Of a stretch of 52,244 nt of DNA, positions 1-52,244 are shown piece by piece. The translations under genes were made by a program, and so were the position numbers. Location: positions 124,001-176,244 of the forward strand of contig CAYSBJ010000002.1 in the NCBI GenBank assembly GCA_964429275.1, in the 5' to 3' direction. Origin of the DNA: an uncultured Pseudomonadota bacterium (GTDB lineage: Bacteria; Babelota; Babeliae; Babelales; JAUPTZ01). Numbering within the stretch: the first letter of the stretch is position 1; the number at the start of each line of letters is the position of its first letter. The notes under the pieces were generated by a model. The model had not been told where the DNA came from and did not search any database. It saw only the letters and a list, made by a program, of their open reading frames with translations.

Positions 1-29
1 ACTTTAAGACGCAAGACGGCAGCACACTA

Positions 30-1283
30 TTGCTTGGGCTTGGTGATGAAGCCAGGGGTTGTCTTGCTGTTATGGATGGTAAGACAGTCTCAAACGCTGT
101 GCTGCAGAGATTAATTGCACAAGAACTGCTGATTCAGAGGCCAGACCAGGGGGTAGGTGAGGTTGCGGCTCGGCTTATTAGAAGGAATTTATTGTACCGG
201 ATAGAAACTGAAGATTCTATGCAAGTTGCAGGCGTTCTTTTGGAAGATTCGGGATTGGATCGCGAAGTTCTCTATAATTTCCAAGGGGCGGGTCAGTCGT
301 TAGTATTCACCTTGCTGAATCTCTGGGATGATTCAAAGGCGGAGGCTGTTGCTGCTATCGTGGAATGCCTTCAGGAGAAGTTTCCATCACAGGACGCCTC
401 GTCGGATGACTGGGTAGAACGTGGCGCGAACGGGCGGAAGCCGCTTTGCGTTGCGGTGGGTGCTGGCAAGCCGGCAATGGTGCAAGCGTTGCTGGGGATT
501 CGTCATTCTGGTAAAACTCCAGCTTCAGTCAACGCCCCTGGCAATGAGGCAGCCGCAACTATTCTTCATTATGCGATTTATCGTGCAGAGCCTTCGATGC
601 TGGAAGCGCTCTTTACCCCCCAGGCAACAGTTGAGCAAAAGAGCGCTCGGTTTGCTGTGCATCGATTAAAAGAAGCCATTAATACGCCTAATAGCCGTGG
701 CGAAACACCGCTTATGGTTGCGATGCAGATGTCAGATTTTGAGTATGCGCGCGTCTTGCTTGATAATGATGCTGATCTTGCGCTGCCTGCTCCTCATCCT
801 CAAAGCGAGGACATACTGGACTATGCAGCGAAAACTTCCACAGAGGAAATGTTTAACCAGCTGTGTGCGCATCAGCGAATAAGTCAGCGTGGAGTAGGCG
901 ATGTACGGTGGCAGCCAACTGTGAATCCACCCGTGCCAGTTGAGCGGCTTTCTCGGATGCAAACGCTCAAGTCATATTCAGGGTCGCTTATATTTGCTGA
1001 ATATGATGCGAATGCAGGATTGATGACTACGCGCGGAATGCAATCATTGCATAAAATGAATGCTGTTGGTGGTGAGGAAGTAGAGCGGTTTGGAGAACTC
1101 CAGGGCTATCCATTGGTTGTTTGTGTGGCTTCTTATGGTAAGCCATATTGGATGTGTGTGAAGGCGCGCGGCGAGGTGAAAATGTTCCGGTTTCCAGAAG
1201 CAGGGAGTGCGACACTTGGCCAAGACGATGGCCAGTGCTTTAGAGAGCACGGTACTACGTTACATGTGATACCCCGCAATTAG
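30..1283 (+). CDS. Ankyrin-repeat protein, probably 5'-truncated by the window edge
   Basis: Ankyrin-like units GRKPLCVAVGAGKPAMVQALL, ATILHYAIYRAEPSMLEALF and GETPLMVAMQMSDFEYARVLLDNDAD. The frame is open back to position 3 (FKTQDGSTL), so the true start lies upstream. Confidence 0.85.
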   Translation: MLGLGDEARGCLAVMDGKTVSNAVLQRLIAQELLIQRPDQGVGEVAARLIRRNLLYRIETEDSMQVAGVLLEDSGLDREVLYNFQGAGQSLVFTLLNLWDDSKAEAVAAIVECLQEKFPSQDASSDDWVERGANGRKPLCVAVGAGKPAMVQALLGIRHSGKTPASVNAPGNEAAATILHYAIYRAEPSMLEALFTPQATVEQKSARFAVHRLKEAINTPNSRGETPLMVAMQMSDFEYARVLLDNDADLALPAPHPQSEDILDYAAKTSTEEMFNQLCAHQRISQRGVGDVRWQPTVNPPVPVERLSRMQTLKSYSGSLIFAEYDANAGLMTTRGMQSLHKMNAVGGEEVERFGELQGYPLVVCVASYGKPYWMCVKARGEVKMFRFPEAGSATLGQDDGQCFREHGTTLHVIPRN

Positions 1284-1297
1284 CGAAAAACTGCTAT

Positions 1298-2752
1298 CTA
1301 TTCCTCCGTTGGCTTATTATCCAACGATGTTGGCTCACCACCAATAACTGATTGAGTATCAATTGCGTGTTGGAAGGTGCGTCCTACAAAATAGGAAACG
1401 GCTACCCATACAGCGGTAATAGAGAGCATAAAGCTGCTGCTTATGAGATGGCTAAACGCTGGCGCATAGGTGCAGGCATTTTTATAGAAAATGGAACCAC
1501 CAGCTTTGGCAATGCGGGATCCAAATGCATCGCTCCATGCCTTGCTTTTGAACTTAATTTCTTTCGTTGTTGGGATATAGAGCATTTCTCGTACTGGGTG
1601 GTTGAGGCCGTAGTTGGCGCCACGAAATAGTGCCGCAATGAAGAACAGCATTTCTGCTGAAGGGAAGAGGAAGGCGGTAATGACGGCGGCAAAGCAGAAC
1701 GCGGGGAATATGAGGAACATGGTCCGATTGCTAAACATACGTTGTAGCGGCGTAGTGGCAAAAACGGAGATGAGAAAGCCGCATACGTGCATAGTCAGGA
1801 AGTAGCCGGCGTAATAGATCGCAAGCTTTGCTACGGTGTCATGAGCGTCATCTGCCGCTACAAGAACGTGAAATTCCATAACAGTCATGATGAGATCGTA
1901 AAAGATAGAGAGGCTGAAGATACCTAGGACGTATGGTTGAGAAATGATTACCAGTAGGCCATCAACCGATTGTTTGAGCCAGTGTGTTAGAGAGAATTTA
2001 TCGGCGGTGTGTTCTCGTTTTTTTTCCATCTGATACACCGCTTCGTAACCATGCATGTGGTAACCAGGAACGAATTTTATGAGTAGAAAGATGCAAAGCG
2101 CAGCTCCCAGAAGAAAGGTTGCTCCAGTGCCAAGCAAGGTAGTGATAAGAGCGGCATCAGAGAGCGAAGCAGTCTTGGACGTGAACAAGTGAACGAACCA
2201 ATCCAGTTTTCCAATGCAGACCATAGCAAAAAGCCACATGCCGCTGGCAGCCAAAATACCCCCTATTTTTGAGGCTGCTACAAAGAGCCCATAAAAGTTC
2301 TTGGCATCTTTTGGTTTGTTTATGGAGTTGGCAAACGACCAGAAAGAGGTTGAAAGGAAAGCAGAAAAGCTTTCCATAAAAAAGTAAAAAGCCCACCCGA
2401 CCCAGCGGTCTTTACTGGTGGTGATATTGGCAATACCAAGAGTGGGATGGAGGAGGAGGTAGGCAAATATGAAACCACCGACACTGTGCATTATGGTAAA
2501 GACATACATCAGCTGATGTCGCCGCAGTATGTCAACGAGCTTTGAGTAAGCGAGAATGATTGGGATCATTAAAAGGAGGGAATATATTTTTGCGTCTGGT
2601 ACGTAGGCCGCACCTACAATTTTGGCGAAAACCGAGACTTTGAGCGATCGCCAAATTGCTTGAGTGGCAGTAAGGAAGGCAAATGTGAGCGCGAGAAGGC
2701 CAACTTTAAGACGAAATTCCGATTTAACGCTCCACAATGAGCTTATACCCAT
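1298..2752 (-). CDS. TLC/NTT-family nucleotide (ATP/ADP-type) transporter, MFS fold
   Basis: About 12 hydrophobic segments. Family motifs FWSFANSI...AKNFYGLF, REMLYIP and KFKSKAWSDAFGSRIAKAGGS. Confidence 0.9.
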   Translation of the reverse strand: MGISSLWSVKSEFRLKVGLLALTFAFLTATQAIWRSLKVSVFAKIVGAAYVPDAKIYSLLLMIPIILAYSKLVDILRRHQLMYVFTIMHSVGGFIFAYLLLHPTLGIANITTSKDRWVGWAFYFFMESFSAFLSTSFWSFANSINKPKDAKNFYGLFVAASKIGGILAASGMWLFAMVCIGKLDWFVHLFTSKTASLSDAALITTLLGTGATFLLGAALCIFLLIKFVPGYHMHGYEAVYQMEKKREHTADKFSLTHWLKQSVDGLLVIISQPYVLGIFSLSIFYDLIMTVMEFHVLVAADDAHDTVAKLAIYYAGYFLTMHVCGFLISVFATTPLQRMFSNRTMFLIFPAFCFAAVITAFLFPSAEMLFFIAALFRGANYGLNHPVREMLYIPTTKEIKFKSKAWSDAFGSRIAKAGGSIFYKNACTYAPAFSHLISSSFMLSITAVWVAVSYFVGRTFQHAIDTQSVIGGEPTSLDNKPTEE

Positions 2753-2810
2753 ATTTTTTCCTTACCAGCGATGTTAAGAGGTTTTTGAGACGGTGTGATA
2801 CGTACGCAAG

Positions 2811-2838
2811 AGTATAGATGGGCCCAAGAAATAGTCAA
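2811..2838 (-). promoter_or_regulatory. Putative sigma70 promoter of the NTT gene
   Basis: TTGACT-N16-TATACT on the minus strand, about 60 nt upstream of the ATG at 2752. Confidence 0.5.
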
Positions 2839-2873
2839 ATGGCTCAAAACCGCTATGCAATGTCTCTCGGCCC

Positions 2874-2902
2874 TTGCATGGATAGTGCTTTTCCAGTAGA
2901 TT
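2874..2902 (+). promoter_or_regulatory. Putative sigma70 promoter of lon
   Basis: TTGCAT-N17-TAGATT upstream of the lon ATG at 2957. Confidence 0.45.
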
Positions 2903-2956
2903 AGGGCTGTTTTGCAGTAGTACTTTACTTTAACTTCTAAAAAAAGTGCGCATATT

Positions 2957-5422
2957 ATGACAGATGCTTTGAAAAAAGGTGACATTCATTTCTTGCCGGT
3001 TTTACCGCTTAAGAACGTGGTTGCGTTGCCAAAGAGTGTAATTCCGGTCGTTGTAGGTCGGGATGTTTCTATTAAAGCGGTTGAAGCGGCCCTCCGTGGC
3101 AATCGTGAAGTATTTGTGGTTGCTCAGAAATCTGCCGATATTGAGCTGCCGCGGCCAGATGATATTTATCATTTCGGGACCCGGGCGATTATTCTCCAAG
3201 TTGGTAGAATGCAAAACAGTACCCTCCGCATTCTTATCGAAGGGGTAAGCCGTTCTGAAGTTCTTGATTTTGTTGGAACTGAAGAGTACATGTGCGTTAA
3301 TGCGCAAGATGTTACGCCAAAACCACTTAAGAACAAAGTGGAAGAAAAAGCGATGGGGCGCAGCCTTCTTCAATTTTTTAAAGAATATACTCAACTTAAT
3401 GAAAAAGCGTCTAGTGAAGTGCTTACCGCACTTGCGGGCATGGAAGATGACGTTGATTATCTGATCGACAGCATTGCCGTTCAAATGACTAGTTTAGTGG
3501 TTAAAGACCGTCAGAAGATACTTGAAACAGTGCCTATTGCAAAGCGTGCTTTGAAGTTAAGCCGCTTGTTGCAAGACGAAGTGGAAATCTTGAAGGCTGA
3601 GCGTAATATTCGCCAACGAGTACAAGATCAAGTAGAAAAACATCAAAAAGATTACTATCTCAATGAACAAATTCGGGCGATTCAGCGTGAACTTGGCCGT
3701 GATGATCAGCAGCAAGAGATCAACAAGCTCCGTGAGCAGGCTAAAAAAGCAAAAATGCCGGCTGATGCTGCGGAAAAAGTTGAGATTGAATGTCGTCGGC
3801 TGGAGCAAATGCAGCCAATGTCTCCTGAAGCTTCCGTAAGCCGTAATTATCTTGAATGGCTTATTAGCTTGCCATGGAAGAGCAAGAGTAAAGATACGGT
3901 AACGCTGGAGCAAGCGCGTCAACTTTTGGATGCGTCGCATGCCCGGATGCATAAGGTAAAAGAGCGTATTATTGAGTTTTTAGCTGCTAAAAAGTTTGCC
4001 AAAGATAAGCTTACTAAGTCTCCTATTGTGTGCCTTGCAGGTCCTCCGGGTGTTGGTAAAACCTCCCTTGCTGCGGCAATTGCCAAGGCATTGGGGCGTG
4101 TTATGGTTCGTATTTCCCTTGGCGGTATGCGTGATGAGGCGGAAATCCGCGGACATCGCCGTACTTATATCGGTGCGTTGCCGGGTAAAATTATTCAGGC
4201 TATGCGTAAAGCAAAAGTTACCAATCCCGTTATTGTTTTGGACGAAATCGATAAAATGTCTATGGATTTCCGCGGAGACCCATCTTCGGCTTTGCTGGAG
4301 GTATTGGATCCGGAGCAAAACAAAGCATTTGTGGATCACTTCATGGAAGTTGATTATGATTTGTCTGACGTCATGTTCATTACAACAGCAAACGTGGTTG
4401 ATGCCATTCCGTACCCATTACTTGATCGTATGGAAGTTATTCAGCTTTCTGGTTACACATTGCCAGAAAAATTGGGGATTGCGCGGGACTTCTTGATGCC
4501 AAAGCTGTTGAAGGAGCATGCGTTGAATTCAGAGCAAGTTCATGTCTCGGATGCGTTACTATCTACTCTTATTGAGGGGTATACCCGCGAGGCTGGAGTG
4601 CGTCAATTGGATCGAGTGCTTGGAAAAGTGCTTCGTAAGAGTATCCAGGAACTTCTTTCTTCCAAAGAAGTTGTTTCCGTTACACTGACGGCGGCAATGA
4701 TTGAAACCTGGTTTGGTCCTGCAAAATTCCGTATCGAAGAGAAGAAACATGAGGACTCAGTGGGCTTGGTGACTGGCCTTGCATGGACTGAAGTTGGGGG
4801 TGATGTCCTTGATCTTGAAATTACGGTGCTCAAAGGTAAGGGTGGTTTAACTTTGACTGGTCAACTTGGTGAGGTTATGCAAGAATCAGCCCAAGCAGCA
4901 ATGAGTTATGTACGTTCGCGCGCAAAAGAGCTCAAGATCCCGGCCCGTGCTTTTATGGAAAATGACGTACATATTCACTTTCCTGAAGGATCAATTCCAA
5001 AAGATGGTCCGTCGGCAGGGATTACTATCGCAACCGCGTTAGCTTCAGCGTTTACTGGCAGGCCAGTTAAGGCTGGGATTGCAATGACTGGTGAAGTAAC
5101 GTTGCGTGGTCGAGTACTTGCGGTTGGTGGATTACGAGAAAAAATCTTGGCGGCTATTCGTATCGGGATGCATACGGTTATTGTGCCAAAAGAGAATGAA
5201 CTTGATATCAAGGAGTTTCTTGGTGAGTTTGATGCGTTGCCAAAACTCGTCTACGTAAAAACCATGGATGAAGTGCTCGAATGTGCATTATCCAAAGAAG
5301 TTGCTGACAATTCACTTGCAAAACAGGTTAAAAGTAAGCCAAAATCTCCCAAGGCAAAAAAACAAAAGGCAAAAGAAAAGCCTGAGAAAAAGACAGAAAA
5401 AAAGAAGAAGAAATCTGTGTAA
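2957..5422 (+). CDS. lon: ATP-dependent protease La (Lon)
   Basis: N-terminal LON domain (LPVLPLKN), Walker A GPPGVGKT, Walker B IVLDEIDK, catalytic PKDGPSAG and GGLREK; Lys-rich C-terminal tail. Confidence 0.98.
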
Positions 5423-5437
5423 CGAGGCACGTATCAT

Positions 5438-5641
5438 ATGGAACTCATAGTTATTGCTGGGCTGCTTGCACTCGCGGCCTTTTTCGGGAACATCCGTTTA
5501 GTGGCGCTTTGTGCGCTGATGGCCGTTGGCTTTGGCTGGTATTATGAACAGATGCCAAAAGAACAACGAGAGCAAATTAACGCGATGTACTGTGACATGA
5601 GCAATCGATGTGATCGAGCTTGGAAAGCCTTTTGGTTGTAA
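5438..5641 (+). CDS. Small membrane protein, hypothetical
   Basis: 67 aa with two N-terminal hydrophobic stretches, a GAGG RBS just after the lon stop, and a strong terminator downstream. Confidence 0.65.
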   Translation: MELIVIAGLLALAAFFGNIRLVALCALMAVGFGWYYEQMPKEQREQINAMYCDMSNRCDRAWKAFWL

Positions 5642-5650
5642 TAACTAACA

Positions 5651-5691
5651 AAAAGAAGAGGGGCGGTGTTTTTAACACCGCCCCTCTTCTT
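5651..5691. terminator. Bidirectional intrinsic terminator
   Basis: Perfect 18-bp stem AAGAAGAGGGGCGGTGTT-TTT-AACACCGCCCCTCTTCTT between convergent genes. Confidence 0.85.
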
Positions 5692-5777
5692 ACAGTACGA
5701 AACTATGGCTCGCTCAGGTGTTTTGGCACTGGCTCGTAAAATACGCGTGTAGAAAGTTAATTGATCTGCGCGTAACC

Positions 5778-6881
5778 TTAGTCAGGCTTTTTTTTAAAGA
5801 TACTGCGCGTTTCTGGATGGTTTTTGAACCACTCCATGGTTTTTGCAATTGCTATTTCTGGGGGTGTTGGCTGAAATTTGAGTACTTCGGTGATATGCAC
5901 AGAGTCCTCGAGGAGAACTGGCAAATCAAAATAAGCGCTCAGATCAGAGCCGCGTTGCGCATTCGGTTCGCTGAGGCAAATAAAGGACAGTAAGAACTTG
6001 CCAACAATGCGCTGTTTGAGTGTGGTGCCTGCAACACTGCATATGGCATGACCAAATGCTTCTACGGAGTCGTACGTGTAGCCGCTAAAGTGTACCGTGA
6101 GGCTGTGTCCTGAATCTGCGGCGTTGGTAAGTTCAAGGGCGAGCCGCGCAACATCGTAAGTATAGACGAATTGATGCGGCCGATCGGTACGGAAAAGCCA
6201 TGTTAACCGTCCTAGTTGAGGTATATCTTTGAATGAAGTGCTTAGGAGGTAGTCATAAACTGCGGGGCCAAAGGCATAGCTTACGCGTATTTTTATGACA
6301 CGACACTGATGGTGGTCGCTGGCATATTTGAGCATATTCTCAATTTTTGCGATTGTGCGCCCTTGGGCGGTAGTAGGGTTAAATGCAGAGTTTTCGCTGA
6401 TTACTTGGGTGTTATCAAAGCTATATACGCGGGCGGGATAGACCAATGTAAGTTTATGCTTTTTTGCGATTGCAAGAGCATTGCGCGTGATGTTTATGAC
6501 TGTTTCATGCCAGGTAGAAAAATCTTCACATTCTGGGTCAAGAAAGAGGTATTTTGCTCCCGCAGCAATTGTATCAAGTATCGCAGGACGCTGGACTGAG
6601 GCGTAATCAGCTTCCACTACTTTTATGAGCGGTGAATGAGGCAGTCGGGTATCAGCATGCATAAGGTCACGGGATCGTACAACAACCGTGCATGGAATGT
6701 TGTTATCTATCAAGCAGCAAACCATCGCATGGCTGAAGTTTCGTACTCCATCAAATACTACCCACTCTGGGTTTGCGATAGGCGTTAAGGTCGGTGACGT
6801 TTGCGGTGCTACTGCCAGCAGCCCGGTGCTGAGCAAAGTACAGACAGTTGCAATAAGAGAGCGTTTAAGAAACAGGAACAT
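5778..6881 (-). CDS. NAD-dependent epimerase/atypical SDR-like protein with signal peptide and degenerate Rossmann motif
   Basis: Paralogue of 6865-7932 (VTVVVRS-like CTVVVRS, FVYTYDVAR, TPPEIAIAKTMEWF). The glycine motif reads DGVRNFS. Likely start MFLFLKRSL at 6881 (ORF track 6923). Confidence 0.75.
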   Translation of the reverse strand: MFLFLKRSLIATVCTLLSTGLLAVAPQTSPTLTPIANPEWVVFDGVRNFSHAMVCCLIDNNIPCTVVVRSRDLMHADTRLPHSPLIKVVEADYASVQRPAILDTIAAGAKYLFLDPECEDFSTWHETVINITRNALAIAKKHKLTLVYPARVYSFDNTQVISENSAFNPTTAQGRTIAKIENMLKYASDHHQCRVIKIRVSYAFGPAVYDYLLSTSFKDIPQLGRLTWLFRTDRPHQFVYTYDVARLALELTNAADSGHSLTVHFSGYTYDSVEAFGHAICSVAGTTLKQRIVGKFLLSFICLSEPNAQRGSDLSAYFDLPVLLEDSVHITEVLKFQPTPPEIAIAKTMEWFKNHPETRSIFKKKPD

Positions 6882-7932
6882 GGGTAGTATTCGCAGCGTA
6901 AATAGTTTGTAATGCGATTTCAAGCGGCGTTAACTGGAACGGGCAGAGCGTTTCTTGCAGCGAACTATCAAGTAATATCTCGTGGGTAAACGAGTTATAT
7001 GAATCGATTGCGAATTTTGCTTCTGGTGCCATAAAAGCAGCAGCCAGGAGTTTGCCCTTGGAGAAAAGGTTTAATTCGTACGGCACCTGCGCGATCTTGC
7101 AATAAAGGGATGCGAGTTCACCAATGTTTTTCAGTGTGATACCTGCAAAATTAATGATCAGGCTGGTGTGCCCTTGAGTTGGCTGCTTTGCTACCAAGAG
7201 ACGGGTAAAGGCGGCAAGGTCAGGGAGGTAGGTTACCTGAAGTTTTACCGAATCGCTGCCGATCCAGTCAAATTTCTGCTTGCTTTTAAGCCATGACTTG
7301 TTTTTGTTGTGCGGAATACCGGCAAAGTTTTTATCTAAAAGACCGTCACCACCATGTATTCCAAAAGGATAGGAGTGGTGGATGATGATGCTCGAAGCGG
7401 AGCACTGTTCCAGGAGGTTTTCCATGCTGTTTAACACGATGCCTTGCGAGCTTTCTGGTTTTGGATCAGTGGTTTCGGTAATTGGGCTTACCAAGCCATA
7501 TCTTTGGGTGCGGCCATAATACACTATGGTTGCGCCCGTTGCCTGAGCGGCAGCGATGCAGTTTGCGACCGTTGCTTTGAATGCCTCTTCCCAAACGGTA
7601 TACGGGAACGCTTGGGCGATAACGAGATATGAGGCTCCGTTTGCGGCTTTAATGAGACCTTGAAGGTCGGTTGTAACGTCCCCAGCTATTATTTTAGGCT
7701 GATAAGCACAGTGTTCCATGAGCTTTTTAGCTTTTTTTACTGAGTCAGGTCGGACAAAGAGAGTACAGTTCACGCTGGAGTCAGCGCAGAGATTTTCCGC
7801 CAGTGCATAGCCAGCTCCGCGAGTCCCACCGACGATACACCAGTGTGTTTTGTGAGTGTTTGCTAGAAGTGATTGAAGGCCGAAGACACTAAGCAGGGCC
7901 CCGGCGATTAGGGAGAGTATTTTTTTTTGCAT
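6865..7932 (-). CDS. NAD-dependent epimerase/atypical SDR-like protein with signal peptide
   Basis: Rossmann motif WCIVGGTRGAGYAL, GDVTTD, VTYLPDLA and LTPLEIALQ. Likely start MQKKILSL at 7932 after an AAGG RBS (ORF track 7953). Confidence 0.8.
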   Translation of the reverse strand: MQKKILSLIAGALLSVFGLQSLLANTHKTHWCIVGGTRGAGYALAENLCADSSVNCTLFVRPDSVKKAKKLMEHCAYQPKIIAGDVTTDLQGLIKAANGASYLVIAQAFPYTVWEEAFKATVANCIAAAQATGATIVYYGRTQRYGLVSPITETTDPKPESSQGIVLNSMENLLEQCSASSIIIHHSYPFGIHGGDGLLDKNFAGIPHNKNKSWLKSKQKFDWIGSDSVKLQVTYLPDLAAFTRLLVAKQPTQGHTSLIINFAGITLKNIGELASLYCKIAQVPYELNLFSKGKLLAAAFMAPEAKFAIDSYNSFTHEILLDSSLQETLCPFQLTPLEIALQTIYAANTTHVPVS

Positions 7933-8097
7933 AAGAACGGCCTTTTTTGACATTATTCATACTGAAGTGAAAAAATTCTAGCACATGATAGGGGGTTTGT
8001 CAGGGGTTTTGTTTCATTTTCGGCAAAAAAACTGAAATCTAGTATTTACCGTCGATAACTGGATATTATAATTCAGAATGAATTTTATGAGGGATCT

Positions 8098-9771
8098 GTG
8101 AAAATGTATTTAGGAAGAATAGTTCTTTTCACCGCCTTGGGGTCTGTTGGTTTTGCCCAGTCACAGGCTAATCTTGCTTTGGCAGAGAGTCGTCCTGTGG
8201 CGACTGAGACTGTGACGCGACCGCGGGGACTATTGAAACATTATATACGTGCCAAAAGCTTGTCCAATCAAATAAAGAAGTTTCTCAAGGCTCATGGACG
8301 GGAAATAACGGCAGTGGTGGCAGGTACCGCTCTTGGAGCGCTGGGCACCGGTTTTGTTCTCAAACAGCTTCACGAGCAGAAAATGGATGCAGTTCGTGAT
8401 GTGTATGCTAAACAGGAAGAAGAGATTGTCGAACGCTACGAAAATGATAAGAAAGCGGTTGCCGAAGAGCGCCAGCGAGCCTGGGAAGCGCGCGAGTCTG
8501 AACTAGTAGCGCTTAAAAATTATTTGACTGCTACTTTTGATAGTAACGTGAAAGCAGCGCGGGAAGAGTTTGATCGTCGTCGGTTGGAGATGATGGACTC
8601 GGTAAATCGTGCGTTGGTTGAGGCGGCACAGAAACAGCAGGTGGTTCTTCAGAGCGGTGTTGAGCAGTTTAATGCGTCTGGACGCGAGATGCTTGGTGAA
8701 ACGCAAGCAATGATTAAAGAGGCGCTTCTTGCGCAACAAGATAAGCTACATGAGTTGCAAGAACTCTTTATAGCCCAGGAGAAAGTGCTTCTTGCGCAAT
8801 CAGAGGCACAATTTAACAAAATGCGAGCTGATTATGATCGGGCTGTTGAGGAGCAGAAAAAGAACCATGCAATTCTGGAAGCCAGCCTGCAAAATTTGAG
8901 TGCTGAACAGCATCGTGAATTACTGGGGCGAATCAAGGAGGAGCAAGACGATTTGAAGGCAGATTTTGAAAAACAACAAGCTCTTTTGCGTGAGCAAGTG
9001 AAAGCACAGCAAGAGCAGTTACAGCTAGAGCAAGAGCAAAAATCTGAAGCGTTCGTAACCAATGCGCTTGATATGATGCGGGGTGTTACCAAGTCGGCCA
9101 CTGATTTACATGAAGCGACTGCGTATTACGCTGGTATGGCCGGTCAGGCTGCGTATGGTGCTGCGGCACATGCCGCTTCTGCCTACCAACAAATACAAGG
9201 TATCGACGCGCGGCAGGCACAATTTACACAACAGCTGCAACAGCAATATCAGCAGCATGCGCAGCAACAATCAAAAGAGTATAAAACTGCTCTGTCACGT
9301 CAAGAAGATGCATTGCGCAAACAATTGAGTAGCTTGTCAACTGCAGCTGCATCAGTCTCGCGAGCAGAAGTGCCAGCAGCGACGCCGGCGAGACGAGCTA
9401 TGACGCAAGAGGAGGCGGCGTTAAAAATTCAAGCCGCATTCCGTGGCATGCAAGGCCGTAAGGCAGTTCATAGTATCGGCAAGACAGCGTTGCCGACGAT
9501 GAAAAGTACTGGTCATAGTCAGTTACCATCGTTTAAGAAAGCAGCGCCAGCGATCCCTCAGGCGGAAATTGATCGTGCGATGAGCGATGCGGTTGTGGCA
9601 GCAACCAAATATACGAGAGATAACACTTTTAATCCTGCGCAACAACAAGCGCTTTTGGCGCCCACGAAGTGGAAAGAAAAGCGAACGGGCGTGCCGAGTG
9701 TGGTGCGAACGGGAAACCAGTTGCGCACTCTGATTGGGCCAGATAACAGGCTAGCACAACTGAGTAATTAG
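8098..9771 (+). CDS. Signal-peptide/TM-anchored coiled-coil protein with an IQ calmodulin-binding motif
   Basis: N-terminal signal peptide, TM ITAVVAGTALGALGTGFVL, long E/Q/K/A-rich coiled coil, and motif AALKIQAAFRGMQGRK. Confidence 0.85.
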   Translation: MKMYLGRIVLFTALGSVGFAQSQANLALAESRPVATETVTRPRGLLKHYIRAKSLSNQIKKFLKAHGREITAVVAGTALGALGTGFVLKQLHEQKMDAVRDVYAKQEEEIVERYENDKKAVAEERQRAWEARESELVALKNYLTATFDSNVKAAREEFDRRRLEMMDSVNRALVEAAQKQQVVLQSGVEQFNASGREMLGETQAMIKEALLAQQDKLHELQELFIAQEKVLLAQSEAQFNKMRADYDRAVEEQKKNHAILEASLQNLSAEQHRELLGRIKEEQDDLKADFEKQQALLREQVKAQQEQLQLEQEQKSEAFVTNALDMMRGVTKSATDLHEATAYYAGMAGQAAYGAAAHAASAYQQIQGIDARQAQFTQQLQQQYQQHAQQQSKEYKTALSRQEDALRKQLSSLSTAAASVSRAEVPAATPARRAMTQEEAALKIQAAFRGMQGRKAVHSIGKTALPTMKSTGHSQLPSFKKAAPAIPQAEIDRAMSDAVVAATKYTRDNTFNPAQQQALLAPTKWKEKRTGVPSVVRTGNQLRTLIGPDNRLAQLSN

Positions 9772-9837
9772 TATCTTCTTGCACTTGTCATCGCCTTTGC
9801 TACACTCCTGTTTTATTCCACGGCAAAACACGGGATT

Positions 9838-11112
9838 TTGGCAATGCAGCGACGCTCCCATCTTATATTAGTTATTTTTACCAACCTTTTCATTCTTGCC
9901 CCGCTTTGTGCGGATAAACCGGTGGTGGTGTCAGCTGAACCCTTGGAATCACAAAAAAAACCATCTTTGCTTCGCCGTTTGGCAACCTATGGTGCTATTA
10001 CGTGGGGAGTCACTGGGGTAGTTGTTGGTTTTATTGCGTGGCGGAATCACAAAAAATGTTCTCTAGAAAGTCGTGCGCTGGTTGCTGTTGTGCGCCAAAA
10101 TGATGGTTTTTATATGCCAGACCGCTTGATGGTGCCAGAACAAAAAACGGTGGTTGAGTCGACAATTGTGCGTAATTGTAAGGCTAACTCTTTAGCATTG
10201 TGTGATGCTTCTATTCGTGATGCGCAGAAAAAAATATATCGGGCATTTTGCTGCTATCGGCTGCGTAAAAGTGCAAAATTACATCCCTTTGTGGTAGCGC
10301 CAGTCAAAGAGAGTGAAGATATTTTTGCACGTACGGCCTGGGTGATTGCGCAGATCCCGGAGCTAGCCACACTATATTATCGTGAGCAGCGGTTTAAAAA
10401 GTTGTCGCCACTGCTGGAAAAGCGTATGAAGTCTATCAAAATTGATCGTGGTGCATTGGCCAAAACGTTAACCACTGATCGGCCGTATGAAATGCTGGAT
10501 GTTATTGAGGAGGCTCATGATCGTTTACTCACGACATTGAGCGCTTATGGAAAAGTGGTTTCGCTGAAAAAGCCATCGGCGTTTAATCGCTTTTTCTTAG
10601 AAGTTGATCATACTTTTATTTTTCTTTTTCAACCCTGTGGGATGGCTAAAAAAGTAATTCTTAAGATCTCTGGGTTGCCGTACTACAAATTGCAAGAGTG
10701 GTATAGAGATGATGGTCTTGAGGGGGAAAATCATAGCCTTTGGCGTAATGTGGATCGCGTTTTAGTGGCTGATGCTATTAGAGCGACTCGTGGCAACTCA
10801 AAAGTGACGGCTCCCGCTAAATATTTGGCGCGGCGCGCGGGGAGTGAAGGAAAACCGCTGGATGATACAACCGCAGTCGTTATGACCGAATGCGTTGAGC
10901 CTGGAGGCAAGCCGTGGCCGTGGACATTGAGCAGGGGAGATAAAAATCGTATTCGTGAATTAGCAGTAACGCATCAACTACCTGATCTTCACCCACTTAA
11001 TTTTTTGCGCGGAGCACATGGTGTGTGGTATTTAATTGATGCAGAAAAAAATCATGCGAAGTCCAAGCTGACAGTCGATCAGTGTCGCAAAAACCTATGG
11101 TGGCTATTTTAA
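9838..11112 (+). CDS. Secreted/membrane protein with a protein-kinase-like C-terminal domain
   Basis: Signal peptide (…APLCA-D), TM YGAITWGVTGVVVGFIAW, VILK, catalytic-loop-like DLHPLN and IDAE. Start may be the ATG at 9844. Confidence 0.7.
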   Translation: MAMQRRSHLILVIFTNLFILAPLCADKPVVVSAEPLESQKKPSLLRRLATYGAITWGVTGVVVGFIAWRNHKKCSLESRALVAVVRQNDGFYMPDRLMVPEQKTVVESTIVRNCKANSLALCDASIRDAQKKIYRAFCCYRLRKSAKLHPFVVAPVKESEDIFARTAWVIAQIPELATLYYREQRFKKLSPLLEKRMKSIKIDRGALAKTLTTDRPYEMLDVIEEAHDRLLTTLSAYGKVVSLKKPSAFNRFFLEVDHTFIFLFQPCGMAKKVILKISGLPYYKLQEWYRDDGLEGENHSLWRNVDRVLVADAIRATRGNSKVTAPAKYLARRAGSEGKPLDDTTAVVMTECVEPGGKPWPWTLSRGDKNRIRELAVTHQLPDLHPLNFLRGAHGVWYLIDAEKNHAKSKLTVDQCRKNLWWLF

Positions 11113-11121
11113 CTATATAGC

Positions 11122-11997
11122 TTATCTTTGGTTCATCATTGCCATTTTTTCAAGACGATCAATGCGTTTGTGTAGTGGCGGGTGGGTGGAGAAAAGATTC
11201 AAAATGCCATTGTTGCGAAATGGATAGACAATGCAGAGGCTTGCAACGCTGGCCATCGCGGTGGACGGCGGGCGTTGTTCATGATTAGTGAGCTCTCCTT
11301 GCAGTTTGCGCAGCGCACTGGCAAGTGCTAAAGGGTCTTGGCAGCATTCAGCGCCGGTTTCATCAGCAGCGTATTCACGGGCACGAGAAATGGCCAGTTG
11401 AATGAGCATAGCGATGAAGGGCGTAAGAAAGGCGATGATAAATAATCCAGCACCGGAACCACGGTTTTCGCTCTCTTTGCCGCGTGCACCCCAAAAGAGC
11501 GACCAGCGGATCATGTCGGCCATGTACGCAATGCAAGTTGCTAATGTAGCGGCAATGGTGCCGATTAAAATATCACGGTTTTTTACGTGTGCCATTTCAT
11601 GCGCTAAAACGCCACGAAGTTCATGCGGTTCGAGCAATGATACAATACCTTCGGTAACGGCAACGACTGCATTTTCTGGGTTTCGACCCGTGGCAAAAGC
11701 GTTTGGTAAATTTCCTGGCACCATATAGAGACGTGGCATTGGCATATTCATGTGACTGGCAAGATCTGCTACAGTGTCATAAATGGTCTGATATTTTTCT
11801 TGTGACAATGGTGTCGCGCGGTACATGGCAAGCACCAGGCGGTCAGCATAAAAATAGGTGAGAAGATTTGTTAGTGACGCGATGCAGAGTGCAAAAAGCA
11901 TGCCGTGTGGGCCGCCAAATGAGTAACCAAGTAGTGCTGCCAGTGTTCCTAAAATAGAGAATAAAAATGCTGTTTTAACCTGATTAATGCTGATCAT
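11122..11997 (-). CDS. htpX: Zinc metalloprotease HtpX (M48)
   Basis: PNAFATGRNP, HEMAH zinc motif, SRAREYAAD and STHPP. Likely start MISINQ at 11997 (ORF track 12027). Confidence 0.95.
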   Translation of the reverse strand: MISINQVKTAFLFSILGTLAALLGYSFGGPHGMLFALCIASLTNLLTYFYADRLVLAMYRATPLSQEKYQTIYDTVADLASHMNMPMPRLYMVPGNLPNAFATGRNPENAVVAVTEGIVSLLEPHELRGVLAHEMAHVKNRDILIGTIAATLATCIAYMADMIRWSLFWGARGKESENRGSGAGLFIIAFLTPFIAMLIQLAISRAREYAADETGAECCQDPLALASALRKLQGELTNHEQRPPSTAMASVASLCIVYPFRNNGILNLFSTHPPLHKRIDRLEKMAMMNQR

Positions 11998-12010
11998 ACT
12001 CTTATATTCC

Positions 12011-12478
12011 TTATTCGTCGTATTCAACTTTCCATTCTTCTACCACTTCATCGGTGCATGGCGGAGCTTCTTCCGTTTTTGGTTTCGGCTTTGGCAGTGG
12101 TGTTGGCGTTCGTGGTTTTTTGAGCGAAAGTAGTTTGGTTGCGTTTTTGGTTGCTTCTAGTTTAAGTGCTTCTGTTTCTTCCCCAAACTGACTTTGCGCC
12201 TGTTCAAATGCCTTGTTCATGTCATCTTGCATTTTTTTTATCTTGCGTTGCAAGCGTAAGATCATTTCAACACCGGCAATGTTAACACCAAGCTTGTGAG
12301 TTAGATGAATAATTTCTTCAAGCTTGTCGACGTCTTCTTCTGAAAAGAGTCGAGTACCACCTTCGGTTCGATGGGGTGTTAAGAGGCCTTCTTTTTCGTA
12401 CAACCGGATTGTTTGTTGGTGTACGTCAAACATTTTGGCAACAACCGATATCGAATAATATCCCTTGCGGCGTTTCAT
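12011..12478 (-). CDS. hspR: MerR-family heat-shock repressor HspR-like
   Basis: YSISVVAKMFDVHQQTIRLYEKEGLLTPHRTEGGTRLFS and LGVNIAGVEMIL match HspR signatures. Confidence 0.85.
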   Translation of the reverse strand: MKRRKGYYSISVVAKMFDVHQQTIRLYEKEGLLTPHRTEGGTRLFSEEDVDKLEEIIHLTHKLGVNIAGVEMILRLQRKIKKMQDDMNKAFEQAQSQFGEETEALKLEATKNATKLLSLKKPRTPTPLPKPKPKTEEAPPCTDEVVEEWKVEYDE

Positions 12479-12489
12479 AGTAGGCGACC

Positions 12490-14313
12490 TTACTTTTTCA
12501 AAATGGTTAAGAATGCTTCTTGCGGAACCTCTACGGAACCAACCTGCTTCATTCTCTTTTTACCTTCTTTTTGCTTTTCAAGCAACTTGCGCTTACGAGT
12601 AATGTCACCGCCATAACATTTTGCGGTTACGTTTTTGCGTAATGCGCTGACGCTTTCGCGCGCAATGATTTTAGCGCCGATTGCTGCCTGAATTGCAACT
12701 TCAAACATTTGGCGATGGATAACTTCTTTTAGCTTTTGCGTCAACTGGCGGCCGACTGATAGCGCGTTATCTCGATGCACAATTACTGATAGCGCATCAA
12801 CTGGTTTGCCGTTGAGCAATATGTTCATTTTTACTAAATCAGCGGCCTGATAGCCTGCTTCTTCGTAGTCAAAACTTGCATACCCGGCACTGCGCGACTT
12901 GAGCAGATCATAAAAATCAGTCACAATTTCGTTGAGCGGCAGCGAGTATTCAAGAATAACGCGATTTTCGTCAATATACTTCATGTTTTTTTGTGTGCCG
13001 CGGTGTTCTTGGCACAGCTGCATCATGTTGCCCAGGTATGTAGTAGGGCAGATGATGGTAGCGTTCACCATTGGCTCTCGAATTTCGGCGATACGCTGAA
13101 TTTCTGGGAAGTAGGATGGGTTTTCAATGTTCATCTTGGTGCCATCGGTCAAGTCAAGCTGATATAACACGGTTGGCGAAGTTACGATTATTGTTACATT
13201 GTATTCTTGCTCTAGGCGCTGACGGAACACGTCCATGTGGAGTAGTCCTAAAAAACCACAACGGAAGCCAAAGCCAAGGGCAACTGAGGTTTCCTTTTCT
13301 ACGGATACCGACGGGTCGTTTAATGTTAATTTTTCTATGGCATCACGGAGCAAATCAAACTCAGTTGTTTCTACGGGGTAAATACCCGCAAATACCATGG
13401 CGCGTGCTGGCTTAAATCCAGGAAGAGCTTCGACTGGTTGTCGGAAATGGAAAAAGGTATCGCCGATACGTGCTTCGCGGACTGTTTTCATGCCGCAGAT
13501 GATAAATCCCACTTGGCCAGTATAGAGTCCTTTGGTTTGTACTGGATCTGGATGCATGATGCCAATATTTAAGATTTCGTACGAATCACCAGTGTTTGCT
13601 GAGGTAATCTTATCTCCCTTCGCTACGTAACCGTCGATGACTTCGATTAAACACACAATACCTTGATATTCGTCAAACCATGAGTCAAAAAGGAGCGCTT
13701 TAAATGGTTTTGTAGCATCGCCATTTGGTTGTGGTGTGCGCTTGATGATTTCAGCAATAACTAGGTCAAGATTGATGTTTGCTTTTGCGGAAGCCAAAAT
13801 AATGTCTTCGCGGTCAATATCAAAAATGTTTTTCATTTCGACGGCTATGCGCTCTGGGTCGGCGGCAGCCATATCGATTTTATTGATTACTGGAATGATG
13901 GTTAGGTCTTGCTCAAATGCATGATAAAAGTTTGCCATTGTTTGTGCTTGCACCCCTTGTGCAGCGTCAACAAGAAGAACGGCTGCTTGACACGCAGCAA
14001 GCGAGCGCGAAACTTCGTAACTAAAGTCAACGTGACCTGGAGTATCAATCAAGTTTAAAAGGTAGGTGACACCGTCGAGTGTATAAAAGAGTGTTGATGA
14101 TTGCGCTTTAACCGTGATGCCACGTTCACGTTCGACTTGAAGCCGATCTAGAAACTGTTCATTTTTGGTACGTGTGTTGATAGTGCCAGTCATCTCGAGA
14201 AGGCGGTCAGCCAGAGTTGATTTACCATGGTCGATGTGGGCAATGATGGAAAAGTTACGGATAACTTTTGGCGTAAACTGTTCTAATTTATGAATATATT
14301 TTTCAGTGCTCAT
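12490..14313 (-). CDS. lepA: Translation factor LepA (EF-4)
   Basis: IRNFSIIAHIDHGKSTLADRL, RERGITVK, DTPGHVDF and KCYGGDITRKRKLLEKQK. Confidence 0.98.
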   Translation of the reverse strand: MSTEKYIHKLEQFTPKVIRNFSIIAHIDHGKSTLADRLLEMTGTINTRTKNEQFLDRLQVERERGITVKAQSSTLFYTLDGVTYLLNLIDTPGHVDFSYEVSRSLAACQAAVLLVDAAQGVQAQTMANFYHAFEQDLTIIPVINKIDMAAADPERIAVEMKNIFDIDREDIILASAKANINLDLVIAEIIKRTPQPNGDATKPFKALLFDSWFDEYQGIVCLIEVIDGYVAKGDKITSANTGDSYEILNIGIMHPDPVQTKGLYTGQVGFIICGMKTVREARIGDTFFHFRQPVEALPGFKPARAMVFAGIYPVETTEFDLLRDAIEKLTLNDPSVSVEKETSVALGFGFRCGFLGLLHMDVFRQRLEQEYNVTIIVTSPTVLYQLDLTDGTKMNIENPSYFPEIQRIAEIREPMVNATIICPTTYLGNMMQLCQEHRGTQKNMKYIDENRVILEYSLPLNEIVTDFYDLLKSRSAGYASFDYEEAGYQAADLVKMNILLNGKPVDALSVIVHRDNALSVGRQLTQKLKEVIHRQMFEVAIQAAIGAKIIARESVSALRKNVTAKCYGGDITRKRKLLEKQKEGKKRMKQVGSVEVPQEAFLTILKK

Positions 14314-14329
14314 GGGTACAAACCTAACG

Positions 14330-14566
14330 TTAAAGCGGACGAATTTTTATAGAAGCAGCTAAGCGGCGACTGATGGCAAATAAGCTGCGTGTGTCTGTTG
14401 AAATACACACTGGTTGCGTTTCAGAAAGTTCTGATTGCTGAATCTTTGTGAGTGTGCACCCAACATAAATGCCGATTGCATGCAATCGCTGTTCTTCAGA
14501 GCTTGGTGCTGTAACGGCTACTACCGTAGCAGCATGATCGCAATCAAGTTCAAGCAGAGTCATCAT
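14330..14566 (-). CDS. feoA: FeoA-domain (SH3-like) protein
   Basis: EQRLHAIGIYVGCTL...FAISRRLAASIKI matches the FeoA pattern. ATG at 14566 lies 1 nt after the argS stop (ORF track 14611). Confidence 0.7.
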   Translation of the reverse strand: MMTLLELDCDHAATVVAVTAPSSEEQRLHAIGIYVGCTLTKIQQSELSETQPVCISTDTRSLFAISRRLAASIKIRPL

Positions 14567-14567
14567 G

Positions 14568-16235
14568 CTACATGCGCTCCCGTCGTGAAAGGCCGAGTAA
14601 GTCAAGAGCAAGCCCTAGTGTTTGCTGTGTTACTGCTATCAAGGCAAGTCTTCGAGCTGTTGTTTCAGGCTGTGCAGTGTCAACTACGCGGTTGTTAGTA
14701 TAAAAAGTATGAAAAACTTGCGCTAGATCGAGAGCATAAGTTGCTAGAATATGTGTAGCATACTGTGTTGCAACAGCGTTTAATGCGCTACCAAATCCAA
14801 GTAGTTTTTTAAGAACAGCTATTTCTTCGCCGGTGCATGCTCCGACAGTGATATCGGCGGTAATACCAAGATCAGTTGCTTTTTGCATGATGCTTAATGT
14901 GCGGACATAGGCGTACTGGAGATAAAAAACCGGGTTTTCTTGTGATTGTTTTAGCGCAATGTCGATGTCTAGCTCTAGATGTGAGTCAGCTTTTTTGTGT
15001 AAGAAAAAGAAGCGTGCCGCGTCAACGCCGACAGTATCAATTACTTCTCGTAGACCGATGAAGTTTCCGGATCGCTTTGACATTTTGACTGGAGCGTCTC
15101 CTTGTTTGAGACTTACAAGTTGGTAAAGAATAACATCGAGACGATTTGCATCATAACCGAGTGCGGCAAGAGTACCTTTGAGCCGCAGAACATACCCATG
15201 ATGGTCTTGGCCAACAATGTCGATGAGCGTTTGCGCACCACGTGCAAATTTGTGTACGTGATAGGCGATATCTGGGGCGATGTACGTTAAGCTACCATCC
15301 TGTTTGCGGATAACACGATCTTTGTCATCGCCAAACTCAGTTGACTTAAACCATAATGCGCCATCTTTGGTATAGAGAAATTCGCGTCGCTCGAGCTCGC
15401 TTAATGCGTCGGTAATAGCACCATTATTGTGCAGCGATAGTTCAGAGAACCAGGAGTCGAGTTTTACTCCGTAGTCAGCAAGTTCTTCTTTTTGCTGCGC
15501 AATCAGTTTGGTTTTTGCATAGGAAGTGAAAAAATTAATGTCATTTTCAAGAACGCTGCGTCCGTGTTCTTGAACGCATTCTTCAGCTATTTCGATGAGG
15601 TATTGGCCATGATATCCCTCTTCTGGAATTTCAGCGGTGCCACCAAGGAGTTCAATACAGCGTACTTTAAGTGATGCACCAAGCTTTTGCATTTGAGCCC
15701 CAGCATCATTAATGTAGAACTCGGTTGTTACGTCATGTCCAATGAAGCGTAGTACACGGGCAAGAATATCGCCAATAATAGCGTTTCGGCCGTGGCCTAG
15801 ATGTAATGGCCCCGTTGGATTGGCGCTGACATATTCGATGAGGTAAGAATGTGGTTGTTGTTTTGTTTCTGCCTTAAAGAATGCAGCAGGAGAAGTGCTT
15901 ATTTGCTGTACGAGCGATGCCCATGCTTGGGGGGCAAGTGTAATATTGATGAATCCGGGCCCAGCAATTTCGATATGGGAAAGGGAGCCGTATTGATTGA
16001 GCTCAATTTGACTTTTGATAGCGGTCACAATTTGTTCAGCAACAGCACGCGGTGGTTTTTTGAGTGCTCGCGCCAATGTCATGGCGGCGTTTGTTGTTAG
16101 GTCTCCTTGATGGTGCGATGTCGCGTCAAGAAGTGTAACGGTCGCGCCGGTAGCACGAACCTCTTCCGAAGTAAGAGAAACGGCGTCAGCGATAAGAGAA
16201 AGAAGTGTGTCAGATAGGGCCCGGATAGTAAACAT
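14568..16235 (-). CDS. argS: Arginine--tRNA ligase
   Basis: IEYVSANPTGPLHLGHGR (HIGH motif), KMSKRSG and YLQYAYVR. Confidence 0.97.
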   Translation of the reverse strand: MFTIRALSDTLLSLIADAVSLTSEEVRATGATVTLLDATSHHQGDLTTNAAMTLARALKKPPRAVAEQIVTAIKSQIELNQYGSLSHIEIAGPGFINITLAPQAWASLVQQISTSPAAFFKAETKQQPHSYLIEYVSANPTGPLHLGHGRNAIIGDILARVLRFIGHDVTTEFYINDAGAQMQKLGASLKVRCIELLGGTAEIPEEGYHGQYLIEIAEECVQEHGRSVLENDINFFTSYAKTKLIAQQKEELADYGVKLDSWFSELSLHNNGAITDALSELERREFLYTKDGALWFKSTEFGDDKDRVIRKQDGSLTYIAPDIAYHVHKFARGAQTLIDIVGQDHHGYVLRLKGTLAALGYDANRLDVILYQLVSLKQGDAPVKMSKRSGNFIGLREVIDTVGVDAARFFFLHKKADSHLELDIDIALKQSQENPVFYLQYAYVRTLSIMQKATDLGITADITVGACTGEEIAVLKKLLGFGSALNAVATQYATHILATYALDLAQVFHTFYTNNRVVDTAQPETTARRLALIAVTQQTLGLALDLLGLSRRERM

Positions 16236-16292
16236 GAAAATACTCTATTTAAGCTGGTAATACACTAAATGCAAAACGCGCTTGTGTAGCGC

Positions 16293-16364
16293 GTCATCGC
16301 GAGCGTAGCGCAGCAATCCAGAGGTTATATATGGATTGCTGCGTCGTGACCTCCTCGCAATGAC
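16293..16364. repeat. RPE/REP-like palindromic intergenic element
   Basis: GTCATCGCGAG...CGCAGCAATCCA-(11 nt)-TGGATTGCTGCG...CTCGCAATGAC: a 12-bp perfect inner stem and an 11-bp outer stem with one mismatch. Resembles the GTCATTGCGAG...GCAATC family of dispersed palindromes. Confidence 0.75.
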
Positions 16365-16409
16365 AGCTGATGCTGCCTGCAAAATAGGCGTTATCGTACC
16401 AAAGAGTGC

Positions 16410-17711
16410 TTAAAAGGTCCAACGAATACTCAGTTCGCCGCCGCCAGCGTAAATACGGCTTGCGCTTGAGGAATGCTGACCCATGACTGGCCAGTGCACT
16501 GCAAAATCGATTTGTGGCACAAATCGATGGTTGTCGCTTGGGGTATAGCCAAATCGTGTAAATACTGTGTGGTTTTTCCATTTAGTTAGGCGCGGGTCAC
16601 TATTCAACCGAGCATTTTGGGCGCCAGGGTTTGTAGAGAGGCCAGAACCGGTTAGGACGGTGCTATCTTGTAGGGTAAGTTGGGTGAGCTCTTGATAGCT
16701 AAAGTGATAGCCGCCGGTTATGAAGAAGCCAAGAAAGCGATTAAAACTTATGCCGGTCTCAAATACCCACAACGAGCCCGGGTCTTTGAGTACGATGCCA
16801 GTTCCGAGAAGTGGTGGTCCACTAAAGTAAGAATTGGTGCTAGTATCGTCGCGTACTATGTGAAGGGTGTCGGCATAGCGCCCGTACGAGGTTGTAGCGG
16901 CCGATACTTCCACACCGATATGATTGGTCACTTGAGCAATAAGGTCAATTTGGGCACTGTACCCATGGGTTTGGTTGTGTGGGAGGAATGCAGGGGCGAG
17001 CGGGTGGTCAAAGTGTGTTGGTTTGAAGGTATATCCGGCGAGTAAGGTGCCGCTTATTTCTTTTATAAGGTTCTCGGTGAGATTTGCCTGTCCGTGCCAT
17101 CCAAGGAAATAGCCTGCTCGCTCAAGAGCTAGCTTGCGGTTGGTGTAAGAAATGCCAGGGAGATTGTTCGCTCCTAGGACTTGGTCAAAATGATCGGTGA
17201 AAGAAGTCACGCGTGCGTTGTATTTATCTGGGCCGTTTGGTAATGGTTTTTGCGCCATAATCTGGTCAACGAATTGAAGATTGAGACGGAGAAACAAGCC
17301 GCTAAAGATGTAGTGGGTGTACGCCATGTGGTACGACTGGAGTTGGTAGTAATTGTTCGGATCATTAAAGCGGAGAGTAGCATCGACTGCAGGGTTTGTT
17401 ATTGATTCTGAGCCGCTTGCGTTGAAATAGGTGTAGTTAATGCTTCCAGAGGGAGTGGTAAGCCCTTTGTAAAACTGGCTTATTTGCGGTATTCCGTATT
17501 GTTCTAGAAATGGTACCTGGCTGCCAGTGCCGTTGTAACTGGAGCGGCCCTCAGTTTTGCTCACGGCAAAGGAAAAAGTAGCGGCTTTTTTTTCAAACCC
17601 ACGCACTAAAAAGTGGGGTGCAACTGGTTCTTCTGGACTTACATAAAATAGTGCACCACTCAGTGATGATGCGGTTAACGCAAATAGGGGCAAGAGTGAT
17701 GTGATACGCAT
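16410..17711 (-). CDS. Putative outer-membrane beta-barrel protein
   Basis: Signal peptide, many aromatic-rich amphipathic strands, and C-terminal GGGELSIRWTF ending in Phe (BAM-signal-like). Confidence 0.7.
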   Translation of the reverse strand: MRITSLLPLFALTASSLSGALFYVSPEEPVAPHFLVRGFEKKAATFSFAVSKTEGRSSYNGTGSQVPFLEQYGIPQISQFYKGLTTPSGSINYTYFNASGSESITNPAVDATLRFNDPNNYYQLQSYHMAYTHYIFSGLFLRLNLQFVDQIMAQKPLPNGPDKYNARVTSFTDHFDQVLGANNLPGISYTNRKLALERAGYFLGWHGQANLTENLIKEISGTLLAGYTFKPTHFDHPLAPAFLPHNQTHGYSAQIDLIAQVTNHIGVEVSAATTSYGRYADTLHIVRDDTSTNSYFSGPPLLGTGIVLKDPGSLWVFETGISFNRFLGFFITGGYHFSYQELTQLTLQDSTVLTGSGLSTNPGAQNARLNSDPRLTKWKNHTVFTRFGYTPSDNHRFVPQIDFAVHWPVMGQHSSSASRIYAGGGELSIRWTF

Positions 17712-17841
17712 GTGGATGCTGTCTCCTCAAGGGAAAATAGAAAAATGGGTCAATGTGAAGGACAGTGTAGCCAGAAAGGCACGCGTTTGCCAATAGTCTA
17801 AAGTTCGTTATACTCTGGCTTTGAAAAAAAATGAGGTTTTT

Positions 17842-18426
17842 ATGAATGTGTCGCATGGTTCGCGATGGGTGACGGTTTCAAATTTTCTTTCGCTGCTGCG
17901 CCTTTTATTTGCGCCTTTTGTTGTCTGGGCATTGCTTAATCAGCAGTGGCAGTGTGCGTGTGTCTTATTTGCGGTTGGCAGTATTACAGATTTACTTGAC
18001 GGGTATCTTGCGCGACGATTGCAAGAAGAAACGGTGGTGGGGCAGTACTTGGATCCAATAGCGGATAAAGTATTTTTGACTGCTTCTTTTGCCGCGCTGG
18101 CCTATGTTCAGCTGGATACGGTGGGACTCCCAGCTTGGTTTATTTGGTTGGTTTTTATTCGTGAGCTAATAATTTTGAGTGGTGGCACCGTCTTAGTGTG
18201 GCTTTCGGCTGGTGATAATATGACGCCATCAGTGTGGGGGAAATTGACAACCGCTGGTTACATGCTTCTTATTATGTGGTTATTCCTTTGTTACTTTGCG
18301 GGGTGGCTTCCCGCAAAAAGCTTTAATGTGGCATTAGTGCTAGTCGCGAGTACGGCCTGTCTGTCGCTGCTGCATTATTGTTGGCGAGGGTGGGCCCTTA
18401 TTAGGCGTTGTTATCGGAGAAGGTAA
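17842..18426 (+). CDS. pgsA: CDP-alcohol phosphatidyltransferase (PgsA-like)
   Basis: NFLSLLRL and TDLLDGYLARRL...GQYLDPIADK. Likely ATG at 17842 after GAGG (ORF track 17821). Confidence 0.9.
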   Translation: MNVSHGSRWVTVSNFLSLLRLLFAPFVVWALLNQQWQCACVLFAVGSITDLLDGYLARRLQEETVVGQYLDPIADKVFLTASFAALAYVQLDTVGLPAWFIWLVFIRELIILSGGTVLVWLSAGDNMTPSVWGKLTTAGYMLLIMWLFLCYFAGWLPAKSFNVALVLVASTACLSLLHYCWRGWALIRRCYRRR

Positions 18427-18551
18427 AGTTGGATGCGCCGTTTTGATCGGCCGATTCAAAATAATTATGGAAAAAAAATAGGGATTGTGTATTATTCGAC
18501 CACCAAGTGAAACTGCTCGTCGGTTTTTTAGGTGGAAGAAGGAGCTTTCGT

Positions 18552-18595
18552 AAGAAAAAAGGGAGAGGTTATTAAAAGCCTCTCCCTTTTTTCTT
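18552..18595. terminator. Intrinsic terminator, bidirectional-type
   Basis: AAGAAAAAAGGGAGAGG-N10-CCTCTCCCTTTTTTCTT inverted repeat. Confidence 0.8.
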
Positions 18596-18659
18596 GCAAA
18601 TGGCAAGTTTCTTTGTCTATGATGCTCGGACATAATCAGAGCCGTAAGGGGCGTTCAAA

Positions 18660-19343
18660 ATGATTCTTCGTATTATAGTGTGTGTGTTTATTGGTCTATG
18701 GTCAGGCAGTCTTTTCTCAGCTACCGAGGATGCGGTTGCGTATGGAAATGCAGCTTTAGCTCAAATTAAAACCCTGCAAGCAGTGGTGGCGGCGCGGGCT
18801 AATTATTTTTCTTCTCCCAGCGATGTTGCTCTTGCTGTAGAGTGTTTGGATAATGCAAGTAAGAATCTGCAGTTATTTATTAACGATAGCCATACGACAG
18901 AGATTGGCTGGTTTTTAGTAGAAGAGATTGCAAAAACAATAGGAACGGTGGGTAATGACGTTTTGGTTGGCAACGATATTTCAGCTTACTTAGCTGACTT
19001 TGCAGCGTGGTCTGATACAAGTGGATCCCGCATTACAAGTCCAAATACTCGTGTGTGGTCAACAACTTTTTGCATTGAGGTGCGGCGGCGTATTTTTGGG
19101 CAACTTCTCAAGGCACTACGTCTTATTCCATTGACAATGACTACGCGTCTGCAGGTGCAGGCGCCGTGGAAGCATGAACTTGCGCGTGCTCCGGGTACCG
19201 ATTGGTTGCCACCAAAGCGTGTGAGTTCTTGGAAAAAAATGCCGCCCTTGATGAAAGCAGCAATAATTAGTGGCTGCGTTTCAATAGCTCTTGCTGGTGG
19301 CGTCTATGCAGTTGTTATTCTAAGGGAGCGCTTTCGTGACTAA
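18660..19343 (+). CDS. Hypothetical exported protein with a C-terminal TM anchor
   Basis: Signal peptide (…GSLFSA) and C-terminal TM AAIISGCVSIALAGGVYAVVIL. Confidence 0.75.
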   Translation: MILRIIVCVFIGLWSGSLFSATEDAVAYGNAALAQIKTLQAVVAARANYFSSPSDVALAVECLDNASKNLQLFINDSHTTEIGWFLVEEIAKTIGTVGNDVLVGNDISAYLADFAAWSDTSGSRITSPNTRVWSTTFCIEVRRRIFGQLLKALRLIPLTMTTRLQVQAPWKHELARAPGTDWLPPKRVSSWKKMPPLMKAAIISGCVSIALAGGVYAVVILRERFRD

Positions 19344-19761
19344 AATAGTTTTTCTTATTTCTGTATGCGGCGCGAGCGTACTGGTTTCTGCTCCTAACTT
19401 TATCGTAGCACCAGTTGTAGACAATGTCGAACGATCTCGCAATGACGTGAAAGAGGACTTTGGCAATTCACTTCATATGCTTGTCGATACATCTGCTCGT
19501 GTGCAGATGGCGGTTGGTAAGAGTATGATGCTTTTGGCTGCTTTGCAAAAGTCGACCGCTGATCAGGCGGCGGCTTTGGTAGAGGATTCGGCGCCATTTA
19601 ATATCGCTTCAACAGCAAAAATTGCCGATGCTCAGTCTAGTCTTCAGAGAGAAGTTACAGCTTTTGAGCAGATCCTTGCGCAACTTGAGAATTTGACGGT
19701 TAGGGTTGGTTCGCTCATTCGGCTTGAAGATCATGGGGTAACTGTTGAAAAGCAAAAGTGA
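19336..19761 (+). CDS. Hypothetical exported helical protein
   Basis: GTG start after GGGAG, overlapping the previous gene by 8 nt; signal-peptide-like N-terminus. Confidence 0.7.
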   Translation: MTKIVFLISVCGASVLVSAPNFIVAPVVDNVERSRNDVKEDFGNSLHMLVDTSARVQMAVGKSMMLLAALQKSTADQAAALVEDSAPFNIASTAKIADAQSSLQREVTAFEQILAQLENLTVRVGSLIRLEDHGVTVEKQK

Positions 19762-19925
19762 TCTTCAAGCAGCGATTATTCGCTAGCTTTTGTTTCTTAT
19801 TGAATTTACATACCTTTTTCTTGTAGTCTATTTTTGCTCGCTCATTCTTTGCACGTGCTCTTGTGTTCAAAGTGCGAGTACCGCCATAAAAGAGATGGCG
19901 GCGTGTTTTCATGTTTGGGGGATTT

Positions 19926-21392
19926 ATGAATATTAAAAAGGTAGTGTTGGCACTTGGTGTCGCATTGGGAGTCTTTGTCAGCACGCAAGCTGGGCCGGTG
20001 GATGGTCTTGTGACCACTTTGCAAGTGCAAGTGGGTACTCAGTTACTTAATTTTGTGAACAGTTCCTTGGCCAGCTCATCTGAGTTGCCGATGTTGCAGC
20101 GCATTATTGCTGGTATGGGGAGTAATTTAGCGTACTTGCAAGCGCAAGCGAATAGTGGTGATATGGGCGCTGCTACTGCATTTGGCACAATAGCTGGCAT
20201 ATTGGGAAGCGAGGATATTACTGTTAAGCTTCAGTCCACGGATGATGTCCGTAGATTGATGACTTCATTTATGAATGCTAGCAGTCTTCTTGAACAGTCA
20301 AGCCACACTACGGTGCCAACGACAAGTGTCTATGTTATGCAGTTGTATTACGATTTCTCATATGTACTTTCAAAGTTGCCGTCTGTAGTTGCTCCTGTAG
20401 TTGTTATCGGGGAAGCTCCTACGATAACTCCTTCGCCGCCAGAAGCAAAGCCGGGACGCGCTGGCTTGAGCGTTGGTGTTATTGCGGGTATTGCGGCTGG
20501 TGCTGTTGCGATAATTGGCGGCGCGTTGCTTGTTGCATATAAGGTTAATAAAAAAAGAAAAGCTGCAAGAGCCGAAGAAGATTCTACTTTTGAGATAGTA
20601 TCGCCGTCGCTTCTTCTAACTCCTGCGAGCCCATCAGTAGCAGCGCCTCTTGTTTCGCCAGAATTACCAGCTCAAACCGTAGCGCAGTCTGCTATGAGTG
20701 CGCCTGAGGTTTTGACAGTAGTACAAGCGCCGGTTGAGGAAGCGCATGATGATGTAATGCTTATTCCTACATCGGACTCTGCAGTACAGTCATGCATTAG
20801 TATGACTCAGGAAAAATTTTGCCAGCTTATAGCGTCGATCGTTGCACACAAATCACCCCCGGCAGCGGCTCCATTGGTAGCAGCGCGGCAACTGCCACAG
20901 CTACAAGTGGGTGTATTTTCGCATGCCATCATCTCAGAGACGGATTCCAAGGCTGCAGCTCCTGCCGTTTTGGACTCAGATGCAACTGTTGCTCCATTGG
21001 AAGCAGTGCGGCAACTGCCAAAGCTAGATGTGGTTCCAACTTCGTGTGACATAACTCCAGAGGTGGTTTCCGCCGCTGAAGTTCCTGACGCTTTGGACTC
21101 AGGTATAACTGTTGCATCTGCTGCGGTACCAGTTGCTCCAGTGGTTTTGAATGTCCAAAAAAGTTCTGCTTTAGAAATCGTAATTCCAGAGAATCCTTCT
21201 GTTCAGAATGTGCGAGATTCTGATCTTACTCTTGCCGTTAGCAATAGCGGACAAAAGAAGAGCGTAGCTGCTCAGGATAAACCGGAAAGTTCGAGTAAGG
21301 TTATAACTTTGCTCAGTCTTGCTGGTGCTGCTTCTGTCGGAGCCTTGGCGGCGCGGCTTAGCGCTTCGGCTTTGGGCCACTCAAAACTATAG
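19926..21392 (+). CDS. Hypothetical membrane protein with signal peptide, TM and an Ala/Pro/Ser/Val-rich repeat region
   Basis: MNIKKVVLALGVALGVFVSTQA signal peptide (ORF track start 19911), TM LSVGVIAGIAAGAVAIIGGALLVAY followed by KVNKKRK, and a C-terminal hydrophobic segment. Confidence 0.8.
   Translation: MNIKKVVLALGVALGVFVSTQAGPVDGLVTTLQVQVGTQLLNFVNSSLASSSELPMLQRIIAGMGSNLAYLQAQANSGDMGAATAFGTIAGILGSEDITVKLQSTDDVRRLMTSFMNASSLLEQSSHTTVPTTSVYVMQLYYDFSYVLSKLPSVVAPVVVIGEAPTITPSPPEAKPGRAGLSVGVIAGIAAGAVAIIGGALLVAYKVNKKRKAARAEEDSTFEIVSPSLLLTPASPSVAAPLVSPELPAQTVAQSAMSAPEVLTVVQAPVEEAHDDVMLIPTSDSAVQSCISMTQEKFCQLIASIVAHKSPPAAAPLVAARQLPQLQVGVFSHAIISETDSKAAAPAVLDSDATVAPLEAVRQLPKLDVVPTSCDITPEVVSAAEVPDALDSGITVASAAVPVAPVVLNVQKSSALEIVIPENPSVQNVRDSDLTLAVSNSGQKKSVAAQDKPESSSKVITLLSLAGAASVGALAARLSASALGHSKL
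20868..21113 (+). repeat. In-frame tandem duplication, 2 x 123 bp (41 aa)
   Basis: GCTCCATTGG(T/A)AGCAG(C/T)GCGGCAACTGCCA...TTTGGACTCAG..ACTGTT at 20868 and 20991. Protein units APLVAARQLPQL... and APLEAVRQLPKL... Confidence 0.85.
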
Positions 21393-21397
21393 CCCTC

Positions 21398-21425
21398 TTG
21401 CGTCGGATCTTATCCCTGCTATACT
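21398..21425 (+). promoter_or_regulatory. Putative ssb promoter (extended -10)
   Basis: TTGCGT-N16-TATACT with TG-n before the -10 box; AAGGAGG RBS precedes the ATG. Confidence 0.5.
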
Positions 21426-21467
21426 TTGCTTCACTAAGGAGCAAGCAAATTTAAAGGAGGCTAAAAG

Positions 21468-21941
21468 ATGGCGAGTTATAATCGGGTTATTTTGATGGGT
21501 AACTTAACGCGGGATCCTGAATACAAAACATTGGCTTCAGGGCAGAGCGTGTCTCGTCTAGGCCTTGCCTGCAATAGATCTTTTAAGAATCGACAAACTG
21601 GTGCCGTGACCCAGGAAGTCTGTTTTATCGATATTGATGTTTGGGGTGCCCAGGCTGAGAGCTGTCAGCAGTTTTTAGCGAAGGGCCGTCCGGTCTTAGT
21701 CGAAGGACGATTGAAGCTTGATAGCTGGGAGCAAGACGGGCAAAAACGCAGCAAACATACAATTGTTGCTGACCGTGTTACGTTCTTACAGGGGTCGGGA
21801 GATGAGGCCGGCCACCATGACAGTACCTCCGCTCAGGATGACTTTTCGGCCGTTGGGGCAGCGCCTCAAACGGTACGAGCAACTGGTGAGGTGAACCTAA
21901 AAGGCCAACCTAAGCCTTTTGAGGACGACTTACCGTTTTGA
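21468..21941 (+). CDS. ssb: Single-stranded DNA-binding protein
   Basis: YNRVILMGNLTRDPE, KGRPVLVEGRL and the acidic C-terminus DDLPF. Confidence 0.97.
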   Translation: MASYNRVILMGNLTRDPEYKTLASGQSVSRLGLACNRSFKNRQTGAVTQEVCFIDIDVWGAQAESCQQFLAKGRPVLVEGRLKLDSWEQDGQKRSKHTIVADRVTFLQGSGDEAGHHDSTSAQDDFSAVGAAPQTVRATGEVNLKGQPKPFEDDLPF

Positions 21942-21965
21942 CAGAAATGATTAGTGTGGTATTCT
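21938..21965 (+). promoter_or_regulatory. Putative rplU promoter overlapping the ssb stop codon
   Basis: TTGACA-N16-TATTCT with an extended -10 (TGG-TATTCT). Confidence 0.55.
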
Positions 21966-21982
21966 AGTAGCACAAGTATGAA

Positions 21983-22019
21983 AAGCCTTGCAACGCTCTG
22001 TTCAAGGCTTCTTCTTTTT
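21983..22019 (+). terminator. Terminator-like hairpin between ssb and rplU
   Basis: AAGCCTTG-caacgctctgtt-CAAGGCTT followed by CTTCTTTTT. Confidence 0.55.
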
Positions 22020-22044
22020 ATAACAAGAGATATAAGGTTTAAGG

Positions 22045-22395
22045 ATGAGCGCTCTGAAGACAGTTGCCGAACAACAAATGGCGGGACAATACGTAGTATT
22101 TCAAACAGGTGGCAAGCAATACCAAGCTATTCCAGGCAAAACGTTGGCGATTGAAAAAATCGAAGGCGAAGCCGGCGCAGCGCTGAATTTTACCGAAGTT
22201 CTTCTTCGTAAAACCGGTGAAGCGAGTGTAGAAATTGGTGCTCCATTTGTACCAGGCGCCGTGATGAAGGCAAGCATTATCAAGCAAATGCGCGGCGAAA
22301 AGCTTGTGATTTTCCGTCACAAACGTCGTAAAAAATCACGTGTTCGTAAAGGTCACCGTCAGCCAATCACGGTTATCCGTATTGAGTCGATCTAA
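22045..22395 (+). CDS. rplU: 50S ribosomal protein L21
   Basis: YVVFQTGGKQY and FRHKRRKKSRVRKGHRQPIT. Confidence 0.97.
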   Translation: MSALKTVAEQQMAGQYVVFQTGGKQYQAIPGKTLAIEKIEGEAGAALNFTEVLLRKTGEASVEIGAPFVPGAVMKASIIKQMRGEKLVIFRHKRRKKSRVRKGHRQPITVIRIESI

Positions 22396-22410
22396 TACGT
22401 TTTAAATAAT

Positions 22411-22446
22411 AAAAAAGGCCTCGGGGTAAAACCCGAGGCCTTTTTT
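22411..22446. terminator. Bidirectional intrinsic terminator
   Basis: AAAAAAGGCCTCGGG-gtaaaa-CCCGAGGCCTTTTTT. Confidence 0.9.
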
Positions 22447-22464
22447 GCTGCATTGATTCTTTGA

Positions 22465-23445
22465 TTATTCAACTATTGGGAGCTGGAGTAAGTTTGTAAG
22501 CATCCAGAAATCTCTATCATCACTTTTTAATTTCTCGGGGTCATTCAGCCGAAAATAAATCCCATGGCCAGGTTGGTCGCGCTCCAGTGCGTCGGCTCCA
22601 AATTCGCCCACGAGATAATATTTTGTGATATTGGCGCCGGTGCCCGACGATTGTGGCTTGGCTTGCTCATTAACGCGCGCAATCCAAAAGTTGTCAGGTT
22701 TACTGTAAAGGAGGATGTCAGAGAAGGATTCGTGTTTGCTATAGTGGCATTCGAGATGTTCTTTTGTTACGACGGCCACTTTTCTCAGAATACAAAGCAG
22801 CAAAATGTTGCCTTTTATATTAACCATTGCTTCTTTAATGTTTGTTACTTGGGGTAATTGGTTGAGGGCTTGAATGCCCTGTGTGCCAAACTGCCGATGG
22901 AGCGGCAGTAACGAAGCCTCTCTTTTCATTTTCCGTTGAAATTGATCATATGTGCTGCACGCAAGAGAATTGTTTGCTAAAGCACTATCGTTTGGAGCAT
23001 TTTGGAGAGCAGCGGCTGATTGCTCATTGAGATCGAGGGTTCCCATGCCGAGCTCTGCTTGTAATTCTGGGCGAAGGAACGGTCCATCAGCTGTTGTCGC
23101 TGTCGTTATAATGGTAGAGCCTTGAGTTGCAGGGCGCTGGTGTATTGAAACTTGTACTGGTTCGGTAGGCTTCTTTAAATGTAAATACCAGCTTACGATG
23201 GTCCCGCTGTAAGCGAGAACGAGGACACTGCGCCAGACCAGGAAAGAATTCCGGGCCGATTCATAGTTTTCGGTTCCTTCTGCGGCCTGCATTGTGCGAT
23301 ATTTGCCGAGGCAGTAGCGTGTCAGAGCAGCACAGGACAGCGTGGCGGCTCCCGGAATAAGAAGGAGATTGCCGGTGGTAGCAATGCTTGTTGAAAATGT
23401 GGCACAGGCTATTGAGAGTACGGTTAACTTTGTGATGTTTTTCAT
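22465..23445 (-). CDS. Hypothetical membrane/exported protein
   Basis: GAGGAG RBS before MKNITK at 23445 (ORF track 23481); signal peptide plus two hydrophobic segments. Confidence 0.75.
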   Translation of the reverse strand: MKNITKLTVLSIACATFSTSIATTGNLLLIPGAATLSCAALTRYCLGKYRTMQAAEGTENYESARNSFLVWRSVLVLAYSGTIVSWYLHLKKPTEPVQVSIHQRPATQGSTIITTATTADGPFLRPELQAELGMGTLDLNEQSAAALQNAPNDSALANNSLACSTYDQFQRKMKREASLLPLHRQFGTQGIQALNQLPQVTNIKEAMVNIKGNILLLCILRKVAVVTKEHLECHYSKHESFSDILLYSKPDNFWIARVNEQAKPQSSGTGANITKYYLVGEFGADALERDQPGHGIYFRLNDPEKLKSDDRDFWMLTNLLQLPIVE

Positions 23446-23518
23446 TGGTTTAACTCCTCTTTCGTGAACCCAGTCTCTCATAGGCCAAGGGCTTCGTCAA
23501 TATCGGGAGCGGCTTTGC

Positions 23519-24175
23519 TTACCAGTCGCGGAGCTGGCCTAAATCTTTATTTGCACCGCAGACTACAAGCGTATCTCCATCAACAATGATGTATTCCGGT
23601 CCAACCAAGATCAGCTCTTCGCTTTTATCTTTTTTCACTGCGAGGCATGAAACGCTGCGGGATTTGCGGAGTTGAAGCTCGGCCACTGTTTTACCGACAA
23701 ATGCTTCGGGTGCCATTATTTGGGTGATCGCAAAGTCTTCGGTAATAGAGACAAAATCGGTAAAACGGAGGCTGAGGCTGTTTGCTAGGCGGACACCGCT
23801 GTCCCGCTCTGGCATGACGATCTTATCGGCACCGATGAGTTTGAGAATGTCTTCGTGGACGCGGTTGCGTGCGCGAGCGACGACATAAGGAATTTTTAGT
23901 CTTTTTTTAAGGAGAGCGGTAATGACGATGGCGTGGGCGAAGTTTTCTCCCATGGCAACAATCACGGTGTCCATTTCATCGATGCCAAGGGCGTGGAGGG
24001 CGCTTTCGTCTTCAATGCGGTAGCAGACAGCCTGCGTGACCTGGTTGCGAATCAATTCAACCGTACTTTGATTTTCGTCGATAGCCAAAACTTCCATACC
24101 GTTTTGAGCGAGGCTCACAGCGGTTTGATAGCCAAAGCGGCCGAGCCCGATTACGCAAAATTTTACTGATTTCAT
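23519..24175 (-). CDS. trkA: Trk/Ktr potassium uptake NAD-binding subunit (TrkA/KtrA)
   Basis: VIGLGRFG Rossmann motif with RCK-N and RCK-C (FVGKTVAELQLR) domains. Confidence 0.93.
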   Translation of the reverse strand: MKSVKFCVIGLGRFGYQTAVSLAQNGMEVLAIDENQSTVELIRNQVTQAVCYRIEDESALHALGIDEMDTVIVAMGENFAHAIVITALLKKRLKIPYVVARARNRVHEDILKLIGADKIVMPERDSGVRLANSLSLRFTDFVSITEDFAITQIMAPEAFVGKTVAELQLRKSRSVSCLAVKKDKSEELILVGPEYIIVDGDTLVVCGANKDLGQLRDW

Positions 24176-24187
24176 CTGTTTTTCTCC

Positions 24188-25540
24188 TTAGCCAAGTAAA
24201 ACCCGTTCTTCGGGGTAGCGATACATATGTTTTGGTGCCTGTTTGCGGAGTGAAAGGACAAGGGTGAGCATGCCAATACGTCCTACCATCATGGTAGCCA
24301 TTAAGAGCATTTTGCTTAGGCCGGAGAGTAGCGGAGTGGCTCCCATCGAAATACCGCAGGTTGAAAAGGCAGAAATTGTTTCTATTAACACCATAACAAA
24401 CGACATGGTTGGCTCCAGGATTAGAATGGCGAAGGTCGCAAGTATGATCCAAGAAAGGGCGATGGTAACAATGCCGATAACTTTTTGCATTTGCTCTTGA
24501 GGGATAGTACGTCCATAGAGCTCTACATCATCTCGGTTTTGGATAATAGCACGAACCGAGGCGCAAAAGAGTACAAACGTAGTGGTTTTGATACCAGAGC
24601 CGGTCGATCCCGGGCTGGCTCCAATAATCATTAAAAAGAGTAGGACAAGAAGCGTTGCATGCGCCATGACATTTAAGTCGGTGACCATGAACCCAGCACT
24701 GCGCATTGAAATTGAGATGAAAAAAGCGTTGCCCCACGATTTTATGATGCTGAGATGGGCAAGAGAGGCATGCCGTTCAATGCTCCAGATACATACAGTT
24801 CCCAAGAGAATGAGGAAAATGGAGGAGGTTAACACCAGCTTAGTATGGAGCGAGAAGTTGAATAGAGGGCAGGTTTTGTGGCGAAGCCAGCAATAGAGGT
24901 TTTTAAGGCTATAGGCTACTTCATACCATACGATAAAGCCAATTCCGCCAGCGACAACCAAGAGTCCGATGATGCTCAAAACATAGAGATCACCGCTGAA
25001 TGGCATGAGGTTGTGCTCAAAAAGAGAGATGCCAGCATTACAAAAGGCAGAAACTGAGTGAAAAGCCGCATAGAAAGCCGCCTGTTTGCTGGGCATGTCT
25101 TGGGCAAAACTCTTGTACAACGCTAAAGCGCCCAGGCCTTCAAGACCAAGCGTAACCCCAATAATAGTGGAAAGAAACGTTTTTATTTTGCTCCACGATT
25201 CAAATTCAAACATTTGGCCGGCAAGCAATCGGCTCGTCATCCCTAAATTCAGAAAGAGGGAGGCAATGAAAAAGGAAAAAGTCATGAGACCTAATCCCCC
25301 AATTTGCATAAGCATGAGAATGACCCAATGGCCCGTTTGCGTGAATGCCGTTAGTGGAATCGTTTGAAGGCCTGTAACGCAGACCGTTGAAACCACAGTG
25401 AACAGGAGGTCAATAAACGCAATCGATTGTGTTCGGCACATGGGGAGACTGAGGGCAATGGTGCCGCCGATGATAATGGCACACAAGGCCAGAATAAGTA
25501 TTTTTCCTGGCGATGTGTGCCGAATTTGAAATGAAACCAT
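24188..25540 (-). CDS. trkH: Trk/Ktr potassium uptake membrane subunit (TrkH/KtrB)
   Basis: STVCVTGL, SAFCNAG, GASPGSTGSGIKTTT, SAFSTCG and GRIG pore motifs. Confidence 0.95.
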   Translation of the reverse strand: MVSFQIRHTSPGKILILALCAIIIGGTIALSLPMCRTQSIAFIDLLFTVVSTVCVTGLQTIPLTAFTQTGHWVILMLMQIGGLGLMTFSFFIASLFLNLGMTSRLLAGQMFEFESWSKIKTFLSTIIGVTLGLEGLGALALYKSFAQDMPSKQAAFYAAFHSVSAFCNAGISLFEHNLMPFSGDLYVLSIIGLLVVAGGIGFIVWYEVAYSLKNLYCWLRHKTCPLFNFSLHTKLVLTSSIFLILLGTVCIWSIERHASLAHLSIIKSWGNAFFISISMRSAGFMVTDLNVMAHATLLVLLFLMIIGASPGSTGSGIKTTTFVLFCASVRAIIQNRDDVELYGRTIPQEQMQKVIGIVTIALSWIILATFAILILEPTMSFVMVLIETISAFSTCGISMGATPLLSGLSKMLLMATMMVGRIGMLTLVLSLRKQAPKHMYRYPEERVLLG

Positions 25541-25612
25541 AGTGAGGATTACTACCTTCCTTTGGAGAACATGAGAAGTAAGGATGCTATTGTCACCCTA
25601 ACACCGCTCTTT

Positions 25613-26914
25613 TTAAGCGGTCAAGACTCTCACTATCTCAGTGAGCGGTACCCGTGTTTGTTCTAAGGTATCTCGATTCCGGATGGTGACGCATTTATCT
25701 TCGAGCGTATCAAAGTCTACGGTAACGCAATAAGGTGTGCCAATTTCATCATAACGGCGATAGCGCTTACCAATTGATCCGCTGTCATCAAACTGGACGC
25801 GCAGGCCCGCTGCCTTGAGCGTTGCGACTACAGGATGTGTAGCATCGTTTAGCTTTTTTACCAGCGAAAGGACAGCAACTTGCACTGGTGCTAAAGACAT
25901 TGGAAGTTTGAGGAGTACTCGTGCTTCGCCTTCTACAGTGTCTTCATGGTATGCGTTGCATAAAACGGCCAAGAACAGACGATCAACACCCACCGAACAT
26001 TCAACAACATGTGGCATATAGGAGCGATTGTTTTCTTGCTCAAAAACTGAAAGATCTTTGCCGGAATGTTGGCTGTGTTGCGTTAAGTCAAAAGCGCCGC
26101 GATGAGCGATGCCTTCAAGCTCTTTCCAGCCCATAGGGAAGTTGAATTCAACGTCGGTACAATTTTTTGAATAATGTGCTAATTCATCAGCATCATGGGG
26201 ACGGAAGCGGAACGATTCGGCTGCAAATCCAAGACCAAGATAGAACGATTTTTGACGGTCAAGCCAGATATTGAAGTATTCATCCGACTGCTCGGGCTTG
26301 CAGAAAAACTCCATTTCCATTTGCTCAAATTCACGGACGCGAAACAAAAACTGACGCGGCGTGATTTCGTTTCTAAATGCCTTGCCGATTTGCGCGATAC
26401 CAAATGGTACTTTGACCCGGCAGGAGGAGAGAATGTTTTTGAAGTTAATAAAAATTGATTGTGCCGTTTCTGGACGCAAGTACGCTTTAGCGTCTGCATC
26501 GACTAATGCACCAAGATTTGTTTCAAACATTAGGTTAAAACGACGAATTTCAGTCCATGCTTTATTGCCGCATGATGGGCATGGTTTTTCTGGATCAACA
26601 GAGCCGTCATCCGCGCGGAAGCGCTTTTTACAGGAGGTACAATCGATCATTGGATCGCTGAAGTTATCGAGGTGGCCAGAGGCCTTCCATGTTGCAGCAG
26701 GCCCGAGGAGGGCGCCGTCCATCTCTAAGACATCTTCCGAGAAGCTTTGCATGTGCTTGAGCCACGCTGCCTTTAGCAACCGTTTCATTTGAGCCCCAAG
26801 CGGCCCAAAGTCGTAGACACCATTGATGCCGGAATAGATTTCGGCAGAAGGAAAAACAAATCCGCGGCGCTTACAGAGCGCTACAATTTTTTCAAGAGTG
26901 ACTGCTGATGACAT
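25613..26914 (-). CDS. glyQS: Glycine--tRNA ligase, homodimeric alpha2 type
   Basis: KRRGFVFPSAEIY, YLRPETAQ, AFRNEITPRQFLFRVREFEQME and the anticodon domain GSIGKRYRRYDEIGTP. Confidence 0.97.
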   Translation of the reverse strand: MSSAVTLEKIVALCKRRGFVFPSAEIYSGINGVYDFGPLGAQMKRLLKAAWLKHMQSFSEDVLEMDGALLGPAATWKASGHLDNFSDPMIDCTSCKKRFRADDGSVDPEKPCPSCGNKAWTEIRRFNLMFETNLGALVDADAKAYLRPETAQSIFINFKNILSSCRVKVPFGIAQIGKAFRNEITPRQFLFRVREFEQMEMEFFCKPEQSDEYFNIWLDRQKSFYLGLGFAAESFRFRPHDADELAHYSKNCTDVEFNFPMGWKELEGIAHRGAFDLTQHSQHSGKDLSVFEQENNRSYMPHVVECSVGVDRLFLAVLCNAYHEDTVEGEARVLLKLPMSLAPVQVAVLSLVKKLNDATHPVVATLKAAGLRVQFDDSGSIGKRYRRYDEIGTPYCVTVDFDTLEDKCVTIRNRDTLEQTRVPLTEIVRVLTA

Positions 26915-26984
26915 GGTATTTCGGACTCCTTATCCTGAGTGAATAATTGCGAGACGCTATGGTAGCACACAATGACGTATCGTG

Positions 26985-27801
26985 CTATTTCTTCTTCGTC
27001 TTATTCTCTTCCTTTGCTGCTTTTCTTTCGGCGGCTCGCCGTTCTTGACGGCTTTGCTTAGGGGCCTCGCCCCCAGCTGCCCGCCTTGCTGCTTCGGTGC
27101 TGCTTATCGGCTTTGCAGAGGCATCCCGTCGCGCGTTTTCTTCATCGCAGGCGGCAAGAAGGGTTTCTACTCTGGAAGGCTCCGTGAGTCGCTGGCCATT
27201 AACTATCTGCACTTCTCCTGATTTGCGATATAGTACCGATCCTAGTGGAACGGCTGGGTCGCTGGCAGTTGGCACCACATAGCCGTAACCGTCTTGATCA
27301 AGGTAGATGATAAAATCGAACGCTTTACCGCCATCTGGGCCATCCGTGAGGCCTTTTCTGCGGAAAACGGTCACTTCTATACTTTTTTCGGCGCCGTGTG
27401 CTTCCTGAAATCGATCGACCATTTTTGTGCGCAACATATCGATCACCATTAATCGCGCCGTTTCCTGGGGAGTTATAGTCGCCTCATGGTCGGCATGGTG
27501 TCGTGGTGCACTACCTGCTATCTCCTCAGCACTTATTGCAGGCCCTTCAAAATATTCTGCTGTGGCGGATAAGTATGATTTCATGGTTGGAAAATGACCA
27601 GGATCAGGCATGTTTGCGAGTAGTATTCCGAATGCGTAACGAAGGTCTGACTCAAAAGCACTCCCAAAGAGCTGAACGCTGGCACGCGCTTTATCTGATA
27701 ACCCCCCCCCCCAAGGCAAAGTCCGCTCCGCTACAGACTCCTGCAAGTCCAAGGAAAAAACTGAGTATTAACGCTATTTTGGTTTGATAATTGTTATTCA
27801 T
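26985..27801 (-). pseudogene. Exported hypothetical protein split by a +1 frameshift in a G11 tract (phase-variable, or a sequencing error)
   Basis: ATG at 27801 gives the signal peptide MNNNYQTKIALILSFFLGLAGVCSGA, which stops at 27691. The long ORF 26985-27752 is in another frame. Removing one G from the run at 27702-27712 fuses them into 271 aa. Confidence 0.75.
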
Positions 27802-27936
27802 ATGACCACTATTTTTTTGGGGATTTTCGTGTGCTTCGTTTTGAGCGCCTGGGCGCTGGATACTTACTAAAACTGCGATAGGATGATACTTTTTTCTGAG
27901 GAGCCTGTCAAAGTCCCGGTGGCCGTTGCAAGCGAG

Positions 27937-27970
27937 AAAAAAGGCGATCACTTTTTACGGCGATCGCCTT
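27937..27970 (-). terminator. Intrinsic terminator downstream of hup
   Basis: Minus strand AAGGCGATCG-ccgtaaaaag-TGATCGCCTT-TTTT. Confidence 0.75.
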
Positions 27971-27999
27971 AACTTTTAACGAATGTTTGGCCAGTGACC

Positions 28000-28278
28000 T
28001 TACATGCCGCGGATGTTTTCCTTAAGTTGCTTGCCTGGCTTGAAGCGAGGAATGCGAACTTCTGGAAGGGTGATACGTTCTTTGGTCGCTGGGTTGATGC
28101 CAGAGCGTGATGGACGACGAGAAACCCAGTAAGAACCGAAACCGGTAAGAGATACCTTGTTTCCTTCTTTGAGTTCTTTTTCAATGATGCTTGTAATCGA
28201 CGCAAGTACTCGTGCGATGTCTTTTTTGCTAAACGCAGTTTCTTCACTTACTTTTGTTATTAATTCACTTTTGTTCAT
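28000..28278 (-). CDS. hup: DNA-binding protein HU
   Basis: MNKSELI, VSLTGFGS, GINPAT and PRFKPGKQLKE. Confidence 0.95.
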   Translation of the reverse strand: MNKSELITKVSEETAFSKKDIARVLASITSIIEKELKEGNKVSLTGFGSYWVSRRPSRSGINPATKERITLPEVRIPRFKPGKQLKENIRGM

Positions 28279-28329
28279 AGTAGCCTTTCCGGGTATTCAA
28301 ACGGTTAAAAGTAACGCATCTGGCACGGA

Positions 28330-28358
28330 AATGTATTGTGATAACCGTGCTTTGTCAA
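28330..28358 (-). promoter_or_regulatory. Putative sigma70 promoter of hup
   Basis: TTGACA-N17-TACATT on the minus strand. Confidence 0.6.
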
Positions 28359-28566
28359 GAGAAACAGAAATCTTTATTGCGGCAGCGATAGCTTTTTTGG
28401 GCTCTTGATATGCTATGCGTGCAAAGGGGGATCGTTTCACTTGTCAGCAATTTTCCCTTATTGAAATGTTTTTATGACTGTAGAGTGACGGATGAGGAAT
28501 GATCGTGTAGGATGGCGGCTCTTGCGGGGTTTTTTGCCTGCTGTAGCCAAGGAAGGAACGAGTTGT

Positions 28567-29379
28567 ATGATGATCGATACCCACTGTCACCTCAATATTA
28601 TGGTAGATAAAAAGCCAGAAGAGCTTTTGCGCCAGGAACATTTCCCTGCTATAGAACACATTTTACGAGAAGCTGCTGCGTCTAATCTTTCTTATCTTAT
28701 TACCGTGGGTACCTCTATCCCTGAATCACAGAATTGTGTTGCAGTAGCAGATCGATATCAATCGTCTCCTATTGTTAAAGCTACCATTGGGGTGCATCCG
28801 TGTGATATCACCCAGCCGATTGAAGAGATTATTCGTGAGCTTGAGGCAATTGTTTTTTCTCCGACTGGAAAACATGTGGTAGCGATTGGTGAAATTGGTC
28901 TTGATTATTATCATCAGCCATACGACAAGGAACTTCAGGCGCAAGTGTTTATTGCGCAACTTGAGCTGGCCAAGAAGCATAATTTGCCGGTTGTTATCCA
29001 CATTCGTGATGCCGGAGCAGATGCATTGACGATTTTAGAAAAATATAAAAATGACCTTTGTGGTGTTATTCATTGTTTTTCGCTCGATTTGGCTGCTGCC
29101 GAGAGAGTTATTTCTTGGGGATGGTATATTGGCATTGATGGTCCAATTACCTACCCAAAAAACCATGATTTACGCTCTGTAGTTGCTACAGTGCCATTGA
29201 CTGGCATTGTGATGGAAACTGACGCCCCGTTCTTGCCGCCGCAGCATTTGCGGGGCAAAAGGAATAGTCCGGCTAATCTTGGCATTATTGCACAGGCTAT
29301 TGCTGATGCGCGAGGGATTTCACTTGCAGAAGTTGTTGCGCAGACAGCAAAAAATGCTCGGGCATTGTTTCGGCTTTAG
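28567..29379 (+). CDS. tatD: TatD-family deoxyribonuclease
   Basis: MIDTHCHL, GVHP, AIGEIGLDY, IHIR, HCFS and ETDAPFL. Start at 28567 (ORF track 28492). Confidence 0.95.
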   Translation: MMIDTHCHLNIMVDKKPEELLRQEHFPAIEHILREAAASNLSYLITVGTSIPESQNCVAVADRYQSSPIVKATIGVHPCDITQPIEEIIRELEAIVFSPTGKHVVAIGEIGLDYYHQPYDKELQAQVFIAQLELAKKHNLPVVIHIRDAGADALTILEKYKNDLCGVIHCFSLDLAAAERVISWGWYIGIDGPITYPKNHDLRSVVATVPLTGIVMETDAPFLPPQHLRGKRNSPANLGIIAQAIADARGISLAEVVAQTAKNARALFRL

Positions 29380-31304
29380 AATTCTTCGGTTGTTCTTTTT
29401 ATAAGCTGTTCAGTGTACTCGCTAAGCCCTTCTTTTGATTCTACGCGTTTGAGGTGTTCGTAGGCATACTGAAGAACTCGTTCATCAAAGCCTTCTCGCG
29501 CCAGAAGGTCGAGGGCGATGACAGTAGCATTGATGCCGGGCTTGAGAGTGTATGGATAGGTGAACGACCCATCATTGTTTTTGTAAGCAGCAACGTGATG
29601 ATTTGTGAATTGGCTTGTTTGTTCATCACTAAGCTTGGTTAAATGAAAATAGTGGGTTGCTAGTATGAGCAGACTACTTGGGCACTTACCCAGTTCTTTG
29701 CCGATACCATAGGCTGCTGCAGCGCCAGCTGCTGGATTGGTACAACGAAACATCTCATCCATGACGGTAAGTGCGTATTCGTTTTCTTTTAGATGCATAA
29801 TTTGTGTGATTAGCTCATTGGCACGGCGAACTTCAGCTCGGTGTTGCGAGAGCGCATTACCGGCATCCTCAACGATATTGAGGTAGGTATTTAGGTGGGC
29901 AAACGGTGTTAAGTGTATTGCTTTAGCAGGTACGACGGTAATTGTTTGGGCGAAAAGGGAGGCTAGGACAATCCCCTTGATGATAGTTGATTTACCTCCG
30001 GCATTTGGGCCGGTAATAGTCATGTTGCGGGCCATTTTTCCACCGAGCTCTATGCTGTTGGCAATCGCACGGTTTGGCTGCAAATTAGGGTGCCAGAAGC
30101 CTTCAATGGACAGGTGTGGACCGCTGCCCAATTTCTCATACGTAGCGTAGCAGTAATGGTTTTCCAAGTTTTGATACTCGCGGACCAATGTTGCAATACT
30201 TAAGAGGGCATCAAGTTCGCCAATGGCACTCAAAACGGATGTCAGACGGCTTTGAATTGATAGGAAGCGCGACAGTGAGGCGAGTACTGAGCCCAGTCCA
30301 AGTGAAAAGTAACCCTTATCTTGTTGAAATGCTTTACTCGTAAGGCTGTGAAAAAAGGTGTGTATATCGGTATTTTGTTTGCCACTGAATTTTTGAATGA
30401 CTTTGATAGGTGCAATATTAGCAGAAGAAAAACGACGACCATATGCCCCTACGTTGATGAGTGTTTCTCCGAGCGCAACGAGACTATGCAGTTTTTGTTT
30501 GAGTGACGCGATCAACATGCGGCGGTTGCGCAGCTTGGAATACATTGTTTTCCATGCAATGGCAAGTCCCAATGCGGTAAAGCTTACCGAAACGCCGTTA
30601 AATATTTTTTCTTTTGTGGAAGCACGGCCATCTTGTTCTTTCTCGAAGAAAAACGTTTTTAAAAACTGTGTCCCGGCAAGACCAAAAATAGGAGAAAGAC
30701 TTTCAAAGACATCATAGAATCGACGCCTAAGTTCTAGGCTTATCGGCGAACGGAGCTTGGCGATCTTGCCACTGAAAAGTAGTTGGGCCATATTGTTGCC
30801 GTAAATGATGTCATTTTTATTCCAGAGCGCAAGCAGTTGCGGTTCTTTTTCTGCAAATGGGGTAATGAGGTTTTGCAAGGCAATACGCCCGCCATCGTTT
30901 TCTACCAAGAATTTGATTACTCGTTGACGTTCTTTCAGGAGCGTGATATCCGTGGTTGGTGTGAGTAACATATTGGCGAGGGAGCATTCACCGAGCGTTG
31001 TTTTAGTACGACTAATTCCTTTGAGTACTGTAAAATGTGGCTTGCTTGTATCATAGAAAAGGATGTTGAGGTCATTAATTGTCGTTTTATTAAGAGTGGT
31101 TTTTTGTGCAATATTGCGGTGTTTACTTCCATCTTTGAGGATTGATAGGACTGTTGCATACCGTTCATGCGAGCTCAGAATTTCATCCTCTTCTTTGAGT
31201 GAAGAAAGCCCAGGCATCATGGCATCAGCAATAACATCATAACTTGTTTGTGCAGTAAGAGGATTGAAAAATAGTGCTATTAATAGCACGAAGGAACGGT
31301 TCAT
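29376..31304 (-). CDS. MutS-related ATPase D (signal peptide, lever-like region, hydrophobic hairpin, domain V)
   Basis: Walker A GPNAGGKST, Walker B VMDEMF and ATHY intact; signature degenerate (EDAGNALSQHRAE). No mismatch-binding domain I. Confidence 0.9.
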   Translation of the reverse strand: MNRSFVLLIALFFNPLTAQTSYDVIADAMMPGLSSLKEEDEILSSHERYATVLSILKDGSKHRNIAQKTTLNKTTINDLNILFYDTSKPHFTVLKGISRTKTTLGECSLANMLLTPTTDITLLKERQRVIKFLVENDGGRIALQNLITPFAEKEPQLLALWNKNDIIYGNNMAQLLFSGKIAKLRSPISLELRRRFYDVFESLSPIFGLAGTQFLKTFFFEKEQDGRASTKEKIFNGVSVSFTALGLAIAWKTMYSKLRNRRMLIASLKQKLHSLVALGETLINVGAYGRRFSSANIAPIKVIQKFSGKQNTDIHTFFHSLTSKAFQQDKGYFSLGLGSVLASLSRFLSIQSRLTSVLSAIGELDALLSIATLVREYQNLENHYCYATYEKLGSGPHLSIEGFWHPNLQPNRAIANSIELGGKMARNMTITGPNAGGKSTIIKGIVLASLFAQTITVVPAKAIHLTPFAHLNTYLNIVEDAGNALSQHRAEVRRANELITQIMHLKENEYALTVMDEMFRCTNPAAGAAAAYGIGKELGKCPSSLLILATHYFHLTKLSDEQTSQFTNHHVAAYKNNDGSFTYPYTLKPGINATVIALDLLAREGFDERVLQYAYEHLKRVESKEGLSEYTEQLIKRTTEEF

Positions 31305-31308
31305 ATGA

Positions 31309-33279
31309 TCAGATACCTATGCTTGCAAGTTGTGCTTCCATTTCAGCAATCATTGCGGAAGGAAGTTTTTCTTCTTTGAAGATAGTCGTTGACAGTTGTG
31401 GGCTTTGCACGCCAGGTGTGAGCGTATAGGTTTGTACGGTTTTACCGTCAAAAGCGCTTGGGAGTATGTAGTTTGAAAATTGCAGAGAGTTTTGTCTTCC
31501 TAAAATACTCAGCGATAAAAAATTTGTGGCATGGAGCGCTATGCTGTTTGGTAGTTCGCCCAAGTAGCGGGCGACAGCGTATGCGGCTGCCTGGCCAGCA
31601 CCGGCTTCTGTTCCGGTGAAGGTTGCGTCAGCGATGGTAAAGCTAAAATGTCCGGCAGGCATTTGCTTTATGTGGTTAAATAATTGAAGGGCGCGGTACA
31701 GTTCTGTTTTGAACAGAGAACGATCATTTGCCAAGTCGTCTTTGATGTTGGCATAAATATTGATGCTGCTGTAGGCCGTTGCAGTGTAGCTGCGTGCCAG
31801 ACCAATCCCAATTGATTGAGCACATAAGACGTTGAGTGCAATGCTTTGAAGAACGGTTGACTTGCCACTTTCAAAGATGCCCGTGATAATAGCATTTTGG
31901 GGGTTTTTATCGCCAAGTTTAATCGAATTTAGTACCGGTTTTTCACGAGAGAGCACATGCCAAAAGTTTTGTATGTCAAGAAGAGGTCTGTCTGCGCCTT
32001 CAACAAAAGTGGTGAAGCAAAGTGGTTTCTCTTTGCTATCCCGTGACTTAAGATACCATGATGCAAGGCTACTATATGCATCAAAAGCGCCTACAAGCCC
32101 AATTCCTTTAAGAATGCTTTTGCGACAATTGCGGAGCAGATCGATTATGAGAATTAAGTCGCCACCCAAAACATGAGCCGAGGTTCTGCTGTTGAATGCT
32201 GTACCCATAATAATATCGCGCAATTTTTTTACTTTTGGATGGTCTATAGTGAGAGTAATGTCTATTTCATCACTGAGACATTGCAGTGCTGGATTTTGAT
32301 CAAAGTGTTCTTTGAGCCGTTCTGTTGCGGTAAAAAAGACTTTAAGGGGAAGTAGTGCGTCGTAAAAATAATTCATTGCCTTGAATCGGGCTCGTATCCA
32401 CGCAACAATACCAGGAAGCTGGATACCAGCATTATATGCCAGCAGAACTGCAAGTGTTGCTCCAACCACGCGGTGATCAACATTGAATTTGCTTTCTATT
32501 TCTTCTTTTGATGTGTGAGAATATCCCAAAATCCCTTTTATATTGAGCATGGGAAGTGCGATAATGCCGGCTCCATACCAAATATCGCCAAACATTTTGG
32601 CAACACGATTCCACCCTTGATTGCCTCGTGGGCCAAAACTGCGAAAGAAAAACTCATGCTGATAAATACGTAGTCCTTTGTCGTAAAGAGGATGTTCTTT
32701 GCTCGTTAATCCAAGGAGTTGTTCTTGCACCTGTTTGATGCTGGCACAGATGTTAATGATATCGGTAAGAACAGATGGATTCTCGCATAAAGCTTGGATA
32801 GCTATTTGCCTGCTTTGTATGCGCTGCACGTCAATAATAGGTGTTGTGAGGAGGCGGGCTAAAAATATTTTACCCAAAAGAGTTTGCATTTCTGGGGCAA
32901 TACCGCTCAGAACGCTTGGTTCTTGGTCGATAAGGCGAAGACTTTGCCAAGTGTCCGGCTCAAAAAGGGCCCGTTTTTCAAGCGCATACGAAGGAGTATC
33001 AAGTTGTGACATAAGCTCGAGTGCCATCTCGGTTTGCGTGGGTAAGGATAGAGAGAAGGGGGTTGAAAGACTATCCTTTTGGTCTGTAGTTACATCGGTA
33101 AGCTGTTGGGTGGGTCTTTTTTGCTCACCAAGGCTCTGGCGAAAAGCAATGAGTAAATACTCATATTGCTGTTGGACAGGAGTGAGTTTGCGTGCTTCTT
33201 TAGGCAGGATGAGAGCTTCACCGGAAAGAGTGGTCAGGCAGCAGATGAGCAGAAAAGAAGAGAAATGCCAACGGACCAT
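31309..33279 (-). CDS. MutS-related ATPase C, catalytically degenerate
   Basis: Walker A GIFESGKST, Walker B TIADATF (no catalytic Glu), ATNF (no His); signature DDLANDRSLFKTE largely retained. Confidence 0.88.
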   Translation of the reverse strand: MVRWHFSSFLLICCLTTLSGEALILPKEARKLTPVQQQYEYLLIAFRQSLGEQKRPTQQLTDVTTDQKDSLSTPFSLSLPTQTEMALELMSQLDTPSYALEKRALFEPDTWQSLRLIDQEPSVLSGIAPEMQTLLGKIFLARLLTTPIIDVQRIQSRQIAIQALCENPSVLTDIINICASIKQVQEQLLGLTSKEHPLYDKGLRIYQHEFFFRSFGPRGNQGWNRVAKMFGDIWYGAGIIALPMLNIKGILGYSHTSKEEIESKFNVDHRVVGATLAVLLAYNAGIQLPGIVAWIRARFKAMNYFYDALLPLKVFFTATERLKEHFDQNPALQCLSDEIDITLTIDHPKVKKLRDIIMGTAFNSRTSAHVLGGDLILIIDLLRNCRKSILKGIGLVGAFDAYSSLASWYLKSRDSKEKPLCFTTFVEGADRPLLDIQNFWHVLSREKPVLNSIKLGDKNPQNAIITGIFESGKSTVLQSIALNVLCAQSIGIGLARSYTATAYSSINIYANIKDDLANDRSLFKTELYRALQLFNHIKQMPAGHFSFTIADATFTGTEAGAGQAAAYAVARYLGELPNSIALHATNFLSLSILGRQNSLQFSNYILPSAFDGKTVQTYTLTPGVQSPQLSTTIFKEEKLPSAMIAEMEAQLASIGI

Positions 33280-33316
33280 ACTGCAAAGCCTCTAGGTAAG
33301 TGCTGAAAAACCTTTG

Positions 33317-35332
33317 TTACAAAAGCATTCTATCGCGTTTTAGCCCTTTTTTATAGAGGAATTCTTCGGCTCTGGCAAGAATGTCGGAATCAAAGCCTGC
33401 TTTTCTGGCCAAATCAATAGCAATAACTTGGTACGAGCGCCCTGGCTCGAGTTTAAAAGTATGAATAATATCGCCATTTTCCTCTTTTACGATTGAGACA
33501 TGGTAATTAGTAAAAAAGTGGTTGGTATGGTGCGGCAGGGTGGTGAGTCGGGTAAAGTGGGTGGCGGCGATAGGCATACAGTTTGTGAGTTTCGAGAGTC
33601 CGTAGCAAATGCCAAAGGAGGCGGCTTCACCTTCTGCAGGGGCAGTGCTGCTGAGGAGTTCATCAACGATGATAAAAGAAAATTTGTCTGGGGGAAGATT
33701 ATAAGCACTGTGCACAATTGTACTGATTCGGTCTTCTTCTGCTTGGAAGAGTGAACGGCCTTGAGCGATATTGTCAACCGGGTTCAAGAAGGTAAGGATT
33801 TTGCTCATAGGGGTGAATGTGACATCGCTTGCTGGTGCAATGCCGAGTGTTTGTCCCAGGAGCACGCAGAGGGCAATAGACCGTATATTCATGGATTTGC
33901 CGGAGGCATTGGGGCCAGTAACGACCATGCCAGGATTATTGTCATTTCCTAAAGTTATGCTGTTCAAGACTGCTTTTTCTGACGGGATGAAGGGGTGATA
34001 ATAATTGGTTGCAGCGAGATAGGGGGTGGTACTTTGGCAATAACGAGCAAAGCACCAGGGAGTTGCAGAGTTTGCTTTTTCTTGCATGAGCGTGGCCAGG
34101 CTTAGATACGCCTCTAGTGCACCGATACCCCTGAAGACCTCTGAAAAGCTCGCTTTTATGTTAAGAAACTGCGGGATAGCGTGGAGTACTTTGCCAATGT
34201 AGGACAGGTGGTAGGAATTTGATTGAAATGCTGGATTTGCAAGATTTGTAAGGAATGCTTTTTGTTTTTTGTTTGTTCCTAGTGCAAATTCTTTAATGGC
34301 GGCATGGTTGTAAAGATGCTCGCTGAGTATCGGATCATTCGCGATGAGTGCAAAGATGCGCTGTATGATTGTGCTGCAGGTTATGAGCACTCGAGTGCGC
34401 TGGCGAATTTGCGCGGCGAGATTTGCATATGACTGCATTGAGCGTTTCCATTGGTCAAACTCGATTAACGAAGGAACCATTGAGACAATTGTAGAAAGAA
34501 AAGCATAGAGATTTTCTTCATTTCTTGCTTTTTTCTCTTCTGCGTTCAGAGGGGCATCGTCACTCTTTATTGAGGTTACAGCTTTAAGCCACCCGGGTTG
34601 AGCACTTGCATTTTCCATGCCACGTCCGTATTTCATGTGCATCGTGCGGATTATGGTATTTATGGTATCTAAAATCAGGAAATCGATAACCGGTTTCCAG
34701 TCCTTACGGCGACGGTTAAATTCGAGCCAGAAGGCCCCATTCGCCTCGTTATATTTTTTAAAATTACCTGCGTAGAAAGTCTTCTTTACATAATTGGTGT
34801 ACAAAATATCATCGGTATTCCAGAGGCTGTAGAGGTTTTCTTCAATAGTTGCTAGTTCTTGAAATAATGCCTTCAGTGCCTGCGCAAGCGGCTGGTTGTT
34901 CATGAGGTGCGTGATGATCACTTGATGGGTTTGAAGCACGGTTACGTTACTGGATGGATGGGCCATGAATGTTGCCAATCCTATCTTCCCATTAAGCGAG
35001 GAGCCGCGATACATCTTTTCTAAAAGTGTATAGTCAGGACGTTGATCATTGTAAAAAAAGAGATTGAGATCACGTATTGTTTTGGTATCAATAATTTCTT
35101 CAGCTGCAGTTTCTTGCTTGGCACCAAGCAGCGAAAATAATGCTTCATGCTTTTCATAATCGCTCAATGCTACTGCTGGAAATGTTAGTTTTTTCCCATG
35201 GGTGAGATTTATTTTTTGGTTTAATTTTATTGCAGGAAAGTTTTGAAGAATTTCCTGCCGTATTCTTTCGTATGGGCTGGCATACAGAATGGGCAATGTG
35301 CTCAGAAGAATACTTATTAAAAGTAGCATCAT
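33317..35332 (-). CDS. MutS-related ATPase B' (paralogue of 37389-39515)
   Basis: GPNASGKSM, DNIAQGRSLFQAE, IIVDELLSST, ATHF; signal peptide. Confidence 0.9.
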   Translation of the reverse strand: MMLLLISILLSTLPILYASPYERIRQEILQNFPAIKLNQKINLTHGKKLTFPAVALSDYEKHEALFSLLGAKQETAAEEIIDTKTIRDLNLFFYNDQRPDYTLLEKMYRGSSLNGKIGLATFMAHPSSNVTVLQTHQVIITHLMNNQPLAQALKALFQELATIEENLYSLWNTDDILYTNYVKKTFYAGNFKKYNEANGAFWLEFNRRRKDWKPVIDFLILDTINTIIRTMHMKYGRGMENASAQPGWLKAVTSIKSDDAPLNAEEKKARNEENLYAFLSTIVSMVPSLIEFDQWKRSMQSYANLAAQIRQRTRVLITCSTIIQRIFALIANDPILSEHLYNHAAIKEFALGTNKKQKAFLTNLANPAFQSNSYHLSYIGKVLHAIPQFLNIKASFSEVFRGIGALEAYLSLATLMQEKANSATPWCFARYCQSTTPYLAATNYYHPFIPSEKAVLNSITLGNDNNPGMVVTGPNASGKSMNIRSIALCVLLGQTLGIAPASDVTFTPMSKILTFLNPVDNIAQGRSLFQAEEDRISTIVHSAYNLPPDKFSFIIVDELLSSTAPAEGEAASFGICYGLSKLTNCMPIAATHFTRLTTLPHHTNHFFTNYHVSIVKEENGDIIHTFKLEPGRSYQVIAIDLARKAGFDSDILARAEEFLYKKGLKRDRMLL

Positions 35333-37305
35333 ATGCGATCCTTCTTTGGCAAGTAATGGTGCGGGTTGTTTAGAACGTCGCGCATCTTTTTTGTCATGAC
35401 TGATGGGAGCCCTATTTGTTCTAATAGGTCAGGGGCTATTTGTTGTGTTGTCGCACCAAATTGTATGTGGTAGGGATATACAAAATTGCCGGTGGCATCT
35501 TTTTGTACCACAACCTTCATGTTTTTAAAGCGCGTAGGGTCTTGAGTTTCTAGGTCAACTAGGCCAGAGAAGTGCGTTGATAACAGTGTGATGCTATTTG
35601 GGTAGGTTGCGAGTTTTTCCGCCACAGCAAAGGCGAGGGCCTCTCCTACTCGTGCCTCGGTGCCGGTGCAGATTTCATCTAAGATGGTCAGGCTAAATTG
35701 ATTTTGGGGAAGTTCGTCGATACGCTTGAGTAATGCGAGTGCGCGGGCTAATTCTGCACGAAAGAGCGATTGTTGCTTGCTTGAATCATCGGTAATATTG
35801 AGATAGGTACCGATGCGATGAAAAGGAGTAAAAACAAATCGCCTTGCCGGCGCAATGCCAATTGATTGCCCTAAGAGGCAGCCAAGAGCTAATGCTTTCA
35901 TGATAGTTGATTTGCCACCTGCGTTAACACCACTGATGATGAGATTGTTCGGGTGCTGAGGCGCGGCAAATGACAATGTGTTTAACACGACTTTATCTGC
36001 CGGAATGGCTGGATGATAAAAATCTTGCGCATGAATAATGGGCGTTTGTGCATCTGTGATAAATTCAACAAAGCAGTACGGGGCATTGCTTTGTTGCCGC
36101 TCGCGCATGAGTGTGGCGATGGACAGATAGGCATCGATATACCCAACAAGGACAAGGCCATTGAGCATGGTTGGCAGGACTTTTTTTGCTTCAAGGAGTG
36201 CATTTGCCACAGTACCTTGGTTTGACAAGATGCTTTGCATGATCCCTGGAATGCTGCCATCTTTTGGAGGGGTAAAGGCGCCACTAGAGAGGCGTTTTGC
36301 AAGTGGCTTTAATTGTGGCGCATAATCGATCGCATAACGTTCACTATAGACAGAAAACTCGGAGAATTCGCTCGTTTTTGCGGCTGCAGTGATGATTGGA
36401 AGCTGTAATAAAAGTACGTGTACAGCAGAAAGGCGTCGCTGAATGTAGGCCGTTGTTTCAGCCAAATCTTTGAGGAGGCCAATCGTTTCGTAGGCGCGAT
36501 AACCAGAAAGCGCAGAAATGAGCGCAAAAACCGCTATCAATCCAGCATTCTGGTGCTCTTCGTATGACTTGATTCCTTGTGCAGCTTTTTTTCCCATTAT
36601 GCCTGCGGTATAGCAGAAAAATGGCAACATACAGATTGAGGTTAGGTGCAGCGCATTGAGGGCAGTACTTCTCATGAATGGTGAAGGAATTCGACCAAAG
36701 GTATCATACCAATTCAGGATAATCTCTTGATTAAAAAAATCAGTTGCACGGAGCATAGCAATCAGATTTACTTCTTCTGCAGCAACGCATGTGACAGCGG
36801 CTTGTAGTGTATTGAAAAGGTGGTCATCGGTCGTAAGTCGTTTAATGAATTGCTGGCGCCCTTGTAGGCATGAAAGATCAGTAAGGGGGTCGAGCAGCAG
36901 TCGCGTGAGTGTTAACTCACCGACCATCGTTTTTGTCCGTTTAAGAGAGCCGACGACGGTTTTTTCCGAAATTCTGCTGGCATTTGTGAAAAATTCTAAA
37001 TTCTGCCAGACCTCTTGGTCAATAACGTTGCTTTGTGGTAATGGGTCGGTTGCAGCGATGTAGCTTTTGAGCTTTTCAAGAGACGCGAATACGAGGTCTG
37101 CACGTGTGAGGCTTGGAAGCTCAAGTTTGCGGCTTGTCGTAGTAATGCCTTCATCTGGGTTATTGTGCTCTTCCTCTGGCTTAATGAGCATGCCAACGAA
37201 TGCTGCTTCGATATCTTGGTATCGGTTTTGTATGGTGGGGACGCTACTCCAGCAAGTGCCGGAAAAAAGGGCAATGCCCAAGAAAAGCAGCGGATAAGAA
37301 TACAT
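35329..37305 (-). CDS. MutS-related ATPase A' (paralogue of 39518-41776)
   Basis: GVNAGGKST, DDSSKQQSLFRAE, TILDEICTGT, STHF; signal peptide; ATGA overlap with the next gene. Confidence 0.9.
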   Translation of the reverse strand: MYSYPLLFLGIALFSGTCWSSVPTIQNRYQDIEAAFVGMLIKPEEEHNNPDEGITTTSRKLELPSLTRADLVFASLEKLKSYIAATDPLPQSNVIDQEVWQNLEFFTNASRISEKTVVGSLKRTKTMVGELTLTRLLLDPLTDLSCLQGRQQFIKRLTTDDHLFNTLQAAVTCVAAEEVNLIAMLRATDFFNQEIILNWYDTFGRIPSPFMRSTALNALHLTSICMLPFFCYTAGIMGKKAAQGIKSYEEHQNAGLIAVFALISALSGYRAYETIGLLKDLAETTAYIQRRLSAVHVLLLQLPIITAAAKTSEFSEFSVYSERYAIDYAPQLKPLAKRLSSGAFTPPKDGSIPGIMQSILSNQGTVANALLEAKKVLPTMLNGLVLVGYIDAYLSIATLMRERQQSNAPYCFVEFITDAQTPIIHAQDFYHPAIPADKVVLNTLSFAAPQHPNNLIISGVNAGGKSTIMKALALGCLLGQSIGIAPARRFVFTPFHRIGTYLNITDDSSKQQSLFRAELARALALLKRIDELPQNQFSLTILDEICTGTEARVGEALAFAVAEKLATYPNSITLLSTHFSGLVDLETQDPTRFKNMKVVVQKDATGNFVYPYHIQFGATTQQIAPDLLEQIGLPSVMTKKMRDVLNNPHHYLPKKDRI

Positions 37306-37374
37306 AAGATGCCTGTCCTTGGTACCATGTGGTTACGGACAGGCATCTTAGTTTTTTTAATGAAGCTAAATCAA
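37305..37374 (-). promoter_or_regulatory. 14-bp perfect inverted repeat covering the RBS/start of 35329-37305, overlapped by a candidate internal promoter
   Basis: TAAGATGCCTGTCC (37305-37318) pairs with GGACAGGCATCTTA (37337-37350). Minus strand shows TTGATT-N18-TAAGAT at 37345-37374. Confidence 0.6.
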
Positions 37375-37388
37375 TGGATGATCAGATA

Positions 37389-39515
37389 TTAAATTAGACG
37401 GCCGCGTTCAATACCTTGTTCTTTGAGGAATTGGTCGGCAAAATCTAGAATTTCAGGGTCAAAACCTTGTTGGCGCGCTAAGTCGATGGCGATAACTTGG
37501 TGCGCACGGCCTGGTTCTAACTTGAATGGATGTGTGAAGCTTCCGTCCGTGTTTCTTATCACAGATACGTGATAATTCATGTAAAACCCATTGGTATTTT
37601 GTGGCAGTGTCGTCAATTTTACAAAGTGAGTCGCCATGATTGGCATGCAATTTGGGTATTTTGATAAGCCGTAGCAAATGCCAAGGGTAGCCGCTTCGCC
37701 CTCAGTTGGCGCAGTACTGCTTAATAATTCGTCTGCAACGATGAAGGCAAATTGGTCTTTTGGTAAGGCGACTGTTTCTTGGACGATATACTTAATGCGG
37801 TCTTCTTCTGCTTGAAACAATGAACGGCCTTCAGCGATATTATCTACCGGGTTCAGATAAGTCAGCATCTTGCTCATTGGGGTTAGAAGGGCATTTCGTG
37901 CTGGTGCAATACCAAGCGATTGGCTGAGTAGAAGGCAGAGCGCAATGGAACGAATATTCATCGACTTCCCAGAGGCGTTTGGGCCGGTAACAATCATGCC
38001 TTGATGGCCATTCTCTCCGAGCACAATACTGTTGAGGACGGACTTGTCTGCCGGTATCAGTGGATGAGAATAATCTGCCAAGTTTAGATAGGGGGTGGCC
38101 ATAGTGGCATAACGAGCAAAGCACCATGGTGTTGGTGATGCATTCTTTTCATCGATAAGAGTGCCAATGCTCAAGTAGGCTTCAAGAGCACCCAGCGTTT
38201 TGAACAATGGGCGGAAGTTGTTTCGTATACGTAAGAATTGCGGTACCGCTTGCAAAACTTTACCAACGTTGGCTAAGTAGTAACTATTCGAGGTAAAAGT
38301 ACTGCTTGAGATGGTAGCAAAAAACTTCTTAAGCTTTGCATTTTCTCCGTTTGCAAAAGCGGCAAGATCAGAAAAGCCTTCAAGGTTGTCGCAGAGGAAT
38401 TGCTCTTCTTGAATCGTTTTGTGGATATCAAGAACAATACGTCGCCATTGAACGAAAACAGCAAAGCGAGTGCGTAGATAGGTGACGAATGCCTTATATG
38501 CTTGTACGCTTTTCCACCAGGTTGGTATGTTTGCTGCTATTGGCACCAGTATCGCGAACGCGGAGAGAGTCATGAGTGCATTTATCTGATTAAGTTCTTT
38601 TTTGCCGCGCACGAAGTCGGGGATAGAGGCTATTTGACATAGAAGGTCGTAAGTCACCGGTTTCCATGGACCAACGCCAGCGAAGACTTTTATTTTTTCG
38701 CCATTGGGGAGTGTAATATAATGACCATCCCTAAAACGTTTTTGTGCTTCTGAAAAAGGGATCTCAGCTACTTTATGGACCCCGTAGGGAACCAATATTT
38801 GCGTAATGAGCCCGAGGCCGACTTCTATTTTTGCTAGAGAAATGAGAGGTTTAATGTCATTCATGCGACGGTTAAATTCGAGCCATGCAGCATCACTGCT
38901 GTTACGATAGCGATTTTGATTACCCTTGTAGAATGTTTCCTGCGCAAACTTGCTGTAGATAAGGTCGTTATCGTTCCAAAGGCTATACATTTTCCCTTCA
39001 ATGCCGGCGAGTTCTTTAAAAAGCGTAGCTAGTTTTTTGCCTAATTGCGGACGTGCCATGAGATAGCGCGCAAGATTTTGGCGCCTTTCGAGTTCTTCCT
39101 GATTTGTTGAAGGCATAACTATCCACTTTGCTTGCGCCATTTTTCCGTTCAAAGAAGCGCCGCGATAAGTAGATTCCAGAATGGTATAGTCAGGGCGATC
39201 TATGTTGTAGAAAAAGAGGTTTAAGTCGGTAATAGATTTGGCATCAAGGCATGATGCTACCTCTTCAACATTTTTATCCCCCCCCAGAAATTGGAGGAGA
39301 ATGTTATGCATTTCATATGGAGAGAGTTTATATGCTGGGAATGAGACGCCATTTTTCCCTTTTTTTACTTCCTGAGTTGTGCGAACTGCGGGGAAGTTTT
39401 TGAGTATCTCTGCTCGCAGTAACTCATATGGCTGCGTATTTTGTCCCATAAGCGCCATGCTTAGTCCGCAGAAAAAGAGTGTCTTGGTAATAGTCTTTAA
39501 TGAGAAACGTTTCAT
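37389..39515 (-). CDS. MutS-related ATPase B
   Basis: GPNASGKSM, DNIAEGRSLFQAE, IVADELLSST, ATHF; signal peptide; two central hydrophobic segments. Confidence 0.9.
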   Translation of the reverse strand: MKRFSLKTITKTLFFCGLSMALMGQNTQPYELLRAEILKNFPAVRTTQEVKKGKNGVSFPAYKLSPYEMHNILLQFLGGDKNVEEVASCLDAKSITDLNLFFYNIDRPDYTILESTYRGASLNGKMAQAKWIVMPSTNQEELERRQNLARYLMARPQLGKKLATLFKELAGIEGKMYSLWNDNDLIYSKFAQETFYKGNQNRYRNSSDAAWLEFNRRMNDIKPLISLAKIEVGLGLITQILVPYGVHKVAEIPFSEAQKRFRDGHYITLPNGEKIKVFAGVGPWKPVTYDLLCQIASIPDFVRGKKELNQINALMTLSAFAILVPIAANIPTWWKSVQAYKAFVTYLRTRFAVFVQWRRIVLDIHKTIQEEQFLCDNLEGFSDLAAFANGENAKLKKFFATISSSTFTSNSYYLANVGKVLQAVPQFLRIRNNFRPLFKTLGALEAYLSIGTLIDEKNASPTPWCFARYATMATPYLNLADYSHPLIPADKSVLNSIVLGENGHQGMIVTGPNASGKSMNIRSIALCLLLSQSLGIAPARNALLTPMSKMLTYLNPVDNIAEGRSLFQAEEDRIKYIVQETVALPKDQFAFIVADELLSSTAPTEGEAATLGICYGLSKYPNCMPIMATHFVKLTTLPQNTNGFYMNYHVSVIRNTDGSFTHPFKLEPGRAHQVIAIDLARQQGFDPEILDFADQFLKEQGIERGRLI

Positions 39516-39517
39516 GG

Positions 39518-41776
39518 TTATTCCTTTGTCGGTACGTAGCGGTCAGGGTGATTAAGAACATCACGCATTTTTTGTGTCATAACAAGTGGTAGACCTATTT
39601 TTTCAAGGAGGTCAGGGGCGATTTGTTGTGTTGTCGATCCTTCGTAGAGGCCGTATGGATACACAAATTCACCGTTTTCATCTTTTTCTACGATAACTTT
39701 CATATTTTTATAGAGATCTTTTCTATTCTTCGCCAGCGTTGTAAGACCAGGAAAGTGCGAGGCGAGGAGCAAGAGGCTATTTGAGTACATGCCAAGTTTT
39801 TTGGCAATTGCAACAGCAAGTGCTTCCCCTTCTATGCGTTCGGTACCAGTACAAATTTCATCCAAGATGGTAAAGCTGAATTGATTGCGTGGCAGTGTAT
39901 TTACGGTGCTAAGCAGCTCTTGTGCCCGGGTGATTTCAGCGCGGAAGAGTGATTGTTGCTTGCTCACGTCATCAGTGATATTGAGGTAAGTGTTGATGGT
40001 ATGAAATGGCGTAAATGAGAACGAACGTGCCGGCGCTACACCAAAGACCTGGCCAAAGATGCAGCATAAAGCAATTGCTTTCATGTGTGTTGATTTACCA
40101 CCTGCGTTAACGCCGCTTATCATGATGCTGCTTGGGTTATTATTGGTTCCTATAGCGATCGAATTGGTGACAACCGTTTTTTCATTGACCACTGGGTGAT
40201 GGAAATCTGTTGCATTGATAACAGGGGTCGATTGATTTTCTAAGATTTCTACGAAACAGTATGGCGCGTGCGACTGCTTTCGTTCTCGAAGCAGCTTTGC
40301 TACGGAAAGGTAGGCGTCAAGGTGGCCAATGAGAATCATGCCATCACTTGCTTTTGCAATAACTTTTTTTGCCTCAAGAAGAGCGTTCGCAACGTCCCCC
40401 TTGCCAGAAAAAACAGTTTTAAGTGTTCCTGGCATGCCCCCATCGGCCGGTGGTACAAATTTATTCTTGTCAAGGCGACGAGCTAATTCTTCAAGTTCGA
40501 CTTCTGTAGTGTCAGCGTATCGTTCACTTTGTACCCTTAATTCGCTTACCATTTGTACGGCTGGCAAGCTGTTGATCGCTGCTAATGCACGGAAAAGTGC
40601 GTTAACCGAAGAAAGGCGCCGTTGAATGTACGCTGCGGTCTGCGCGTCGCGGCGTAGTTGCCCAAATACGCTGATGGTAACAAACGTCATGTACGCGCCA
40701 AAAATACCTATAGCGGTTGGTATAAATGCTTTAAGCGTTTTATAATTGCTGCGATTCTTCATCTCATTGATGGCTTGAGTTACCTGAGATTCAATTTGCT
40801 GATCAGTTTCATGAGATCCGCGAAACCGCCGGAGCATTTTCCGACTCCTGCGAGCTGCACTGGCACAAGAGCCATCAAAATCAGTAATGAACTTAATGGC
40901 AGCAACGTCAAGAATTGTTGCGCTGAGTGCGCCTACGGCAAAGGTGAACATAGATAGACCAGCTTGCAAGTTTAGGGCGCCGCTAATGGCTTTTGATGAT
41001 TGTAAGATTCCTACTGTATTGTAGGAATTGAGAATATGGTCTTGTCGCATGCTGTCAGTGGCGAGCATAAGACTAATGAGGCTTTCTTCCTCTTGTGCCA
41101 CTGCTTTGATGATGGCACAGAAATCTTCAAATACATTGTCATCTTCGACAAGTAAGCGAATAAATTTTTGTCGTGCTTTGATGATATCAGCGTTTGTTTC
41201 TGGGTCTAAAAGCATACGAGTATAGATAAGCTCACCGATTGTTGTTTCGGTGCGCTTCGTGGCGCCTACGACGGTTTTGTGCCCGATGCGGCTGCTGTTG
41301 GTGAACAACTCCAGATTTTCCCATACATTACGATTGGTAACGGCAGTGCGTGCAATAGGGTCCGCGTTTGCGTTAAAAAATTTGAGCTTGCCCAGTGAGT
41401 TGAATATGAGGTCCGCCCGATCAAGTTTTGGAAGCGAATAAGGGTTTTTGGCAAAAGCGGCCTTAAAGAATCCCCAGAGTTGCTGGAAGCCATTTTGTAA
41501 TGCAGGAGCCGGCTTTAATTTTTCCAACTCTTTCTTTGTCAGCATGCTGGTGTAGAGTTTTTCGATATCCTGGTAACGATTATCGATTACAATAGCCGGT
41601 TTTTTGCTCGCAGTGGCACTCTTTGGCTTGTTAGCTGTGGTTGGCTTTTTTGGAGTTGCTGTTTTGTTGATGGTTGTTTTTCGCGTTGTTTTCTTTGGTG
41701 CTACCGGCAACAGAAGGCCAGGCATCAAAAGACAAAACGCGCTCAGCAGAGCGCGACGGCAGGTATGATTAAACAT
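39518..41776 (-). CDS. MutS-related ATPase A
   Basis: GVNAGGKST, DDVSKQQSLFRAE, TILDEICTGT, ASHF; signal peptide followed by a K/T/P-rich linker; two central hydrophobic segments. Confidence 0.9.
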   Translation of the reverse strand: MFNHTCRRALLSAFCLLMPGLLLPVAPKKTTRKTTINKTATPKKPTTANKPKSATASKKPAIVIDNRYQDIEKLYTSMLTKKELEKLKPAPALQNGFQQLWGFFKAAFAKNPYSLPKLDRADLIFNSLGKLKFFNANADPIARTAVTNRNVWENLELFTNSSRIGHKTVVGATKRTETTIGELIYTRMLLDPETNADIIKARQKFIRLLVEDDNVFEDFCAIIKAVAQEEESLISLMLATDSMRQDHILNSYNTVGILQSSKAISGALNLQAGLSMFTFAVGALSATILDVAAIKFITDFDGSCASAARRSRKMLRRFRGSHETDQQIESQVTQAINEMKNRSNYKTLKAFIPTAIGIFGAYMTFVTISVFGQLRRDAQTAAYIQRRLSSVNALFRALAAINSLPAVQMVSELRVQSERYADTTEVELEELARRLDKNKFVPPADGGMPGTLKTVFSGKGDVANALLEAKKVIAKASDGMILIGHLDAYLSVAKLLRERKQSHAPYCFVEILENQSTPVINATDFHHPVVNEKTVVTNSIAIGTNNNPSSIMISGVNAGGKSTHMKAIALCCIFGQVFGVAPARSFSFTPFHTINTYLNITDDVSKQQSLFRAEITRAQELLSTVNTLPRNQFSFTILDEICTGTERIEGEALAVAIAKKLGMYSNSLLLLASHFPGLTTLAKNRKDLYKNMKVIVEKDENGEFVYPYGLYEGSTTQQIAPDLLEKIGLPLVMTQKMRDVLNHPDRYVPTKE

Positions 41777-41813
41777 TTAAATTCCCTATAAAATGTAGCT
41801 ATAATCGACTTTT

Positions 41814-41842
41814 AGTGTAGGGGATTTTGCTTCAATTGGCAA
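41814..41842 (-). promoter_or_regulatory. Putative sigma70 promoter of the MutS-like operon
   Basis: TTGCCA-N17-TACACT on the minus strand, 37 nt upstream of the ATG at 41776. Confidence 0.55.
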
Positions 41843-41849
41843 ATCAGGG

Positions 41850-42368
41850 TTACTTGCGGCGAGTTTTGGTGATCGATCGGCGGCGGGCTCCATACCAGGC
41901 TCGCATGAGCATTTCATAGGGGCCGTAGTCAAGGGCAATATGGCTTATGGCCCCCACTACAAAGTAGATATAGAGGTCTAGGGCATATGCGGTGTACTCC
42001 GGACAATAGACGTATACGAGGAGCGGGCCAATGAGGGGACCCCCTAGAATAAACCAAAAGTTATGGGTAATGCCGCGATGGGGCAAAAGAGGGGGAATAA
42101 TGGCCAATGCACTCAGTAAAATGCTAAAAACGATATGCTTGGCCAGGAGGGCGGCTACGAGCAGCGGAATAACCAAGGCATACAACAGCTGTTGCCCTTT
42201 ACTCTTGATATCAATGTCAGGGAAAAGGCCCCCGAGCAGCCCTGCGACAAGGCGCGCAAGGTTTGCAAAGCAGAACCAGGCCCAAAAGGGGGTTTTGGCA
42301 TGAGTAGCGACAATAAGAAGGAGTGCTGTACTGACGGCAGCGCTGCTGTGGGTTTTGTATCCTGGCAT
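41850..42368 (-). CDS. Membrane-bound metal-dependent hydrolase (YdjM-like)
   Basis: MPGYKTH, FPDIDIKS, HRGITH and SHIALD. Start at 42368 (ORF track 42470). Confidence 0.88.
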   Translation of the reverse strand: MPGYKTHSSAAVSTALLLIVATHAKTPFWAWFCFANLARLVAGLLGGLFPDIDIKSKGQQLLYALVIPLLVAALLAKHIVFSILLSALAIIPPLLPHRGITHNFWFILGGPLIGPLLVYVYCPEYTAYALDLYIYFVVGAISHIALDYGPYEMLMRAWYGARRRSITKTRRK

Positions 42369-42390
42369 GGTGGGTGCGGTGTGGACGAGG

Positions 42391-42918
42391 CTAGAACAGC
42401 GATGTTTGCTTAGGCGGCAGGGGGTCTTTGGTCGCACGAGACTGTGGCCAAAAGCTGCGAGGTATGGCACCGCGCCAGAGCTTTTCGAACTCTTCTGATG
42501 GCTTTATTTTTTGATCAAGGCCAGCATTTGCAAGGGCGTCTGCTTCAGTATTGTACTCACGGCGAACGTGGGTAATAACACAAGGAACAAATGCTTTGAG
42601 TTTATTAGCTAGCTGATTCCAGTGAATGAGCAACGGGTCTTTGACTCTATACTCTCGGTTCATTTGCTTAACCACGAGCAATGAGTCGGCATGGATATGG
42701 ACCGGGCCTTTCCAGCCTTTTTGTAAAATGATCTGCAGCGCGAGGACCAGCGCGGCGTACTCAGCGACATTATTGGTGTAGCGGTAGAATGAGTACCCGA
42801 CGGCAAAGAATGGTTCTTCTTTGTTATTGATGTAGGCAAAGGCGCCCAGGCCAGCAGGACCGGGGTTTCCACGGCTTGCGCCATCAATAAAAACGTTCAA
42901 GGTCTGTTGTGTGGTCAT
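42391..42918 (-). CDS. rnhA: Ribonuclease HI
   Basis: FIDGASRGNPGPAG, TNNVAEY, DSLLVVKQM and HVRREYNTEADALAN. Confidence 0.93.
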   Translation of the reverse strand: MTTQQTLNVFIDGASRGNPGPAGLGAFAYINNKEEPFFAVGYSFYRYTNNVAEYAALVLALQIILQKGWKGPVHIHADSLLVVKQMNREYRVKDPLLIHWNQLANKLKAFVPCVITHVRREYNTEADALANAGLDQKIKPSEEFEKLWRGAIPRSFWPQSRATKDPLPPKQTSLF

Positions 42919-42920
42919 GA

Positions 42921-43652
42921 TTATTTTCCGGAAAGGGTGGCGGTGGTGGCGTCAGGAACATAGAGAAAGCGGTAACAACTGCGGCAGCGGATGACGGCCC
43001 GAGTACTCAGGCCCATTATTTCTTGCCCGAGAAGATTGGTAAAGCAGGCACTACACGTGTTATCAGCAATGGGAACGGCTGGGTTTGCCACTCGTTCTTT
43101 CATTTGTAAGTATTCTTTGCGCAATTCTGCAGGAACTTGGGGGAGGAGCGTATTCCATTCTTGTTCAAGTGCCGCGATATTTGCTTGGCATTCTTGGCAT
43201 TTTATCTCGCTGCAGCGGCGGAGGCTTTCGATTGCTTCGCCAGAGAGAGAGACCTCACTTTTGAGCTTTTCAAGTGTGGCTTTTACCAGCTCTTGTTGTT
43301 CAAGAGCGGTCATGGCCGCCGTTTCAACAGCGTCTATTTCTGCAGTTATTTTTTCTATTTCATGCTCGGTGGCGATTCGTTCCTTAGCGTTGACCATGCT
43401 TGCCAACTGATTTTCTTTGCGTTGGAGCTGAGTGCGTAGGTCTCGTACGGAGAGTTCACCTTGATCGATTTTTTTTTGAAAATCACGGATGGTGTGTTCG
43501 GCTTCTGTCAGTGTAGCAACTTTTTTTTGATGCGCTGTGTTGGCGCTGATCAAGAGGTCTTGTTCTTTTTTTGCGGCTTTACGCAGTTGATTGATCTCGT
43601 GATCAATGACAACCATTTTTTTTAATTCATTCCAAACAAAGGCGGTTGTCAT
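42921..43652 (-). CDS. Coiled-coil protein with a C4 zinc ribbon (DUF164/CT398-like)
   Basis: Long coiled coil followed by CSAC...CRSCYRFLY. Confidence 0.88.
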   Translation of the reverse strand: MTTAFVWNELKKMVVIDHEINQLRKAAKKEQDLLISANTAHQKKVATLTEAEHTIRDFQKKIDQGELSVRDLRTQLQRKENQLASMVNAKERIATEHEIEKITAEIDAVETAAMTALEQQELVKATLEKLKSEVSLSGEAIESLRRCSEIKCQECQANIAALEQEWNTLLPQVPAELRKEYLQMKERVANPAVPIADNTCSACFTNLLGQEIMGLSTRAVIRCRSCYRFLYVPDATTATLSGK

Positions 43653-43770
43653 ACACTACTCCTTTAATGATTATGCGTATCGGCTGCTATTTTTCGTTTA
43701 ACTTCATTTGTCTGCGGCGCAGTTAGCTGTAGCTTTTTGTGCAACTTTGTAATGTTGTAAAAGCGAAAAA

Positions 43771-43847
43771 TGGTGGGCCCACCAGGGCTCGAACCTGGGA
43801 CCTTTCGGTTATGAGCCGACTGCTCTGACCGACTGAGCTATAGGCCC
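43771..43847 (-). tRNA. tRNA with CAU anticodon, most likely tRNA-Ile2 (lysidine-modified)
   Basis: GGGCCTATAGCTCAGTCGGTCAGAGCAGTCGG-CTCATAA-CCGAAAGGTCCCAGGTTCGAGCCCTGGTGGGCCCACCA. The acceptor stem is tRNA-Ile-like and CCA is encoded. Confidence 0.93.
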
Positions 43848-43868
43848 ACTAAAAACAAGATGGAGCGC

Positions 43869-43897
43869 ATTCTAGCGCACTCATTGCTGAATGTGAA
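43869..43897 (-). promoter_or_regulatory. tRNA promoter with a GC-rich discriminator
   Basis: TTCACA-N17-TAGAAT followed by GCGCTCC, about 20 nt upstream of the tRNA. Confidence 0.7.
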
Positions 43898-44173
43898 GGG
43901 TTAATCGTTATTTTACATCGTTTTTGCTGCGATACCTTATAAAACCATATTCCATGGCACCGCGAGGATGTCATGATCGGCCCAATAACAATCGGCGCCA
44001 GCATAGACAATGACGCCGGTCATCACTTTAAGTTTGCTTTCTTTGTATGTATCTTTAAAAGCCTTTATACCACGGGCTTCATATTTGCCTACATTACTTT
44101 TCATTTTTACTTCAATGGGATAAAGAGCATTTCCTTCAAGCGCTAGCGCACTCATTGCTGAATGTGAAGGGTT
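43872..44173. repeat. 31-bp perfect direct repeat (43872-43902 and 44143-44173)
   Basis: CTAGCGCACTCATTGCTGAATGTGAAGGGTT occurs twice, with starts 271 bp apart. Confidence 0.95.
43937..44155 (-). pseudogene. C-terminal fragment of an AAA_14/DUF4143-type protein
   Basis: LYPIEVKMKS...GIKAFK...GVIVYAG...ILAVPW resembles the PD-(D/E)xK-like C-terminus of DUF4143 proteins. Its apparent start (MSAL) comes from the repeat copy. Confidence 0.65.
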
Positions 44174-44178
44174 GCGTG

Positions 44179-44631
44179 CTATTTTTTTATAGGAAGACGG
44201 CTTGCCACTGAGGGTTTGTGAGCACTATCACTCGCATCAGGGCCCGAAGGGCTTTCTATTTCATTAAGGAGGCGGCGCGCTTCTATTTTGTCTCGTTCGA
44301 GCTTACGGTGCATTACAAAACTGCTGCCAGTAAACCGCTTAGTCAGTACTTTATTGCATAAAGTCATCGCTTTTGTCAGTAGTTCGAATCTTCGTTCGCT
44401 TGTTGTTCCGCCTTCTGAAGCCATTCCTATCAACCGTTTTGCCTCTACCAGTTTAGTCTTTTGTGAAGAAGCAGGATTTCCATATAAAACAGCTTTCTGG
44501 CGATGGCTAATTCGTTTTTCACCTGAAATTGGCGAGTCGTCGTGCGTTGATGCAGCATCAGCGCCATATGCGGTCGACAGACTCATGCCAGTGATGCTGG
44601 CAACAAGAAGCAATACATTGTTTACATTCAT
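44179..44631 (-). CDS. Hypothetical exported protein
   Basis: AAGGGGG RBS and a signal peptide ending STAYG-A. Confidence 0.75.
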   Translation of the reverse strand: MNVNNVLLLVASITGMSLSTAYGADAASTHDDSPISGEKRISHRQKAVLYGNPASSQKTKLVEAKRLIGMASEGGTTSERRFELLTKAMTLCNKVLTKRFTGSSFVMHRKLERDKIEARRLLNEIESPSGPDASDSAHKPSVASRLPIKK

Positions 44632-44653
44632 ATCATACCCCCCTTGTATTTGG

Positions 44654-45766
44654 TTAGATGCGCGCAGCGATGTAATGAATCAAGTCTTGCACGCCCTCTT
44701 TGCTGACGGCACTCGTGATAACATAGGGCTGGTAGTTGGTCAGCATATCACTCAGTTGTTCGCGGTCTTCTGCTGACAATCTATCGGATTTATTTATCGC
44801 ATATACGATTGGTACTTTAACGCCAAGGTCTTTGAGTGTGTCATTAACCGTTATGATCTGTTCTTGCCATGCTGGGTTGCTTATGTCAACTACATGGATG
44901 AGCATTTGCGCATACTTGAGCTCATCAAGCGTTGACTTAAATGCTTCGATAAGTTTATGCGAAAGTTCGCCAATAAAACCTACGGTATCCGAAATGAGTA
45001 CTTTTTTATGCGGGGCCAAATACAATTCGCGAGTAGTGGTATCAAGGGTTGCAAACAACTTATCTTCGACCAGTACGTTACTTTTAGTCATCATGTTGAG
45101 CATACTTGACTTGCCGGCGTTGGTGTAGCCGACTAAGCAAACGAGTGGAATGCCGACGCGCAACCGTTGCTTGCGCTGAGTTTCGCGCGATTGCGCTAAT
45201 TGTTTGAGGCGCTTACGTGATTGCACCAATTTGCCTTCGTAGTAGCGGCGTAAGTGTTCTTTCTGCGTTTCACCAGGTCCAACAGCACCGACAAAGCCTT
45301 CCTGTTGGGCCATTTCAAACCCACGGCCCGCAAGGCGAGTTTTGAGATATTCAAGCTCGGCCATTTCTACCTGAATCTTGCCTTCGGCGGTATGTGCTGC
45401 TTGCTTGAATATCTCCAAGATTAATTGGGTACGGTCAAACATCGTACAGCCCACCATTTCCTGGAGATTGCGCTCTTGGAGCGGTGAAAGTGGTGTTGAA
45501 ACGACAACATCAGTGATCTCATGTTCTTTTACCGCCTGAATGATTTCTTCCAACTTCCCTTTACTAAAGAATGTTGCTGGCTCGAAGTCACGTAAACGCA
45601 TGAATACTGTGTGCACTGGCTCGATCCCGGCCGTTTTGACCAGGCTTTGGAATTCTTCAAAGTAAGCAGTTTGGCTTTGTTTAACTCGTGATGTGTATAC
45701 GCCCAGCAACATAGTGCGATTATCATGTGCCGCGGTGTCTAATAGTTCTCGTCGTGCTTTTCCCAT
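44654..45766 (-). CDS. hflX: GTPase HflX
   Basis: DRTQLILEIF, GPGETQ, VGYTNAGKSS, LFATLDTT, DTVGFI and NKSD. ATG at 45766 after GAGGAG (ORF track 45778). Confidence 0.96.
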   Translation of the reverse strand: MGKARRELLDTAAHDNRTMLLGVYTSRVKQSQTAYFEEFQSLVKTAGIEPVHTVFMRLRDFEPATFFSKGKLEEIIQAVKEHEITDVVVSTPLSPLQERNLQEMVGCTMFDRTQLILEIFKQAAHTAEGKIQVEMAELEYLKTRLAGRGFEMAQQEGFVGAVGPGETQKEHLRRYYEGKLVQSRKRLKQLAQSRETQRKQRLRVGIPLVCLVGYTNAGKSSMLNMMTKSNVLVEDKLFATLDTTTRELYLAPHKKVLISDTVGFIGELSHKLIEAFKSTLDELKYAQMLIHVVDISNPAWQEQIITVNDTLKDLGVKVPIVYAINKSDRLSAEDREQLSDMLTNYQPYVITSAVSKEGVQDLIHYIAARI

Positions 45767-45919
45767 AGGGCTCCTCACACTGTATGAAATTTTATTAATT
45801 GCGGTGATTATACCAGAATAACTGCCTCTCCACTATACAAAAACGGCAGCTTTTGTATCCTGTTCGGTGCGTTGGCACTAGCAGTCACGTAAAAAAGTGT
45901 TTCAGAAGGGCGTATATTC

Positions 45920-46831
45920 ATGAAAATAAAAATGGTTCTTTCCGGTATGATTTTTGCGGGCTTACTTGGGAGTTTCGTCCCGATAGCTTTCAATGCACCG
46001 TTGGAAAAAGGGTCTGGTATCACGCATTACGATATGTTGCCGGAAGAGAGCAAAGATATTTTAAAGAAGAGCGAGTGGCTTGAAGGGCCGTCGAAAGGTG
46101 ATATTTTGAAAGCATTTCTCTGGCTCGGAGGTTCATTGGCAGCGCGCAAATATATCACAACTATTTTAAAGCGTGATAAGCAAGCATGTCAGCTTAAATT
46201 GCAGCGGCAACACGTTGGGCAAGGAGCTGTCAACCCGATGGCGCAGTTGCTTCGTGCTTTGCAAATGCAACAAGGAGGAGAGGGTGGTATGCCAGAGATG
46301 CCAACCGAACCGGAGCTTGAAGCAGCAGAGCCGATTGCCGAAGAAGAACTTGCCTGGAATCCGCATGATATCTTGTCACCCGGTAAGCGTAAGTTTTTGT
46401 CTGTACTCTCATGGGTAGTGACCGCTGTGGCGGTTCTCAGTGTGATTAACGTTGCCGACCGTTTAAAAGATGCATACCGTGGCAATACGGTGCCATCGGC
46501 AGTCCGTAGCCACATCAATCGTCATGGCGAAATTGATAAAAAAGTTGCGGATGCACGTACGGTTATCGCAGATAATCCTGGCTTTGCAGTACAGATTGCA
46601 CGTGAATTGCATAAAGAGTATGGTTTGAACAGCTTACGAGGAGTTGGAGGCAGTGATCAGGGGGAGACTATGGCAAAAGTGCTTTCGGCTCGTAATGAAG
46701 ACACCACGAAAGTAATCCGTGAATTAAATGAATTGCGCAAAAACAGTGCACTTATTAACTTTGCTAACCGCAGCGGATTGAACGTGCTCGGCTGGTTTGC
46801 GTATAAGCTTCATGGACTTAAGAAGTCCTAA
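45920..46831 (+). CDS. Hypothetical membrane/exported protein
   Basis: N-terminal hydrophobic leader and internal TM FLSVLSWVVTAVAVLSVI. Confidence 0.75.
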   Translation: MKIKMVLSGMIFAGLLGSFVPIAFNAPLEKGSGITHYDMLPEESKDILKKSEWLEGPSKGDILKAFLWLGGSLAARKYITTILKRDKQACQLKLQRQHVGQGAVNPMAQLLRALQMQQGGEGGMPEMPTEPELEAAEPIAEEELAWNPHDILSPGKRKFLSVLSWVVTAVAVLSVINVADRLKDAYRGNTVPSAVRSHINRHGEIDKKVADARTVIADNPGFAVQIARELHKEYGLNSLRGVGGSDQGETMAKVLSARNEDTTKVIRELNELRKNSALINFANRSGLNVLGWFAYKLHGLKKS

Positions 46832-47964
46832 TTTTTCTTAAACGCTACCTGGTTCCATTGCGAATAGACTGTATCAAACATCGATCGCACACTATTTTTG
46901 AGTGCTTTGCGGCGGTGTTCTGGGTTAAGTGCTATCCGCTTTGGAATAAGTCGGTCGGCTGCATAGGGAATACCACTGTAAATTGCAGATCCCGATATCC
47001 CATCAACCAGTACGTTTGCCCAGGCGTTGGGAGAGAAATCAGAGCCTCCGAACATCATGCCGCCGCTGGTGCCACTAAAAAACGGGAAAACATATGAAGA
47101 TATGAGGAGTGGTTGATACAGGGCATGCGACTTGTCCAAGAACCCGCGGCCCAAAATAAAGGGGTTTATAATGCGAAGAACCGCGCTTCGCATAAATCTG
47201 CCTGACAATTTGCCTTCCTTGCTGTAGAGCAAGGTGCCGGCTGTCAAAATTGCAACTATTTTTGGCAGCAAATTTTCCGCAAGTCGCTGAATATACGAGG
47301 AAATTCCTTTTGGGGAATACTCGTTAATTGCCCCAACACTCAGCGCCCGAGCAATGCCAAGGCCAAAAAGTTTCATAAAATTTTTTGAGCTGAGGTCGAT
47401 TGACCCGATTCTCTTAAACCGTTCTTTGATGGTCGGCAGTTTTGTGCCTTTATCGTTTCCCTCCTTATCCTTAATGCTGTTTTCGATGAGGAAGAATGAG
47501 GTTTCTACGATGCTCAAGAGAATTAGTCGTTTGATAAGCGTTTTTGTTTTAGTCGGTGCCAGGAGGTTTGGCATGGCCCGGGTAAAGAGTCCCATCGATT
47601 CTTCGAGTGGCAATTCTTTCTGCGGTGCCGATGAGCGATTTGCTCTGGTCACCTGAGAAAGGGCATCGGTAAGTACCTGACTACACTGTTTGGCAAGCTG
47701 CTCGGTGGTGGCATCATCAAGTTCCTTAATATTTTGGAACGCCGCCCGATGCTCGATAAAAAAAGTGTTTATTTTCTTAAAGGCATCAAATGACTCTTGG
47801 TTATCGGTGGCTTGTGCGGAGGCCTGGCAGCGCTTGGAGAGGGCAACAAAGTTTTTAAGGCTTGCGCGTGTTGTTTCAACCTGGCTCAATGGTCCAATGG
47901 CGGTGCTGGTTGCAACTGAAACAGTCGCGGAAAATACGAGAGAAAAAAGTAATGATTTCTTCAC
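46828..47964 (-). CDS. Hypothetical exported protein
   Basis: GTG start after AGGAG; signal peptide MKKSLLFSLVFSATVSVATSTA. Confidence 0.78.
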   Translation of the reverse strand: MKKSLLFSLVFSATVSVATSTAIGPLSQVETTRASLKNFVALSKRCQASAQATDNQESFDAFKKINTFFIEHRAAFQNIKELDDATTEQLAKQCSQVLTDALSQVTRANRSSAPQKELPLEESMGLFTRAMPNLLAPTKTKTLIKRLILLSIVETSFFLIENSIKDKEGNDKGTKLPTIKERFKRIGSIDLSSKNFMKLFGLGIARALSVGAINEYSPKGISSYIQRLAENLLPKIVAILTAGTLLYSKEGKLSGRFMRSAVLRIINPFILGRGFLDKSHALYQPLLISSYVFPFFSGTSGGMMFGGSDFSPNAWANVLVDGISGSAIYSGIPYAADRLIPKRIALNPEHRRKALKNSVRSMFDTVYSQWNQVAFKKN

Positions 47965-48043
47965 AAAAACTCCTGAGATACGCTAATTATTAGCGATATA
48001 GACTGATTTAATTATAGCGAATATCGCAAAGAAAGGAAGCAAG

Positions 48044-48634
48044 ATGTACACCCCTTGGTCGGTAATAGTCCAGGAATTAGTCGCAGGTGGCAGTTCCAGG
48101 ACTCCAGATATTGTACGGTTCGCGTATGCACACAAGGCATCCGGTGGCGTACTTTTTCAGTCTTTAGCGCAGGTTCTTATGTCGTGTGATCCCAAGCAGG
48201 GCTTGCTGACCCAAGGATATTCCTTGGCCTGGTATCTGAGGGAGCGAGAGTGGCTTGCCTTGACCGGGTGCGCCCATGACTCTTTGATGTTTCCTTCATT
48301 GCGCATGACGGCGCTTGCAGCTCTATTAACGGCAGCTATTTACTTGGACGATACTGTTGCATTAGTTGCTTCTGGCGAGCGGGCTTGCCGGTATCATGAG
48401 GATGGAGTGCTTTCTCAACCACAGTTAATATCATTATTTTTTCAAGCAATTGTGCCATATTACCCAAAAAAGCAGCGTGGCGAAGAGATTTTTTTGCTTC
48501 GGCAGGTTCTGCATGCCTACCGTCCTGCCTTTAATCACTTACTCTACACGTACCTGCAGACGAACTTGCACGCCTATACTACGGACATAGCTCAAGAGCT
48601 CATTGGTCAGCCTGATGTTTTCTCGTGCAGTTAG
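48044..48634 (+). CDS. Hypothetical protein
   Basis: AAGGAAG RBS; fills an otherwise empty 500-bp gap; the 3' end overlaps dnaE convergently by 96 bp. Confidence 0.55.
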   Translation: MYTPWSVIVQELVAGGSSRTPDIVRFAYAHKASGGVLFQSLAQVLMSCDPKQGLLTQGYSLAWYLREREWLALTGCAHDSLMFPSLRMTALAALLTAAIYLDDTVALVASGERACRYHEDGVLSQPQLISLFFQAIVPYYPKKQRGEEIFLLRQVLHAYRPAFNHLLYTYLQTNLHAYTTDIAQELIGQPDVFSCS

Positions 48635-51600
48635 TTGCACGGTCTTGCCGTTTTCTTCCCACTGTAGGCCATAGGCTGTGCTGCCAGGGCCACATTTTTC
48701 TTTGAATACTGACAAAACATCGCGTGATGCCGGTGTTTTGAAAATAAAAAGGGCTTGGGCAATGCCACTGTCGAGTGCGGTTTCAAGGGGGATGAGGGCG
48801 TTGGCCTTAATTTTGCATTGTTGTTGGGCGGCAATATCAAGTGCGCCAACCACAATAAACTCGTTAAATTGGCTGAGTAATGCACTGACTTTGGCGTAGA
48901 CTCGCGGGAAAATAATGACCTCGCATGGTCCGGAAAGGTCTTCCATTTGGGCAAAGGCCATTTTGTCACCAGCCTTGGTGGTGATGACCTTGCTTGTTTG
49001 CAAGAGGCCGCAGGTGACGACGAGCGGCTCCGCGGTATATTTCTTCTCTACGACGCTGCTGTGAAGATTTTTGTATAGGTCTGGTTTTATCGCGTCTAGA
49101 ATAAACTGAAAACTACCGAGCGGATGGCCACTTAAATAAAAGCCAATAACCTCTTTTTCTTTTTCTAATTTGTCGCGACTTGACCACTCAGGGAGTGGCG
49201 TAAAGGCATACTTTTGAGCTGCTGCTTGTGCCGGGGCCAGCGCGGTGAAAAGGCTGATTTGGCCGGTTTTTGAGCGTTCTTTTTCATCGGCTGCTTGGCC
49301 AATGATTGTTTCAAGCTCAACAATTTTTTGAGACCGATAACCGGGCATTGCGTCAAAAGCGCCAGCGCAAATAAGGCTTTCAATAACTCGTTTGTTTACG
49401 CACCGCAAATCGACGCTGAGGCAGAAGTTGTAGAGATCGGTGAAGGGCTTTTTTTTGCGAGTTTCTATGATGTTGGCAATAGCGGCCTCACCAACGTTTT
49501 TTATGCCACGCAGGCCAAAAAGAATACCGTCTTTGGTTGCGGTGAAAAGCTCATCTGATTGATTAATATCCGGAGGCAAGATAGTAATGCCCATCTCATG
49601 CGCTTCTTGAAGATAAGCAGTCATTTTGTCTGGGTTGCTTGTTTCAAAAGAGAGCACTGCGGCCATAAATTCGCACGGATAGTTTGCTTTGAGGTAGGCA
49701 GTATGATAGGCGATCAGGGCATAGGCAGTTGAGTGGGACTTGTTAAAGCCGTAGCCTGCAAAGTAGGCCATCAGGTCAAAGAGGTCGCCAGCTTTTTTCT
49801 CATCAAACTTGAGTGTTTTAGCGCCGGCGACAAAGGCAAGTTTTTGTTCTGCCATTACTTCAGCTTTTTTCTTACCCATCGCACGACGGAGAATATCTGC
49901 ACCACCCAGTGAGTAGCCGGCGATAGTGGACGCAATACGCATAACTTGCTCTTGGTATACAATAACTCCGTAGGTTTCTCCAAGTATCGGTTCAAGTTCT
50001 GGGAAGGCGTACGTGGTTTTTTTGCGGCCGTGTCGTCGATCGATAAAGTCGTCCACCATCCCTGAGCCAAGTGGTCCTGGGCGGTAGAGAGCGTTTACTG
50101 CAATAAGGTCTTCAAAACGGGACGGTTGGAGCTTGTAGAGGACTTCTTTAATACCGCTCGATTCAAATTGGAATACGCAGCTGCTTTTGCCGAGACAGAG
50201 GAGGTCAAAAGTTTTCTTGTCATCGAGTGGTAATTTGTCCAGGTTGATCCGGATGTCATGATTTTTTTCGATACTATCAAGCGCCTTATTGATTACCGTC
50301 AAGTTCGTCAGGCCTAAGAAGTCCATCTTCAGAAAGCCGAGTGATTCAAGGTCTGTCATTGTGTACTGCGTCACCAATTCATTTGTTTTTGGTGGTATGT
50401 AGAGGGGTAGTACATCGCGGAGCGGTTCTGGCGAAATTACGACGCCGGCTGCATGCTTTGAAGCGTGGCGAGTAAGTCCTTCAAGTTTGAAACAGATATC
50501 CATCAGGTGTTTGATATCTGGGTCTGATTGCATAAGTTCTTTGAATTTTGGTTCCTGCTCCAGGCATTCTTCCAGCGTAATTTTGAGCTGGTCTGGGACG
50601 AGATCGGTCAAATTGTTGGCGTCCTGAAACGGAAAACCGAGCGTGCGCGCCACGTCTTTGATAACCCCTTTTGCCATCATCGTACCAAAGGTAATGATCT
50701 GGCACACCGCGTCATGGCCGTATTTGTCTTTTACGTAGTTAATAACTTTTTCCCGGCCATCGATGCAAAAGTCGATATCGATATCCGGCATGCTGACCCG
50801 TTCTGGGTTTAGGAATCGCTCGAAGAGAAGATTATATTTGATTGGGTCTACGTTGGTAATTTTTAATGCCCAAGCAACTAGTGAACCGGCAGCAGAGCCG
50901 CGCCCCGGGCCTACGGGAATATCGTTCTTTTTTGCCCAGGAGATGAAATCGGATACAATCAGGAAGTAGCCGATGTAGCCCATTTTTATGATGAGGTCCA
51001 CCTCTTCGGTCAGACGTGCATCGTATACCGCGTATTCTTCTTTGGGGATCAGGTCATTCTGCTTAATTTCGGCGAGGCCTTCATGGCATAACTCACTAAA
51101 AAAAGAGGCTTCTGTGTGCTTTTCTGGAATAGGGTATTGCGGGAAAAACAGCTTGCCGGTTTCAAAAGTGAAGTCGCAGCGATCGGCAATTTCGCCGGTG
51201 CGCCAGACGGCATCATGGTTATTGGGAAACTGTTCAAGTAGATATTCAGGTGTTTTTACGTAGCCGCGAAAGTCGCCAAAGGTCATGCGGTCAGCATCTG
51301 ACATCAGATGCTTTGTTTGAACGGCAAGCAATATTTCGTGTGCCTCATGATCCGCTTGGTGCAGGTAGTGTGAATCGGCTGTCACAATGCAGTCAGCGCC
51401 GAGCTTTTTGCCGGCCTCAATGAGCAAATTGTTTGTACGTTCCTGTTTTTTGCCTTGTTCGCTGTTTTCAAAGCCAGGGATGTTTAGCTCACTTGGCATA
51501 AGTTCAAGGAAAAAGCGATCGCGCCCAAATACGTCCAGTCCCCACTGAATCCATTTTTCTCCCTCTTCTTGTTCGCCGTGGCGCATCAGTGAAGGAATGT

Positions 51601-52021
51601 GACCGCCAAGACATGCGGTGGATACAATTAAGCCCTTGTTGAATTTTTCGAGTGCGGCATAGTCGATCCGTGGCTTAAAGTAAAAGCCATCTTGATAGGC
51701 GTACGCCATGAGCCGGCAGAGGTTTTGGTAGCCTTCGCGGTTTTGCACGATAAGGATAAGATGATGGTATTTTTCTTGAGCGTTTTTTACTGCTACATCT
51801 GGCGTAAAATACATTTCACAGCCAAGGATAGGTTTGATTTTGCGCTTTTTTGCTTCTTCAAAAAATTTGACCGCGCCAAAAATGTTGCCGTGATCGGACA
51901 TGCCGATTGCTTTCCATCCTTGCTCTTGGGCAAATTGCATGAGATCGGGGATGCGGATGGCGCCGTCAAGAAGCGAGAATTCGGTATGCAGGTGGAGATG
52001 GGTAAAGTGCTTTTGGCTCAT
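48539..52021 (-). CDS. dnaE: DNA polymerase III alpha subunit
   Basis: PHP domain HLHLHTEFSLLDGA, GPGRGSAAGS, RVSMPDIDIDF, KMDFLGL, YGFNKSHS and an OB domain. Confidence 0.98.
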   Translation of the reverse strand: MSQKHFTHLHLHTEFSLLDGAIRIPDLMQFAQEQGWKAIGMSDHGNIFGAVKFFEEAKKRKIKPILGCEMYFTPDVAVKNAQEKYHHLILIVQNREGYQNLCRLMAYAYQDGFYFKPRIDYAALEKFNKGLIVSTACLGGHIPSLMRHGEQEEGEKWIQWGLDVFGRDRFFLELMPSELNIPGFENSEQGKKQERTNNLLIEAGKKLGADCIVTADSHYLHQADHEAHEILLAVQTKHLMSDADRMTFGDFRGYVKTPEYLLEQFPNNHDAVWRTGEIADRCDFTFETGKLFFPQYPIPEKHTEASFFSELCHEGLAEIKQNDLIPKEEYAVYDARLTEEVDLIIKMGYIGYFLIVSDFISWAKKNDIPVGPGRGSAAGSLVAWALKITNVDPIKYNLLFERFLNPERVSMPDIDIDFCIDGREKVINYVKDKYGHDAVCQIITFGTMMAKGVIKDVARTLGFPFQDANNLTDLVPDQLKITLEECLEQEPKFKELMQSDPDIKHLMDICFKLEGLTRHASKHAAGVVISPEPLRDVLPLYIPPKTNELVTQYTMTDLESLGFLKMDFLGLTNLTVINKALDSIEKNHDIRINLDKLPLDDKKTFDLLCLGKSSCVFQFESSGIKEVLYKLQPSRFEDLIAVNALYRPGPLGSGMVDDFIDRRHGRKKTTYAFPELEPILGETYGVIVYQEQVMRIASTIAGYSLGGADILRRAMGKKKAEVMAEQKLAFVAGAKTLKFDEKKAGDLFDLMAYFAGYGFNKSHSTAYALIAYHTAYLKANYPCEFMAAVLSFETSNPDKMTAYLQEAHEMGITILPPDINQSDELFTATKDGILFGLRGIKNVGEAAIANIIETRKKKPFTDLYNFCLSVDLRCVNKRVIESLICAGAFDAMPGYRSQKIVELETIIGQAADEKERSKTGQISLFTALAPAQAAAQKYAFTPLPEWSSRDKLEKEKEVIGFYLSGHPLGSFQFILDAIKPDLYKNLHSSVVEKKYTAEPLVVTCGLLQTSKVITTKAGDKMAFAQMEDLSGPCEVIIFPRVYAKVSALLSQFNEFIVVGALDIAAQQQCKIKANALIPLETALDSGIAQALFIFKTPASRDVLSVFKEKCGPGSTAYGLQWEENGKTVQLTARENIRLTNELLSYVRSIGVQVRLQVRVE

Positions 52022-52176
52022 TGCTAATTGTGTGCTTCTGCTGCGCGTTGAAATGTGAGGGAGAAAAATGAGCGGTCATGCTAACAGATTGCGGTTTTTC
52101 ATGCAACACGACCTTGCATTCACCTTAATTTCCCTGTACCGTAGCGGCCTCAATACACAAATATAGGTCAACTCTT

Positions 52177-52244
52177 ATGTATACATTCAAAAAAGCATTT
52201 TTCATCTTAACTTTTGCCATTTTCGCCGTGGCCCATGGTTCTGC
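52177..52244 (+). CDS. 5' end of an exported protein, truncated by the window edge
   Basis: MYTFKKAFFILTFAIFAVAHGS is a typical signal peptide, and the frame is open to the window end. Confidence 0.55.
   Translation, partial: MYTFKKAFFILTFAIFAVAHGS

Follow-up and report, generated by a model that had tools for sequence, protein, structure and literature searches.

Results

Layout of the array

Six co-oriented open reading frames occupy positions 29376..41776 on the minus strand of the window (i.e., the whole stretch of 52,244 nucleotides analysed here), with gaps of 2, 83, -4, 37 and 4 nt from gene 1 to gene 6; ORF calling thereby bears out the coordinates and spacing of the six-gene array described in an earlier, sequence-only reading of this DNA. 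Gene 1 (A type, 752 aa; 39518..41776, minus strand, as are all features below), which falls in the A clade of the trees, encodes in this order a leader, a Lys/Thr/Pro-rich linker, MutS domain III-like levers and a MutS domain V ATPase (Pfam MutS_V 95.6 bits, MutS_III 34.3 bits). Gene 2 (B type, 708 aa; 37389..39515), a member of the B clade, starts 2 nt past the gene 1 stop. An 83-nt spacer (37306..37388) leads to gene 3 (A′ type, 658 aa; 35329..37305), which overlaps by 4 nt (ATGA) with gene 4 (B′ type, 671 aa; 33317..35332), and a 37-nt spacer (33280..33316) to gene 5 (A″ type, 656 aa; 31309..33279), where the ATP site is degenerate, and gene 6 (B″ type, 642 aa; 29376..31304), which retains Walker A, Walker B and the H-loop and has an altered signature motif.

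A Shine-Dalgarno-like GGA/AGG motif lies 7–13 nt upstream of all six leader-encoding starts, and the within-pair gaps of 2, -4 and 4 nt would fit translational coupling. The promoter and terminator scan of the operon listed no terminator-like site inside the 83-nt spacer, and region-wide the frequency of promoter- and terminator-like sites was not above that in shuffles. TatD nuclease genes adjoin this array and one other copy of the family, and a CT398-like gene is also among the array's neighbours. The latter might hint at Chlamydiae, a reading set aside because the named homologues point to Dependentiae.

Domain content and fold

MutS_V (PF00488) is matched in all six proteins (E 3e-12 to 2e-32; 47–113 bits, cut-off 30.2). 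MutS_III (PF05192) is also matched in all six at E<=0.017, but reaches the Pfam cut-off of 34.1 bits in only two of them (34.3 and 34.9 bits; the third-best gene scores 33.0), so that of the lever segment and C-terminal domain V read earlier from the sequence, domain V stands in every gene and domain III is weak. Domain V motifs are intact in five of the six, gene 5 being without the Walker B Glu and the H-loop His, and every protein ends 10–25 residues beyond the domain. No match to MutS_I, II, IV or Smr was obtained in any of the six proteins at E<=0.1, which upholds the claim that neither the mismatch-binding domain I nor an Smr domain is there. The same Pfam search found in them neither of the features defining MutS7, i.e., domain I and a C-terminal HNH endonuclease. 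Scores against the NCBIfam MutS equivalogs (46–130 bits vs cut-offs of 480–642), the MutS2 model TIGR01069 (13–86 bits vs 400) and the KamC-type model (23–79 bits vs 300) are all far too low for membership. Genome-wide, the sole match to PF01624 is the canonical MutS (an 826-aa ORF); the genome has this one domain I-bearing MutS and one MutL.

The AlphaFold model of gene 2 (mean pLDDT 90.6, pTM 0.86) has only MutS, MSH and MutS2 chains as structural matches. It aligns with Taq MutS, E. coli MutS and MSH2 over 420–470 residues at Z 30–34 (Taq MutS: Z 33.9, 448 residues, rmsd 4.5), and its alignment to E. coli MutS begins past domain I. The position of the DNA clamp is reduced in the model to a low-confidence tip of ~50 residues. 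By domain V and overall fold, the six proteins are members of the MutS superfamily.

Central hydrophobic stretches

Two hydrophobic segments in the middle of each gene, taken in the sequence-only reading as a membrane hairpin, are convincing by hydropathy in genes 1 and 2 and weak in the other four, the highest 19-residue Kyte-Doolittle means of the central region being 1.86 and 1.82 in genes 1–2 and 1.57, 1.46, 1.52 and 1.29 in genes 3–6. In gene 1, hydropathy places them at residues 273–298 and 350–374 (40655..40960, including the intervening loop). In gene 2, residues 224–243 (38787..38846) and 308–332 (38520..38594) form in the model the distal parts of the outbound (H207-250) and return (H303-369) lever helices, i.e., the segments sit at the tips of the two levers. 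Since the stretches are weak in genes 3–6 and contain charged residues in genes 1–2, the predicted membrane insertion is weakened.

Leaders

All six proteins begin with a hydrophobic leader, as had been noticed before; this call, like those of the helices, comes from our own hydropathy scripts, a crude test rather than a trained predictor, which also flags 267 of the 479 long ORFs of the genome, although sampled housekeeping proteins are negative. The signal-peptide-like leader of gene 2 (residues 1–24, MKRFSLKTITKTLFFCGLSMALMG) is encoded at 39444..39515, and comparable ones at 41696-41776, 37243-37305, 35279-35332, 33220-33279 and 31251-31304. The leader sequence differs among orthologues and the conserved mature sequence begins directly after it (NRYQDIE or PYxLLR starts). 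Six of the seven paralogues' leaders have a short n-region, an h-region of 9–18 residues and small residues at -3/-1. In genes 2–6 and the seventh paralogue, hydropathy and inspection fit a signal peptide, within the high genomic background of the crude test, and no basic flank follows the leader in genes 2–6. Gene 1 has a Pro at the likely +1 position, about twelve Lys/Arg in the 40 residues past its leader, and a Lys/Thr/Pro-rich low-complexity linker (residues 27–62; 41591..41698) with a shorter, K-rich counterpart in the orthologue of the genus-mate; this Pro and the strongly basic linker would speak for an anchor that is not cleaved and a protein that stays inside. As a whole, the leaders look like Sec signal peptides by this crude test. 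The genome also has three secretin-domain genes.

A two-gene cassette

The shared motifs by which an A and a B type had been told apart are confirmed in the translations: GVNAGGKST/KQQSLFRAE is common to genes 1 and 3, and GPNASGKSM/GRSLFQAEEDR to genes 2 and 4. Full-length identity is 46% between genes 1 and 3, 47% between genes 2 and 4, and 25–37% in all remaining pairs. Trees under two models (LG+G4 with 62 rows; LG+C20 PMSF with 36 rows) recover an A clade of genes 1, 3 and 5 (SH-aLRT 96) and a B clade of genes 2, 4 and 6 (SH-aLRT 99). These clades bear out the amplification of the cassette as a unit, and with it the first two pairs of the proposed order A-B, A′-B′, C-D; the third pair, on the other hand, is by the trees no separate C-D but an older A-B. 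The array is shown in this way to be A-B, A′-B′, A″-B″, a two-gene cassette duplicated twice. The two clades are old, they alternate strictly in three genomes, and the small gaps recur within pairs only. In a genus-mate (G115) all six genes recur, spaced by 2, 82, -1, 96 and 1 nt, and a member of another genus (G113) has the third pair, a gene 5-like (45% identity) adjacent to a gene 6-like (37%) gene.

Complementary motif loss in the third pair

Gene 5 has a Walker A of GIFESGKST, D-A in Walker B and T-N-F in the H-loop, with an intact SLFKTE signature. In all four A″ sequences (gene 5 and the three orthologues examined, from G115, G113 and L139) the equivalents of E. coli N616, E694 and H728 are lost and SLFKTE is kept, even though gene 5 retains 69% identity to its genus-mate orthologue. 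The B″ sequences (3/3) are the reverse: these three residues are kept, and SQHRAE or GAHRAE replaces the S-(L/T)-F signature, the signature being altered in gene 6 (SQHRAE) and likewise in the G115 and G113 orthologues. In E. coli MutS the signature loop acts from the opposite subunit, according to the part of PMC2857095 at hand. Motif comparison revealed no complementary degeneracy in pairs 1 and 2. The predicted ATP sites of pair 3, one degenerate and one consensus, match those ABC-type heterodimers in which a single nucleotide site has degenerated. Because the cis and trans ATP-site motifs were lost in complementary fashion, a heterodimer is likely for this pair.

Distribution of the family

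The family is widespread in Dependentiae, mostly as dispersed single copies: all copies are dispersed in 12 of the 15 fully scored genomes, and four of the 15 have one copy only. The idea that the genes go in pairs had been staked beforehand on homologues not being mostly singletons, and outside this lineage they mostly are, so pairing is best taken as a lineage-specific elaboration. For the same reason, heterodimers of adjacent gene products, likely as they are in pair 3, are not a trait of the family, and in single-copy genomes its members must work as homodimers or alone. The other tandem arrays, in L140, L135 and L136, arose by recent duplication within one type (75%, 60% and 45% identity, respectively). 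No conserved partner gene that would point to a pathway emerged from the neighbourhoods of 18 singleton loci (71 proteins scanned). The present genome, of 1.2 Mb, has seven to nine copies, as well as about five genes for TLC ATP/ADP translocases, of which one lies inside the window. The sequencing runs listed for this DNA comprise two DNA data sets of a single study and no RNA data set.

Leaderless homologues of 570–735 aa occur on genuine NCLDV contigs, where they score 140–372 bits against the profile of the window family and where one adjoins a major capsid protein gene; the model of a viral homologue has the same lever hairpin. Across related sequences, which are not independent samples, leaders are found in all seven paralogues and in 107 of 124 full-length family representatives vs one of 36 viral homologues, and the median central hydrophobicity is higher in the viral homologues (2.08 vs 1.54). 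The best viral fold matches are giant-virus MutS-like proteins of 530–562 aa, one of them annotated MutS subfamily 8: the gene 2 model matches this Tetraselmis virus 1 protein at E 2.4e-17 and a TM-score by target of 0.69, and the same virus's MutS7 worse, at 0.36.

A search with a viral protein returned 894 matches with uninformative names. A viral-first alignment run against named genomes listed Babeliales/Dependentiae MAGs, a few Pseudomonadota, Bacteroidota and Pacebacteria MAGs, and then canonical MutS; Amoebophilus and Cardinium are not among the 79 named genome loci listed. Among the matches listed, the closest named homologues carry the Dependentiae name, as does a near-identical MAG contig, in agreement with the affiliation presumed at the outset. 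One stored homologue (P0010) falls in ESM Atlas clusters labelled Bacteroidota and Nucleocytoviricota, which we take as leads only. The literature searched on MutS in Dependentiae held nothing about this protein family, and that on MutS in giant viruses and Amoebophilus nothing new on it (including PMC13186993, PMC5751055 and PMC11043551).

Discussion

A role other than mismatch repair, as first suggested from the sequence, is likely for these proteins, because they have no domain I and because a canonical MutS with domain I, and MutL, are present elsewhere in the genome. The occurrence of a leaderless version of the same family in giant viruses argues that its site of action is probably the host cell or the cell envelope, and its task something other than DNA repair. 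The best overall explanation, to which we give about even odds (a probability near 0.5), is that the array encodes Sec-exported, MutS8-type A-B heterodimers that clamp a non-mismatch target of the host cell. The three tandem cassettes each encode short, domain I-less ABC-type ATPases of a MutS8-like kind, with a putative Sec-type leader, a MutS core with two long levers and a much reduced tip, and a dimerising ATPase domain. The A and B products of each pair would form a MutS-style head-to-tail heterodimer, which in pair 3 may have one catalytic and one regulatory, non-hydrolysing site. The proteins would leave the bacterial cytoplasm via Sec and act as an ATP-driven clamp, whose target most probably belongs to the interior or the surface of the eukaryotic host cell and could be a membrane engaged by the hydrophobic lever tips. 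Outside the cytoplasm an ATPase needs a source of ATP, which makes the idea credible only for an energy parasite or within a host. A host-cell target fits the fact that giant viruses translate a leaderless, more hydrophobic-tipped version directly in the host cytoplasm.

The same leaders could end in the bacterial envelope, in a periplasmic machine, or one held in the inner membrane through the hairpin at its lever tips, the ATPase being outside, that uses host ATP for, e.g., envelope remodelling or tethering. The TLC translocases imply that ATP taken from the host has to traverse the periplasm in this energy parasite, and the two moderately hydrophobic helices of genes 1–2 could serve as a stop-transfer hairpin. 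Nevertheless, leaderless viral homologues cannot function in a periplasm, so that any shared function would have to lie outside it; the leader-bearing proteins are the less hydrophobic ones, the opposite of what a permanent membrane anchor needs; and we know of no periplasmic ATPase of the MutS superfamily. This location seems unlikely to us. It is more doubtful still that the proteins stay in the cytoplasm, tethered by an N-terminal stretch that is an uncleaved (N-out) anchor or an annotation artefact, with bacterial DNA, ribosomes (as for MutS2) or the inner membrane face as targets. ATP is available there, MutS2, the closest solved domain I-less relative (Z 26.4–26.5), is cytoplasmic by its entry title, and the Pro and basic stretch of gene 1 point that way; but the usual anatomy of six of the seven leaders, the non-basic flanks of genes 2–6 and the retention of leaders in most family representatives do not. 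Least probable by far are paralogues for genome maintenance, binding DNA in repair or recombination. Superfamily membership and the adjoining TatD genes would suit them, as would the genome-integrity roles proposed for giant-virus MutS7 and MutS8 in the part of PMC3749498 at hand, but they are opposed by the missing domain I, a clamp shrunk to a low-confidence tip, the leaders, the canonical MutS and MutL, and a copy number unlike that of a repair function.

A different question is whether the A and B products meet at all, since the array could consist of independent homodimeric paralogues whose adjacency reflects tandem duplication only. The dispersed single copies of most Dependentiae genomes and the same-type duplicates of the other arrays favour this, and the one-copy genomes require homodimers or monomers to be functional in the family. 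Against it, the two clades separated long ago and alternate without exception in three genomes, the short gaps (2, -4 and 4 nt) are confined to the inside of pairs, and A″ has lost three catalytic residues yet stays well conserved in the genus-mate, its very neighbour having the matching signature change; on balance we find the absence of A-B complexes improbable. Beyond the clamping heterodimers preferred here, it is hard to refrain from a speculation that we ourselves rate as unlikely, namely a MutS-derived motor turned from DNA clamp into a membrane-engaging effector ATPase of a new class, aimed at host membranes and shared by viruses and bacteria of protists. A hydrophobic helical hairpin would replace the clamp, the dimer would stand on the membrane, and ATP-driven lever movements would open it, bend it or serve as a tether. 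The effector of giant viruses would be made in the host cytoplasm itself; the form exported by Dependentiae, via Sec and secretin, would be less hydrophobic, so that insertion occurs only at host membranes, and in this lineage the effector would have become a set of three specialised heterodimers, in one of which a dead site has a regulatory role.

In textbooks, MutS-type ATPases are clamps of DNA repair; here a branch of their family appears to have left both DNA and cytoplasm. This branch ranks among the most amplified gene families of an entire phylum of protist parasites, and it is shared with giant viruses. The locus offers the clearest handles on it: a naturally occurring series of three A-B pairs; one pair in which the dead and the live halves of the ATP sites complement each other, which predicts obligate heterodimers; and leader-bearing bacterial vs leaderless, more hydrophobic viral forms, which predict the host cell as the site of action. 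If true, this would account for the MutS8 genes of giant viruses, which have long lacked an explanation, and for the ‘surprising’ signal peptides of Cardinium MutS, and would add a new type of ATP-driven effector.

Comparison with known systems

The closest known kind is MutS8, defined as short MutS proteins without domain I or HNH, known only from giant viruses and intracellular bacteria of protists; Ogata and colleagues reportedly described this subfamily from giant viruses and Amoebophilus in ISME J in 2011. By domain make-up, NCLDV homologues and viral fold matches, the six proteins appear to fit the MutS8 description, the reference sequences (PoV, PpV, Amoebophilus, Cardinium) being compared by description only. 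They share with it the core and ATPase domains, and the lack of a mismatch-binding domain and of HNH, but differ in their leaders, less hydrophobic lever tips and amplified heterotypic pairs. Two MutS8-assigned proteins of Cardinium hertigii cEper1, CAHE_0017 and CAHE_0267, have according to the part of Mann et al. 2017 (PMC5698495) at hand the same MutS core and C-terminal domains and a predicted signal peptide, are expressed, and were proposed to be secreted, host-directed proteins of an obligate intracellular bacterium. That intracellular bacteria may export MutS-like proteins has thus been in print, for Cardinium, since 2017. The differences, compared by description and within those same portions of PMC5698495, are that Cardinium is a Bacteroidota symbiont of insects with two copies at 40% identity, and that pairing, a degenerate site and hydrophobic lever tips are described for the window proteins and not for Cardinium.

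MutS2 (Thermus, Thermotoga, Bacillus; PDB 7vuk, 9kce, 7qv3) likewise has no domains I and II, its core, levers and ATPase align with residues 90–700 of the gene 2 model (Z 26.4–26.5), and it shows that MutS-type clamps can act on non-mismatch targets, by its structure entry title collided ribosomes in the cytoplasm. Unlike the six proteins, it lacks a leader, retains the clamp in full and ends in an Smr nuclease domain. A precedent for the pairing is MutS4A/MutS4B, adjacent genes for diverged MutS paralogues with the ATPase domain, in which the stop codon of one overlaps the start codon of the other and for which a heterodimer was suggested (Lin, Nei & Ma 2007, PMC2190696). They belong to another subfamily, in line with the low KamC-type scores above; in the text of that paper at hand MutS4 was found in a few free-living bacteria and archaea, and leaders are not described. 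The predicted asymmetric head-to-tail ATPase dimer, finally, recalls by description MSH2-MSH6, MSH2-MSH3 and heterodimeric ABC proteins. Eukaryotic MSH heterodimers differ in that both sites are catalytic and DNA is bound through domain I. Degenerate-site ABC heterodimers resemble pair 3 in that one subunit has a degenerate Walker B and H-loop and its partner a degenerate signature, though ABC transporters have full transmembrane domains. What is new here is a paired, leader-bearing variant of a known but functionally unexplained, MutS8-like kind of protein.

Results

Six back-to-back ORFs lie on the minus strand of the window between 29376 and 41776, with 752, 708, 658, 671, 656 and 642 codons from gene 1 (39518-41776), transcribed first, to gene 6 (29376-31304), and with gaps of 2, 83, -4, 37 and 4 nt in that order. 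ORFs, coordinates and spacing are as in the sequence-only reading, which had proposed exported, paired, membrane-hairpin MutS-like ATPases and whose observations proved largely correct. A GGA/AGG motif is found 7-13 nt 5′ of every start codon, and scans of the array region for consensus promoters and terminators gave no more sites than shuffled sequence. In Pfam, all six proteins match MutS domain V at 47-113 bits (cut-off 30.2) and, more weakly, domain III, whose cut-off is reached by two of them; MutS_I, II, IV and Smr had no match in the six at E≤0.1, in agreement with the earlier remark that mismatch-binding domain I and Smr are missing, and all fall far under every cut-off of the NCBIfam MutS, MutS2 and KamC models. 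Full-length identity is 46% between genes 1 and 3 and 47% between genes 2 and 4, the pairs for which shared motifs had been quoted (these motifs are indeed there), and 25-37% for all other combinations.

A tree was computed with IQ-TREE quick (LG+G4) from 62 sequences of 16 genomes, comprising family members and canonical MutS, with the latter as root. All family members group together (monophyly support 100), genes 1, 3 and 5 form one clade (A) with their orthologues from a genus-mate, G115 (SH-aLRT 96), and genes 2, 4 and 6 another (B) with theirs and one gene of a second genus (SH-aLRT 99). The LG+C20 PMSF mixture, applied to 36 rows, recovers the same clades at 96 and 99. This alternation bears out the proposal of a two-gene cassette amplified as a unit and, of the proposed order A-B, A′-B′, C-D, leaves the first two pairs as they were, but turns the ‘C-D’ pair into a third, older A-B pair (A″-B″). 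Judging from these trees, the array is an A-B cassette copied twice. The same six genes occur in G115, with gaps of 2, 82, -1, 96 and 1 nt, and in the fragmentary genome G113, from another genus in the same taxonomic family, a gene 5-like ORF (45% identity) is adjacent to a gene 6-like one (37%).

The third pair is also the one whose ATP sites have diverged, as seen in an alignment of the ATPase domains of array family members with two canonical Dependentiae MutS as reference. In all four A″ sequences (gene 5, G115, G113 and a near-identical MAG), Walker A reads G-[IL]-F-E-S-G-K-S-T, without the Asn equivalent to E. coli N616, Walker B reads D-A or D-S, without the catalytic Glu, and the H-loop reads T-N-F, without His, the signature SLFKTE being kept. 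In the three B″ sequences (gene 6 and its counterparts in G115 and G113), Walker A, Walker B and H-loop are intact, and the signature, S-L-F in the family and S-T-F in canonical MutS, has become SQHRAE or GAHRAE. For E. coli MutS it is documented that N616 and H728 rearrange upon nucleotide binding and that residues 659-670, the signature loop with Ser668, complete the ATP site belonging to the other subunit (Lebbink et al. 2010, PMC2857095). Since the loop acts in trans, a head-to-tail A″-B″ dimer would bring the degenerate pieces together in one composite site and the intact ones in the other. Obligate heterodimeric ABC ATPases that have a regulatory site show such a combination of one degenerate and one intact composite site. 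To judge from these motifs, A and B probably form heterodimers in at least one of the pairs.

The AlphaFold2 model of gene 2 (138-sequence family alignment, mean pLDDT 90.6, pTM 0.86) has only MutS or MSH chains as top Foldseek matches in the PDB. By VIA-align it matches Taq MutS with Z 33.9 (448 residues, rmsd 4.5), E. coli MutS with Z 30-33, over chain ranges that begin past domain I, and MutS2 cores with Z 26.4-26.5, from model residue 90 on. The MutS levers are very long helices (207-250 and 303-369) that run antiparallel; the ~50 residues separating them, modelled at low confidence and including a small beta hairpin, form a tip at the position of the MutS DNA clamp. As the hydrophobic stretches (224-243 and 308-332) are the distal parts of the lever helices, the supposed membrane hairpin is a hydrophobic version of the lever ends. 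Measured as the highest 19-residue Kyte-Doolittle window, central hydrophobicity is strong in genes 1 (1.86) and 2 (1.82), although even these have charged residues within the outbound stretch; it is marginal in genes 3, 4 and 5 (1.57, 1.46 and 1.52), and gene 6 (1.29) and the seventh paralogue of the genome (1.25) are weak. The description of two central hydrophobic segments in every gene was therefore an overstatement; it is convincing for the first pair only.

At the N-terminus, all seven paralogues have a short polar or basic stretch followed by 9-18 uncharged hydrophobic residues, with small residues at plausible -3/-1 positions in six. The exception is gene 1, in which Pro and a low-complexity Lys/Thr/Pro-rich linker with TPKK/KKP-like repeats (41591-41698, minus strand) come directly after the hydrophobic stretch. 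This linker may serve as a tail for nucleic-acid binding or targeting, or else to set the topology; the G115 orthologue has a K-rich linker too, shorter. The leaders differ from those of the G115 orthologues in sequence and length, and the sequence directly behind them is conserved (NRYQDIE in A, PYxLLR in B), which is the manner in which cleavable signal peptides evolve. A crude hydropathy test for leaders is positive in 111 of 129 full-length family representatives (107 of 124 under a tighter length filter), and also in 267 of the 479 ORFs of at least 300 aa on contigs C1-C8 of the window's genome, G000; in a random sample of 45 drawn from the 479, the test was negative for recognisable housekeeping proteins, and many of the leaders that it flagged resembled genuine signal peptides. 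By this test the predicted exported or membrane proteome is unusually large for a 1.2 Mb genome. Sec-type export of the array proteins is plausible on such grounds.

A scan of IMG/VR gave 63 loci, with 36 distinct viral proteins of 560-800 aa scoring above 140 bits (up to 372) against the family profile and covering its positions from about 70 to 670. Among 38 proteins scanned as neighbours from eight of the loci, an NCLDV major capsid protein gene lies directly upstream of the MutS-like gene on a 376 kb giant-virus contig (L015:5491-6903 and 7026-8996, plus strand), and other loci have TBP-like, Erv1/Alr, topoisomerase IB and II and ribonucleotide reductase genes; these contigs are thus viral and not mis-binned bacteria. 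Only one of the 36 has an N-terminal hydrophobic leader, whereas 35 have a central stretch of at least 1.6 (median maximum 2.08), compared with 54 of 124 full-length family representatives (median 1.54; Mann-Whitney p about 1e-12, overstated since the sequences are related). The viral stretch spans 26-38 residues with conserved Pro and Gly, and the one viral homologue modelled (pLDDT 83.4) has the lever hairpin of gene 2. When the gene 2 model was searched against predicted viral structures, the best matches were a MutS-family protein of Yasminevirus (E 9e-26, TM by target 0.70), an unnamed 562-aa protein and ‘MutS subfamily 8’ of Tetraselmis virus 1 (E 2.4e-17, TM 0.69); the MutS7 of the last virus matched more poorly (TM 0.36).

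A profile of the non-ATPase part of the seven paralogues, searched against 1.84 billion proteins, matched 1533 cluster representatives at E≤1e-3, of which 723 also pass E≤1e-10, with lengths of 600-800 aa in nearly all of the 150 matches listed. The full-length profile matched in 261 of 261 phylum genomes, a count that includes canonical MutS, with four candidates scored per genome, and at no fewer than 395 bits for each of the 150 matches listed. Among 15 genomes scored completely and re-analysed by hmmsearch (copies of at least 200 bits), four have one copy, five two, five three and G115 nine. Family genes are adjacent in three of them (G115, G113 and G082, with a degenerate partner in the last), and every copy is dispersed in the other 12, which weakens the claim that pairing is general, for which singletons had been named in advance as the adverse outcome. 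Further tandem arrays, in named MAGs, are recent duplicates of the same type (75%, 60% and 45% identity), so heterotypic pairing is a speciality of the window's lineage. In a Babeliales MAG three family genes stand in tandem (L135:1864-8434, plus strand), the first of which (521 aa) covers profile positions 8-452 only and apparently has no ATPase domain. Among the neighbours of 18 singleton loci there is no common partner gene; an ankyrin-repeat gene is found at five and a TatD gene, also present in the window, at one. In two clades of shorter members (571-717 aa), Walker A and the other ATPase motifs are unrecognisable, and these members (G005:C1:647463, G115:C11:23030, G108:C1:707457, G122:C1:788845, G005:C1:1261783 and G082:C8:6716) may serve active copies from other loci as non-catalytic partners.

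The window's genome (1.21 Mb, 98% complete, 46.5% G+C) has eight MutS_V genes: canonical MutS, the only one with domain I, the six of the array and a seventh family member of 719 aa (L001:6194-8353, i.e., G000:C2:384193-386352, minus strand). The latter is a solitary copy, flanked by genes for a TlyA/FtsJ-like methyltransferase and an HtrA-type protease, and belongs to a widely conserved singleton clade; in G115 it is present as a tandem pair. The closest named homologues are annotated ‘Candidatus Dependentiae bacterium’, and a MAG contig under this name has copies of genes 4 and 5 (93% and 89% identical). Convergent to gene 6 is a TatD-family nuclease gene (28492-29379, plus strand), an arrangement that recurs at one of the singleton loci, in a distant genome of the Dependentiae (L230:7277-8095, minus strand). 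Elsewhere in the window there are an ankyrin-repeat gene (30-1283), nine ORFs of 196-557 aa without Pfam match at the thresholds used (5778-11112, 16410-17711, 18660-21392 and 45920-48634) and a YdjM-like ORF that, with the GTG start listed, overlaps the end of an RNase H-like ORF by 80 nt (41850-42470 and 42391-42918, minus strand), its true start being probably further downstream. The genome also has three secretin-domain genes.

Discussion

We propose, with a probability of about 0.5 for the mechanism as a whole, that A and B of each pair would dimerise MutS-style via their ATPase domains, that the two lever pairs of the dimer would carry hydrophobic tips in place of the DNA clamp of MutS, and that the proteins would be exported through Sec, the ATP-driven opening and closing of the levers acting on a target other than DNA mismatches, either inside the host cell or where host and parasite meet. 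That the target would lie on the host side is argued mainly from the viral homologues, which, being translated in the host cytoplasm, need no leader. Secreted membrane effectors are expected to be of lower hydrophobicity, so as to pass the Sec channel without arrest in the inner membrane, and the less hydrophobic bacterial tips might allow just that.

Alternatively, the genes might encode independent homodimers, which we consider unlikely, given the complementary sites of A″-B″. Both genes of pairs 1 and 2 carry canonical ATP-site motifs, and for these pairs the heterodimer case is built on the alternating order, the co-duplication and the 2-nt and -4-nt junctions. As to location, the leaders may take the proteins to the periplasm or envelope, where host ATP would drive them, for which we see a similarly small chance, or tether the ATPases to the membrane on its cytoplasmic side, which appears slightly less probable again; the leaderless viral homologues favor the host-side target. 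The genome encodes about five TLC-type ATP/ADP translocases, one in the window (1298-2752, minus strand) and about four clustered at G000:C1:344200-354495, and a single MutL beside its canonical MutS, which is the complement of an energy parasite with ordinary mismatch repair intact. Genuine DNA maintenance by the array, in spite of its MutS fold, is hence very improbable.

Our preferred reading, exported A-B dimers with a host-side target, concerns a family that is itself known: it is MutS8-like, functionally unexplained, and its signal peptides have been noted once before. MutS8 reportedly goes back to a 2011 definition based on giant viruses and Amoebophilus. In the literature searched there was no account of this family in Dependentiae, nor of hydrophobic lever tips, A-B cassettes or complementary site degeneracy. 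For Cardinium, Mann et al. (2017, PMC5698495) report two expressed MutS8-type proteins with, ‘somewhat surprisingly’, predicted signal peptides, and propose their secretion and action on host DNA. Adjacent MutS genes are also on record, as MutS4A/B pairs in which the stop codon of one gene overlaps the start codon of the other (Lin, Nei and Ma 2007, PMC2190696). Next to these systems, the array is a new and unusually informative form of the MutS8-like family.

What the first reader, a model, noticed from the sequence alone, without database searches (positions are those of the whole stretch)
29376..33279. Complementary degeneration of the composite ATPase site in the C-D pair: one live site, one dead site
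Established: in MutS/ABC ATPases each site combines the Walker A, Walker B and His motifs of one subunit with the signature loop (DDxxxGxSTF-like) of the other. Seen: protein C (31309-33279) has lost its cis motifs (GPN to GIF, Walker B DE to DA, TH to TN) but keeps the signature DDLANDRSLFKTE. Protein D (29376-31304) keeps GPNAGGKST, MDE and ATHY but has a decayed signature, EDAGNALSQHRAE. Inference: all the decay falls on one composite site of a C-D heterodimer and spares the other, while neither homodimer would have a complete site. This parallels heterodimeric ABC exporters and is the strongest sequence evidence here for obligate heterodimers. It also argues that C is maintained rather than decaying.
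Basis: partly seen in the sequence, partly recalled or inferred. Interest (0 to 1): 0.88.

Follow-up and report, generated by a model that had tools for sequence, protein, structure and literature searches.

The report
MutS-like pair sharing one dead site
Two neighbouring MutS-like ATPase genes of an uncultured Dependentiae bacterium have changed in matching ways, so that a C-D pair would have one working and one non-working ATP site, as known from some ABC transporters but apparently not yet described for the MutS family.

Summary
C (31309-33279, minus) and D (29376-31304, minus) are the last pair of six tandem MutS domain III+V paralogues in a 1.2 Mb Candidatus Dependentiae genome. I scanned 32 columns conserved in 120 other family members. 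D-clade proteins deviate at only two, both in the trans-acting signature loop (D>E, F>H). C-clade proteins deviate at nine, including the E. coli N616, E694 and H728 equivalents, and at none of the four signature-loop columns. The new states are fixed, not drifting: GxFESGKST, DATFTGTE and TNF in C, SQHRAE in D. C has dN/dS 0.12, like its paralogues. C and D are adjacent in 9 of 9 testable contigs. C is sister to the A paralogues and D to the B paralogues, so the pair duplicated as a unit. An early-branching pair (L070) shows an intermediate state. Corrections: D keeps the signature serine, C keeps the Walker A lysine, and "decayed" should read "replaced and fixed". The change arose once, so the orthologues are not independent replicates. 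Verdict: a new variant of a known kind.

The parts
31309..33279 (-). Gene C: 656-aa MutS domain III(partial)+V paralogue with a non-catalytic ATPase head and a consensus signature loop
29376..31304 (-). Gene D: 642-aa MutS domain III(partial)+V paralogue with a consensus ATPase head and an altered, fixed signature loop
31855..31881 (-). C Walker A, GIFESGKST (residues 467-475). The Asn of G-P/V-N is replaced by Phe. F469, E470, S471, G472 and K473 are invariant in 14 C-clade proteins.
31702..31740 (-). C signature loop, DDLANDRSLFKTE (residues 514-526), at family consensus. D514, D515, R520, S521, L522, F523 and E526 are invariant.
31606..31641 (-). C Walker B, FTIADATFTGTE (residues 547-558). 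Asp is kept; the catalytic Glu is replaced by Ala (12 of 13 in the clade, Ser in the others).
31519..31533 (-). C H-loop, HATNF (residues 583-587). The His of TH is replaced by Asn (13 of 13).
29985..30011 (-). D Walker A, GPNAGGKST (residues 432-440), at consensus. G432, N434, G437, K438 and S439 are invariant.
29832..29870 (-). D signature loop, EDAGNALSQHRAE (residues 479-491). S486, Q487, H488, R489, A490 and E491 are invariant in 14 D-clade proteins. The family consensus is DD....S-L-F. S486 caps helix 487-503 in the model.
29736..29771 (-). D Walker B, LTVMDEMFRCTN (residues 512-523). D516 and E517 are invariant.
29649..29663 (-). D H-loop, LATHY (residues 548-552). T550 and H551 are invariant.
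33317..41776 (-). Upstream paralogue pairs A1-B1 (39518-41776, 37389-39515) and A2-B2 (35329-37305, 33317-35332). All cis and trans motifs are at consensus. They serve as comparators and are the source of the C-D pair by duplication.

Best explanation
C and D are the two subunits of a MutS-type (ABC-class) ATPase heterodimer. In MutS dimers each ATP site is built from the Walker A, Walker B and His motifs of one subunit (the head) and the signature loop of the other (the tail). Here the site made of D's head and C's tail keeps every consensus residue and is the only hydrolytic site. The site made of C's head and D's tail has lost the catalytic Glu, the His and the Asn that pairs with it. It keeps the P-loop Lys/Ser/Thr and the Walker B Asp, and D's tail offers a fixed Ser-Gln-His-Arg instead of Ser-Leu-Phe. 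I infer that this second site still binds ATP-Mg but does not turn it over. It would then act as a stable latch or allosteric site that holds the two ATPase domains together, as in heterodimeric ABC exporters, so that one hydrolysis event per cycle opens and closes the dimer. Shown: the motif states, their fixation, purifying selection, gene linkage, co-duplication and stepwise two-sided change. Inferred: the physical heterodimer, nucleotide binding without hydrolysis, and the latch role. The cellular substrate of the whole family is unknown. The family lacks MutS domains I, II and IV and carries N-terminal hydrophobic leaders.
For: (1) MutS composite sites with a trans signature loop (residues 659-670, Ser-668) and the Asn-616/His-728 pair, Asp-693 and Glu-694 are described in passages of PMC2857095. 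C and D align to these positions. (2) Unbiased scan of 32 family-conserved columns: D (14 sequences) deviates at 2, both in the signature loop. C (13 sequences) deviates at 9, including N>F 13/13, E>A 12/13 and H>N 13/13, and at none of the 4 signature-loop columns. The A and B clades keep all of these. (3) The replaced residues are invariant across proteins down to 42-43% identity, and C's ATPase core is its most conserved part. (4) dN/dS is 0.116 for C and 0.070 for D against 0.105-0.112 for A1, B1, A2 and B2 (G000 vs G004). C is 0.046 for G001 vs G002. (5) C is followed directly by D in 9 of 9 testable contigs. The gap is 4 nt in the window, against 37 and 83 nt between pairs. (6) Trees: C is sister to A (support 0.90-0.92) and D is sister to B (0.75-0.91), with matching branching order inside the C and D clades. 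(7) The earliest-branching pair, L070, has the C-like protein with N>P and H>N but DE kept, and the D-like protein with F>H only. In G005, C has E>S and D has lost the Ser too, so change accumulated on both sides of the same site. (8) The same two-sided pattern defines degenerate sites in ABCC proteins, where ATP stays bound (passages of PMC2860590), and in TM287/288, where the site keeps the NBDs in contact (passages of PMC5216877). (9) The D model (pLDDT 80.5) matches MutS and MSH chains over about 560-700 aligned columns (Foldseek E 1e-17 to 1e-18, TM 0.43-0.52).
Against: There is no physical evidence of a C-D complex. The pattern arose once, on the stem of one clade found in 6 of 6 genomes of one family and 0 of 255 other genomes of the order at E<=1e-55, so the many orthologous pairs are one evolutionary event. 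D keeps the signature Ser in 13 of 14 clade members plus the Glu, so a D homodimer could be active. Other family members have lost the Walker B Glu without an adjacent partner (L025 DD, L044 DS). One orphan (L043) has both head and tail altered, so degeneration in this family does not always follow the complementary rule. The AlphaFold model of C is poor exactly at the Walker A, signature and Walker B regions (pLDDT below 50 at 459-473, 506-532 and 548-561; mean 64.4). The head may therefore be structurally remodelled rather than simply inactive. All six proteins start with a signal-peptide-like segment, which raises the question of where ATP would be available.
Confidence: 0.65

Rival explanations
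1. Pairing is promiscuous or different. A-type subunits (A1, A2, C) combine freely with B-type subunits (B1, B2, D), or all six form larger assemblies, so C also pairs with B and D with A. The dead head of C and the altered tail of D would then often sit in different dimers.
For: C is flanked by a B-type gene on one side and D on the other. A and C are one type and B and D the other, so interfaces may be compatible. Eukaryotic MSH2 pairs with several partners (passages of PMC12292046).
Against: Two contigs (L068, L070) carry only the C-D pair within 9 kb on each side. C-D spacing is 4 nt against 37 nt for B2-C. This reading does not explain why D's only two deviations from family consensus lie in the tail, nor why C-head and D-tail changes accumulate together.
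Confidence: 0.13
2. C and D work as separate homodimers. C is a non-hydrolysing, ATP-binding switch or scaffold, D is an active ATPase with a lineage-specific signature, and the mapping onto one composite site is coincidence.
For: Bacterial MutS proteins typically form homodimers (passage of PMC12292046). D keeps the signature Ser and Glu. Walker B Glu loss occurs in unpaired family members L025 and L044.
Against: Linkage holds in 9 of 9 contigs, the pair co-duplicated, and the trees mirror each other. The placement of D's 2 deviations among the 4 tail columns has a chance of about 0.012, and C's head-only pattern adds to this. The changes are two-sided and stepwise.
Confidence: 0.1
3. The C-head/D-tail site is not dead but rewired. 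The gamma-phosphate-sensing His lost from C's H-loop is supplied in trans by D's signature helix (H488, with R489 as a finger). The site would still hydrolyse ATP, at least in early-branching lineages such as L070 that keep the Walker B Glu.
For: H>N in C and F>H in D are present together in every pair, including the earliest-branching one, which still has DE. H488 and R489 are invariant and sit in the first turn of the helix capped by the signature Ser. From my own knowledge of ABC signature motifs, that is the part of the motif that faces the gamma-phosphate.
Against: 12 of 13 crown C proteins have Ala and the rest Ser at the catalytic Glu position, which in ABC ATPases abolishes hydrolysis. 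No structural model of the dimer could be made.
Confidence: 0.1

Closest known systems
Heterodimeric ABC exporters with one degenerate and one consensus nucleotide-binding site (ABCC proteins including CFTR; TM287/288; BmrCD)
   Same: The site is a head-to-tail composite. Non-conservative changes at or next to Walker B in one subunit, together with changes in the signature of the other, inactivate one site. The Walker A Lys is kept. The degenerate site is reported to hold ATP and keep the domains together (passages of PMC2860590; PMC5216877).
   Different: C and D are MutS-family, not transporter, ATPases. They have no ABC_tran domain and no transporter membrane domain. Their signature is the MutS S-x-F helix cap, not LSGGQ. 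The resemblance is convergent.
Eukaryotic MSH heterodimers (MSH2-MSH6, MSH2-MSH3, MSH4-MSH5)
   Same: They are MutS-family obligate heterodimers made of two diverged paralogues with functionally asymmetric ATP sites (passages of PMC12292046; PMC2857095).
   Different: C and D are bacterial and lack domains I, II and IV by Pfam. From my own knowledge, not checked here, both heads of MSH dimers keep canonical Walker B Glu and His, so no site is degenerate.
Bacterial MutS1 and MutS2 homodimers
   Same: They share the domain III/V fold and the composite ATPase. The D model matches E. coli MutS (7oto, TM 0.52) and human MSH chains.
   Different: Scores are far below the NCBIfam cut-offs: 51-130 bits against 480-642 for MutS1 and 72-86 against 400 for MutS2 (no MutS2 match for C). 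There is no mismatch-binding, connector, clamp or Smr domain. C and D have N-terminal hydrophobic leaders, which none of 32 canonical MutS proteins has. They occur as tandem paralogue pairs.
Uncharacterised MutS_V(+MutS_III) proteins of giant-virus MAGs and Bacteroidota
   Same: They are about 590-720 aa with the same two Pfam domains (Atlas look-alikes of a D orthologue). 385 relatives were found in viral contigs, up to 39% identical over the best aligned segment of the ATPase domain.
   Different: All 80 examined are single genes with consensus N, S, F, DE and H. Whether they correspond to the published MutS7/MutS8 subfamilies (named in PMC3749498) was not tested.

Membership tests
MutS superfamily (ATPase domain V) | Pfam MutS_V (PF00488) above the gathering score | tested here: met
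   C scores 47.2 bits, D 88.2 bits and A/B 90-113 bits; the cut-off is 30.2.
MutS superfamily (ATPase domain V) | Core/lever (domain III) plus ATPase fold like solved MutS | tested here: met
   The D model (pLDDT 80.5) matches MutS and MSH chains at Foldseek E 1e-17 to 1e-18, TM 0.43-0.52. Pfam MutS_III is sub-threshold for C (21.9) and D (33.0 against 34.1). The C model is too poor to judge.
MutS1 (mismatch repair MutS) | Full-length equivalog score (NF003810/TIGR01070) and domains I, II and IV | tested here: not met
   Scores are 46-130 bits against cut-offs of 480 and 641.7. No MutS_I, MutS_II or MutS_IV hit at E<=0.01. A canonical 826-aa MutS lies elsewhere in the genome.
MutS2 | TIGR01069 score and a C-terminal Smr domain | tested here: not met
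   Scores are 72-86 bits against a cut-off of 400, with no hit for C. No Smr hit.
ABC-class dimer with one degenerate composite site (functional class) | Catalytic Walker B Glu and H-loop His replaced in one subunit while the Walker A Lys and Walker B Asp are kept | tested here: met
   C has E>A in 12/13 and H>N in 13/13, with K473 and D551 invariant.
ABC-class dimer with one degenerate composite site (functional class) | Signature motif deviates in the partner subunit only | tested here: met
   D has F>H in 14/14 and D>E in 12/14. C's signature is at consensus.
ABC-class dimer with one degenerate composite site (functional class) | The other composite site is fully consensus | tested here: met
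   D has N434, K438, S439, D516, E517 and H551 invariant. C has D514, D515, S521, F523 and E526 invariant.
ABC-class dimer with one degenerate composite site (functional class) | The two subunits form a physical heterodimer | not testable with these tools
Only indirect evidence exists: linkage in 9 of 9 contigs, co-duplication and mirrored trees.
ABC-class dimer with one degenerate composite site (functional class) | The degenerate site binds but does not hydrolyse ATP | not testable with these tools
   This needs biochemistry and is inferred from the motif states only.
Known anti-phage defence proteins | Match to a PADLOC model | tested here: not met
   No family at E<=0.001 for any of the 6 proteins. 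The neighbours are housekeeping genes.

The most novel reading that the evidence does not exclude
The C-D pair is a rewired, not merely crippled, MutS engine. When C lost its own gamma-phosphate-sensing His and Asn, D gained a His-Arg pair on the signature helix that reaches into the same site, so the sensor moved from cis to trans. The resulting single-stroke heterodimer is one of three such bacterial MSH-like pairs that carry export leaders and may act outside the bacterial cytoplasm, for instance in the protist host.
Probability: 0.12. Interest if true: 0.8.

Novelty: new variant of a known kind. Interest (0 to 1): 0.58.

Why it matters
Bacterial MutS proteins are generally described as homodimers, and heterodimers are seen as a eukaryotic development (passages of PMC12292046). 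This locus shows a bacterial lineage that built A/B-type MutS-like pairs and then, in one pair, turned one of the two composite ATP sites into a fixed non-catalytic site. That is the solution heterodimeric ABC exporters reached independently. My full-text searches found no paper on MutS paralogues of Dependentiae, and none of the 12 papers listed out of 135 hits for a degenerate site in the MutS family concerned one. If confirmed, C-D would be a natural one-site MutS-type motor. It would be useful for separating the roles of the two ATP sites in MutS-type clamps. It would also be a clean case of convergent evolution of asymmetric ABC-class ATPases. Finally, it gives a concrete handle (co-expression of two genes) on a large, uncharacterised family shared by Dependentiae and giant-virus MAGs.

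Tried and rejected
Complex prediction for the C and D ATPase halves with ATP and Mg was not available, so no model of the interface exists. Whether D H488 and R489 face the nucleotide in C's head is therefore open.

The AlphaFold model of C was too weak at the motifs to use (mean pLDDT 64.4).

An IQ-TREE run with ultrafast bootstrap timed out. The trees are FastTree LG+gamma with SH-like supports only.

Independent replicates of complementary degeneration were sought among 83 family ORFs from 40 loci of relatives, 72 database relatives and 80 viral-contig relatives. No convincing second case was found. The G021 four-gene array has one member with N>H next to one with F>L, which is too weak to count. 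L043, L025 and L044 are degenerate but unpaired.

A search of the contig behind L070 for further paralogues failed because the record is not held.

Expression: no RNA holder was listed among the sequencing runs.

A defence-system reading is rejected: there are no PADLOC hits and the neighbourhood is housekeeping.

A pseudogene or decaying-copy reading of C is rejected: dN/dS is 0.05-0.12, the frames are intact in all orthologues, and the ATPase core is the most conserved region.

The promoter and terminator scan gave no signal above shuffles: 27 promoter-like sites against 22.7 expected and 12 terminator-like sites against 17.6.

Earlier-findings look-ups held nothing on this locus.
Full report
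What is there. The window is part of a 1.21 Mb, 8-contig genome. Close relatives are deposited as Candidatus Dependentiae or Babeliales MAGs. Between 29376 and 41776 six ORFs of 642-752 aa lie head to tail on the minus strand: A1, B1, A2, B2, C and D. All six match Pfam MutS_V above threshold and MutS_III weakly. None reaches the NCBIfam cut-offs for MutS1 or MutS2, and none has MutS domains I, II or IV. The genome also has a canonical 826-aa MutS and one further paralogue elsewhere. Neighbouring genes are housekeeping: TatD, a class II tRNA synthetase, TrkA/TrkH, SSB, RNase H, HflX-like GTPase and DnaE. There is no PADLOC match.

The observation. The quoted motifs are all present at verified coordinates. 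Alignments to solved MutS chains place C's F469, A552 and N586 at the Asn of GPN, the Walker B Glu and the His of TH. They place D 479-491 opposite E. coli DDLASGRSTFMVE. Passages of PMC2857095 state several points about MutS:
- It has ABC-type composite sites.
- The signature loop (659-670) of the opposite subunit completes each site.
- Ser-668 caps a helix whose dipole points at the triphosphate.
- Asn-616 and His-728 pair up on ATP binding.
- Asp-693 and Glu-694 form the Walker B motif.
Three refinements apply. C still has a formally intact P-loop and the Walker B Asp. D still has the signature Ser and Glu. C's nearest paralogues have GVN rather than GPN.

Is it more than chance? I built a profile of the ATPase domain. 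I then took the 32 columns that are at least 85% conserved in 120 other family members and asked where each clade deviates.
- The D clade (14 proteins) deviates at two columns only, D>E (12/14) and F>H (14/14). Both lie in the signature loop.
- The C clade (13 proteins) deviates at nine columns. These include N>F (13/13), E>A (12/13) and H>N (13/13), and none of the four signature-loop columns.
- The A and B clades keep all of these residues.
By my own post hoc arithmetic, the chance that D's two changes both fall among 4 of 32 columns is 6/496. Among 80 relatives from viral contigs, none differs at the five key positions.

Fixed, not decaying. Fourteen C-clade proteins, down to 42% identity, keep F469, E470, S471, G472, K473, D551, T553-E558 and the whole signature invariant. 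Fourteen D-clade proteins, down to 43%, keep S486-Q-H-R-A-E491 and all head residues invariant. C's ATPase core is its best-conserved part. Between G000 and G004, dN/dS (NG86) is 0.116 for C and 0.070 for D, against 0.105-0.112 for the four A and B genes. It is 0.046 for C between G001 and G002. More distant pairs are saturated at synonymous sites. D's loop is better described as replaced than as decayed.

Linkage and history. C is followed directly by D in the window, in G001, G002, G003 and G005, in G004 (where the C tail sits on the D contig), and in metagenome contigs L067, L068 and L070. That is 9 of 9 testable cases; L069 ends inside C. Six further C/D database pairs share the same longest-contig length, which is consistent with one contig each, but adjacency was not seen. 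Spacing within pairs is 2 nt, a 4-nt overlap and 4 nt. Spacing between pairs is 83 and 37 nt. In FastTree trees of the ATPase domain, C is sister to A (0.90-0.92) and D is sister to B (0.75-0.91), with matching internal order. An A/B-type pair was therefore duplicated as a unit. At E<=1e-55 the C clade is found in 6 of 6 genomes of one family and in 0 of 255 genomes of the other families of the order.

An intermediate. The pair on L070 branches first in both the C clade (support 1.0) and the D clade (0.996). Its C-like protein already has N>P and H>N but keeps Walker B DE. Its D-like protein has F>H but keeps the DD...GR start of the loop. In G005, C has E>S and D has additionally lost the Ser. 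Changes therefore accumulated stepwise on both faces of the same site. This is the strongest argument that the two faces meet. These steps lie on shared branches of one lineage, so this is not a statistical replicate.

Mechanism. The best reading is a head-to-tail C-D heterodimer. It would have one consensus site (D head, C tail) and one non-catalytic site that probably still binds ATP (C head, D tail). This matches what is described for ABCC proteins, where Walker B of NBD1 and the signature of NBD2 are altered and ATP is retained for minutes (passages of PMC2860590). It also matches TM287/288, where the degenerate site keeps the NBDs in contact (passages of PMC5216877). In the D model (pLDDT 80.5) the signature Ser caps helix 487-503, so H488 and R489 lie in its first turn. 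From general knowledge of ABC signatures, that turn faces the gamma-phosphate. This allows a bolder reading in which the sensor His moved from cis to trans.

Against and open. No physical evidence exists. D-D could be active. Unpaired family members with DD or DS Walker B motifs (L025, L044) and an orphan with altered head and tail (L043) show that other routes to degeneration occur. All six proteins begin with a signal-peptide-like segment. The same is true of 10/12 C-clade, 10/13 D-clade and 40/69 other family proteins, but of 0/32 canonical MutS proteins. This leaves the site of action, and so the ATP supply, unexplained.

Novelty. Full-text searches found no paper on MutS paralogues of Dependentiae or TM6. 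Of the 135 papers matching the terms for a degenerate site in the MutS family, none of the 12 listed concerned one. Passages of PMC12292046 describe bacterial MutS as homodimeric and say that some MutS subfamilies remain uncharacterised. I rate this a new variant of a known kind: asymmetric ABC-class ATPase dimers, here in the MutS family and in bacteria.

Noticed in passing
window 29376-41776 (N-termini of all six ORFs): Every paralogue starts with a signal-peptide-like hydrophobic segment. The same holds for 10/12 C-clade, 10/13 D-clade and 40/69 other family proteins, but for 0/32 canonical MutS proteins. An exported or membrane-anchored MutS-type ATPase is unexplained.
   Followed up: partly
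window 39518-41776 (A1 residues 270-298 and 348-374); also A2, B1 and C mid-regions: Two moderately hydrophobic segments sit in the middle of several paralogues, roughly where the D model has a long helical hairpin at 187-219/230-295. In MutS the clamp domain is inserted into domain III (boundaries quoted in PMC12292046). This may be a membrane hairpin; D lacks it.
   Followed up: partly
L014 5228-7810 (G001 orthologue of C): This C orthologue is 861 aa because of an insertion of about 200 aa, rich in charged residues, in the mid-region. The ATPase domain is unchanged. L067 and L068 have similarly long C proteins.
   Followed up: no
L072-L151 (viral contigs): 385 stretches in IMG/VR contigs, mostly giant-virus MAGs, encode relatives of this family, up to 39% identical over the best aligned segment of the ATPase domain. 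All 80 kept are single genes with consensus motifs. Atlas look-alikes of a D orthologue are also labelled Nucleocytoviricota and Bacteroidota. Gene exchange between protist parasites and giant viruses, or binning contamination, was not resolved.
   Followed up: partly
L043 5124-7271; L025 3422-5323; L044 4800-6719: Other degenerate family members have no adjacent paralogue. L043 has GPDN, SQL and DK, so head and tail are both altered. L025 has Walker B DD and L044 has DS.
   Followed up: no
L067 3010-4632: A 541-aa ORF upstream of the A gene matches the ATPase profile but has no recognisable Walker A, signature, Walker B or His. It is probably a decayed extra paralogue.
   Followed up: no
window 33317-35332 and 37389-39515 (B2, B1): B-type proteins have GKSM instead of GKST (5 of 9 in the B clade) and DELLSSTA instead of DE..GT. 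These are milder, conserved peculiarities of the B head.
   Followed up: no
G000:C2:384217-384792 (outside the window): An eighth MutS_V paralogue (732-aa frame) lies alone 230 kb away. Its relatives in G003 form a tandem pair (L060).
   Followed up: no
window 29376-29379: The stop of D overlaps by 4 nt the end of the convergent TatD-family DNase gene at 28492-29379.
   Followed up: no

Follow-up and report, generated by a model that had tools for sequence, protein, structure and literature searches.

Six tandem genes in a 52,244-nucleotide stretch of DNA from an uncultured, intracellular Babelales bacterium (the window; all features described below lie on its minus strand) encode MutS-derived ATPases whose role is not mismatch repair. 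With a probability of roughly 0.5, these proteins may act as exported heterodimeric ATP switches that are held in a membrane by a hydrophobic hairpin and face host-derived ATP.

Gene layout and MutS-type architecture

The array spans positions 29376-41776 and consists of six open reading frames, termed A, B, A', B', C and D, which are neighboured by unrelated housekeeping genes; a TatD DNase gene adjoins D in convergent orientation. The alpha-type MutS-like ATPase gene A (39518-41776, 752 aa) is followed by its beta-type partner B (37389-39515, 708 aa), the alpha-type A' (35329-37305, 658 aa, 50% identity to A) by the beta-type B' (33317-35332, 671 aa, with a 4-nt overlap with the end of A'), and the alpha-type C (31309-33279, 656 aa), placed by clade and marked by degenerate catalytic motifs, by the beta-type D (29376-31304, 642 aa). 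A, A' and C form one clade in the tree (99) and B, B' and D its sister clade (100), and the gene order is thus alpha-beta, three times. B starts 2 nt past the stop codon of A, and D 4 nt past that of C; spacing is 2, -4 and 4 nt inside the pairs and 83 and 37 nt between them, and identical order and spacing are found in two other genomes (G043 and G177). The six genes are three translationally coupled alpha-beta pairs, A-B, A'-B' and C-D.

All six proteins match Pfam MutS_V (E 3e-12 to 2e-32), with A matching both MutS_V (4.7e-27) and MutS_III (3.8e-08) and C giving a weak MutS_V match (3.3e-12). No Pfam match to MutS_I, MutS_II or MutS_IV was found in any of the six, nor an Smr or other nuclease domain among their Pfam matches; the architecture is MutS domain III plus V, with domains I, II and IV absent. 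Scores against NCBIfam MutS are 51-130 bits (cut-off 480), and those against TIGR01069 (MutS2) are 72-86 bits in five proteins (cut-off 400), with C unmatched. AlphaFold2 models have pLDDT 88 for A and 90 for B. Superposition of the A model on MutS, a check which the preliminary description had suggested, recovered the MutS fold: VIA-align places model residues 142-747 on E. coli MutS 264-799 at Z about 32 with 434-476 residues aligned, and scores range from Z 32.7 to 30 for MutS/MSH chains and from 25 to 28 for MutS2 structures. The family profile aligns with solved MutS at 261-347 and 529-794, leaving the hairpin zone unaligned, and since the match extends to residue 794 it takes in the C-terminal dimerisation helices. 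The same genome also encodes, at another locus, a true MutS comprising domains I, III, IV and V, with Pfam MutS_IV at 397-487; aligned to it by hhalign, the family is collinear (107-682 on 235-774), without confidence in the middle. The proposal that the hairpin occupies the place of the domain IV clamp is therefore upheld topologically, by collinear alignment and VIA-align, but not residue by residue.

The hairpin and the N-terminal segment

Hydrophobic stretches quoted in the preliminary description were found in the translations, and hairpin arms were defined in the six paralogues as charge-free runs of at least 12 aa. In A, arm 1 (aa 263-289, 40910-40990, mean Kyte-Doolittle hydropathy over 19 residues, KD19, 1.86) lies inside helix H265-301 and arm 2 (aa 350-374, 40655-40729, KD19 1.69) at the start of helix H344-402, and in B, arm 1 (aa 232-247, 38775-38822, KD19 1.79) lies at the far end of H208-249 and arm 2 (aa 308-334, 38514-38594, KD19 1.82) at the start of H306-369. 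AlphaFold2 thus sets the charge-free runs of A and B at the far ends of two long lever helices, with the B loop (250-305) predicted at pLDDT 46-63 and containing a small beta hairpin. A' has two runs (aa 213-238, 36592-36669, and aa 251-269, 36499-36555), as do C (aa 233-247, 32539-32583, and aa 271-295, 32395-32469, the latter with KD19 1.52) and D (aa 202-215, 30660-30701, weakly hydrophobic, and aa 234-251, 30552-30605). For B' only arm 2 was recovered (aa 274-290, 34463-34513), no charge-free run of at least 12 aa being found for arm 1, so the earlier statement that each paralogue has two such segments holds for A, B, A', C and D and fails for B'.

Among the 145 aligned family members, charge-free runs of at least 14 aa in the hairpin zone number two or more in 119, one in 22 and none in 4, and such runs occur at 1.91 per 100 aa there vs. 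0.76 in the rest of the protein. Two family-wide zones with a charged fraction of about 0.05 flank an insertion-rich loop, and it is in these two low-charge zones that per-column entropy peaks, at 3.4-3.5 bits. Arms have median lengths of 23 and 19 aa and contain 10.6% Gly, and at their ends K/R exceed D/E and W/Y are enriched. The hairpin zone is the least conserved region between paralogues and between orthologues. It had been suggested that the connecting loop is the part least alike and may set specificity; the loop does vary (55 aa in A vs. 15 aa in A'), but so, to the same degree, do the arms, and loop length is kept between orthologues. As a whole, the earlier observation of a hairpin is partly confirmed and in the main real, and the interpretation given to it is partly supported. 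Among the accessible papers, none was found to describe the hairpin or the signal treated below.

By the classical transmembrane threshold (KD19 of at least 1.6), both arms qualify only in A and B, while A', C and D fall short on either arm; family-wide, two such segments occur in the zone in 16/145 members and none in 72/145. On a second, Hessa-type scale, on which real transmembrane helices of TLC and TrkH from the same genome score -3.9 to +5.9, the arms score 3.0/2.0 in A, 3.8/4.2 in A', 4.9/4.1 in B, 5.7/5.5 in C, 5.5 in D and 6.6 in B'. These values overlap those of the buried strand that follows Walker A (3.7-5.8) and of segments buried in the soluble MutS (5.0-6.6). In four of six paralogues, arm hydrophobicity is not above that of buried segments of soluble MutS, and charge-free runs, of 23 and 26 aa, are likewise present in domain III of the genome's own soluble canonical MutS. 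K/R density is 0.160 in the loop and 0.159 and 0.177 in the flanks (background 0.106), and being equal on both sides of the hairpin it yields no topology by the positive-inside rule. Insertion into a membrane is nonetheless plausible: the arms carry no charges, are rich in glycine, measure 19-23 aa, have K/R and W/Y at their flanks and vary in sequence.

All six proteins carry a Sec-signal-like N-terminus. In A, a charge-free run (aa 9-27, 41696-41752) precedes a K/T/P-rich linker, and residues 21-55 have pLDDT below 50 in the AlphaFold2 model; the corresponding run in B is aa 12-30 (39426-39482). Such a run is present in 142/145 family members (median 19 aa), preceded by a mean of 2.06 K/R and followed by a net acidic stretch of 15 aa (1.94 K/R, 2.39 D/E), an arrangement that favours an N-in orientation and hence export of what follows. 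The h-regions are short and end in small residues, resembling cleaved signals, and a lipobox-like pattern occurs in only 9/145 members. The run is likewise present in 11/12 full-length members from other bacteria, including two from Cardinium and one from Amoebophilaceae, and a hydrophobic N-terminal 12-mer is found in 90% of the 145 bacterial-type members vs. 0/116 viral-type ones. A Sec-type signal peptide on each subunit would imply export from the bacterial cytoplasm, probably with cleavage. Counting against this reading, an ATPase outside the bacterial cytoplasm is unusual, and a hydrophobic hairpin would tend to halt Sec transfer.

Proposed subunit pairing and related systems

The C-D pair shows complementary motif decay. 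In C, the near-invariant family Asn of Walker A is replaced by Phe with GKS intact (31858-31881), the catalytic Glu of Walker B by Ala (31624-31638) and the switch His by Asn (31519-31527). D retains Walker A, Walker B and His, and alone of the six has an altered signature-like motif, S-Q-H vs. S-L-F in the family (29832-29849). C-type loss occurs in 6-7/145 members and the D-type change in 7/145, never together in one protein. Loss of the Walker B Glu and switch His in C, with the altered signature in D, resembles a heterodimer with one dead ATP site. For A-B, a predicted complex of A 255-752 and B 210-708 scored 0.47 (runs 0.46-0.49; best of three controls 0.00), with at least 83% contact agreement between runs and partner pLDDT of at least 68. 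The pass mark is reached by 116/157 solved complexes and 2/215 mismatched pairs, although passes at or below 0.60 comprise only 18/157 solved complexes and both passing mismatches. The score thus lends weak support to pairing, and it may be owed to likeness to solved MutS dimers.

The family is large, being found in most Dependentiae genomes searched. Full-length members are also present in Cardinium and Amoebophilaceae, and giant viruses carry versions that lack the signal. These viral proteins reach 457-510 bits over the whole length of the family profile, vs. 170 bits in two pieces for the canonical MutS encoded in the genome of the window, and they make up a single clade nested among bacterial members; a major capsid protein gene adjoins one of the viral genes. 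Viral members have no N-terminal segment and keep the hairpin, with much longer charge-free runs of up to 38 aa. The B model matches the BFVD entry 'MutS subfamily 8 [Tetraselmis virus 1]' (TMt 0.69), the value for MutS7 of that virus being 0.36. Ogata and colleagues reportedly defined MutS8 in 2011 from proteins of giant algal viruses, relatives of which occur in 'Candidatus Amoebophilus asiaticus'. MutS8 shares with the six proteins domains III and V, the lack of domain I and the match over the whole family profile. However, the signal peptide is confined to bacterial members, the genes have here expanded to several alpha/beta pairs, in one of which an ATP site has decayed, and the arms of viral members are conserved, contain invariant prolines and are slightly more hydrophobic.

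MutS1/MSH proteins (E. coli MutS, MSH2-MSH6, MSH2-MSH3) share the core, levers and ATPase fold (Z about 30-33) and are likewise dimeric ABC-type ATPases with composite sites, which are asymmetric in MSH heterodimers. Unlike these, the six proteins lack mismatch-binding, connector and clamp domains, fall far below the NCBIfam MutS cut-offs, and possess the export signal and hydrophobic hairpin. In heterodimeric ABC exporters with one degenerate nucleotide site, such as TM287/288 and TAP1/TAP2, one subunit lacks the Walker B Glu and switch His and the other has a non-consensus signature, so that one composite site would be dead while the other stays intact. The same split is seen in C and D, but their nucleotide-binding domain is of MutS type, not transporter type, and the membrane part would be a two-helix hairpin per subunit, with transport putative at most. 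MutS2 (B. subtilis, Thermus) also lacks domains I and II and exemplifies a MutS scaffold serving roles beyond mismatch repair, but keeps the clamp and KOW/Smr domains, none of which the six proteins have. Chlamydial Inc proteins, which have a bilobed hydrophobic domain, type III secretion, no Sec signal and no ATPase, are similar in having two moderately hydrophobic helices and a loop, with flanks on the same membrane side, and in forming multi-copy families of an intracellular bacterium; however, they are unrelated in sequence, and the likeness is functional speculation only. MutS4A and MutS4B are, in the accessible text, adjacent, overlapping and diverged gene pairs (Lin, Nei and Ma, 2007; PMC2190696), an arrangement that suggests a heterodimer and recalls the two diverged adjacent MutS-like ATPase genes seen here. 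However, MutS4 has the ATPase domain only and belongs to a different subfamily, and the word 'membrane' does not occur in the accessible text of that paper (PMC2190696).

Proposed mechanism and alternatives

A model may be proposed in which the gene pairs yield three heterodimers, A-B, A'-B' and C-D, of MutS-derived ABC-type ATPases of MutS8 type, each subunit of which has kept the MutS core (domain III) and ATPase/dimerisation domain (V) and lost the mismatch-binding, connector and clamp domains. A Sec-type signal peptide would export each subunit, and a moderately hydrophobic helical hairpin at the lever tips, where MutS holds DNA, would lie in a membrane and hold its variable loop on the opposite side. 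The ATPase heads would face a compartment holding host-derived ATP, which, with a slight preference for the first, could be either the host side of a membrane of host origin, reached by secretion, or the periplasm of this ATP-importing parasite. The same genome carries about five TLC ATP/ADP-translocase genes, three secretins and T2SS/pilus ATPases, and in Babela (Dependentiae) signal-bearing proteins, including ATPases, are inferred in the accessible portion of the source to be secreted into the host via a type II system (PMC4378268). With ATP bound at the composite sites, the heads would close and the levers would move in the manner of MutS, and this movement may displace the two hairpins relative to one another within the membrane; C-D would operate with one working and one dead site. 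The preliminary description had put forward a four-helix membrane bundle that ATP would open and close.

An alternate scenario would leave the proteins exported yet soluble, with the arms buried in the dimer, for example as a four-helix bundle closing the ring where MutS clamps meet, or under the loop, and acting as soluble ATP-gated clamps on a non-DNA ligand. In C, D and B', arm hydrophobicity indeed does not exceed that of buried soluble-MutS segments, nor does it in arm 1 of B; the 72 members below threshold and the comparable runs in canonical MutS point the same way, and low hydrophobicity would permit Sec passage. However, in a conserved fold the buried helices are as a rule conserved too, whereas nowhere in the protein is entropy higher than in these arms, which yet stay charge-free; the arms form the outermost ends of long helices, beside a low-confidence loop, their median lengths and aromatic/basic ends suit a bilayer, and the runs of viral homologues are longer still, making this scenario rather unlikely. 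Somewhat less probable again is an inner-membrane machine with an uncleaved N-out anchor, in which the bacterial cytoplasm retains the MutS body and ATPase, the hairpin spans the inner membrane to show its variable loop to the periplasm, and ATP hydrolysis inside is relayed outward mechanically, as in ABC systems of the MacB/FtsEX type. The ATPase would then sit where ATP is normally found, three hydrophobic segments fit an N-out, body-in, loop-out topology, and variable loops are frequent in exposed surfaces, but the charge distribution around the N-terminal run favours N-in, the h-regions resemble cleaved signals, and viral members keep the hairpin without any N-terminal segment.

Membership of the MutS superfamily also invites the view that these are still nucleic-acid enzymes, with the hairpin merely a tether, serving recombination control, DNA uptake at the envelope or MutS2-like ribosome rescue. 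Clamp-bearing MutS2 can act on ribosomes, according to the accessible part of one source (PMC11275761), giant-virus MutS8 is assumed to serve genome maintenance in that of another (PMC3749498), and the TatD DNase gene next to D could be read likewise. This view is nevertheless improbable, as both DNA-contacting MutS domains, I and IV, are missing, nuclease domains are lacking, a separate true MutS is present in the genome, the export signal would remove the proteins from the chromosome, and the neighbouring genes are unrelated. With an export signal and a greasy hairpin in the place of the DNA clamp, the six proteins would, as membrane-held heterodimeric switches, probably do paired work at a membrane rather than in DNA repair.

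Array and fold

Six tandem genes on the minus strand of the window encode MutS-like proteins, here called A (39518-41776, an ORF of 752 aa), B (37389-39515, 708 aa), A' (35329-37305, 658 aa), B' (33317-35332, 671 aa), C (31309-33279, 656 aa) and D (29376-31304, 642 aa). The genome amounts to 1,207,998 bases in 8 contigs, and its eight MutS_V matches comprise the canonical MutS, the six array proteins and a seventh paralogue elsewhere, giving a family copy number of seven in 1.2 Mb; close homologues carry the source label 'Candidatus Dependentiae bacterium'. The seventh paralogue (locus L094:1694-3853, minus strand, on contig C2 of this genome) is a solitary gene outside the window; its 719-aa product has a signal-like N-terminus, carries charge-free runs at residues 250-266 and 320-343, and sits on a long branch beside the outgroup in the FastTree phylogeny. 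The neighbours of the array are housekeeping genes (TatD, aaRS, TrkAH, RNase H, HflX and DnaE). Upstream of A, at 41850-43652 on the minus strand, lie genes for a YdjM-family inner-membrane protein, RNase H and a CT398-like coiled-coil protein, with a tRNA-Met beyond them at 43771-43847, and no link between the array and these neighbours was found. Scans of 29000-42600 gave 23 promoters against 19.5 +/- 3.8 in shuffles and 12 terminators against 15.3 +/- 3.9, neither above the shuffles. The window opens with a plus-strand gene for an ankyrin-repeat protein (30-1283; Ank_2, 8e-13), such proteins being typical of host interaction in amoeba-associated bacteria, and with a minus-strand gene for a TLC-type ATP/ADP translocase (1298-2752), about four more of which are clustered on contig C1 (G000:C1:344200-354495). 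As this translocase family was found in none of 14 control genomes, its presence here marks the organism as an energy parasite.

All six array proteins match MutS_V (PF00488) with 47-113 bits against a gathering cut-off of 30.2 (E 3e-12 to 2e-32). Matches to MutS_III (PF05192) are weak and confined to the N-terminal part of that domain; they occur in five of the six, exceeding the cut-off of 34.1 in A (34.3) and A' (34.9), falling below it in D, C and B', and being absent from B. Neither MutS_I (PF01624) nor connector domain II nor clamp domain IV (PF05190) was detected by Pfam in any of the six, and the canonical MutS of the same genome has domains I, III, IV and V, with MutS_I at 6-116 and MutS_IV at 397-487. 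The NCBIfam models for the MutS equivalog scored far below their cut-offs (NF003810, 51-130 bits against 480; TIGR01070, 46-103 against 641.7), as did the MutS2 model TIGR01069 (72-86 bits against 400, with C unmatched), and no Smr domain (PF01713) is present in the six. No ABC_tran or permease family was matched by the six proteins in Pfam, and membership of an ABC transporter of the MacB-FtsEX type was rejected, ABC transporters appearing as weak fold matches only (E > 5e-05, TM <= 0.25). Anti-phage defence was likewise set aside, PADLOC returning no family for A, B, C and D, the four of the six proteins submitted. AlphaFold2 gave confident models of A (run with the 145-row family alignment; pLDDT 88, pTM 0.83) and B (pLDDT 90). 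The model of A was matched by Foldseek to the MutS fold with E of about 1e-17, and VIA-align gave Z 32.7 and rmsd 4.4 over 441 aligned residues for 8omo_B and Z 31.8 and rmsd 4.4 over 434 for E. coli MutS (7oto_B), where model residues 142-747 fall on chain residues 264-799. The match is strong, and the fold is that of MutS.

The hairpin at the place of the DNA clamp

The preliminary description, made from the sequence alone, had placed a hydrophobic hairpin with a hypervariable loop where MutS carries its DNA clamp. The peptides quoted there are present in the translations, the loops of A and A' measure the 55 and 15 aa claimed, and five of the six paralogues have two charge-free runs of at least 12 aa at the expected places, but in B' only the second (arm 2) could be recovered. 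The proposal of hydrophobic tips set between two halves of a lever fits the AlphaFold2 models of A and B. In A, arm 1 lies within the helix at 265-301 and arm 2 starts the helix at 344-402, the loop between them containing two short helices; in B, the arms occupy the far end of the helix at 208-249 and the start of that at 306-369, and the loop (250-305, pLDDT 46-63) includes a small beta hairpin. Against solved MutS, the family profile aligns in HMMER at 261-347 and 529-794 with the middle unaligned, and against the genome's own MutS hhalign gives a collinear alignment with no confidence in the middle; the VIA-align match was seen as first and last aligned residues only. The hairpin thus occupies the lever/clamp insertion topologically, so that its assignment to the place of domain IV holds in this topological sense, but residue-level equivalence is not demonstrable by HMMER or hhalign. 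When the hairpin part of A alone (255-405) was compared with the ESM Atlas, the best score was 0.83, to unnamed clusters only.

A family alignment of 145 bacterial-type members (the six and 139 representatives of 550-800 aa) contains three nearly charge-free hydrophobic zones (charged fraction 0.03-0.05), one at the N-terminus and one in each arm. Column entropy peaks in the arms, at 3.4-3.5 bits, compared with 0.85-2.3 bits in the ATPase. The hairpin zone holds at least two charge-free runs of 14 aa or longer in 119 of the 145, one in 22 and none in 4, and such runs are denser there (1.91 per 100 aa) than in the rest of the protein (0.76). The arms have median lengths of 23 and 19 aa, consist to 55% of ILVFMA and to 10.6% of Gly, and at their ends K/R outnumber D/E while W/Y are enriched. 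By the Kyte-Doolittle measure (19 residues, threshold 1.6) both arms pass only in A and B, and across the family two such segments are found in 16/145, one in 57/145 and none in 72/145. When a Hessa-type scale is summed over 19 residues, the arms score 3.0/2.0 in A, 3.8/4.2 in A', 4.9/4.1 in B, 5.7/5.5 in C, 5.5 in D and 6.6 in B', compared with -3.9 to +5.9 for real TLC and TrkH helices of this genome, 3.7-5.8 for the buried strand after Walker A and 5.0-6.6 for buried parts of soluble MutS. The arms are, in short, marginally hydrophobic.

The hairpin zone is also the fastest-evolving part of the protein, with flanks well conserved between orthologues. Between A and its orthologue P0002, identity is 70-79% in the flanks, 42% in arm 1, 41% in the loop (without gaps) and 42% in arm 2; between B and its orthologue P0060, the corresponding values are 88-92%, 52%, 62% (with 4 gaps) and 75%. 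Paralogous loops are only 23% (A/A', 24 gaps) and 26% (B/B', 28 gaps) identical. The earlier claim of a hypervariable loop between alignable flanks is therefore borne out for both loop and flanks, but the arms are as variable as the loop, whose length holds steady between orthologues. The nearest orthologues share 66-88% protein identity, and synonymous sites between them are likely saturated.

Signal-like N-termini and distribution

Each of the six proteins begins with one or two basic residues followed by 12-17 hydrophobic residues and a small-residue end. Across the family, an N-terminal charge-free run is present in 142 of 145 members, preceded by a mean of 2.06 K/R and followed by a 15-aa stretch that is net acidic; by our own heuristics, a small -3/-1 pattern, which is common in general, lies near the end of the run in 130/142. 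A lipobox-like pattern was found in 9/145 members, none of them among the six array proteins, and the idea of a lipoprotein was dropped on this ground. Judged by sequence, these N-termini resemble cleaved Sec signals that would send the MutS body out of the bacterial cytoplasm. In A, a low-complexity linker rich in K/T/P follows the signal-like segment directly (41600-41692, residues 29-60) and residues 21-55 are modelled by AlphaFold2 with pLDDT < 50; A' is without the linker.

A profile of the six, searched against 201 Dependentiae genomes with at most five candidates scored per genome, matched 200 of them at E <= 1e-20. The best match reached E <= 1e-47 in 176 genomes; in the remaining 24 matched genomes it lay between 1e-21 and 1e-36 and is presumably canonical MutS. 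Tandem copies are common among the Dependentiae genomes. Among 1.84 billion representatives, 3,143 proteins were retrieved at E <= 1e-30, canonical MutS included, the best 150 of these 3,143 all being at or below 8e-121. Clusters of Bacteroidota and Nucleocytoviricota were found in the ESM Atlas, and in IMG/VR relatives are encoded in 407 of 598 matched stretches.

Sixteen ORFs of 19-40% GC from viral contigs (loci L001-L016) were examined. Against the whole family profile, 11 of them score 457-510 bits and the other five 188-402, compared with 430 bits for the seventh paralogue and 170 bits, in two pieces, for canonical MutS. The contigs are real giant viruses, with one gene beside a major capsid gene and another near genes for the P11 minor capsid protein and TBP. 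On L016, a giant-virus contig of 376 kb, the MutS-like gene (5026-6999) stands immediately downstream of the major capsid gene (3491-4906) on the same strand. The viral proteins have two strongly hydrophobic segments at the hairpin place, and a signal-like start of basic then hydrophobic residues occurs in none of the 16, charge-free runs being seen at residues 8-27 of L013 and 1-14 of L001 and L002. More broadly, a hydrophobic N-terminal 12-mer is found in 0 of 116 viral-type proteins as against 90% of the 145 bacterial-type ones. Viral arm 1 is conserved, with three invariant prolines 7 residues apart (P176, P183 and P190 of L006), whereas bacterial arms are variable; charge-free runs reach 38 residues in the sixteen ORFs and the viral alignment. 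In FastTree, with a long outgroup and skewed composition, the viral sequences form one clade (support 100), which we tentatively place, from these alignments, nested among signal-bearing members.

The model of B matched, in BFVD, a Yasminevirus protein (TMt 0.72) and 'MutS subfamily 8 [Tetraselmis virus 1]' (TMt 0.69), compared with 0.36 for the MutS7 of Tetraselmis virus 1. When species genomes were scanned with the viral alignment, full-length members were recovered in Babeliales, two Cardinium, one Amoebophilaceae, a Cytophagales MAG and some Pseudomonadota-labelled MAGs. Of 14 loci examined, 12 hold full-length members (557-735 bits), 11 of which have an N-terminal charge-free run; the loci L102, L104, L107 and L108, from the two Cardinium genomes, the Amoebophilaceae genome and the Cytophagales MAG, are full-length at 557-588 bits and begin with a signal-like segment. 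Among symbionts of eukaryotes the family is therefore spread over more than one phylum, and further members occur in MAGs labelled only 'uncultured Pseudomonadota' or 'uncultured bacterium'. The closest kin of the array are thus giant-virus MutS proteins without domain I together with homologues in Amoebophilus-type symbionts, the kinship by which MutS8 is delimited, and the array is probably of the MutS8 type. MutS8 was reportedly established by Ogata and colleagues in 2011 for proteins of giant viruses that have relatives in Amoebophilus, in agreement with the present distribution.

Paired ATPase genes and a possible membrane device

A FastTree phylogeny of 80 sequences, with its root at the canonical MutS of this genome, unites the six genes in one clade (99), divided into an alpha clade of A, A' and C (99) and a beta clade of B, B' and D (100), so that the gene order is alpha-beta three times. 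Spacing is 2, -4 and 4 nt within the pairs and 83 and 37 nt between them. The alpha-beta pattern is repeated in two other genomes of the genus, G043 (six genes) and G177 (four genes); counted from the most upstream start codon, spacing in the three genomes is at most 16 nt in 8/8 cases within pairs and at least 37 nt in 5/5 between pairs. Among 10 arrays of other genera, alpha/beta typing is ambiguous for most members, so the pairing is demonstrated only for this genus. Some arrays in other Dependentiae genera end in short or weak members (128-221 bits; L083:5772-6917, L089:4681-6768 and L091:7039-8343), in which Walker A was not found and which may be decayed copies or relatives of the N-terminal part only.

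In C, the Asn of Walker A, the Glu of Walker B and the switch His are all gone, and an S-L-F signature-like motif is kept; D retains all catalytic motifs, and its signature reads S-Q-H. Of the 145 members, 6-7 show the C-type pattern and 7 the D-type, never both in one protein, and C-like and D-like genes adjoin in G043 and G177. At the level of motifs, this amounts to the complementary decay looked for in a heterodimeric ABC ATPase with a degenerate site. In ABC-type ATPases, MutS included, each site combines one subunit's Walker motifs with the signature region of its partner, a composite arrangement reportedly described by Junop and colleagues in 2001. A C-D dimer would accordingly possess one dead and one intact ATP site. 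For A and B, complex prediction (A 255-752 with B 210-708) gave a score of 0.47 (runs of 0.46, 0.47 and 0.49; best of three controls 0.00), with at least 83% of contacts agreeing between runs and partner pLDDT of at least 68. Of 157 solved complexes, 116 pass the same mark, as do 2 of 215 mismatched pairs, and passing scores of 0.60 or less include only 18 of the 157 and both passing mismatches. The prediction weakly supports A-B pairing, and the pass may simply reflect solved MutS dimers.

Bacterial members bear a signal and viral ones, made in the host cytoplasm, do not, which suggests that the family works outside the bacterial cytoplasm. The genome has genes for about five TLC-type ATP/ADP translocases, for three secretins and for T2SS/pilus ATPases. 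In Babela, another member of the Dependentiae, signal-bearing proteins, ATPase fusions included, are inferred to be secreted into the host by type II secretion, the only secretion system found (PMC4378268). On the strength of the export-signal contrast, the translocases, the secretion genes and the Babela precedent, we favour exported alpha-beta heterodimers with their hairpins in a membrane and their ATPase heads facing host-derived ATP, and think it slightly more likely that this membrane is host-derived than that it is the parasite's inner membrane, with the body in the periplasm. The signal would be cleaved, the MutS body would cross the outer membrane by some route, the hairpin would insert into a membrane, and ATP-driven closure of the heads, by analogy with MutS, would move the levers and thereby the hairpins.

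Three competing readings have to be weighed against this exported heterodimer. The body may instead stay in the cytoplasm behind an N-terminal anchor with its N-terminus outside, a topology on which the positive-inside rule gives no answer, K/R density being equal on both sides of the hairpin; the contrast between signal-bearing bacterial and signal-free viral proteins points the other way. The proteins could also be exported as a soluble clamp with the arms buried, as arms other than those of A and B overlap buried soluble segments in hydrophobicity and the genome's soluble MutS has charge-free runs of 23 and 26 aa too. The case for the membrane accordingly draws on charge depletion, sequence variability, length, end composition and helix-tip position, and not on hydrophobicity alone. 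Finally, a nucleic-acid role may have been retained, MutS being the textbook DNA-mismatch sensor and MutS2 on ribosomes, to our knowledge, the only well-studied departure of a MutS from DNA. Set against this reading is a whole MutS branch without any DNA-contacting part but with an export signal and with a hairpin that looks made for a membrane; a 2024 review (PMC11275761) counts several MutS subfamilies as still uncharacterised.

In its most general form, to which we give a probability of about one in four, the model proposes a MutS-derived, ATP-driven membrane device common to Dependentiae, Amoebophilaceae/Cardinium and giant viruses, all of which multiply within eukaryotic cells; bacteria would export it by a signal peptide and viruses would make it in the host cytoplasm. 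The hairpin would lie in a host-derived membrane, that of the parasite vacuole or the virus factory, with the heads in the host cytosol, and in its putative cellular role the ATP-gated levers would gate, tether or remodel this membrane. The alpha/beta pairs, among them the one whose second site is dead, would represent specialised versions. In the literature searched, no paper was found that describes a MutS homologue with a membrane hairpin or a signal peptide, and the word 'membrane' is absent from Lin et al. 2007 (PMC2190696). The C-D pair offers a ready-made natural experiment on site asymmetry. If the model is true, this would be a never-described use of the MutS motor, as a shared device in host-derived membranes, and a new way of coupling an ABC-type ATPase to a membrane, possibly with an ATPase that works on host ATP outside the bacterial cytoplasm. 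For hundreds of gene clusters the common annotation 'DNA mismatch repair protein MutS' would then change, as would the assumption that the MutS8 of giant viruses serves genome fidelity.
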